From positions 1 through 64,000 of the forward strand of contig NIVC01003975.1 of assembly GCA_002269645.1 (NCBI GenBank): 64,000 bases of DNA. Direction: 5' to 3'. This DNA comes from Macrostomum lignano. Lineage: Eukaryota. Made by a program: the position numbers and the translations under genes. The notes below the pieces were generated by a model, which saw nothing but the letters and a program-made list of their open reading frames with translations, was not told the DNA's origin and did not search any database. Of this stretch, positions 1-64,000 are shown piece by piece (the first letter of the stretch is position 1; the number at the start of each line of letters is the position of its first letter).

Positions 1-390
1 CTGACCGAAGGAATCTTAACACCAAGTCCTCATTACTTAAGTCCCAAGCAAGTGCGCATCGAGAGCTCACCGAAGCCAGTCTCACTTAGGGCACAGGAAC
101 CAGTGATCTTTGTCTCAGTACTCCCGCATTCGGGAAAGGCTCGGGGTGCAGCCCCACTATCTGACTCCAGTAGTTAGTGAGGCGACAGTGTCCCGTGCGT
201 AACTGCGAGAGTCGAAACTTTATGGTTGGTGGTAATTCTGGCGATTTTTCCTTTTGGTAGATCTTCTTGAGCCTGTCATCATTAGGACCCCAAGTCTGCG
301 AAGCTTTGATATGTCGCCGGGTCACATCGTAGTCGAGGGTCAGCTCCAGGTCCTACGGGCAGGTCCTAACGAAGAAGATGTGACACGCGA
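1..390 (-). mobile_element. Degenerate 3' fragment of a non-LTR retrotransposon (LINE) ORF2
   Basis: Minus ORF 86..325 contains LSQLRTGHCRLTNYWSQI, resembling the QLRTGH motif of LINE ORF2 C-termini; shifted frames downstream give PECGSTET and DHWFLCP, a broken CCHC knuckle. Confidence 0.5.
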
Positions 391-1058
391 ATGAGCAACG
401 TGAGCAACAAAAATTTGCTGAACTCTTTTTTTAATATAGATTAATTGAAGTTATTCATCCAGAGGCGCAGGACCGAATGAATAGGTAAAATAATTTCTTG
501 GCCCGAAATTCATAACGCACGTTCCACGCATGCGCACAAGCATATTCCCCAACTTGAATGAGTTTATCTGTCACACGCATTATGCCAGTCTACTAGAAAA
601 AATCGATGCTTATCCGGCTGCCGAATGGTTTCCTACTCTTCCGTAGCCCTCCAACGCATGCTAGAAAAGCAGCTCTGGGCTCACGCAGGCGTTGCAATGC
701 CATTACTCTAAGTTAGACTACTAGGAGGCCAGTAAAATTGTGAATCTCTTTCTTCTTACACCACTGCTCTTCCTGGTGCAGTTCCACCCCCATACAAACC
801 CAATACACTGGCAATGGGTTGAAGGACAAACTTGAAACATGCTTGCTGACTGCCCAAACTACTGCTGACTACCCACCTCTTATTATCCATATTAAAACAG
901 CTGTTTCTGTCTACCTCCCTCTTTCCGCACAGAAATTCTTCTTTTGGTTTCTGTCTTAGAGAGATTAGAGATCATTGACCTCCATCTAAATACTATTAAG
1001 TTACGCATTACGCATTTTTAAAATATCCAGATATATACGAGCGAATTAGTATACCATA

Positions 1059-2744
1059 ATGCTGCTGCTTTCTGTGGCTCTGGCCGCACTGCTCAGCTGC
1101 TCTCACGCACACAAAATTTTCCAGTCCCGAATCCCGAACGGCGATCGCGTCCCGAACCCGTGCCAGCCAGGCGCCATCTGGGCCGGAGTCGGACACCAGA
1201 GTCCCGCCGGCGCTAACGCGAGAAACCCCTTCGGCTTGGACTTCAAGGCGGCCGGGCTCCAGTGGACGGTCGACCTGTGCCGCAAGGACTCAGACGGCGA
1301 CGGACTCACGAACGGCCAAGAGCTCGGAGACCCCGACTGCGTGTGGAAGGTCGGTGCGGCTCCGTCGAGAACGACTGGACTGTCCCACCCTGGCATCTGC
1401 CCGCTCGACTCCGCGACGTGCAAGAACTCGTGGACCGTGTGTCCGAAGGCCTTCAGCTGTCCAGCATTCGAAGAGCCCGGTGTTTTCGTGAGAAACTTCA
1501 CCCTCAAACCGACTCCCGTGCCCGCCACAGAGACAACCTACATCTGTCAGGCGTTCGAGCTGAACAACACTGCCTCTCCGGTTCACCTGATCGGATCGAG
1601 GCCGATCATTGACAACAAGAACGTCATGCACCACATGATTATGTATGTCTGCAATGTCAAGCCCGCAGAGACGCTTTTCAATAATTCACAACCGTGTTTC
1701 ATGCCCATTGGAAACTGCACCGAGTTGCTGAACCTCTGGGCCTATGGACTCGAAGGTGAGTGCATCAACAGCAACGCGGGATTCCGATTTGGCGGTGAGG
1801 GTATTCGGTATGGAGTTTTGCAGCTTCACTGGAACAACCCGATGAGGATTTCTAACTACACAGATGCTTCTGGCTTCGCTCTTTACTTTACACAAAACCT
1901 TCGACCATACGACTTGGGAACTCTTATGTATGGCGAGATAAATCTTGTTCTTCCACCGCGACAGCCGTTGATCAGCGTGAACCACACGTGCCCTTCGGTG
2001 TGCACGAACCGGTACCACACTGAGACTCGCTACATCACCGCCGTACTCATTCACATGCACGCTTATGGCATTAAAGGACGCATCTCGCTGTGGAGAAACG
2101 GAACTATGATTAAAGACCTGTCTCCTCTTCAAGTGTACGATTTCAAATCCCCGAAGGTGCACACTTTCGACCCACCGATCGAATACCGGAAAGGTGACGA
2201 AGTAAAGACCGAATGCTACTACAGCACACTAAAAAGCAACGTTACCATCTTCCTTGGAGAAGGCGCCAGAGATGAAATGTGTTTCGCTTTGATATACTAC
2301 TATCCGAACAATGTAGCCCAAACTAACCATGACAAGCTCGGACACTGTGTCGCTGTATCTGGAATCAACCGGTGCTGGGTGGAGAGCGGCATCACTCCTC
2401 AGATCGAGAGGGGTTGCAACATCACCGCGATGCGAAACGGTGACATGCCGAAACGAGTTTATTCTGAAATGGCCGCCAACAAGTGCTTCTCTCGGACCGG
2501 CTGCGACCCGCTGTGCCGCAACTACCTGGAGAACACTCTCTGGCCCAACAATGCCTGCTACGACCCGAAGCGCTCGCGTCAAATGGCCGAAGTGTTGGCT
2601 CTGGGTGTCTTTCAGCTCAATGCGGCTGTGACCCGTACCATCTCGGCTACTCTGTTCGGTCAGAGATTTTGCGAGCAGGAGATCAAAATGCTGGCAGAGA
2701 TGAACCGACAGGCTGCTCCAGCTCAGACAAATACCATCGCCTAA
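1059..2744 (+). CDS. Secreted temptin-domain copper type II ascorbate-dependent monooxygenase (DBH/MOXD/PHM family), single exon, 561 aa
   Basis: Signal peptide MLLLSVALAALLSCSHA; temptin-like region (IPNGDRVPNPC...GVGH...NPFGLDF...LCRKDSDGDGLTNGQELGDPDCVW...SHPGIC); CuH ligands MHHM and QLHWNN; CuM ligands IHMH and DEMC; Cys-rich tail; no TM helix. Confidence 0.9.
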   Translation: MLLLSVALAALLSCSHAHKIFQSRIPNGDRVPNPCQPGAIWAGVGHQSPAGANARNPFGLDFKAAGLQWTVDLCRKDSDGDGLTNGQELGDPDCVWKVGAAPSRTTGLSHPGICPLDSATCKNSWTVCPKAFSCPAFEEPGVFVRNFTLKPTPVPATETTYICQAFELNNTASPVHLIGSRPIIDNKNVMHHMIMYVCNVKPAETLFNNSQPCFMPIGNCTELLNLWAYGLEGECINSNAGFRFGGEGIRYGVLQLHWNNPMRISNYTDASGFALYFTQNLRPYDLGTLMYGEINLVLPPRQPLISVNHTCPSVCTNRYHTETRYITAVLIHMHAYGIKGRISLWRNGTMIKDLSPLQVYDFKSPKVHTFDPPIEYRKGDEVKTECYYSTLKSNVTIFLGEGARDEMCFALIYYYPNNVAQTNHDKLGHCVAVSGINRCWVESGITPQIERGCNITAMRNGDMPKRVYSEMAANKCFSRTGCDPLCRNYLENTLWPNNACYDPKRSRQMAEVLALGVFQLNAAVTRTISATLFGQRFCEQEIKMLAEMNRQAAPAQTNTIA

Positions 2745-2938
2745 CCTCTGAACACCATCATGCGAATAGTTGTGACATTCAAGTTGAACAACTGGTCGTT
2801 GGTCCGTGCAGTCGAACCAAGTGTTACTTTTTGGTTGCGGTTTATAAAACATTTGACTGGTTTACGCTTAACTGTGGAGTATTTAACTTTTCAAATAACG
2901 TTTGCTTGTTTTTTGTCTGAAATTTAATTGAATGTTTC

Positions 2939-2944
2939 AATAAA
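2939..2944 (+). terminator. Candidate polyadenylation signal of monooxygenase 1
   Basis: AATAAA about 195 bp after the stop in an AT-rich 3' UTR. Confidence 0.5.
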
Positions 2945-3419
2945 TATTAGTTTTATGATTAGGCATTACACTTAAACTATAGTTGACTATTCTTTCTCCT
3001 TCCAAGACAGAAAGGTATTTCTCGCAGGCCTGGCTCCTACGAAAGTTTCAAACAGAATTCCTACAACAATTTGCAAGCAATCGAGATTACATGTAAGCCC
3101 ATTGCCAAGATTCAAGAAATCAATGTTTTCAGTTTGTAACATATTAGTTGTAACGCTGACGAATGTATGCTTTATATTCTCACAACATTTATCGCATCCA
3201 AGTAAGCCTTGGACTAGTTGAAATTACATTGAGCAGTCCTGAAGACGTAAGAGTGCACTGAGCGACTCGCTCTAGGAAGGAGGAGCACTGAAGTTGCCCC
3301 CCCCGAGAGTTTCCCGCAATACTTTAATTTTTACTGCAGTGCAGTTAGCTTCACGCGGATTTTGTCTGCATTGCATTTTGCCCCCAGTTTTTATGAAAAT
3401 GCTGAAAAATTCCTTAAGT

Positions 3420-4655
3420 CGGAAAATTGTTTGACGCTTCATAAGAAAATACAGCTCATACATATAGGAAACCTCTGTTTTGAGTTATTACCACAACCTA
3501 GTTATGCTATGGTCAACAATGGTTGTCTGGGCAGAGCCGCATGGTTCAAAGTATAATTAGTGATTATCTGCTCATCAGTAGCCCTTTAATCGTTGCTACA
3601 TCGCCAATTTGTTGTTCTTCTCCTGTATTGATCACAAAACTAGCACTGCTTAGATGCAGTTGTCGTGGCTGAAGTGAGCCAATGGCTTCAACGATCCTTT
3701 AAAAGCCTTTAACTGGCTGGCCGATGATTTTTCCCTCAAAAGCCACAAGATACGGACAAGCTGAAGGAATTTCTAATGAAGGAAACAAATACAATCGCAT
3801 AGTCAAGACTTGGCCTATCGGTACGCTTTCCACCATCTGAAGCAAGAAGCAAGAAGCAAAAGCAAGTTTGTATTTAGCTTTGCCAACATGGAGACTGTCA
3901 GAAAGCTTCTGACCGAAAAAAGGAAGGACCTCACTCGGGAGAAGGTGACGTCCGTGGCCAGTGCATGTGAAGCCGCGACGCCAATGTGAAAGAAAAAATG
4001 AAAGAAGTGACGCTTTTCTGATCAATAAAACGGCTCCACAACACAAGCTGGATACAAGACAGAAAGATCACAAAACATCCACTTTAGTCTCGTCGGAAGT
4101 ATAACCAACGGAATCAAGGAGACCAAGTAAACTGCTTCTGCTGTGACAGGAACAGACACCACAAGGACGTGTGCCGACATCGTTCGAAAATGTGCTTGAC
4201 CTTTGGAAAGACAGGTCATTTCAAAGCTGCGTGCAGATCAAGTATCTCCAGAACAGTTGAAGTGGAGTGGAGTTGAGACACTTTGAGGAAGGCACGGAAA
4301 GACACTATTGATACTAAAAAGAGAGAAACGTAACTGAAGTATCTGGCAGAACTGAATAGACAGAACTGACTGAGATCAGAGTCATCAGAGAGATGATCGC
4401 AGTCAGCGCACATGAAATGCAACTGACTGACTGCGCTATTCTACCCCTAGGAAGACTAGGTGACACACGAACTATTGCGAACTCTTGGACGGTACCAAGG
4501 TCTATTTGGGAGGAGTGTTTGACGCCTTGTAAGAATAAAGAGCTCATATGCTAAGTTATCCATTTAAGTTATTCCAACGGCCTAGTTAATCTATGGTTAA
4601 TAATGTGTGAGCAGAGCCGCAGGGCTCAAAATATAATAAGCGTCTGCTCAAGCTA
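3420..4655. repeat. Diverged direct repeat pair of about 150 bp (about 3420-3575 and 4510-4655)
   Basis: tgtttgacgcttcataagaa...cctagttatgctatggtcaacaatg...gcagagccgcatggttcaaagtataat matches tgtttgacgccttgtaagaa...cctagttaatctatggttaataatg...gcagagccgcagggctcaaaatataat. Confidence 0.55.
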
Positions 4656-6149
4656 CATCACCGCTCAAGCGTATTAGTGATGTAGATATGCACGAGTGTA
4701 TAAGCACTGGAAAAGCGCTTACATCGGAGTGAAAAAAACAACGACCTCTTCTCGTCTCGAACAGAGCTATCCAAGCAGACCAGCTCCAGGCTAGCCGATC
4801 TCAATGCCCAATAACGAAGCAGTAGAGGTTTGAGGGCCAATCCAGCAGCCTGCATATGCGTGACAAAGAAAACTGGCAGCAAATGCTTGGGGAAATTGAT
4901 GGTTGCCTAGCGCTAAAGCCTTACCCCGCTAAAACAATTCAATTTTTTTATATGGTGCCTGCGTTATTTTTGACCATAAAATACACTGCCTTAAATAGAT
5001 ACTCAGTTCTGCGAATTTTGAGATGTGAGCCTCACCTCACCTCACCTTTGGAGGCCAGTGCGTCTGAAAGTCTTTCTGTCTTGTATGCATATAAGATAAC
5101 AGAAAAATAAAACCTGTTATAAAACCTGATGATAGCTTTTGCTGGAATAGAAGAGTTTTTGGTAATACGAGTAAGTAGAAACTGGGGGAAGAGGCAAACC
5201 TTTAAAGAAAGACTCAATTTTTTACTTTTGGCTCATAATGTACTTCATTTTCATGCTATAAGAGTAGCGTTTTGAACAACATGCTGGTTACTAGAAGTGG
5301 AGTTGACAGTTTTAGATCCGGCAGCACTTAAATCGGCTCTGCTTCCATCGGACTATCAGGGTGAATCTCATCACTCTAATAGAGACAGTGTGAAGTTTCT
5401 TCGTCGAAAGCTTTTAGAAGCCACTAATCAATGTCTGTCTCTTAATTCGCCTGCTAATTTCAGATATTCTTAGACAGACAGGTTAGTACGCTGGTATTGT
5501 AGATTTAGGGGTAGTACTATAAAGCTGTCGTAGCGTAAGTTCGATCGCACGTCAGAACTTTTACACTGCGGAGATCGGACCTAAGAACGATCTTATCTTA
5601 CGATGGCTTTATAGAACGAGCCCTTAGGGTTCTTGATCTTGTAGCTAATTTATGTATCAATCTATAAAAATCGCATTGGTATTTTTACTATACTGTTTGC
5701 CTTAAATTTACTGTCCTTTCTTCTAAGCAACCGACAAATACAGTTAAATCTTACATTTAAAGCATTGTTTTTTATGGTTCGCGCACCCATGCATTGATGG
5801 TATTGCTGCATGGCATTGTACCAGGACGCGCAATAAGCGCTATTGTGAAAGCGTGCTTAAAAGGCTTGTGATCACGTATTGGCTAGTGTAATGTTGTGCA
5901 CTAGAAATTTAGCTACAAATATCGTGATTACAATATAGCTTTTTGCAGCCCATTTAGGGCTTACGCCCATTGAATTTAATCCAAGATACGTTTTTTAGTG
6001 CTATGGAGTTTTGTCCATGGTAGCTCGTAGGTCGTAGCACAGCGGATATTAATTCGGTCCAACGAGCATCAATTTAGTCCGTAGCTTCATTTGCAACTGC
6101 TGCGGAGGAGCAAGATCAGCCCCAGAATTGTGGACCACATGCTAGGCTG

Positions 6150-6620
6150 TCGAACTCGAGCGAATGCCATAATCGGCGCGCTTGACGGAGATGAACACCC
6201 AAAGGACATTGCAAGGTTGTTGAATGTAAAAGAAAAGATAGGTTTACAGCATCCATCAGCGCGCTTAAACTACTGCCAGCATAAGTCGCCTGCGAAAGGG
6301 TAGCAATCGCCAAGGCAAGTTGCTGGAGCCTCAGGTCCAATACTCAATGGAATTGAGAAACCCTTTGTTGACGCTGTAGAAAATACAGTAGAAGTTAATT
6401 AGGAACAGCTCCAGTTGGTTATCAGATTTCGACTATCAGCAGAGCTCTGGAAAAGTGACTGATAATTGTTGTTAGAGACGCTGAAATTCCAGCGTTACGC
6501 GACAACCTACTGACGGTTGCGAGAAGGCAAGAGTTCGCCAAATGGCTCACGGACGTTTGGACCAAATTGTTGTTGGACCAAATTAAATGCCGCGGTCATC
6601 AACGATGGTAATCACGCACT
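6150..6620 (+). mobile_element. Decayed IS630/Tc1/mariner-type transposase relic
   Basis: Broken frames give RANAIIGALDGDEHPKDIARLLNV (HTH-like), VYSIHQRA*TTASISRLRKGS...RNPLLT, ISTISRALEK and RRQEFAKWLTDVWTKLLLDQ, in the order expected for a Tc1-family N-terminus; stops and frameshifts present. Confidence 0.45.
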
Positions 6621-9117
6621 GGAACATGGATGAAGTAATATCATGGATTTGCTCATCTGGGAAATGTCTCCCCCCCATCTTGGGTAGTCCCCCGCTTCAA
6701 TTGCATTGGCTGAGTGAGTCTATAAATACTTTCCTCGTTTCAAAGTTATTGGTTTTAGCTTATGTTGGGGCCACAGACAATTTGCAGATGAACAATCCAT
6801 GCATTTCCTTAAACTATGGGCTGTAGGCAGGGATGGGAGGTCACTAGGTGCATTTCACTTGGGTGAATTTGGACAATAGCGCGGAGGTTGGGGTGGGTAG
6901 GGAATGAGTCATCGGGGGGGACCTGAGTATCGGGTATCGCTGGTTGGGATCGGGCATGGACGGCGCATTGGGAAAAAAGACATTTAAACTTTTGTAAACA
7001 ACTGTACATTGATTTGAGCAATCCTGGACCTGCGGAGCTTTCAGCGGTAATGCTAATCAGCCTTAAAGTGTTCGTTCCTACCGCCATCGAGCTAGCTTTA
7101 TTACATCAGAGTTGTGTGATTTGATAGCGATGGCTTATCAATTTTGGGAAGCAAACATCCGAAATCCGGACGACTCTGATGACGGCAGAGGACGAGAGGA
7201 CACGGCAGAAGATGCAGCGACAATGCAGCTGCTGTACAAAAGCAGTTTAAGGATTTTGGAGCAGCCGACCTTACCCAGGAGGGTCGACTTTCAAATCGAA
7301 AGCAAGTCGTCTGTAGATCCAGCTGTACGTAAGCAACTCAGGTACTGTTTGGCACGCTGCTACGTTATTATTATGCATATCTACTGTTTTTTTCAGGTGC
7401 ACTTTACTTCTTTTAATTCCCCATTTAAGGTTTGTAATAGCGCCGGGTGCTTTATTCATTACTAGGCATTAGACTCATTTTTATCAATGCTCTGCATCAT
7501 TAAATTGTATTTGTCAAAATGTTTTGGCTTAAGATCTACGAGTAATCTGATCGACCCTTGCTAGATCATTTGGTCCATTTGGCCAAGTTCCCTTATTTAC
7601 TGCTTTGTGGTCCCTGTGTGTGTGTTTTCAGCGCGTCATTGATAACATGCGTGTTTAGTGATAACCGAAATCATTGGTCAATATCATAAATTCACACTGA
7701 TTTATACGAGCGTACAGCTTAAATCGACTTAGATACAACAGATGCGATTCAGGATAGTACTCAACACAAATCCACTTACACTCTACTGTACTGACGTTGA
7801 GTTTTAGGCCAGTCTCTGTGAGTCCGGTCTATGATATCCGTATGCGCGGAGAGCTCTCGTGCACTCTAGGAGGATCGACTCGTATGACTATCGCGACCCC
7901 ATTGTTCGATTCCGTGTGCGCCCACATTGATCTGGGGCTGTCGTGCAGTTCACAGCCGTGAGGGCCAACCCCCAAGGCTCAGAGAGTGTACATGCCTGAC
8001 GATTAGACAGTCAAAGGGCAGTCGAATGGGCGGAATTGCCTCAGGAAGAAATTATGAAACGATATCACCGAAGGCGTCCTGCAATTTTTTGTATTTCCTA
8101 ACAGCTTTTCCCAAGCGCCCAGCCAACTCCAACCCTCTATCTGTCCGTGCAGCTCAAGAGCTAGAGTGTTGCTCAGTGCATCTTTTAGTTAAAATTGGTT
8201 TGACCAAATTGAGTTGGGCCGTACGCGCGTTCCTCGCCAATAAGGCTGACAATATCAGTAGGCAATTTCATTTTTAATATATTTGATTTGATTTCGATCA
8301 TGGCGTATCCGGCTTTAAAAGCTTTTTAAACTTGGGGTTGAATTGACTACAGCGGGGATAGGGATCTATCAATAATATACGACTCGTATATACTTACTCG
8401 TAGTAAGGCTCGTGTGTAAGCCTTCACTCGCCACTCCATCAGCAACCACAAATGAAAGTCGCAGATCTAATCTTCTTTTTCGTGCTTTAATATTGAGTAA
8501 AATTTTTACCAGTTCGACCCTATTTCGTACAGACCATATTTCACAGTCGTTTGATTTGCTAGATAGAAGAGCAGCTAATCAAGCATCGGGGACTACGACT
8601 GTGGATGCACTCTACAAAACAGGGGGTGCTTTTTCTCTAAATGCAACGTCGAGATAAATTTTCAGCTGTTTAGCACTAAAAATTCACAATATCTTATCTT
8701 CAAGACTTCCGAATTGGAAACAGAGCACGCATCGTACTAATATCGAATTATATCGAATTTGCAAGAAAATGTACTCTTAGGCTTACTTTTTGGCGATATA
8801 CGGTACTTGTAGATAGTCACTACCCAGCTAAGTGAACTAAACAGCTTATTATTGCTGAAAAATTTTGATTTATATTTATATAGAAGACTCGCGAAAAATG
8901 AAGTAAACATAGTGAAGAATATTTAAATTATTAGCACAAGAAAAGCTGCATAAATTTAGTAAAAACTACCGGATAGATTTGTTCTCAAGCTATTAATTTG
9001 GGCAGTGCAGTCGCAATTGACTTATGGTTTGGTTTTTTCACACGAAAGGAACAAGCACTAAAATTGAATTTGAATGACAATGCTACAAATAGAGATTAAG
9101 GAACGCACCGTAAAATA

Positions 9118-9123
9118 TTTATT
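9118..9123 (-). terminator. Candidate polyadenylation signal of monooxygenase 2
   Basis: TTTATT on + (AATAAA on -) about 150 bp past the stop at 9273. Confidence 0.5.
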
Positions 9124-9272
9124 AGTGTTAATATTTGAGTCTTTAAGTCTTCGACTTTGTATTGATTTAGCAAAAATGTTTTTTTGACGTGAGGTGGAAA
9201 GTCATTGGTCAGTATACAGTATAGTCGTCTTCTGCGTTAATGGAATTCTCTATTGTCAGCACGTCTCGCAGT

Positions 9273-11090
9273 TTAGCTTCTGTGGTTGAGCCTGATTGAC
9301 AGATAGGTTAGCAGAGCCAAAAACAGAACAAACCCCAGGCAGCTGCACACAACGATGATGATCAGCAGGTGCTCGGAGGTCAACCCGCTTTTTTGGAGAA
9401 TCGGCGCAGCCGGCAGCGCCTCGATGAGTTTCGTTGGAGCTGGAGCATTCAACAAATTGATCTCCTGCTCGCAGAAGCGCTGTCCATACAGAGTACGGGC
9501 GATTGTTTCGTGATTAGATGACGGTACCATGCCCAAAGCCATGGCTTCAGCCATCTGTCTCGACCTTGTCGGGTCGTAGCAAGCATTTAAGGGCCACAGA
9601 GTGAAGTTCAGGTAGTTTCGACAAGCTGGATCGCATCCAGTCCGAGCAAAGCAGTTGTTGGCGGCCATTTCCGACATCACTCGATTCGGCATTTCTCCAC
9701 TCCTCATCGACGTGATGTTACAGTCTCGTTCCACATGCGGAACTATGTTGCTTGCAACCCAGCACAAGTTGATTGCAGCTATAGCCATACACTGGGTCAG
9801 TCTCTCTGACGCAGGAACCCTGGCCTTATTTGGATACAACCACAGAAATGACAGGCACATTTCGTCATTTTTAGCGGCTCCAGAAAATACCGTCCGGTCA
9901 TTCTTCAGTGTGGTAAAGTAGCACTCTGTTTTCAATTCATCTCCGGGTTGATACTCAACCGTTTGGTTCAAGAAAATAACTTTTGGAGAGTTGTAACTGT
10001 ATTCCTGGAGCGGCCAGATGTCCCTCACTAAAGTTTCATTCCTCCAGAGAGAAATGCGTCCTCTAATACCGTTGGTGTGCATGTAGATGCCTACTCCTGT
10101 GATGTAGCGAGTCTCAGTGTGGTACCGGTTAGTGCACACCGAAGGGCACGTGTGGTTCACGCTGATCAACGGCTGTCGCGGTGGGAGAACGAGATTTCCC
10201 TCGCCATACATCACAGTTCCCAAGTCGGATGGTCGCAGGTTTTGTGTAAAGTAGAGAGCGAAGCCAGAAGCGTCGGTGTAGCCTGAATGCCTCGCCGGGT
10301 TGTTCCAGTGAAGCTGCAAAACTCCGTACCGAAAGCCATCACCGCCGATTCGGAACCCCGCGTTGCTATTGATGCACTCGCCTTCGAGTCCGTAGGCCCA
10401 AAGGTTCATCATCTGGGTGCAGTTTCTGTGGCCCATTAAACACTGCCGTGGATTATCGAACAGCGTCTGTTCTGGCTTGACACTGCAGGCGTACATAATC
10501 ATGTGGTGCATGACGTTCTTGTTGTCGATGATCGGCCTCGATCCGATCAGGTGAACCGGAGAGGCAGTGTTGTTCAGCTCGAACGCCTGACAGACGTATG
10601 TCGTCTCAGTGGCGGGCACGGGAGTCGGTTTGAGGGTGAAGTTTCTCACGAAAACACCGGGCTCTTCGAATGCTGGACAGCTGAAGGCCTTCGGACACAC
10701 GGTCCACGAGTTCTTGCACGTCGCGGAGTCGAGCGGGCAGATGCCAGGGTGGGACAGTCCAGTCGTTCGCGCCGGAGCCGCACCGACCTTCCACACGCAG
10801 TCGGGGTCTCCGAGCTCTTGGCCGTTCGTGATTCCGTCGCCGTCCGAGTCCTTGCGGCACAGGTCGATTGTCCAGCTGAAGCTGGCGGCCTTGAAGTCCA
10901 AGCCGAAGGGATTTATAGCGTCAGCACCGGCGGGACTCTGGTGTCCGAGTCCGACCCAGATGTCGCCTTGCTGGCACGGATTCGGGACCCGGTCGCCGTT
11001 CGGTATTCGGGACTGGAACATTCTGTACGCGTGAGAGCAGCTGAGCAGTGCGGCCAGAGCCGCATATATTATCAGCGCATTTTTTGTCAT
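9273..11090 (-). CDS. Membrane-anchored temptin-domain copper type II monooxygenase paralog, single exon, 605 aa
   Basis: Same architecture as 1059..2744; signal peptide; MHHM, QLHWNN and DEMC intact; the HxH motif reads IYMH; C-terminal hydrophobic helix HLLIIIVVCSCLGFVLFLALLTYLSI followed by a short basic tail. Confidence 0.9.
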   Translation of the reverse strand: MTKNALIIYAALAALLSCSHAYRMFQSRIPNGDRVPNPCQQGDIWVGLGHQSPAGADAINPFGLDFKAASFSWTIDLCRKDSDGDGITNGQELGDPDCVWKVGAAPARTTGLSHPGICPLDSATCKNSWTVCPKAFSCPAFEEPGVFVRNFTLKPTPVPATETTYVCQAFELNNTASPVHLIGSRPIIDNKNVMHHMIMYACSVKPEQTLFDNPRQCLMGHRNCTQMMNLWAYGLEGECINSNAGFRIGGDGFRYGVLQLHWNNPARHSGYTDASGFALYFTQNLRPSDLGTVMYGEGNLVLPPRQPLISVNHTCPSVCTNRYHTETRYITGVGIYMHTNGIRGRISLWRNETLVRDIWPLQEYSYNSPKVIFLNQTVEYQPGDELKTECYFTTLKNDRTVFSGAAKNDEMCLSFLWLYPNKARVPASERLTQCMAIAAINLCWVASNIVPHVERDCNITSMRSGEMPNRVMSEMAANNCFARTGCDPACRNYLNFTLWPLNACYDPTRSRQMAEAMALGMVPSSNHETIARTLYGQRFCEQEINLLNAPAPTKLIEALPAAPILQKSGLTSEHLLIIIVVCSCLGFVLFLALLTYLSIRLNHRS

Positions 11091-13234
11091 TATTTCTGCG
11101 CTATTGCAAGTTAAACTAAAATTGTATTGAGCTAATTAATGCATTAAATACTTATGTCAAGATTTAGAGAGAAAGGCATGTGCAGAGCTCTACGTGAAGA
11201 CCACTGTGAGAAATTAGTAAATTTAGTATACAACGTGCGTAGGCTTTAAGCGGGCAATTATAAGTAATAATAGTGTGCACAATGAAACGTGCGCAATTTA
11301 ATTAGATTACGCGGATAATTACGCGGTTAATTAACAAAATTCAGCATCAAATGACCAGCGGGGCATCACGCTAACAGTGCAGTCAACAATAAGAGAATAT
11401 AGGGCATGGTGCATCATTCCAGTGGCAGTTGGCAGATCCGGCTTCAAAAATCTTCAAAGCAACTAGCAACGAATCGTTTCACCATGAATTCTTTGGTTAC
11501 CACCTCTACCGTTATGCTTAAAGTAACTTGCCTGACACAGGGCATTAGCGTTTACACTATTCTTGATTTCAAAAGTAAGTCCAGTACAGTATTGGACTAC
11601 TGAGCATTTGAAATTTTACTGCCAACTTGACTGATTAAGCATTAGGATTTAAACTAGAGTTAGAATTGTGGTGGTAGTAAGAAAATCTATGTTAGGGTTG
11701 TGGCCCGGCAGTTGTGTGACCAAACTGTCGAATTCAGCATTTTTGTCGAATTCAGCAGTCAAAAATAAAAAAGGCAGTCAAATGACATGGAGTCGTCGAT
11801 AGGTCCCTATCCCAGCTATAGTCAGCCTAAGCCAATTTCGAAATTGCTCGCTCGTATCCCATTGGCGGTTCCCATTGGGCGGCAAAAGCACGGACGAACT
11901 GAAATTGGAGCGCATGACTTCTTTGGCTCGCAATTGAGGCACTGAACTGCACAGACATATGGAGGGCAATCGAGAAGGGTTGGGTGGTAGGGTAGTTTGG
12001 GCGTTAGTAGGGAAGCGCTGTTAGCTCCTCTGACTTACTGTCTTACAATATACCCCGGGAGGCTATTGGAGAACTTTGTGCACATAAAGATATTATATAC
12101 CAGGCGAAATAACTGAGCACAAGTGGCGGACGGATCCACTCAACGTCAGCACAGGAGAGTGGGTAGCTAATTTCTAGTTCGCCTCCGAATCGAGACTGTC
12201 GCTTGATAACTAAAAATTGGTTATACCAAAATAACCCATTGGTAACATATATCCATATATTAAAAATTATAAGCTAATATTGTAATATTCACTGAAAGGG
12301 GGAATAAACTTTCAGCAGAATTTGCGGTAAGTTCTTTATTTACTTTTTATCATACGTGGATCGGTTTTGACCGCAAAATAAAGTAGTTTCTGCATACGAT
12401 ATTGCAAAGGTAGATTTAAACGTACAAGATATCGTTACATACAAAAGAATGATAAAAAGCATCAAAAGATACGAGTATACATGCAGCCGAACTATGTAAA
12501 TTACGAGTGTATATACATGTACAGGCAAAAGTTTAGGTCAAAGACCGAATGATCTACAACATTAGTTCGTTCAATGACCAACGTCATACACCAAGAATCA
12601 AGGTAATAGACCATAGACTAAACTACGCTTGTAGTTGCCATATACCGCAGACCCAGGGTCTTGGACATAGACAATTGTTTGTTTCAGTCATGTTGATAAA
12701 ATAGCCAGTCAATTTGATAATCCCATTTCGCTGCAACAACAGTCTACTGCTACAGAACTGCACTTGACCATAGACAATACACACAATAAAGCAAATTGAT
12801 TGGAAGATTTCGTTAAAAATCACTAATTTTAGAAATCAAGTTGCGTAGCCAGAATTTATGCTGTGACATTTTTTATTTCATTGTCTTTTTAGTCATTAAA
12901 TTGCCGATGCATTTATGGAATCACAAAGGAAAAAATTCATAAAAATGAAGCTCAGTCATGTAACTGCTCTTATCAATTAGAAAAATCTGCCAGTGGAGTC
13001 GCTGAATGGCGTAATAATTGCCCTTTTAACTCGTCATTGTGTCCGGGTAAAAGTTCTTTACAATGCCAGCCTTTGCGATTTGAAACTTATCTGAACTTTA
13101 CTATTGACGCTTTAATAAGTTACATATTGTCGAAAGCTCTCTGGTCATTGATGTTTGAACAGTATATTGCTCTCTCTTCACAGATCATCGCCCTCAACTC
13201 GAGGACCTTGCTACAGCGGCTACAAATATACGCG

Positions 13235-14347
13235 ATGTTACTTTCAACCCTGTCAAAGGGTCTCCTTCGGCCAGGAACAGTGATAGCCGTTGCCGTGGTA
13301 ATGCTCCTGAGCCTGTACTTGTTCAGCCAATTTCACCAATGCTGCAATGGCGATCCCCAGCTACTGGGCAGCTCGTTGTGGGGCATTGACAGCGATTCGA
13401 AACTGATAGAGCCAACCGTCAGCGACGCTTGTTACCATAGTAACCTGCTGAATCGTCTAGCAGAGGTGACCGCAGATCAGGCTGAAGTGCGCAGACAGCT
13501 GCCAATCAAGCCGGGCTTCTACGCTACGCTGGAAACGCCAGTCGACCTGGCCAATCTGACGTCAGAGTCGTGCGCCAACGCTGTTGCGCCAATAACTGTC
13601 AACAGAATTTTGAATGATTCCAACTGCTTCAGGCATTTCGCCAACTCAAGAGACATGGCCGAGGTGTACAGGCAGCTGGGCCACCTGTTCTCCAATTTCA
13701 CCAGTAGGGGCTTGGAACTTTTCCTACTTGATGGTAGCTTGATCGGCTCGGTGCGGCACTTCGGCCTGGTGCCGTGGGACGACGATTTCGACTTCGGCAT
13801 CAGAGTGGATCAGAAGTCGCAGGTTCGCTACCTACTCGAGGAGCTTTCTAAAAGCTCGACGTATTTATTTCTGGACACCGAGGCGCTGAACATGCACTGG
13901 AAGCTCGGGATCCGGTGCGAATTGGTGAACGGCACCAAGTCCTGCCTACTTGCTGTCGACCTGTTTCTAATCCGAAACTCCGGTCGCTGGTTTATCCGAC
14001 TGGAACAGCCCAGGGTATTTTCTATTGAGGATGTCTATCCGCTCAGCTGGAGGCCTTTCGGCCCCGGTCTGCTGCTGCCCTCCCCAAGGCGGCCTCTGCG
14101 CTTTCTCAGGCGGCAGTACAAATCCGACGTGATGCGGCAGTGCCACTATCAGCCTCACACCAGCACCGGGTGCTCGAAGCCCACCATGACGTGTCAGGCC
14201 ATTCGAGCTCTTGGCCGGCATCCGTTCGTTGAGTTCGTCCGCTTGCCGGCACCCTCGACAGGCTGGCCAGGAGAGAAGAACATCACTTTGGAGCTGTTGC
14301 TATGGAAACGGTATTTGATTTCAGTGTTTCTGCCTTACGGCGACTGA
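13235..14347 (+). CDS. LicD/fukutin-related nucleotidyltransferase-fold phosphotransferase, type II membrane protein, single exon, about 370 aa
   Basis: N-terminal TM segment VIAVAVVMLLSLYLF; LicD signature LFLLDGSLIGSVRHFGLVPWDDDFDFGI; later VDLF and PSPRRPLRFLRRQY. ATG at 13235 chosen because it precedes the TM anchor; the ORF-track start at 13037 is TTG. Confidence 0.85.
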   Translation: MLLSTLSKGLLRPGTVIAVAVVMLLSLYLFSQFHQCCNGDPQLLGSSLWGIDSDSKLIEPTVSDACYHSNLLNRLAEVTADQAEVRRQLPIKPGFYATLETPVDLANLTSESCANAVAPITVNRILNDSNCFRHFANSRDMAEVYRQLGHLFSNFTSRGLELFLLDGSLIGSVRHFGLVPWDDDFDFGIRVDQKSQVRYLLEELSKSSTYLFLDTEALNMHWKLGIRCELVNGTKSCLLAVDLFLIRNSGRWFIRLEQPRVFSIEDVYPLSWRPFGPGLLLPSPRRPLRFLRRQYKSDVMRQCHYQPHTSTGCSKPTMTCQAIRALGRHPFVEFVRLPAPSTGWPGEKNITLELLLWKRYLISVFLPYGD

Positions 14348-14817
14348 TGCGGGCTTTTAGGAGTTTTGCGTTGGACAAATTCTTCAGGTTTATTTCTAAT
14401 AATTTGCTATAAAGTTGTAATTAAATTGCTTTTCCTTGAGGAATTTTAATGCTGTTCTTTTCTGTTATTTTCTTTTTATTTGTTTCATCAGCTGAATCAG
14501 TTTTGCCTTGCACTCACTAGTTGTATAAGTTTCATTGTTTTTAGTGCACTTTTGACAGACGACCTGTTTTCCTTGAAAAAAAGTACTTTATTTCATTCAT
14601 GTACTCCTATTGCAATTGAAACTGGCTTTGAAATGTTGCAAAATACTTCACTCTGTTCCTATGGGCGACAATGTTTAGTATTTAATAAACATAATCTGCG
14701 AGACTAGTTCAATTGTGTAAAATAATAATTAATAATTTCCTTTTCTAATATCTCAGCATCAAACAAAGCCAGAATTTGTCATTTGAAGGCAGAGTTTTAC
14801 CACTTTATTTTACTTTT

Positions 14818-15270
14818 AGTGAGACAGGGCGCCCGCCACGAGACAGGGGCGACAACCAAGAGACAGGAGTGCCCATCCAAGATACAAGGGGCACCCAGCA
14901 AGAGACAGGGGCGCCCACCAAGAGACAGGGGGCACCCACCAAGAGACAGGGGCGCCCACCAAGAGACAGGGGGCGCCCAACAAGAGACAGGGGCGCGCAC
15001 TAAGAGACAGGGGCGCCCAACAAGAGACAGGGGCGCCCAACAAGAGACAGGGGCGCCCACCAAGAGACAGGGGCGCCCACCAAGAGACAGGGGCGCCCAC
15101 CAAGAGACAGGGGGCGCCCAACAAGAGACAGGGACGCCCACCAAGAGACAGGGGCGCCCAACAAGAGACAGGGGCGCCCACCAAGAGACAGGGGCGCCCA
15201 CTAAGAGACAGGGGGCCCATCAAGAGGCAGGGGTGACAACCAAGAGACTACCTAGAGGCAGGGCGCCCAC
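14818..15270. repeat. GC-rich minisatellite, unit about 20 bp (caagagacaggggcgcccac)
   Basis: About 22 tandem near-copies visible. Confidence 0.9.
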
Positions 15271-15349
15271 TAAGATTATTATTCTTTTAGTATCAGGTTT
15301 TCTACTAGTATTGTATTTTGCACTGCAATCTAAGTGAGACATAGGCAAG

Positions 15350-15710
15350 TTAGGTGTTTTCCGGTCCATAGGTTGTCGGCAGTCCTGTCAGTGAATAAAA
15401 TTCTGCCGCGCCTGGCTTCCATCACATTTCGGGCATTCACCAGCAAGCCAGCAAGCCCTAATGTACGTCTCTGGTAGCCATTTTCAGAGCAATCATCATG
15501 ATGCTCAACGTCCCGTGCTGCTGTGGGTTCAGAAATGACCCAGCTTTTGAGGCAGTTCTGTTGTAGCCGGATGTGACGTACGGAGTTCGCTGCACAATAT
15601 GATCAATCGTCCAGCGTCCATGCAGCTTTTGTGAGCCGGCCTTCTGTCAGCCACGAGTTATTTCATGCATGTGGCCGGTTCCACTGTACTTGTTCCATAT
15701 CCTGTAAGCA
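15350..15710 (-). mobile_element. Decayed Tc1/mariner-type transposase relic
   Basis: Minus-strand frames give YRIWNKYSGTG...IDHIVQRTPYVTS, then RRTLGLAGLL and GRILFTD, resembling the Tc1 DNA-binding region and the first catalytic-Asp motif; interrupted by stops. Confidence 0.4.
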
Positions 15711-16487
15711 ATGACACTCCTATCAACCTAAGAGTAAAATTTATCCCTTGAAATCTTAACTAGGAGTTGGGAGCTAGAAATGTAAGTCGCTCCTTCTTTA
15801 TATCCTTCTAGGACACGCGCTCCTAAAATCTACTCTTGAAAACGGCAACTCCTAGCTCCTACTCCCCACTCCTTATTCAATAGCACGCGACAAACCTTAA
15901 TCATAGAAGCTAGGAGTTAGAACACTCTTAAGGATTTAGGAGTTAAGAGTATTCTTTAGCACGGGACCCATGCGCTGAAGTCATTTCCGACGAGGGTTTT
16001 CTTTAGGGAAACTTTAGTTAAAAAAGAGTCTGTCACTTTGCCATAGACCGTACGGTTTTGACCATAGACATGCGTATCTACTCGGTACCCGGTATTTCAG
16101 ATTGCTGGAAAGAAGTGTCTGCCTTAGCTCGCGAAAACCCTATACTACGCCTAACTTTGGCGCGAGTGTTCTTGCTCGGGCTTGTCACGATCTGGCCGAG
16201 TGCAAAGTGCGATTGCAAACAGCGCGTCAAGCAGCGCGTGTCATTTTGACCGACCCTCCCCGCTTGTAGAGCCGCTAGAGCTGCTCTTTATCGATTGTTA
16301 TTTTTTTATCTATCTGAGATTCGAGCCCGACCTCTGATACACGCGGCCTCACCCATTGGTCAAATAGGTAGCTAGATTTTGTACCGTTTGCAAAGTGAAA
16401 CATAAAACAACGTTGTGTTTGAGCTTTTCCGCTTCTTCTCTCTTTAGACTAGAAATTTTTTCGGCTAGAAGCCACCATTGAGAAACA

Positions 16488-24014
<7,527 letters not shown>

Positions 24015-24147
24015 AGGTGCTCCAAAATCAGCGCGGTCTGCGGCCTCGTCGAGATTACCTGCGGAACGAAACACTTGCGACAGAAGCAGTTTTTCCTGTA
24101 GTTTTAAAGTTTTCACAGATTTGACTGTAGATTCGGGAGTTTTGACT

Positions 24148-25050
24148 GTAGATTTGAGAGTTTCTACCGCAATTTTAAAGAGTTTTGACTGTAGATTTGA
24201 GAGTTTCTACCGCAATTTTAAAGAGTTTTGACTGTAGATTTGAGAGTTTCTACCGCAATTTTAAAGAGTTTTGACTGTAGATTTGAGAGTTTCTACCGCA
24301 ATTTTAAAGAGTTTTGACTGTAGATTTGAGAGTTTCTACCGCAATTTTAAAGAGTTTTGACTGTAGATTTGAGAGTTTCTACCGCAATTTTAAAGAGTTT
24401 TGACTGTAGATTTGAGAGTTTCTACCGCAATTTTAAAGAGTTTTGACTGTAGATTTGAGAGTTTCTACCGCAATTTTAAAGAGTTTTGACTGTAGATTTG
24501 AGAGTTTCTACCGCAATTTTAAAGAGTTTTGACTGTAGATTTGAGAGTTTCTACCGCAATTTTAAAGAGTTTTGACTGTAGATTTGAGAGTTTCTACCGC
24601 AATTTTAAAGAGTTTTGACTGTAGATTTGAGAGTTTCTACCGCAATTTTAAAGAGTTTTGACTGTAGATTTGAGAGTTTCTACCGCAATTTTAAAGAGTT
24701 TTGACTGTAGATTTGAGAGTTTCTACCGCAATTTTAAAGAGTTTTGACTGTAGATTTGAGAGTTTCTACCGCAATTTTAAAGAGTTTTGACTGTAGATTT
24801 GAGAGTTTCTACCGCAATTTTAAAGAGTTTTGACTGTAGATTTGAGAGTTTCTACCGCAATTTTAAAGAGTTTTGACTGTAGATTTGTGAGTTTCTACCG
24901 CAATTTAGTGAGTTTTGACTGTAGATTTGAGAGTTTCTACCGCAATTTTGTGAGTTTTGACTGTAGATTTGAGAGTTTCTACCGCAATTTTAAAGAGTTT
25001 TGACTGTAGATTTGTGAGTTTCTACCGCAATTTTGGGAGCTTTGACTGTA
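24148..25050. repeat. 43-bp tandem array just downstream of the SLC20 stop
   Basis: gtagatttgagagtttctaccgcaattttaaagagttttgact, 17 apparently identical units (24148-24878) then about 4 variants; no spacers. Confidence 0.95.
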
Positions 25051-25508
25051 GATTTGGGAGCTTTGAATGTAAATTTAACAGCTTTGACTGTATTTTTAAA
25101 ATTTTGACTGGAGATTTTGAAGATTTGACTGTGGATTTGAATGTTTTGACAGATTTCGGGATATCCATAAACCAGCCATAAGATTATTCAGGTTATATGT
25201 AGCGGGCCCATAATTTAGCTTGCAGCACCTGCAAATGACAGTCCGGGAACAAACAGGAAATCGTCTTTTAACATGTGAGCAGGCTTGCTTGAAGGAATTT
25301 ACGAGTGAGGTTACGAGTTCTGCAATTACAATCCCTCTTGTACCGATTTTCAACCTAAAATTAGCTCCGGCAGTATCTATCCATTGCTAAATATACATGT
25401 ATTTGCATTCTGCGCACGGAATAAAGAGCAACATTCTGTACATTGCGCTCGATTGTGAACAATAATAGAATCTGCTTTTCTGCGCTTGCAACTTTTTCTG
25501 GACAGATT

Positions 25509-25603
25509 ATTGACATTCACAAATACTCCTGTCTGTCTGTCTGTCCGTGTGTCTGTCTGTCTGACTGTGTGTCTGTCTGTCTCTCTATCTGTTTGTCTTT
25601 CTT

Positions 25604-25657
<54 letters not shown>

Positions 25658-25661
25658 CGTG

Positions 25662-25712
<51 letters not shown>

Positions 25713-25797
25713 GTCCGTCTGTCTGTCTGTCTGTCTGTCTGTATCCGTCTGTCTGTCTGTCTGTCTGTCCGTGTGTCTGTCTGTCTGGCTGTGTCTC

Positions 25798-25834
<37 letters not shown>

Positions 25835-26013
25835 GTCCGTCTGTCTGTCTGTCTGTCTGTATCCGTCTGTCTGTCCGTGTGTCTGTCTGTCTGTCTGTGT
25901 CTCTCTGTCTGTCTGTCTGTCTGCCTGTCTGTCTGTCTGTCTGTGTCCGTCTGTCTGTCTGTCTGTATCCGTCTGTCTGTCTGTCTGTCCGTGTGTCTGT
26001 CTGTCTGTGTCTC

Positions 26014-26059
<46 letters not shown>

Positions 26060-26199
26060 CGTGTGTCTGTCTGTCTATCTGTGTCTCTCTGTCTGTCTGT
26101 CTGTCTGTCTGTGTCCGTCTGTCTGTCTGTCTGTCTGTCTGTCTGTATCCGTCTCTGTCTGTCTGTCTGTCCGTGTGTCTGTCTGTCTGGCTGTGTCTC

Positions 26200-26236
<37 letters not shown>

Positions 26237-26581
26237 GTCCGTCTGTCTGTCTGTCTGTCTGTATCCGTCTGTCTGTCTGTCTGTCCGTGTGTCTGTCTGT
26301 CTGTCTGTGTCTCTCTGTCTGTCTGTCTGTCTGCCTGTCTGTCTGTCTGTCTGTGTCCGTCTGTCTGTCTGTCTGTATCCGTCTGTCTGTCTGTCTGTCC
26401 GTGTGTCTGTCTGTCTGTGTCTCTCTGTCTGTCTGTCTATCTGTCTGTCTGTCTGTCTGTCTGTCCGTGTGTCTGTCTGTCTATCTGTGTCTCTCTGTCT
26501 GTCTGTCTGTCTGTGTGTCCATCTGTGTGTCTGTCTGTCTGACTGTGTGGCTGTCTGTCTCTCTATCTGTTTGTCTTTCTT

Positions 26582-26647
<66 letters not shown>

Positions 26648-26651
26648 CGTG

Positions 26652-26688
<37 letters not shown>

Positions 26689-26702
26689 GTCTGTCTGTGT
26701 CC

Positions 26703-26736
<34 letters not shown>

Positions 26737-26977
26737 ATCCGTCTGTCTGTCTGTCTGTCTGTCTGTCTGTGTCCGTCTGTCTGTCTGTCTGTCTGTATCC
26801 GTCTGTCTGTCTGTCTGTCCGTGTGTCTGTCTGTCTGTCTGTGTCTCTCTGTCTGTCTGTCTGTCTGCCTGTCTGTCTGTCTGTCTGTGTCCGTCTGTCT
26901 GTCTGTCTGTCTGTATCCGTCTGTCTGTCTGTCTGTCCGTGTGTCTGTCTGTCTGTGTCTCTCTGTCTGTCTGTCTA

Positions 26978-27010
<33 letters not shown>

Positions 27011-27076
27011 GTGTCCATCTGTGTGTCTGTCTGTCTGTGTGTCCATCTGTGTGTCTGTGTATCTGTCCGTCTGTCT
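25509..27076. repeat. Compound (CTGT)n microsatellite
   Basis: Direct inspection. Confidence 0.97.
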
Positions 27077-28029
27077 AGCAAAAGCAACACTAAAAAGCGC
27101 AACACACTGGGAAGGCACTAACAAGTTTGAACAATGCAAGTAAAATCTGACTCCAGCCGATGGGTTGGGCTGAAAAATATTCCTTTATATTGTTAGCCGT
27201 GGCTCTGATGCCCAAGCTAATTACAAATAGAGCGCAGAGGGAAATTCTAAGAAATATACACCTACAAAATGAATAATCTTTGAAAACAAAATATTCAATC
27301 TCTGGTCGAACAACACAAATTTCTGATTTGGTTCCAGCAATTAATCAGTGTTCATTCTACACAGAGAATACGCAGTGAACTTTGCTCGCCAACAAAAATA
27401 TGTCAATTTGTTCTGCCTAATCGGGAACACCAAAGCTCCGAGAGAAAAAAATCTGCCAGAAAATGTCGCCAAAAATATAGTTTTAAAATCCTTCAGAAAA
27501 AATGTAATGCGCAGAAACAAGCAGCTTTAGCAAAAAAAAATAATATTTGTAATAAGCGACAAGGCTTCACAGAGGAACAGTGTGACGACAAAATGAGAGC
27601 TGACAAAATTAAATGTAAGCATAAATTTTTACATCCATACGCAGCGTATACTACTTACAATATATCAAGTGAGTAGTATGAGTATGACGCAATCGCGAAA
27701 AGTAAATGATAGAAAAATAAATAAATATATCAGAACTATACAAAACAGCCGCAGAAGGTAGAAGGCAATAAAATTCCTGCTCAAAAATTTAAACACCCTC
27801 ACGAGACCCATAATTAAGTTGTAAAGTTGAAGAGATCAAAAATATAATAGGCACTCTCTACTGCTATAAGGCACTGACATGAAAATGATAAAATATTTTA
27901 TTACCAAAGCGAGGGACGGAAAAAAGATAAGAAAATTTCATACATAAAACAGACCGTCACCTCAGATAATATTTAAATAGCTACTACTAACTACTTAGGG
28001 CAGTAGTGCAAGCGCGTGCGAGTGCAGTT

Positions 28030-35841
<7,812 letters not shown>

Positions 35842-36377
35842 CTGGGCAGCAGGACTAGCCGTGTCTGACACGGCTACCTTGGCTGTTGTCTGATTTTCAA
35901 TGTTTGCGTCTTTGTCTTTATTATTGGCTTTTTCAGCAATCAGCTTTTGCCGCGGTCGCGAAGGCTGGACATCATAAAATGCAGAATTACAATGTAATTG
36001 TGCCTAGGAAAAAAGTGATAGCAACGATTCCTACTAAATTCTATAGTCTATTTTTAGAATCAAACCTGGAAAGCTACTAACGTCAGATTCTATTTTTAGA
36101 ACCAACCCTGAAAAGCCACTGACGTCAGATTCTATTTTTAGAATCAAACCTGGAAAGCTACTAACGTCAGATTCTATTTTTAGAATCAAACTCCAAGTTA
36201 TAGAATCGACCCTAGAAGTTATTGACTTCAGTATCTATGATGTATTTAGATGAAACGCAGCTTATGAACATAAATTATGTTTATCAAATCAAAGGTTAAA
36301 TTGAAAAAAATCACAGCACACATACTATTAAAGCTGGCGAGAACTTAAGATAATTCTTATAAATAAAATGCTTTGTA

Positions 36378-36383
36378 TTTATT
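36378..36383 (-). terminator. Candidate polyadenylation signal of PSMD5
   Basis: TTTATT on + about 95 bp past the stop at 36478. Confidence 0.5.
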
Positions 36384-36477
36384 AATCGCAACTTTCGTAA
36401 AGAAACGCTGTTGGATATTAAATGAAATCAGAGGTCAGGATAACACATTAAATGTCAGTTTCAATAGCTGGTATAAT

Positions 36478-39400
36478 TCAAGCGTCCTCAGTGGCCACAT
36501 TAGCCTGAGCAGGGGCATAATACAGGCCCTGTTTGACGTGCAGGCGCAGTCGCAGTTGATCCGGACCGCTGAACACGCCGCTAGCAAAGCCGGGACAACG
36601 GCAGGCGGCTTCAACTACGGCAAATTTGCTGACGGCCGATTCGTGAGTAGATTCGGTCCGACGGTCGAGTAGGAATTCTAGGAGGCTGGGCTCTGCTGCG
36701 ATGAGGCTGGCAGCCCAGTCCTGTGTTGGCGATGGCATTTGAAACAGTAAGGATAATAGTCGCTAGTCAATGTACACAATCTCAAATTACTCTATACTCT
36801 GTAATATAGAAAGAAGAAAAAATAATTTTATAACTACTTTATAGAAGCCTAAGACGTCAGCTTCTATTTTTAGAACTAACCTATACTATATGACGTCTGA
36901 TTCTATTTTTAGAACTAACCAATAAAATATGTCGTCAGTTTCTATTTTTAGAACTAGTGGCCTATACTAGCTTTTATTTTTAGAACTAACCTATACTATA
37001 TGACGTCTGATTCTATTTTTAGAACTAGTGGCTTATACTATATGACGTCAGTTTCTTTTTTGAACTAACCTACAATATATGACGCCAGTTTTTATTTTTT
37101 TAATTAACCTTTTGTGGCGGCCAGACTGTACGCGACCGGCAGCACCAGTGCAGCCGCACTGGAAACCCTCCAACCTCTGTCTAGCTGAGGTGGGGTGGTT
37201 GCGCACCAGGCTAGCCGGCTCGCTAAGCCAAGGGGGTTGGCGTAGCCTATCACGCCACGCCACCTGTTCGCACCTTCCTTGGGCCCTCATGAATCTCGCG
37301 CAGTTTGTGTGAATATAAATATATGCGCAAAGCAGCACAAAACTCTTCGCTGCCATTCTATCTATTGAACTAATTAAGGCCTTACGCCTCACTATACTAT
37401 ATGACGTGAGTTTCTATTTTTAGAACTAACCTACATTATATGACGTCAGTTTCTATTTTTAGAACTAACCTACACTATATGACGTCAGTTTCTATTTTTA
37501 GAACTAACCTACACTATATGACGTTAGTTTCTTTTTTAGAACTAACCTACACTATATGACGTCAGTTTCTATGTTTAACAATAAAAAGGGAATCTACAAC
37601 CGACACAACAGGCAATATATATTAATAATGAATCTAACCTGTTCCGCAATAGCAGCCAGCAGCCCGAACGCTTCTAATCGAATTTCCGGAAACGGCACCC
37701 GCGCAAGTTTTTCAATCTCGGCCAAACGCAAACTAAGCGGACCGGACCAGAGTCGCTCGGCCACCGTGGCGGCTTCTGATCGCTCGGCAGCGGACCAGTC
37801 GCCGTTCACCTTGAGAAGGTCTCGAATGGCCGCCAAAGCTCGGGCGCGCGGCTCCGAACGAGGCGAACGCCGGAGAATCTCGGCCAGTGGCCGCACCAGC
37901 TCCGGCCGGGCCAAAGCGGCCGATTTTCCGGCGACCGAGCCGGCGCCAATGTGTCCGACGGTTGCCATGGCAACGAAAGCATCCTGATCGGTCGAGGAGT
38001 TCGAAGCTAGTCCGTCCTGCAGGCTGGCTAAAAATCCCGGACAGGCAGACAGGACAGCGTCCGGGTTGGGAGCGGCGGCGGTCACGTGACCAAACAGACG
38101 CATCAGCTGCGGCCTGAGCAGCGAGGCGATGACGTCACCGCCGCTGGGTGACAGGAGTCGATCAAGGCGAAATAGAAGGCCTGATCTAAAGATAACAAGA
38201 CTGACTACTCAGAGATGATGATGTTAATCTAAATCTTAAGATTTACTACAATCATTCTAAAGGGTTCCCGATTATTCATGTAACTCTTTAGATGATAAAT
38301 TTAAGTACCTGAATTATCTATACAATTTCCTAGATTATTAACCTAAATTCCCAGATTATCAACCTAAATCCCTAGATTATAAACCTAAATTTCCAGATGA
38401 TCAACCTAAATCCCCAGATTATCAACCTAAATTCCCAGATTATCAACCTAAATTCCCAGATTATCAACCAAAATTCCCAGATTATCAAACTAAATCCCCA
38501 GATTATCAACCTAAATTCCCAGATTATCAACCTAAATTTCCAGATTATCAACCAAAATTCCCAGATTATTAACCTAAATTCCCAGATTATCAACCTAAAT
38601 CCCCAGATGATCAACCTAAATTCCCAGATGGTCAACCTAAATCCCCAGATGATAAACCTAAATACCCAGATGATCAACCTAAATTCCCAGATTATCAACC
38701 TAAATTCCCAGATTATCAACCTAAATTCCCAGATGATCAACCTAAATCCCCAGATTATCAACCTAAATCCCCAGATTATCAAGCTAAATCTCTAGATGGC
38801 GAATCCCGGATCCCCAGTCTCACCTCTGCAGCCAGGCCAGCCCGTGATGACACATGGCCAGCAGCCCCAGCACCTCTAGACAATTAACCGCCAGCAGAGG
38901 ATCAGAGCCGATCCCAGATCCGCCCTCCGTTCCAACAGCGTCTTCAACTAATCGTCCCAATAGGCCAGCCGTTTCCATAGCAACCAACGCGGCCGGATTT
39001 CTAACCGCCAATCTGGCCGCCAATTCCAAGCCGCGCATTCGAACAACCGGGCTCTCGCGGCGGCACACCCGATCGGCGAATACGTTGGACAGGTCGCCGG
39101 ACAGCAGCCGACAATCCAGCCCGTTGCTGCGGCCGCCGGAGGCTGCGGCCAGCCAAAATTTTGACGCAGACACGGCTAATGAAACTCCTTCATCATCGTC
39201 GCCTTCGCCTTCGCCGAGCAGATTGGCGAGGCAGCGGAGTAGGCCGTGATTCCAGGCTATTTCGGAATCTGAATCCGACTGAAATCATTGGATTAATGAA
39301 AACCGATATAATAGATGCTTTGTTGAGATCCCACATCCTGGAGTGCTGAGATCCCACATCCTAGTGTTGAGATCCCCCATACTGGAGTTTTGAGATCCCA

Positions 39401-41071
39401 CATCCTAGTGTTGAGATCCAACATCATGGAATGTTGAGATCCCACATCCTGGAGTGTTGAGATCCCACATCCTGGAGTGTTGAGATCCCCCATACTGGAG
39501 TGTTGAGCTCCCACATCCTAGTGTTGAGATCCCACACCCTGGAGCGTTGAGATCCCACATCCTGGAGTGTTGAGATCCCACACCCTGGAGCGTTGAGATC
39601 CCACATCCTGGAGTGTTGAGATCCCACATCCTAGTGTTGAGATCCAACATCATGGAGTGTTGAGATCCCACATCATGGAGTGTTGAGATCCCACATCCTG
39701 GAGTGTTGAGATCCCACATCCTGGAGTGTTGAGATCCCACATCCTAGTGTTGAGATCCCACATCCTGGAGTGTTGAGATCCCACATCCTGGAGTGTTGAG
39801 ATCCCACATCCTGGAGTGTTGAGATCCCACATCCTAGTGTTGAGATCCCCCATACTGGAGTTTTGAGATCCCACATCCTAGTGTTGAGATCCAACATCAT
39901 GGAGTGTTGAGATCCCACATCCTAGTGTTGAGATCCAACATCCTGGAGTGTTGAGATCCCCCATACTGGAGTGTTGAGATCCCACATCCGAGTGTTGAGA
40001 TCCCACATCCTGGAGTGTTAAGATCCCACATCCTGGAGTGTTGAGATCCCACATCCTGGAGTGTTGAGATCCCACATCCTGGAGTGTTGAGATCCCACAT
40101 CCTGGAGTGTTGAGATCCCACATCCTAGTGTTGAGATCCCCCATACTGGAGTTCTGAGATCCCACATCCTAGTGTTGAGATCCAACATCATGGAGCGTTG
40201 AGATCCCACATCCTGGAGTGTTGAGACTTGAGATCCCACATCCTAGTGTTGAGATCCAACATCATGGAGTGTTGAGATCCCACATCCTGGAGTGTTGAGA
40301 TCCCACATCCTAGTGTTGAGATCCAACATCGTGGAGCGTTGAGATCCCACATCCTGGAGCGTTGAGATGCCACATCCTGGAGAGTTGAGATCCCACATCC
40401 TGGAGTGTTGAGATCCCACATCCTGGAGTGTTGAGATCCCACATCCTGGAGTGTTGAGATCCCACATCCTGGAGTGTTGAAATCCCACATCCTAGTGTTG
40501 AGATCCCCCATACTGGAGTGTTGAGATCCCACATCCTAGTGTTGAGTGTTGAGATACCACATCCTGGAGTGTTGGGATCCCACATCCTGGAGTGTTGTGA
40601 TCCCACACTCTGGAGTGTTGAGATCCCACATGCTAGAGTGTTAAGATCCCACATCCTAGAATGCTGAGATCCCACAGCCTGGAGTGTTGAGATCCCACAT
40701 CATCCCACATCTGTGATTATTATTCTAAACTAAATCTAAACCACAATCGCATAACCCAGACTCCACACCTGAGCAGTCTTCTCGGCAGCTTCAGTCAGTC
40801 GGTGCACGCAAAACACCCGAGCCTCGATGCTTTTGCAGCCGTCTAGAGCGCGCAGGAACTCCGCCTGCCGTTTGGCCGACAAGGAGCCACCTTTGGGGTC
40901 GAGCGGCGGCCTACTGGTCAACAGCAGGCTGCCAATGTCACGCAGCGTGTCCACCAGTGTCGACTTTGACAAATCAGCTGATGTAGAATTCAACAGACAA
41001 GCCTCAACGCAATGAGCCAAATCGAATAAATCGATTCTATCCAGGCAGGTTCGAACCTGGGACCTATCCAT
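36478..41071 (-). CDS. PSMD5: 26S proteasome assembly chaperone PSMD5 (S5b), 4 exons: 40769-41071, 38824-39278, 37639-38185, 36478-36720; about 515 aa
   Basis: ARM/HEAT-like protein with VVRMRGLELAARL, DPLLAVNCLEVL, PFPEIRLEAFGLLAAIA and a C-terminal LLEFLLDRRTE...KFAVVEA...LHVKQGLYY...VATE matching PSMD5; phases consistent; total 1548 bp. Confidence 0.85.
36850..37570. repeat. About 39-bp minisatellite (tatgacgtcagtttctatttttagaactaacctacacta), PSMD5 intron 3; related units also at 36070-36230
   Basis: Tandem copies interrupted by unique sequence at about 37100-37385. Confidence 0.88.
38325..38795. repeat. 21-bp minisatellite (ccagattatcaacctaaattc), PSMD5 intron 2
   Basis: Tandem copies. 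Confidence 0.92.
39320..40705. repeat. 21-23-bp minisatellite (gttgagatcccacatcctggagt and variants), PSMD5 intron 1
   Basis: About 60 tandem variant copies. Confidence 0.93.
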
Positions 41072-43163
41072 TTCGACTAGCTGTCTGTTAAATTGAGTAA
41101 ATATCGATTATAACAGTATTGAAACTAATTTAAATAATGGCGATATGCATGGCAACACAAGTACTGAATATCTTGCAGAGACTCACTTGTACAAAACAAT
41201 TGCCTCATCAGCATTGTTCGAATTGTTGCCATGCAAAACAAGGCTCTTTAAGCGGTCACACAGATTGTCTGTTTCAGACATGAGTGCTGAAGGTGGTGGA
41301 CAAATTAATTTGTGCACATTTTGTATCGATTGGCCTATAATCTGATATTAATAATATATTACATTTATTCAAAAACCTATATTAAACACAATATAAACAG
41401 GCATCTAGATATCAAACTGTATATAAATTAAATAAAAACATTGAAATTTTAGTATATTGGATGGTCTAATCCTCTTCAAAATTACAAATGCTAATGTTTA
41501 CAAATGTAGAAAGCCATAGTAAGGAAGGTGGCACAGTGTGAATCAAAACATTTTTTATGTACCATCTATGCATTGTTTATTATGTTCTAAACTGTAAAAT
41601 GATAAACTGGTTAAAAACCATAAAAAACTAGACACCTTGGTTAATTATTGGGTTTAGATTAAAGATGAAAAATAAGACAAACAAAAAATTTAAAACAAAA
41701 ATAGAGCTCCATAGCAAAAAATTGCATAAAGTGTTATACTCTACAGAGTTCCATAGCTTACACTTTTTGAAATTTCAATACTTTTTGGCTTTGTTTAATT
41801 GTTAGCTTTGCACAATATTTAAATTTAATTGTTTTTTCTAATAATTTACTAGTACAATTTTATTTACTTTATTATTTTTTCAATGAGCCCTTTACTGAAA
41901 AACCACTTTTTATTGATAATGAAACATCCATTCACTAAAATGTCTCAATGTAATCTATAAACATATAAAAATTATACATTTGGATATGCAAGTTAGAATA
42001 AGAAATAATTATATGTTTTATATCAATTATGCCCAAAAAATTGTGCAATACATATATTAAAGATGTTTTGCGCCAAATGCACCAAGGACCTCTTGTATGC
42101 ATTGTGATTATATACAGAGTATGATTGTGTACTAAGTGCATCTTGGACCCCTTGTGTAGACTAGAATTTTCTCTGGCAAAGGCCATCTTTCTGACTATAG
42201 GTAGAAAGTATAGGAGCACATGCAAGAGAGGGGTTGCAGCCCCTACGAGCAAGGGAAAGAATAGGTAGATGTCTAGTCCAAAAAGAAGGTTCTTAGTATA
42301 GTTGATATTGGCTATAATCTATAATCTGAAAGATAGGGCCTAGCCTTTATGTTGAAAAAGTCTAGTATATTTTTGCCCTTTTTTGACAATCTTGGTATAT
42401 ATACTTTTTAGGTCCTATATTAGTCTACACATGGCATACAAAAATAGCCAAGTTTAGGCTTAGTGTATATGGTGCAACTAAATTAAATATTAATCAAAGA
42501 AAGCTCTTTAAAACTAAAAAGAAAACTAAAATAAAAAATAATAATGCAACTTATAAGGAAAAAATAAAATAAAGAGTAATAGCTCTCAAAAATAGACATT
42601 TTAAGGTTTATTAAAACTCTTTTTTGAAAGAATATACTGTACACAAAGTTGGCTTATAAGCAATTTTACTTTGATATATTTTTTATTAAATTTACATTGG
42701 TGCAGATTAAAAACTAGGATTTTCACTATAGTATATGCTGCCTTTCAAGTTTCAAGTTGCTGGATTGGGTGATGAGCCTTAATGAATTCCAGTTTAAATA
42801 TTGAACATAGAAATGGCACAAAGCTCACTAGGCCTAGCAGACAGTTGACTGACAGAAGTTGTTGAAGCAACTATAGAGAAGATGGCATAAGTGCCAACAA
42901 AGAAGGCGTGAAAGCCAGTGAATCTGACTATAGTCTATAGAAAGTTTGAATACTAAGGAAGATAGTGTGAAGCCAAGCAATAGTGAATGTTAAAGAAGGT
43001 ATAAGTGGTATGGAAAACTATGATAATGAAGAGATGTAGGCTTTGCATCTTACTGATTCAGAATCTAGGATTGATTCATTAGTCTTAAGAAAGGAAGGAG
43101 TGAAGAGTAGAGTAGATGTGTCAACATAGAGTTCAAGCTTTATCTTATGCAACCAAACATGCT

Positions 43164-43325
43164 TGGGCGCAACCTAGGGATTCACCTGGCCACTTCCATT
43201 GGCAACACACACATGAAAGTTGCTATTGGATGGAATAGTTAGTCACGTGACTACTTTCAAGCCAATAGCAACTTACATGTGTGTGTTGCCAATAGAAATG
43301 GCCAAGTGATTCCCAAGGTTGCCCA
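43164..43325. mobile_element. Fold-back (hairpin) MITE-like element
   Basis: Left arm tgggcgcaacctagggattcacctggccacttccattggcaacacacacatgaaagttgctattgg is the near reverse complement of the right arm ccaatagcaacttacatgtgtgtgttgccaatagaaatggccaagtgattcccaaggttgccca; central palindrome agtcacgtgact. Confidence 0.7.
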
Positions 43326-43346
43326 TGTATACAACCAAACCTAGGG

Positions 43347-43635
43347 GGCAATGGCTAGAATTCCGGCACTGGAACCCATTTTCTAATGGCTACAGATCCG
43401 GCAGTGCCATTATAATATAGATGGAACATTATATTTTTCTTTCTAGATGGGGCTAATATTGAGATTTTGTTCTAGATAAAAATTTAAGACAATATGATAA
43501 GATTTGGGCCGAGATTCTTCTAATATCCAGACTTCTTAGATATGTTCTTAGCAGTCTTTATATGCTTCTATACGGCATTGCCGGATCCCTAGCTATTAGA
43601 AAATGGGTTCCAGTGCCGGAACTCTAGCCATTACC
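43347..43635. mobile_element. MITE with about 60-bp TIRs and a 9-bp target-site duplication (Merlin- or Mutator-type)
   Basis: TIR ggcaatggctagaattccggcactggaacccattttctaatggcta... pairs with ...tagctattagaaaatgggttccagtgccggaactctagccattacc; direct repeat aacctaggg at 43338-43346 and 43636-43644. Confidence 0.85.
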
Positions 43636-44099
43636 AACCTAGGGCATAAATATGTTATACTTTATATTTTTGTTTTGGGATATTTTCATATGAAATAAAA
43701 GTCTGTTGGCATAGTACATTGGCATACATGAACTAGGGAAACAATTTTTGCTCTGGCATTCAATGCTATGTTACATGATCCTAGTATATAAGGTCTAGGG
43801 CCCTTATCATAAAAAACTCAAGTCAAATTAACAACTGCAAAAATGAATATGTTTGGACAAATCTTATTTTACTTAAGTAGTTGAAAAACTTGTCAAATTG
43901 CAAATTGTTGGTTTTTTGCTTGTAATCAAAGACATTATACAAGATAACAAGTACAACTATATCAAAATTTGCATTTGCATAGGCCTATTGTTATATCACA
44001 GTCAATGACATTGTCATTTGCACCTACAGTCAATGACAATGTCGATCTCATTTAAATTAAAATTGTCTAAATCACTTGTCTAAATTACTATATTACTAA

Positions 44100-45200
44100 A
44101 AAACAAAACTTCTAACTTAAACTTATCCAACAAAATGACTCGCACTTCTGGGCATTAGGCAAAATGACACGGAAAGTCTTTAGGACAATTGTTAGTAGTA
44201 TAGCGATATAATCTCGCCCGTTAGTAACCCAACCAAAGGCAAAAAGTACTGGGCAGCTGCAGACTCCGCTATCTGATAGAATTCCAGCAAAATCTAAATG
44301 AAACACAATACACAAAGCCGTTAGATAGGCTTATGAAAGGCAAGGGGGTGCCACCGAATTCGTCAACATCTCGTCATCTCGTCAATTCGTCAACGTCAGC
44401 AAGGAACAGATATTCTGTATCGCAATCTCGTACGTATCAAATAAGATAATGAAAACCGAACTTGAACTGCTTAAATGATACTGAACTTACTCATTTGTTC
44501 CAACTTCGCAGAAAATACCTTTTTTAAAATTAGGCTAATCATAAGATGCAAGTTTTTTTCAGAATAATCTATTAAAACTGGAATACTCTACTTTAATAAT
44601 TAATTTACTTTTTGCATTTTTTATTTTATTTATATTTTTTGTATTAAGTTTTGTTGTTTTACTTTAATGTTAAAAATTTAAATACACAATCTTCCTAGAA
44701 GAAATGTCATTACACGTCGCGTCACCGTCACATCATTTCTACCAGAAAATTATTGGTGTGGTTATATAAGTAAGGACCGTGAACAGAAGAATCTTTGTTA
44801 TGTTATTCGTTCTAAACCTACTATCCTTTGAGAATTAAGTGAAACTGAGTTTAAGTCACACAACGTTTTATCTACTAGTTATTTACAACAAAAATAGGCC
44901 TATGTTTTTAATTTAATCTTGTCTTGGGAAGGGAAGCTAACTTTTTGAGCAGTGTGGCGTGCGTTCTAATTCTAATTCCCCACCGCATTTTGTGGCCACT
45001 ATTGGCCGTCGAGTGGTTTATTCTTTTATTTTTTAGAACTTTAACTTAGTCAGTTCTACTTCTAATTCTAAATTCTAGACCTGGGCATGGTTAGGAACAG
45101 GAAGGGCAGGGCAGGGGCGCCTTGTGCCAAGTAAAAAAGTGCATGTGGGCCAAGAAACAAGTAACGCGCACCTTGTATTACTATTAGGCTTAGTGCGTCT
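44100..45200. promoter_or_regulatory. Candidate bidirectional promoter (CpG-retaining island) for PSMD5 (-) and PDCD6 (+)
   Basis: Local CpG cluster between two divergent housekeeping genes, flanked by CpG-poor AT-rich DNA; function inferred. Confidence 0.45.
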
Positions 45201-47154
45201 AGCTATAATATGGCAGTATAATAAGTTCTGGGTTTTGCAAAATGCATCAGTCATAAATAAAGGCAAAACAATACAATAGATAGTCACAATTCTAAAAAAA
45301 TTATGAATTAATTAAATTTATGAGAACAATGCAATTTAGAAATTTATATATTTTTGAGTTTTTTCTTTAACATTAATACAATAATGATTGTTGTAATATT
45401 TTAAACTTTCAATGCAATTTGTATCATTTGTATATTTGGAAATAGGCCTTATATATTCGTGCTATTTGAATTGAATTAAATATTTGAAAAAGTAGCTAGT
45501 ACACATTTACATGTCATACATTACATGTGAACTAAGAAGATTTTACTTTATAGACTATGTTTTAAGTATGGTCTTTTTATTAACATTTAAAACAAAAAAT
45601 AATTACCGAAAATAATTTGCTTACTTAAACAAAATAGAGTAGTGTTTCCTAGTTTTTTGCACTAATTTAATTTGACAAAAGTTCAATCTATTTTTGCGTG
45701 TAAAGCATTGTCACTACAATATAGAAATAAAACAAACTATTATAGATTTTATGAAGGCAGTTATGATAGGCACTAGTACATATTATTACTTTATTCATTA
45801 TAATAACTTTTCTACAAGTTGGAAAGTTGGTGGAAATTGCAGATAAATAAATAAAAAATTATCATATTTAAATTTGTCATAATATGATATTGACTTCACC
45901 AAATCAATAAAACTTTAAAATTTAAATATGACAACTTTGACTAAAAGCAAGGGCATATATTACATATTTATGTAATACAATGAAATTAATATATATATTT
46001 GAAATTTGTTCTGCTATATTTGATTTTTGTCTATCGGTGTATGTATTCCATTGTACTAGGCCTATTAATTTAATTAAGAATATTCCTAGAATTCTAAGCA
46101 GATGGTTGCCCCTATGAGTTGAGATCCTTGCATAGCCCATGCAACACAATATGATTTAGTGAATGCTATACTCATTATACTTGTTTGATTCATAGATGAT
46201 GAAATAACCAAACTCATTAAGTGCCATTATTGATGGATAATAGAGTGATAAATGCTAGGTAATAGATGACAAATTGTTCGGATAACAAAGTGTCTAGGAA
46301 CCAATTCTAAGTCATTTTGTTATTTACCATTTTATCATCTAGGATATTTATGGGACTATTTTGGTTCTATTCAATTTGTAATTTTACTTAGTAGGCATAG
46401 CTGTGATTCTTCTATATCTCCCATTATAAATTCCAAAAACTTCTGCAATCAGTTAAATTAGATGATAGTATATTAGTGCTCATAAGATAAAAATAGGAGA
46501 GATATTTATTTCATTTTATGATCACATTCATGTTAAAATTACATTTAGAGGACTGTTAGCACAAAAGGAGAAAAATAAATGTACTAACAAAGGCTTTATA
46601 CCTAGGGCTATATGTATTACATCCTTCAATTTGTAGAATAGGTTAGAAAATTGTCTAAAGATATCATTCTCAACAATATAAATGGATATTTTAAGGCTTG
46701 TATAAAGGTTGCTTATCAAATAATAAATGAACTTTTTACTATGCCAATAAATTAACCCTATAATGATTTTGTTATATTTTAATTTTTTAAAATGTGTTAA
46801 AAATCAGGCTATTTTCCTAGGTAACTGAATAGATAGACTAATGCTTATTATTGTCCTATTAGAGCTAAAAACCTATTTTTAGAATATAGCATATACTGGT
46901 AATATACAGTTGGTAAAAATTTAAAACAATCTGTAGGTCTAATTGAAGATACATAAGTGTCTGTGACTTATCTAAGGTTTCTTATATTTTCTGTAAATAA
47001 AAAGTTCAAGGTTTAATTATCATCAGGGGTCATTAACATGCTAAATTTTACTTATTGAATAGTTTTGAATTCAATAATTGTGTAAAATATATAAAGCACT
47101 AATATTTATTTGCATTTGTGGGTGTTATATCACTGTTACTGATATTGCATGTAA

Positions 47155-48582
<1,428 letters not shown>

Positions 48583-48814
48583 CTGAGTGAGTAGTATATG
48601 CTTTGTTCTGTTTCTATTAAATACCTATAGAAAACATTTTGAAGTTTCCACCACACGACCATTGTGGTCAATACGTGGGTATTTGATAATCTATTTCTAA
48701 GTGTAAAGTGTGTTTTTTATTTTATGGCAAAATTCAATAAATCCATCTCGCTATTGTGCCGCTTCGCAGATGTCATCAAGGTTTCTATTTTTATTCCTCG
48801 GCAAAAATTTTCAA

Positions 48815-48868
<54 letters not shown>
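48815..48868. repeat. (TTA)n microsatellite
   Basis: Direct inspection. Confidence 0.95.
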
Positions 48869-48871
<3 letters not shown>

Positions 48872-48872
48872 C

Positions 48873-49766
48873 CAGGGGTCGGCAAACTCCGGCCCGCAAA
48901 GCTTCTCTATTCGGCCCTCGGGTCATTTGAAACTTCACAGTAGCAATCCGGACCGCTAAACGTACGTTTACATCTCTTCTCAGCGTTGCTCTCTTTAATC
49001 TTCTCTCCTCTCCTCTCCTCTTCTCTCTCGCGTCTCTTGCCTCTCCTCTCTCTCTCCTCTCCTCTCGTCTCTTCTACTCTCCTCTTTTCTCCTCTCTTCT
49101 CTCTCCTCTCTCCTCTCTCCTCTCCTCTCCTCTCCTCTTCTCTCTCGCCTCTCTTGCCTCTCCTCTCTCTCTCCTCTCCTCTCGTCTCTTCTACTCTCCT
49201 CTTTTCTCCTCTCTTCTCTCTCCTCTCTCCTCTCTCCTCTCTCCTCTCCTCTCTCTCTCCTCTCCTCTCGTCTCTTCTACTCTCCTTTTTTCTCCTCTCT
49301 TCTCTCTCCTCTCTCCTCTCTCCTCTCCTCTCCTCTCCTCTTCTCTCTCGCCTCTCTTGCCTCTCCTCTCTCTCTCCTCTCCTCTCGTCTCTTCTACTCT
49401 CCTCTTTTCTCCTCTCTTCTCTCTCCTCTCTCCTCTCTCCTCTCCTCTCCTCTCCTCTTCTCTCTCGCCTCTCTTGCCTCTCCTCTCTCCTCTCTCCTCT
49501 CCTCTCTCCTCTCTCCTCTCCTCTCGTCTCTTCTCCGCTCCTCTCCTCTCCGCTCCTCTCCTCTCCGCTCCTCTCCTCTCCGCTCCTCTCCTCTTCTCTC
49601 CTCTCTATGTTATCTCCTCTCCTCTTTTCTCTTGTATTCCCTCGTCTCTCCCTTCCCCTATATCCCTTCTCTTCTCAATTCCCTTTCCTCTCTCCCCTGT
49701 TCCGGCCGGCAGTCATGCTTTAGGCTCTCTGTCTGGCCCTTTAAGTAATAATTTTGCCAAACCCTG
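48873..49766. mobile_element. Non-autonomous hAT (Charlie/Buster-like) element containing a CT-rich simple repeat
   Basis: Left TIR caggggtcggcaaactccggcccgc; right TIR ttttgccaaaccctg; 8-bp flanks ttatatac and gtatatac (7/8 match, central TA); internal (CT)-rich tract at about 48970-49700. Confidence 0.75.
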
Positions 49767-50382
49767 GTATATACAATATTTACGTGTTGATTTTGAATTA
49801 AGGTAAACATTTTTATAAACATGCCATGCATTGTCTGTTTTGACTTTCTTAATTAATAACTTTATACTATTTTCCTGTTACGGTTATAATGCCTAACCTG
49901 TTTGCAGTTTATACAGAAATTGCGATTATGAATAAATTAATAATCTCAGTAATTTTATATTGTAGTATTTGAAAAACAATAAACAACTATAAACATATAA
50001 GTAAGATGCGCTGCTTTAAGTGTATACATTATGCCAATAATGCGAACGTTATTAACCTTAAATGACTGAAGTCATTCTTATTCTTTTAAATTGAAAATTT
50101 TAAATTTGAAAATAGTGCCAGAAATTTATTTAAATTCTTTAAAAAAGATAGATTATAATAATAGTTTTTTATAGTGGTATATTAGTCATAGTAAAAGAGG
50201 AACCGCGATTTTGTTTGGATTATACGCTATCATGAATTAAATCTTCTTAAACACGAGCATTTATATTAGTACACACAAAAATATCCGGCAGAACTCCATG
50301 CGCAATTTATACTACTTAATCGAAATTTGAGTCAGCAGTAGTCAGATAAGAGTTTTGTTTATAGTCTGCCCGGGTATTGTAA

Positions 50383-53300
50383 TTACTTGGTGTGCACCAG
50401 GGCGGGGAAGGTGCGCATTCGAAGCCGTTCAACTTCAGCTCTGAGCACCGCCACCTCTTTGGCTTGAGCTTTGGCCAGGTCAACAAGTCGCTGGCGTTGC
50501 AGAATCTGCTCGTACCGCTTCTTGGCGGCGTGCGACTCGTCACGTTTCTCCGCTGCAATTGGCGGCCAGTTGCAGTTGCTCTTTTTATAATATCGGTTTA
50601 CGAGTAGATCTCTCCCTCTATGCGTTCTTAATCTCTCCCTTTGGATCATTTCTAACTTCTATCTCCTCTCCCCTCTCTCATCTCTCTCCCCTCTCCCCTC
50701 TCCCCTATCCTCTCTCTTTTCAACCTACTCTCCTCTTTATCCTCTCCTCTCTCTTCTCTCTCCTCTTCCCTCCTGTCTCTCTCTCGTCCCATCTCCTCTC
50801 GCCTCTCCTTTTTCCTCATCTCTCCTGTCTCGGTTTCTCTTCGTATCCCAATTCTTTCTCATTCCCCTGTGTCTGCAAAACTTTATAGCAGCTTGGCACA
50901 CAGTCTAGCTGAATCCTTATGCAGCCGTCAGCATTCCCAATGCACTCTCACCATTAGTCTCCTCGATGTGCACTCGCTCGTTAACGCCAACATTCATTTC
51001 CTCCAGCTCAGCGTCTAGTCGCTCATTTTTCTTGGCCAATTGTCCAGATTTCACCTCGGACAGTTCCTTCAGCCTGGCTTGTTTCATCTCAATCATTTTG
51101 GCGTGATGCTGGAGCAGATATTTTTGTAGGTTTGAAGAAATATTTTATTCGTTAATAGTAGTCAGTCTAGCTAAATGTCCTCTATATTTTATAACCAACC
51201 TTTTTCATGAGCTCGATTGCCTGGTCCAGCTTCTGAATCTCGCTGTTGATCAAGCCGTCGTAATCCTCAGTTGACAGGTACTGAAATTGGGTGTAAATAG
51301 GTGAATTAAAACTGAGTTTAAAACTGTCCCTGGATATTGGTGTCAGGAAGGGCCACTGGAGCTTAAAACAGTCACAGGATATTGGTGTCAGGAAGGGCCA
51401 CTGGAGCTTAAAACTGTCACTGGATATTGGTGTCAGGAAGGCCCACTGGAGCTTAAAACTGTCACTGGATATTGGTGTCAGGAAGTCCCACTGCAGTATA
51501 AAACTGTCACTGGATATTGGTGTCAGGAAGTCCCACTGCAGTATAAAACTGTCACTGGATATTGGTGTCAGGAAGGGCCACTGCAGTATAAAACTGTCAC
51601 TGGATATTGGTGTCAGGAAGGGCCACTGCAGTATAAAACTGTCACTGGATATTGGTGTCAGGAAGGGCCACTGCAGTATAAAACTGTCACTGGATATTGG
51701 TGTCAGGAAGGGCCACTGCAGTATAAAACTGTCACTGGATATTGGTGTCAGGAAGTCCCACTGCAGTATAAAACTGTCACTGGATATTGGTGTCAGGAAG
51801 GGCCACTGCAGTATAAAACTGTCACTGGATATTGGTGTCAGGAAGTGCCACTGCAGTATAAAACTGTCACTGGATATTGGTGTCAGGAAGGGCCACTGCA
51901 GTATAAAACTGTCACTGGATATTGGTGCCAGGAAGGGCCACTGCAGTATAAAACTGTCACTGGATATTGGTGTCAGGAAGGGCCACTGCAGTATAAAACT
52001 GTCACTGGATATTGGTGTCAGGAAGGGCCACTGCAGTATAAAACTGTCACTGGATATTGGTGTCAGGAAGTCCCACTGCAGTATAAAACTGTCACTGGAT
52101 ATTGGTGTCAGGAAGGGCCACTGCAGTATAAAACTGTCACTGGATATTGGTGTCAGGAAGTCCCACTGCAGTATAAAACTGTCACTGGATATTGGTGTCA
52201 GGAAGGGCCACTGCAGTATAAAACTGTCACTGGATATTGGTGTCAGGAAGGGCCACTGCAGTATAAAACTGTCACTGGATATTGGTGTCAGGAAGGGCCA
52301 CTGCAGTATAAAACTGTCACTGGATATTGGTGTCAGGAAGGGCCACCGGAGTTTAAAACTGTCACTGGATATTGGTGCCAGGAAGGGCCACTGCAGTATA
52401 AAACTGTCACTGGAAATTGGTGTCAGGAAGGGCCACTGCAGTATAAAACTGTCACTGGATATTGGTGTCAGGAAGGGCCACTGCAGTATAAAACTGTCAC
52501 TGGAAATTGGTGTCAGGAAGGGCCACTGCAGTATAAAACTGTCACTGGATATTGGTGTCAGGAAGTCCCACTGCAGTATAAAACTGTCACTGGATATTGG
52601 TGTCAGGAAGGGCCACTGCAGTATAAAACTGTCACTGGATATTGGTGTCAGGAAGGGCCACTGCAGTATAAAACTGTCACTGGATATTGGTGTCAGGAAG
52701 GGCCACTGCAGTATAAAACTGTCACTGGAAATTGGTGTCAGGAAGGGCCACTGCAGTATAAAACTGTCACTGGATATTGGTGTCAGGAAGGGCCACTGGA
52801 GCTTAACAATGAGACTGGATTATATGCATTTTGCGTAACATCAGATAAGTCTTGCTCTGTCCAAATGTAACTACTCAAATCAAAAGATTCTAGTAAGTAG
52901 TATAACTTTTAAATGCACTAAGATCTTAGTCCTACCCTCTGAATTTCGCGCGTTATCTTGAAGCTATTAATATCGCGCAGCTTATTAATGAGATCCTCGG
53001 CGTCCATCCGCATGCCGCGGAGTTCCCATTCGAGTCGGCGGAACGTCTTCTTGGAGTCTTTGGCCTCCTCCATGAACCGCACCTTGGCCTCGCCCAGGGT
53101 CTTGATCTTGCTATTGAGGTCCTCCACTACACCGCGGCTGAGCAGAAGGCTGTCGGCGAAGTCAATGATAAAGTCGTCGCGCGGTTCGACCTCTACTTGA
53201 CCCTGCTTGACCAGCAGCTGCACCTCCAGGTTGTTAGCGAACTGGGCTCGCTGATTGGCTAGTTGCTCCTGGAAGCAGATTGTTACAATTGCTTGGCGGC

Positions 53301-56300
53301 TAAGAAGCTATACTGTATCTATTGTATTGTCCTGTATCTTATTAGTCTCTCTCTCCCTTTATCTCAGTCTCTCTCCCTTTATCTCAGTCTCTCTCCCTTT
53401 ATCTCAGTCTCTCTCCCTTTATCTCAGTCTCTCTCCCTTTATCTCAGTCTCTCTCCCTTTATCTCAGTCTCTCTCCCTTTATCTCAGTCTCTCTACCTTT
53501 ATCTCAGTCTCTCTCCCTTTATCTCAGTCTCTCTCCCTTTATCTCAGTCTCTCTCCCTTTATCTCAGTCTCTCTCCCTTTATCTCAGTCTCTCTCCCTTT
53601 ATCTCAGTCTCTCTAACTTTATCTCAGTCTCTCTCCCTTTATCTCAGTCTCTCTCCCTTTATCTCAGTCTCTCTCCCTTTATCTCAGTCTCTCTCCCTTT
53701 ATCTCAGTCTCTCTCCCTTTATCTCAGTCTCTCTCCCTTTATCTCAGTCTCTCTCCCTTTATCTCAGTCTCTCTCCCTTTATCTCAGTCTCTCTCCCTTT
53801 ATCTCAGTCTCTCTCCCTTCATCTCAGTCTCTCTAACTTTATCTCAGTCTCTCTCCCTTTATCTCAGTCTCTCTCCCTTTATCTCAGTCTCTCTCCCTTT
53901 ATCTCAGTCTCTCTCCCTTTATCTCAGTCTCTCTTCCTTTATCTCAGTCTCTCTCCCTTTATCTCAGTCTCTCCAACTTTATCTCAGTCTCTCCAACTTT
54001 ATCTCAGTCTCTCTCCCTTTATCTCAGTCTCTCTCCCTTTATCTCAGTCTCTCTCCCTTTATCTCAGTCTCTCTCCCTTTATCTCAGTCTCTCTCCCTTT
54101 ATCTCAGTCTCTCTTCCTTTATCTCAGTCTCTCTCCCTTTATCTCAGTCTCTCTCCCTTCATCTCAGTCTCTCTCCCTATCTCGTTCTCTCTCTCTTATG
54201 GTACTTTAGCGTTAATCGGAGACCAAGCACTCACCTGCAGCAGTTTCAAGTTCTCTGCATCAGACTGCATCTGGTTGTACTCAGACTCGCGCTTAGTGAC
54301 AAACGCTTGAAACTCGGACAGCGCCAGGGTCATGTCGCCAATCAGCAGCTCTTTCTCGCGCTTGGCCCGCCTCAGCTGGCAGAAGCGCTGCCACACGTGG
54401 GCGTCGAGGCCCGACGGCATGTGCCTCTCGTCGTCCTGCTCGCGAAGCACCTGTTGTTATTTGATCAAAGTATATCGCTTATTGGATGCTGCGAAATCCC
54501 ACTTGACATCGTTCCACAACCAGTGCTGATGATGCAATTCTGCACATTCCGCAGAGTCCTGAGCACATTCAAGTGTGCCAACACTGTACGCAGGCACGCG
54601 CTCATAGAGGATGTACAGTGGCCCGTTGACTTCCTAACCATCAGGCATGTCTTGGGGGTTGGCCCTCGTAAGCCTCAAATTAATTAGTAATCGAACTAGG
54701 GTCAACTAGGTCAGGTGACGCGACAGTCACACAAAAATTGTCTGAATGATTCTGTGAACTTATTCATTCATGAACTCATCAGCTAGTGCAGAAAAACACC
54801 TTGTCAGTTTCTCAGAATATTCGTCTCTTTAAAAAGCATTATTCACCTGTCCCAGAGCCTGTCGGGCGCCCTCCTGTCGGCTGGCCGTTGTCGGCCGGTT
54901 TCCGTACGGATTGAACGGCGCTTCGCCCAGACCGGCTTTGATCTTCAATCTGCAAATTGAGTTGTTTTGATAAGAATTTGGGTATCGACTATTAATGCTA
55001 GCATTATATTATAAGTTCAAAATAAGAGATTAGAGGTGTCGGGACATCAAAAGTATTCCGCTGTTAACAAGTTAAAATGATAAATATGGATTATTGTCGA
55101 GACATCAAAGGGTCTTACCGCCCTTTTTAAGTTTAAAATGAGAGATAAGAAACGGTGTCGGAACATCAAAGTGGCCGCCGTTATCAAGTTAAAAATGAGA
55201 GATAAGAAACGGTGTCGGAACATCAAAGTGGCCGCCGTTATCAAGTTAAAAATGAGAGATAAGAAACGGTGTCGGGACATCAAAGGGGCCGCCGCCTTTT
55301 TTAAGTTAAAAAAAGACATAATCAAGGTAACGCTACTATTTATATTGTAATAATGTGTTGGCAACACTTACTGGGGCAATTTCTTCTTGTACATTTTGTG
55401 CAGCGTGTCGGCCATTGCTGCGGAAATTTCTGGAAATTCTTTCTTGAAAGCGGAGAAGTTCTTCTCCATGTACTCGTTGTCGGACTTGGCGTATTGAATC
55501 TGCTCGTCTTGGGTCTTCACCAGCTTGCGACTGCGGTCGATCAGGGGTCCGAGATCCTCTAGGGCGGCTCGACGCTTCGTCAGTTGGCTAGCGAGCTCCT
55601 GCTCGCGAACGCTGAGCTCCTCCTCGATGAGCAACGCCAGCCTCAGCCGGTAGATCTTCAGCTCCTCGTGCACCACAGCAGACTGGGTTTTGACTTTGAG
55701 GGAGAACAGCTGTCGGAGCTCCTGATCGAATGACGTCATGTTGTCCTCCGTGAGGCCCTAGAAATCGGTGCGCGAGGTGAGCGTTTTGGGTGAGTCTGGC
55801 TTGTTTGGCGCTAATTAAAAACATCTGAGAAGCTAGCATTTAAAATCAAGTTGGCGGTCTGTGAGACACCCAAAGCGGCGCCTAGAGGCACACAAATTTG
55901 GCGCTTGTGAGCCACCCGATTTGGTGCTGTGAGACACCCAAATTAGCGCCGTTGAGACACCCAAATTAGCGCCGTTGAGACACCCGAATTAGCGCCTTTG
56001 AAACACCCTAATTGGCGCCTTTTTGAGACATCCAAATTGGCGCCTTTAAGACACCCAAATCGGCGCCTTTGATACTCCTAAATCGGCGCTTATGAGACAT
56101 ACAGATCGGCGCCTTTAAGACACCCTAATTGGCGCCTTTGAGACTCCCAAATCGGCGCCTTTGATACTCCCAAATCGGCGCTTATGAGACACACAAATCG
56201 GCGCCTTTGAGACACCCTAATTGGCGCCTTTAAGACTCCCAGATCGGCGCCTTTGAGACACCCTAATTGGCGCCTTTTTGAGACACCCAAATCGGCGCCT

Positions 56301-59300
56301 TTGATACTCCCAAATCGGCGCTTATGAGACACACAAATCGGCGCCTTTGAGACACTAAAAATTGGCGCCAGTGAGCCACACAAGTTGGCGCCTTTAAGAC
56401 ACGCAAAACGGCGCCTTTGAGACTCCCAAATCGGCAACTTTGAGATTCCCAAAACGGCGCCTGTGAGACAGCCGATTTCAATGATCACCTAAAGTCGATA
56501 ATCCAAATCTGCAGTCTTGTTTCAAACATCAAGTGGTTTGGCGTATCTACAAGGGAGAAATTTCTCACCTGCAGCTTCTTCAATTCGGCCTCGAGCTGCT
56601 TGCGATATTTCTCCCGCTCCTCTTGCAGTTCCCGAACCCGGCGCTCGTAGTCTTCGGCTGCTTTTCGTTCCTCTTCGTTCCATTCGGTTTCCTGGAATTG
56701 CAGTGGACATTGGGACGTGATCGTGGCTATCCATGTACATTTTCACAGATTCATCAACGGTTCACCGACGTTATCCACGTTCACAAATTCAAAAAATTTG
56801 CAGATCCACCCATTCACAGGTTCACCCATTTACAGGTTCACTATTTCACAGTCTGATCAATTGACATATACACATATTCACTTGTTCACGGTTTCCTAAG
56901 TTTATCCATTCAAAGATTCACACACCCACAGATTTAACAATTTACAGTTTTATCCATTCACAAGTTTGTACCCATTTACAGGTTCACCCATTCACAGGCT
57001 CACCCGTTCACAGGTTCACCCATTCACAGGTTTATCCATTCACAGGTTCACCCATTCACAGGTTCACCCATTCACAGGTTCACCCATTCACAGGTTCACC
57101 CATTCACAGGTTCACCCATTCACAGGTTCACCCATTCACAGGTTCACCCATTCACAGGTTCACCCATTCACAGGTTCACCCATTCACAGGTTCACCCATT
57201 CACAGGTTCATCCCTTTAAGAGGTTCATCCATTCACAGGTTTACCCATTCACAGATTCTCCGATGTATGCACCTGTTCACCAATTCCCTCACCTGCTTAT
57301 TAATCATAAACGCCGGCTTAGGAATGTCCTTCTTGAGCTCGTCCTCCTTGTGCACCTCCAGCACTCCGCCCATCATCTTGTCCAGGCCGCGCTCTCGCCA
57401 GTTGTCCAGCCTCTCCCGTCTGAGTCGATCCTCCTCAGCTTGACGCTCCTCTACGAGCTTCTTCTGCTGCTCCGGCGTCAAGTATTTCTCAACGGTGACC
57501 TCGCTGTCGCTTACAGTGAACAGCAGCTCGGGCTTCTCAACGGCCACAAAGTTCGGATCCGACACGGCGGTTGGCAAGCCCAGATCCGATACGATCTTCT
57601 TTACTCGCAAATTTCTTTCGCGAATTTTGCTCATCTCCTGGTCTTTCTTCTTGTAAACTTCGTTGAATGCCTTGTTGAAGCCGGTCTTGATGTGCCGGAT
57701 CGAGTCCTGGTTCGAGTTGTTGTTTGGCGAGTTTGAGGTTTAGTTCATTGCTTGTGTCGTCTCAGGAAAATTTAGTGGGAGAAAAGTAGTGAAAGATCCG
57801 AGAAATACTTTTTTTAGTTTTGGAAAATACCAGTGTGAGTCTTGAGAACTCTGTGGGATCTCGAAAATCCCTGGTGTGAGTTCTGGGAATCCCTGGGTGA
57901 GTTCCGGGAAATCTCTGGGGCAATTCCGGGAAATCCCTGTACAAGATTTAGGAAATCCCTGTGTGAGTTCTGGGGAATCCCTGTGAGAATTCCGGGAAAC
58001 CCTTGTGTGAGTTCTCGGAAATCTGTGTGGAATCTCAAAAATCTCTGGTGTGAATTCTAGAGAATCCTTGTGTGAATTCTGGGAAGTCTTTCTTGTGCGA
58101 GTCTATGGAAGTCTTTCTTGTGCGAGTCTATGGGAAGTCTTTCTTGTGCGAGTCTATGGGAAGTCTTTCTTGTGCGAGTCTATGGGAAGTCTTTCTTGTG
58201 CGAGTCTATGGGAAGTCTTTCTTGTGCGAGTCTATGGGAAGTCCCGTTTGACAAAATGCGAGATATGCAGGGAAACCCAGAGTGAATTCTGGGAAATCCC
58301 TGTGCAATATTTGAGAAATCCCTGTGTGAGTTCTGGGGAATTCCTGTGCCAAATTCGGGACATCATTGTGTGAGATCTGGGAAATCCCTGCGGGAAATTC
58401 GTGGAATCCTGGAAATATACAATGCAATAGAGGGAAATCCGTACATATACAATGTACGGCAATGACAGAATATTCCTCTATATTTTGGTTTCACTGAGAC
58501 ACCAAATATGAAATCCGGAAAATTCTATTTTATTTTTAGGGAAATCCAACGACGACCCTGCAGGGAGTTCCATAAGTGCGATTTTTAGGAAAGAAATCGT
58601 AAGAATGCAAGCTTCAAATGTCAGACCTGTTATTAATAAATGGCGTATTTACTAATTAGAAACAATTGGCTCACCTGCAGAAGCACAATCTGGTTAATCT
58701 TCTGCTCCCGGGAGTGCAGCTCAAACTGCGAGTAAAACATCGACTTGAGAATGCCGAATCGCTCAGCTAAAAATAAAAAATAATAACGGTGTTACACTGT
58801 CCGTAACTTGCTAGCTGTTTAATTTTGAAAAATATTTAATTGCAACATTGTCAATAATAAAATGGCATACAGTATTTTTTTTGAAAACTTTTTGGCATAT
58901 TTGCATTTACTATGAGCTCGTTGATAAATGGTTTTCAGTTAGTACACGCTTTGATATCACTCAAAACGAGGTGATTCTTTAACGATGATGTTTTAATGAA
59001 CTTTATCGTAAATATATTTGTTATACTTCACATTTTAAAAAGTGCTAATAATTGTTTTACTTTAAAACTTGTCTTATTTACTTACTGAGTGGTCTGTTAA
59101 TTTTAATAGTAAAAATCGACTTTTTAGTAACAACAGGTTAGTATTTAAATGTACTTTTCTCGTGAATTTTGCAATTTTCTAAGAAATCCAGTAAAGCTAT
59201 TCCGAAGCAACGTAAAAATTAAGAGCTGCCGGCTTTAGTAACGTATCTTTTTTCTGACGAGCAAAATTTTCCGGAATATTTTAGAAATGCATTTTAAAGC

Positions 59301-62300
59301 AAAGAAAAAACTTGAAATAGCATTGTTAGTTAATTTTCCAGACTTATTAATTTGTTAATAGATTTACCTGAAGCCTTGTCTGTGATGACTGTTGACGATT
59401 CGAGAAAAGAGTCGAGTTTGAATATTTTTGTTAATAATAGTGGGCTATTTGCATATTTTCATATCATTAAAATTTGATTAAAATTGTTTAAGCTGGCAAG
59501 CTTAAATGCACACTATATAGAATATTGCTACTCCCCCCAATCTTTAATAAGCGATGCAAAGGTTTTCAGTTAGGTAAGGCTGAGAAGTTGAAAATTTCCA
59601 TGACCCAAGAAATTGAACTAAAAAATATGATTCAAATTTAAACTGATAGTGTGATATTTAGATAAATCTTTTATACATGTATTAGTCTATTTTATCATTC
59701 AAGCGAAATTAAAACTGCTTACTAAAAGCGATTGCAGATTAGTGCATGTAAAGGACTTAATAGTGGCGCAAGGGACTTCTGAGGTGAACAGGGATGTCAG
59801 GGACTTCTGGGGGAGAACAGGTGTGTCAGGGACTTTTGGGGGAGAACAGGTGTGCCAGGGACTTCTGGGGGGGAACAGGTGTGCCAAGGACTTTCTGTGG
59901 AGGAACAGGGGGCACAAAAGTATAAAAGTACATGTAAACAATGTAGAATACAAGCATCAAAGCGGATTATTAAAAGCCAAAAAGCACCAGAGTTTGAACC
60001 GCATGTACTTGTAATGCATGCTACTCGTAACACAGATATTAATTAAACTTCAACCATAACAGCTATTGTCACCTGCACTGCCCTGCAGAGTGATAGAATC
60101 CTGCTCCTCCTGCTGCTCCTGGGTCTCCTCATCGGCGCCTTCGGCCTTCAAATAAATTTAGCAATTAAATGCGTGAAAATATTAAACTTTTTATGACGCT
60201 GAAATATACTTAGAGAAGATTAGTCATTTACAAGTGTATCATAGACATAAACGCCAATTATATCTATTGTCATCGTTGCAATAATAATCGTGATTTATAT
60301 AAAGTTTCTTTCAATCCAAGTAGTATAGAACGCACTTTTATCTTAAGGAGAAAACAGCGACAAGAGTTTTGTGCACCCATAACAGCACCAGTGCGTGCGG
60401 AACAGTAATAACTGCCTTTACTTCGAATATAAATTAATATTCCATAAAACATATAAATTAAATGCATTGAGTGCAACACAAAGAAGAAAGTATAAACTAA
60501 AAAAGTGCCTTATAAGTACTCTTCCAGTCAAAAAATTCTAAGAAGTTAACCATCATTGATTCGTTTACCTTCAGGTTGAATCGCGTTTTAATGCATCTTC
60601 CAGCGGCTTTAAATTGTAACGAATTGTTGTTAGCAATTTCATGTAAACTACTACGATTTAGCTTTATGTCTGAGGAATACTACTCGTCACTAGACTCGTA
60701 AGTAAAAATATTAGCAAAAGGCAACCGAGACTATATCATTTTCTCATATTTTTAAGTAATAATTAATATGAAATTCTTTAAAAACCTGCGGAATACTGCT
60801 TGTCACTGACTCGTAAGTAGGAGCATATGAAAAAAGCAACAAAAATGTGTTGATTAGAATTTTTCCAACGCTTTAGTTACCTGCTGATCCTTGCTATGAG
60901 AGTCCAGCAGCTCGCGCCTGTCTTTGGCCTCCTGAATCTCTATCACTCGCCGCTTGGCAACCTGATCGAGTCGATCCTGCTCTTCTTTAGTCTGCGGTCT
61001 CAGCGGGTAGTTCGACACCTCTAGGGGGGCGCCGAACGTTACAATACTGCGACCTTTGACCTCCATTTCTTCCCAGCATTCGCGTTTTATGACCTCGCGA
61101 GGAACTTCTTGGCCAGATTTTCCAGCCCGATGCGCTTGCGAACGCTGGCCACCTGCGTTAGCGGATGAGCCATGCGATAATCATTCATATTTTCCCTAAT
61201 CCACATCGATGGGATTCTCCCGTCTTTTCAAAATCCCTATCAAATGCGATTCTGTAATTCCTAGAAAATCTCTAATGAGATTCTCGCATTCCTATAAAAT
61301 CCCTAATAAGATTCCTACATTCCTAGAAACTCTATAACAAGATTCTCCCATTCCTATAAATCCCTAATGAGATTCTCGCATTCCTATAAAATCCCTAACA
61401 AGATTCTCCCATTCCTAGAAAATCCCTAACAAGATTCTCCCATTCCTAGAAAATCCCTAACAAGATTCTCCCATTCCTAGAAAATCCCTAACAAGATTAT
61501 CCCATTCCTAGAAAATCCCTAACAAGATTATCCCATTCCTAGAAAAGCCCTAACAAGATTATCCCATTCCTAGAAAATCCCTAACAAGATTATCCCTTTC
61601 CTAGAAAATCCCTAACAAGATTATCCCTTTCCTAGAAAATCCCTAACAAGATTATCCCATTCCTAGACAATCCCTAACAAGATTATCCCATTCCTAGAAA
61701 ATCTATAACAAGATTCTCCCATTCCTAGAATCTCCCTAATGAGATTATCCCATTCCTAGAATCTCCCTAATGAGATTCTCCCATTCCTAGAAACTCCCTA
61801 TCCATTGGATCCTCTGTATTCCTAGGAAATCCTCATCAAAAACATTCCCTTAAATAAAATCCTCTGAACTTTGAACTTGAAAACACGGTGAATGCTTTCG
61901 CACCTCACTATCAGTCTCCTGACCGAACTTGGCCTGCTCGTCCAAGTCGAGCTCGAACTCGTGCGGATCGAGCCTCTCCAACTCGTCCGATTCGGCAGCA
62001 TTTTTATCCACCATGGCTTTGATGTGGCTGCGCATCTCCGACAGCCTGTCGCGCAGTTCGGTCTTCTTGTCGGCGTATTTTCTATCCTCCTCTGTCAGGG
62101 CTTCGCGCTCCTGATCGTGCAGCCAGGTCGAGTTCGAGACCCGGCGAGCTGAGGACGTTCCAGACGCCGCGCCGTCGTCATCGCACTCGGAAACTCGTCG
62201 TTCAGGCCGTTCGGTCGGCTGGGTCCACGTCGGCATTCCGGCCGATGCCTCGTTCTCGGCGGTGATGGCACTCATCCGGTCGGAGCTGAAGGCCAGCTCC

Positions 62301-63253
62301 CAGTCGGTAAATTTGGCGGAGAGCTCGTCTGGCAGCCTGCGGGGGTGCGAACGTGGACGAGGTGCGATGTGCGGAGATCGCTATTGGCTACAGGCTCTTT
62401 CTATCTTTCTTTCCCACCTTCCTTCCCCGTCTTGCTTCTCTATCTTCCTTCCCAATCACCATTCTCACCTGACAGAAAATCGGCACAGGCTGCCGTCGTA
62501 TCCGGTAGTTAGTAGAGACTTGCCGTCAAGCGACAATGCTGCGGATAGCACACCACCGTTGGTGTAGCTGTGGGCGCGCACTTTGACGGCGACTTCCTGC
62601 ACGTAAATATTATAATAGTAACCAAATGAAGGTGTGAGGTGGGTGTCGGAGTGAGAGCGGGAGAGAAGTTATCTAGGGCAGAGGGGCAGAGGCGTGGGTG
62701 GATATCAGCTGGTGTACGTGTAAGAGCGGGAAAGAAGTTATCTAGGGCAGAGGGGCAGAGGCGTAGGGTGGATGTCAGCTGGTGTACGTGTAAGAGCGGG
62801 AAAGAAGTTATCTAGGGCAGAGGGGCAGAGGCGTGGGGTGGATGTCAGCTGGTGCACGCGTAAGAGCGGGAAAGAAGTTATCTAGGGCAGAGGGGCAGAG
62901 GCGTGGGTGGATGTCAGCTGGTGTAAGAGCGGGAAAGAAGTTATCTAGGGCAGAGGGGCAGAGGCGTGGGTGGATGTCAGCTGGTGTACGTGCAAGAGCG
63001 GGAAAGAAGTTATCTAGGGCAGAGGGGCAGAGGCGTGGTGGATGTCAGCTGTGTATTTCCAGATCAACGGTCAACAGAAAGCATCACTTGCATTCTTCTC
63101 TAAGTCGACCACCGTCACGTGACCGTCGCAACCGTACACCAGCAGAGCCAGCTTAGATAGATGAATTTTCAGCTGCATCTCGGAGTCCTCGGCAAAAACT
63201 TCGGGAGAAGCGGCAACGTTGGCAGATAAAATCTGGTCTTCGGGCACTTCGTC
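50383..63253 (-). CDS. CFAP43: Cilia- and flagella-associated protein 43 (WDR96), 3' part; exons 63092-63253, 62469-62596, 61904-62336, 60881-61152, 60073-60145, 58675-58766, 57293-57706, 56569-56691, 55372-55757, 54847-54949, 54235-54450, 52936-53250, 51200-51280, 50952-51108, 50383-50552; 5' part lies beyond the window
   Basis: WD40-like exons (AHSYTNGGV...[13 protein letters not shown]), then [79 protein letters not shown] and C-terminal [30 protein letters not shown]; phases consistent except one missing base near 61099. Confidence 0.88.
51320..52810. repeat. 45-bp minisatellite (actgcagtataaaactgtcactggatattggtgtcaggaagggcc), about 33 copies, CFAP43 intron
   Basis: Highly homogeneous tandem array. 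Confidence 0.95.
53340..54180. repeat. 20-bp minisatellite (atctcagtctctctcccttt), about 42 copies, CFAP43 intron
   Basis: Direct inspection. Confidence 0.95.
55030..55310. repeat. About 57-bp tandem repeat (gagataagaaacggtgtcggaacatcaaagtggccgccgttatcaagttaaaaatga)
   Basis: 3-5 tandem near-copies. Confidence 0.85.
55850..56480. repeat. About 21-23-bp minisatellite (gagacacccaaatcggcgcctt)
   Basis: Tandem near-copies. Confidence 0.88.
56750..57260. repeat. 16-bp minisatellite (ttcacccattcacagg)
   Basis: Tandem copies. Confidence 0.9.
57830..58420. repeat. Degenerate minisatellite with an embedded 27-bp exact array (gggaagtctttcttgtgcgagtctat)
   Basis: About 6 near-exact units at 58080-58240 within looser ggaaatccctgtgtgagttct repeats. 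Confidence 0.8.
59770..59915. repeat. About 29-bp minisatellite (gggacttctggggagaacaggtgtgcca)
   Basis: 4-5 tandem near-copies. Confidence 0.8.
61205..61830. repeat. 31-bp minisatellite (cattcctagaaaatccctaacaagattctcc)
   Basis: Tandem near-copies. Confidence 0.9.
62645..63050. repeat. About 65-70-bp tandem repeat (agagcgggaaagaagttatctagggcagaggggcagaggcgtgggtggatgtcagctggtgtacgtgta)
   Basis: Six tandem copies. Confidence 0.9.
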
Positions 63254-63664
63254 CTGCGATTTTATTATATACGAGTATGTTTTGCATTAAATTCAAATTA
63301 AAGTTAAAATCAAAGTACATTTGATCCAACATTCGCGTGCGATTTGAGAAGATACTTCAAGCAAATCAAAATGCAAAAAAACGATAAATCAAAATCTGTT
63401 GCTTCTAAAATTTGCGTGATATTGCGTATGCATTTGTTTAAATAAATAAAAAGCAACACGTGAAAAAGAGATTGTAAAAAAATAATAAGCAAAATTTCAA
63501 CAGCCCGCAGGTCCATTGCAGTAAATAAATTTATGGAAAACGTTGATTTGTTATAAATTGGTTGCTTAAATACAATTGTTCCATCCCACAAATTTGAAGT
63601 TTTGCAATCAAGGCTCATCAAAGCTTAACTTTGCTTTAATTAGCTTGTAAATAAATTGGATCGC

Positions 63665-63961
63665 CTAAAAACAGAATTTTGTAAGGGCTGCTGGGGACAC
63701 CTCATCTGGGCGCTGGTTCACTGCCTCCTCAATAGCTCTCTGCTGAGCCAAGTGCCTGCTGACACTGGCCATGCTGAGCCTCCACAGGGCCGTGCCCTGA
63801 CGCCCCTGCAGCTGCTGTCGTTGCGGCAGAGAGGCAGTCAAGTCAACGGAGGACTTCGGGCCTCTGCTAGTGAAAGCGACCTCAGATTCGGGTGTCACAG
63901 ATCTCTGAGACTCAAAGTGCTGCTGAGGTTGCTGTCCCTTCTGTGTGGATCGAGTTTTCAT
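63665..63961 (-). other. Unassigned exon-like ORF (98 aa)
   Basis: GC-richer open frame in AT-rich flanks; possible phase-0 donor after 63701; no family recognised. Confidence 0.3.
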
Positions 63962-64000
63962 TTTTGTATTAAATTTTACCTTTTTATAACCTTTTAAACA

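What the first reader, a model, noticed from the sequence alone, without database searches (positions are those of the whole stretch)
1059..11090. Secreted/membrane-anchored monooxygenase pair in which the anchored copy has lost a CuM ligand (HMH -> YMH)
Seen: copy 1 has the full PHM/DBH ligand set (HH..H for CuH; H-x-H..M for CuM) and no TM. Copy 2 keeps CuH and the Met but has TAC (Tyr, 10083-10085) in place of the first His of H-x-H and has gained a C-terminal TM helix. Established: both CuM histidines are required in PHM/DBH, and DBH acts as a dimer. Inference: copy 2 may be a pseudo-enzyme that tethers or regulates the soluble active partner at the cell surface, or an enzyme with altered Tyr-ligated chemistry, giving a two-component extracellular oxidation system.
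Basis: partly seen in the sequence, partly recalled or inferred. Interest (0 to 1): 0.7.

Follow-up and report, generated by a model that had tools for sequence, protein, structure and literature searches.

The report
Flatworm copper monooxygenase paralog, His-to-Tyr
Two neighbouring flatworm genes belong to a known, duplicated family of copper enzymes; one really has a tyrosine where an essential copper-binding histidine should be, so it is probably a crippled enzyme copy, but nothing supports the idea that the two genes form a dedicated two-part system.

Summary
The window is Macrostomum lignano contig NIVC01003975.1. It carries two convergent single-exon ORFs: copy 1 at 1059-2744 (+) and copy 2 at 9273-11090 (-), which is Mlig007919. 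Both have the architecture Temptin_C + Cu2_monooxygen + Cu2_monoox_C. Copy 1 has all six copper ligands and no TM helix. Copy 2 has TAC (Tyr336, 10083-10085) in place of the first CuM histidine, plus a C-terminal TM helix. The Tyr is not an assembly error, because all four assembled copies of the gene carry it.

- The TM anchor is ancestral in this clade. Copy 1 lost it and copy 2 lost the cytosolic tail.
- The two genes are not sister paralogs. They form the end of an array of at least four genes that evolves by gene conversion.
- Copy 1's nearest relative is the anchored, fully liganded Mlig017064/Mlig027408.
- Ligand-degenerate paralogs recur in this family. One, Mlig002911, has lost five of six ligands.

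Copy 2's CuM domain accumulates amino-acid changes about five times faster than its paralog's, yet dN/dS stays near 0.2. The most likely reading is a catalytically impaired paralog (an early pseudoenzyme) that acts alone. An active Tyr-liganded enzyme is not excluded. Interest is modest.

The parts
1059..2744 (+). Copy 1: a 561-aa single-exon ORF with signal peptide, Temptin_C, Cu monooxygenase core and Cys-rich helical extension. It has no TM helix and a full ligand set. Homology to paralogs runs only from 1059 to 2741.
   Evidence: Comparing the two alleles (window against L002) gives dN/dS = 0.17, with binomial P = 1e-7 against neutrality.
2052..2060 (+). Copy 1 CuM motif His332-Met-His334 (CAC ATG CAC).
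   Evidence: codons read directly; column is 100% H-M-H in 139 relatives.
9273..11090 (-). Copy 2 (BOX15_Mlig007919): a 605-aa single-exon ORF with signal peptide, Temptin_C, Cu monooxygenase core, Cys-rich helical extension, a TM helix and a 6-residue tail.
   Evidence: AlphaFold mean pLDDT 90.9, pTM 0.82; Foldseek best matches are DBH 4zel and PHM.
10077..10085 (-). Copy 2 CuM motif Tyr336-Met-His338 (TAC ATG CAC). The Tyr codon is 10083-10085.
   Evidence: The same codon is present in the other assembled copies.
9294..9368 (-). Copy 2 transmembrane segment LLIIIVVCSCLGFVLFLALLTYLSI. It is nearly identical at DNA level to the TM of paralog Mlig027408. DNA homology stops at 9286, so the ancestral cytosolic tail is missing.
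9822..10100 (-). Copy 2 CuM domain, the part that has escaped gene conversion. The boundary lies at codon 330/331, five codons upstream of Tyr336. Amino-acid change is accelerated here.
   Evidence: Tajima relative-rate test gives 23-28 unique changes in copy 2 against 4-5 in P0002, chi-square 11.6-18.
10609..10768 (-). A 160-nt run identical to copy 1 (1369-1528). It lies within the 5' halves that gene conversion has homogenised.
1369..1528 (+). The matching 160-nt identical run in copy 1.
2745..9272 (.). A 6.5-kb spacer between the two 3' ends. It has no Pfam-matching ORF and no internal repeats.

Best explanation
The two ORFs are neighbouring members of a tandem array of at least four genes in Macrostomum lignano. 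The array order is Mlig028174, Mlig017064, copy 1, copy 2 (Mlig007919). All belong to the lophotrochozoan 'Temptin/DBH-like' copper monooxygenases. The ancestral protein of this flatworm clade is a type I membrane protein with a signal peptide, a Ca-binding Temptin domain, the two-copper catalytic core, a Cys-rich helical stalk, a TM helix and a cytosolic tail.

Shown:
- Copy 1 is a 3'-truncated derivative of the Mlig017064 lineage. It lost the TM helix and tail, keeps all six ligands and is under purifying selection. It is probably a secreted, active enzyme.
- Copy 2 is an older lineage. Gene conversion keeps overwriting its 5' half (Temptin and CuH domains). Its CuM domain has stayed separate, changes amino acids about five times faster than its paralog's, and carries His336Tyr. 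It has also lost the cytosolic tail.

Inferred:
- By analogy with PHM H242A, the Tyr site holds or cycles CuM copper poorly, so canonical hydroxylase activity is lost or strongly reduced.
- Copy 2 would then be an early-stage pseudoenzyme kept for a non-catalytic role, such as surface binding through the Temptin domain and the substrate pocket.
- This is the first step of the path that paralog Mlig002911 has completed.
- Copy 2 acts on its own, not as a dedicated partner of copy 1.
For: Architecture and fold.

Tyr is real and fixed in four assembled copies.

His is invariant at this column in 139 of 139 relatives. About 249 of 293 proteins in a wider survey keep all six ligands.

PHM H242A loses the M-site copper and its activity (PMC12164859).

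The TM anchor with tail is shared by all other clade members and the outgroup. Copy 1's stop codon is conserved in the L002 allele and no TM remnant lies downstream.

Copy 1 is sister to Mlig017064/Mlig027408.

The four-gene array is seen on NIVC01000757.1 and NIVC01000861.1.

Mosaic gene conversion.

Domain-specific rate acceleration, with dN/dS 0.19 in the CuM domain.

Full-length gene models for copy 2 in an RNA-seq-evidence-based annotation.

Precedent for retained dead paralogs: Mlig002911 reads RH / no His / YMQ / T and keeps an intact ORF in three copies. Degenerate members with the same architecture occur elsewhere.
Against: No biochemical data exist for any member of this family.

Copy 2 has lost only one ligand. 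It deviates at just 6 of 107 family-conserved columns, against 4 for copy 1, which also fits an active enzyme.

Retention of the other ligands tells us little. The CuH ligands lie in the gene-converted half, and two CuM ligands surviving by chance is not unlikely.

Recent constraint on copy 2 is unresolved: 11 nonsynonymous against 7 synonymous differences between alleles, P = 0.11.

dS in the CuM domain is near saturation, so the branch dN/dS is only bounded, at roughly 0.4 or less.

No orthologue from another Macrostomum species was found to date the substitution.
Confidence: 0.45

Rival explanations
1. Copy 2 is an active enzyme with a remodelled CuM site. Either Tyr-O takes part in coordination, or the site is His/Met with water. 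Reactivity or substrate range is altered (neofunctionalisation).
For: Only one ligand has changed. H338, M411, all structural Cys and most invariant columns are kept. The CuM domain has been kept apart from gene conversion, with the tract boundary five codons before Tyr336. The acceleration is confined to the substrate/O2-binding domain while dN/dS stays below 1. The model is high-confidence and native-like.
Against: The histidine is invariant in all other liganded members. Replacing it in PHM deletes the M-site copper. From general coordination chemistry (my own knowledge), phenolate is a poor ligand for the Cu(I) state that CuM must reach. In two other family members the same H-to-Y change accompanies loss of further ligands (P0006, P0210), which suggests it is a decay step.
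Confidence: 0.25
2. One reading: copy 2 is a membrane tether or regulator that heterodimerises with the soluble copy 1 to form a two-component extracellular oxidation system.
For: The genes are adjacent and convergent, and this arrangement is conserved on three contigs. One product is soluble and liganded, the other anchored and ligand-deficient. DBH forms disulfide-linked dimers (PMC4846438).
Against: The TM anchor is ancestral and copy 1 lost it. The two genes are not sisters. Anchored, fully liganded paralogs sit in the same array. DBH's dimerisation domain is not detected, since alignments cover only the catalytic core, and PHM works as a monomer (my own knowledge). Copy 1 has only a 136-aa partial gene model. 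Adjacency is what tandem duplication produces anyway.
Confidence: 0.08
3. Copy 2 is functionless and drifting: a recently disabled duplicate on its way to becoming a pseudogene.
For: Amino-acid change in the CuM domain is five times faster. The conserved cytosolic tail is lost. Differences between alleles are not significantly depleted in nonsynonymous changes.
Against: Four intact 605-codon ORFs exist. dN/dS is about 0.19 across a domain with dS of about 1. All structural cysteines are conserved. Full-length transcript-based gene models exist.
Confidence: 0.17
4. The Tyr codon is a sequencing or assembly artefact.
For: The assembly is long-read based and contains indel errors. One example is a 1-nt deletion in a CCC run in the copy 1 allele on L004.
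Against: The change is a substitution, not an indel. It is present in four separately assembled copies, including one that differs at 18 other sites.
Confidence: 0.01

Closest known systems
[quoted passage not shown] 2009, PMC2762978). In databases they are named DBH-like, tyramine beta-hydroxylase-like, MOXD1 homolog or Temptin.
   Same: Identical domain order: signal peptide, Temptin_C, Cu2_monooxygen, Cu2_monoox_C. There are hundreds of homologues in molluscs, brachiopods, bryozoans and annelids at 35-45% identity. Copy 1 has the family's full ligand set.
   Different: The Macrostomum clade ends in a TM helix plus a cytosolic tail, whereas most relatives end in a terminal hydrophobic segment. 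Copy 2 replaces the invariant first CuM His with Tyr. Copy 1 has no anchor at all.
Peptidylglycine alpha-hydroxylating monooxygenase (PHM) and dopamine beta-hydroxylase (DBH)
   Same: The same two-domain catalytic core by sequence (E = 5e-24 to DBH, 5e-13 to PHM) and by fold (Foldseek E = 1e-26 to 1e-20). The ligand positions are the same.
   Different: The N-terminal domain is Temptin_C, not DOMON. DBH's dimerisation domain is not detected. Substrate is unknown. Identity is only 20-26%. Copy 2 has Tyr at the PHM H242 / first DBH H-T-H position.
Mlig002911 (P0006), a fully ligand-degenerate paralog in the same genome
   Same: Same architecture and TM anchor. It also has Tyr at the first CuM His (YMQ). 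Its ORF is intact in three assembled copies.
   Different: It has lost five of six ligands and 20 of 107 conserved columns, against one ligand and 6 columns for copy 2. There is no sign that its Tyr codon was copied into copy 2.

Membership tests
[quoted passage not shown] | Two-domain catalytic core (Pfam PF01082 + PF03712; PHM-like beta-sandwich fold) | tested here: met
   Both copies score above the Pfam cut-offs. The copy 2 model matches DBH and PHM structures at Foldseek probability 1.00.
[quoted passage not shown] | CuH site: three histidines (HH...H) | tested here: met
   Copy 1 has H191, H192 and H257. Copy 2 has H195, H196 and H261.
[quoted passage not shown] | CuM site: His-x-His plus Met | tested here: not met
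   Copy 1 meets it (H332, H334, M407). Copy 2 does not: it has Y336, H338 and M411. Copy 2 is therefore a homologue of the family, not a demonstrated functional member.
[quoted passage not shown] | Binds two Cu per chain and hydroxylates a substrate with ascorbate and O2 | not testable with these tools
   This needs recombinant protein, metal analysis and an activity assay.
Lophotrochozoan Temptin/mono-oxygenase hybrids | N-terminal Temptin domain in place of DOMON, fused to the monooxygenase core | tested here: met
   Temptin_C scores E = 2e-38 (copy 1) and 4.5e-37 (copy 2). There is no DOMON hit. The architecture is described in PMC2762978.
Lophotrochozoan Temptin/mono-oxygenase hybrids | Restricted to Lophotrochozoa | tested here: met
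   The source is the flatworm Macrostomum lignano, GCA_002269645.1. The named homologues found are from molluscs, a brachiopod, bryozoans and an annelid.
Dopamine beta-hydroxylase proper | DOMON domain and a C-terminal dimerisation domain with inter-chain disulfides | tested here: not met
   There is no DOMON hit. The sequence alignment to 4zel covers only query residues 157-421, which is DBH 183-458. Foldseek aligns about 300-340 columns, i.e. the core only. A structurally divergent dimerisation module in residues 426-548 cannot be excluded.
Pseudoenzyme (catalytically dead homologue retained by selection) | Loss of an essential catalytic or cofactor residue | tested here: met
   Copy 2 has Tyr for the first CuM His. 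This residue is essential in PHM and invariant in relatives.
Pseudoenzyme (catalytically dead homologue retained by selection) | Retained under purifying selection and expressed | tested here: inconclusive
   There are four intact ORFs, dN/dS is about 0.19 in the CuM domain, and transcript-based gene models exist. However, the rate is five times higher and the allele comparison is non-significant.
Pseudoenzyme (catalytically dead homologue retained by selection) | Demonstrated absence of catalytic activity | not testable with these tools
   This needs an enzyme assay.

The most novel reading that the evidence does not exclude
Copy 2 is a naturally evolved PHM/DBH-type enzyme whose CuM copper is held by His, Met and a tyrosine (or a Tyr-derived cofactor). 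This would give the two-copper scaffold a different oxidative chemistry at the cell surface. Selection would then have protected its distinct CuM domain from the gene conversion that homogenises the rest of the gene.
Probability: 0.12. Interest if true: 0.65.

Novelty: new variant of a known kind. Interest (0 to 1): 0.3.

Why it matters
If copy 2 is a retained dead or altered enzyme, it is a clean natural experiment on the CuM site of the PHM/DBH fold. It carries a single ligand swap in an otherwise intact protein. Beside it in the same genome sit a fully liganded sister-type gene and a fully degenerate relative. Macrostomum lignano is an organism where RNAi and transgenesis work (PMC5730564, PMC7053086).

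It also shows three features of the large, biochemically uncharacterised lophotrochozoan Temptin/DBH-like family. The family repeatedly spawns ligand-degenerate members. It changes its mode of membrane attachment. It evolves by domain-limited gene conversion.

None of this bears on a long-standing open question, so the value is modest.

Tried and rejected
1. Search for orthologues of copy 2's diverged C-terminal half. It returned nothing, not even the protein itself, so the result cannot be interpreted. The age of the Tyr beyond the M. lignano homeologues stays unknown.

2. Expression data. The gene identifiers Mlig007919, Mlig017064, Mlig028174, Mlig002911 and Mlig027408 do not occur in the searchable full texts. 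They are also absent from the held supplements of PMC5730564 and PMC12896417.

3. Shared origin of the Tyr in copy 2 and Mlig002911 by gene conversion. Local nucleotide identity around the codon is no higher for copy 2 than for copy 1 or P0002 (69% against 71% and 68%). Their grouping in the CuM-domain tree has only 33% bootstrap support. Rejected as unsupported.

4. A transposon or gene in the 6.5-kb spacer as the cause of the two 3' truncations. There are no Pfam hits and no repeats.

5. A nonsense point mutation as the cause of copy 1's TM loss. Rejected, because homology to paralogs ends at 2741 and no TM remnant is found downstream in any frame.

6. A remnant of the cytosolic tail after copy 2's stop codon. 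A weak tblastn extension was not confirmed at DNA level, where homology ends at 9286.

7. Heterodimer modelling and measurement of the Tyr-Cu geometry. Neither is possible with the tools, which fold single chains and return no coordinates.


Full report
SOURCE AND ANATOMY. The copy 2 protein is found, by exact sequence, on Macrostomum lignano assembly GCA_002269645.1, contig NIVC01003975.1. Window coordinates equal contig coordinates. The region holds two convergent, intron-less ORFs: copy 1 at 1059-2744 (+), 561 aa, and copy 2 at 9273-11090 (-), 605 aa. They are 74% identical. Both match Pfam Temptin_C, Cu2_monooxygen and Cu2_monoox_C. Neither has a DOMON domain.

An AlphaFold model of copy 2, built on a 101-sequence alignment, is confident (mean pLDDT 90.9, pTM 0.82). 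It shows an N-terminal signal-like helix, the two beta-sandwich catalytic domains, a helical Cys-rich extension (about residues 426-548) and a terminal TM helix at 572-604. Its best structural matches are human DBH and rat PHM, over about 300-340 columns, which is the catalytic core.

THE OBSERVATION. Reading the codons directly gives the following.
- Copy 1: HH at 1629-1634, H257, HMH at 2052-2060, M407.
- Copy 2: HH, H261, TAC-ATG-CAC (YMH) at 10077-10085, M411.

HMMER alignment to DBH 4zel puts Tyr336 on the first His of the H-T-H CuM motif. Copy 1 has no TM-grade hydrophobic segment. Copy 2 has one at residues 575-599.

The Tyr is not an error. The same gene is assembled on three more contigs (Mlig007919 g1, g3, g4). 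One of these differs at 18 other positions, and all read YMH. The column is His in 139 of 139 other family members.

I also surveyed 293 family proteins, including 150 representatives from a search of 1.84 billion proteins. About 249 keep all six ligands.

1. The TM anchor is ancestral. Every other member of this flatworm clade has a TM helix followed by a 19-50-residue cytosolic tail. This covers P0002, P0003, P0006 and the outgroup P0008 from M. lignano, and P0004 and P0005 from another sample. Copy 1 stops at ...TNTIA*, just before where the TM would be. The stop is at the same place in the L002 allele, which is 97% identical. Homology to paralogs ends at 2741, and no TM remnant lies downstream in any frame. 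So copy 1 lost the anchor. Copy 2 keeps the TM helix, but DNA homology ends at 9286. The tail, with its conserved Y-x-x-Y-[DE]-N-like motif, is replaced by RLNHRS*.

2. The 'pair' is the end of a larger array. On contig NIVC01000757.1 the order is KBP, Mlig028174, Mlig017064, copy 1, copy 2, PHO4, all within about 45 kb. The same genes lie together on NIVC01000861.1. The window contig simply starts 1058 nt upstream of copy 1. Mlig028174 and Mlig017064 have complete ligand sets. Mlig028174 and the g4 copy of Mlig017064 are TM-anchored.

3. Copy 1 and copy 2 are not sisters. Copy 1 is 85% identical to Mlig027408/Mlig017064 (dS 0.28), against dS 0.58 to copy 2. In the C-terminal half it groups with them at 99% bootstrap.

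CONCERTED EVOLUTION. Sliding-window synonymous divergence is mosaic. Copy 1 and copy 2 share a 160-nt identical run, 1369-1528 against 10609-10768. Codons 241-320 of copy 2 are nearly identical to P0002. From codon 331 onward copy 2 is strongly diverged from both (pS 0.5-1.0). The boundary lies five codons upstream of Tyr336.

In the Ca-binding segment (copy 2 residues 76-100), all M. lignano paralogs use nearly the same synonymous codons (96-97% nucleotide identity), even those with dS above 1 elsewhere. The two homologues from another species do not. This is gene conversion within the genome.

One consequence follows. The CuH histidines of copy 2 lie in sequence that liganded paralogs keep refreshing, so their retention says nothing about selection on copy 2.

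SELECTION. In the CuM domain (residues 319-425), copy 2 carries 23-28 lineage-specific amino-acid changes, against 4-5 in P0002. The Tajima relative-rate chi-square is 11.6-18 with three outgroups. There is no asymmetry in the Temptin or CuH domains.

Pairwise dN/dS for residues 291-425 is still 0.19, with dS about 1.06, which is near saturation. All structural cysteines are kept. Copy 2 departs from only 6 of 107 family-conserved columns: V48L, G57D, G201A, H336Y, P377T and T407K. Two of these (columns 57 and 201) also differ from the family consensus in the other clade members. By comparison, copy 1 departs at 4 columns and Mlig002911 at 20.

Between copy 2 alleles there are 11 nonsynonymous and 7 synonymous differences. 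This is not significantly different from neutrality (P = 0.11). Copy 1 alleles give 15.5 against 26.5, which is dN/dS 0.17 and P = 1e-7.

In summary:
- Copy 1 is clearly a constrained coding gene.
- Copy 2 has been constrained over the long term, but with a relaxed or redirected CuM domain.

EXPRESSION. The deposited annotation is built from RNA-seq evidence: StringTie/TACO assemblies, de novo transcripts, and TBONE boundaries (PMC5730564). Copy 2 has full-length 605-aa models on three contigs, including the window's, and a partial model on a fourth. Copy 1 has only a 136-aa partial model (P0151, on three contigs including this one). That model covers a stretch nearly identical to Mlig017064. 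Full-length expression of copy 1 is therefore not established.

MECHANISM. In PHM, the H242A variant binds one Cu instead of two, keeps no more than about 5% activity and forms no CuM-CO complex (review PMC12164859).

Ligand-degenerate relatives recur in this family.
- Mlig002911 reads RH / no His / YMQ / T and is kept intact in three copies.
- Several unrelated representatives with the same Temptin architecture have lost two to five ligands.
- One of them (P0210) also has Y at this position.

The best-supported reading is that copy 2 is a catalytically impaired paralog, an early pseudoenzyme, displayed on the membrane and working on its own (confidence about 0.45). I cannot exclude an active enzyme with a remodelled CuM site (about 0.25). 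That view is favoured by the single-ligand change and by the CuM domain having stayed out of gene conversion. A drifting, functionless copy is less likely (about 0.17).

The tether or heterodimer model gets about 0.08. Adjacency is explained by tandem duplication. The anchor is ancestral. Anchored active paralogs exist in the same array. DBH's dimerisation domain (PMC4846438) is not detectable here.

COMPARISON WITH WHAT IS KNOWN. The Temptin/mono-oxygenase fusion was described in 2009 as a lophotrochozoan novelty (PMC2762978). Its members are widespread in molluscs, brachiopods, bryozoans and annelids and turn up in mantle and shell-matrix transcriptomics (PMC11464482). Among the papers I found and read, none characterises a member biochemically.

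Copy 1 is an ordinary member apart from its lost anchor. Copy 2 is a homologue that fails one defining feature, the His-x-His...Met CuM site. The Tyr variant, the domain-limited gene conversion and the recurrent ligand loss do not appear in the papers I could search.

VERDICT. This is a new variant of a known kind, of modest interest.

Noticed in passing
window 10791-10865 (-) and 1272-1346 (+); also L005, L008, L010: The 75-nt segment encoding the Ca-binding motif CRKDSDGDGxTNGQELGDPDCVW uses nearly the same synonymous codons (96-97% nucleotide identity) in all five M. lignano paralog lineages, even those with dS above 1 elsewhere. Two homologues from another species (Logan SRR28338163) use different synonymous codons. 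This points to genome-wide concerted evolution of the Temptin domain.
   Followed up: partly
window 1059-2744: Copy 1 is a 561-codon ORF under clear purifying selection (dN/dS 0.17 between alleles). In the deposited annotation it exists only as a 136-aa partial protein (P0151). The gene model looks under-called.
   Followed up: partly
L010 6001-7902 (Mlig002911, P0006): This paralog has lost five of six copper ligands (RH, His261 deleted, YMQ, Met to Thr). It still keeps an intact 633-aa ORF with a TM anchor in three assembled copies, so it is a full pseudoenzyme in the same family.
   Followed up: partly
L008 1-1159 and beyond (Mlig017064 g2/g3, P0152) compared with P0153 (g4): Two assembled copies of the neighbouring paralog end in a frameshifted tail (…ARPPLLQRRRRAA, 577 aa) that removes the TM helix. 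A third copy is 641 aa with the TM helix. This is either an assembly indel or a second, independent loss of the anchor.
   Followed up: no
L004 about 18779 (copy 1 allele on NIVC01000757.1): This allele has a single-base deletion in a CCC run and is otherwise 100% identical to the window's copy 1. It is most likely a long-read assembly error. It also splits the tblastn match to copy 1 in two at that point.
   Followed up: partly
window 1059 and 2741; 9286: Homology of copy 1 to its paralogs starts exactly at the ATG and ends at the last sense codon. Copy 2's homology ends 11 nt before its stop. Both 3' truncations face each other across a unique 6.5-kb spacer, which hints at a single rearrangement. 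The cause is unexplained.
   Followed up: partly
family-wide (P0009-P0120): 83 of 144 wider-family members end in a hydrophobic segment, usually within 8 residues of the C-terminus, which looks like a GPI-anchor signal. Only the Macrostomum clade has a TM helix plus a cytosolic tail.
   Followed up: no
window 13037-14347, 16488-16976, 32032-32580, 37594-38103, 57233-62275: Neighbouring genes are a LicD-family protein, a PHO4 phosphate transporter (also next to copy 2 on the other contigs), a protein kinase, a PSMD5-like fragment (just below the Pfam cut-off) and CFAP43 coiled-coil exons.
   Followed up: partly
window 14821-63055: Long minisatellite and microsatellite arrays are very dense. Examples: a 21-nt unit x 94 at 17017-18990 directly after the first PHO4 exon, (CTGT)n at 25529-27076, a 45-nt unit x 33 at 51311-52798, and a 23-nt unit x 61 at 39321-40701. 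They generate many spurious long ORFs.
   Followed up: no
tool behaviour: A homology search with residues 300-605 of copy 2 returned no hit at E <= 1e-30, not even the identical database protein P0001. That negative result should not be used.
   Followed up: no
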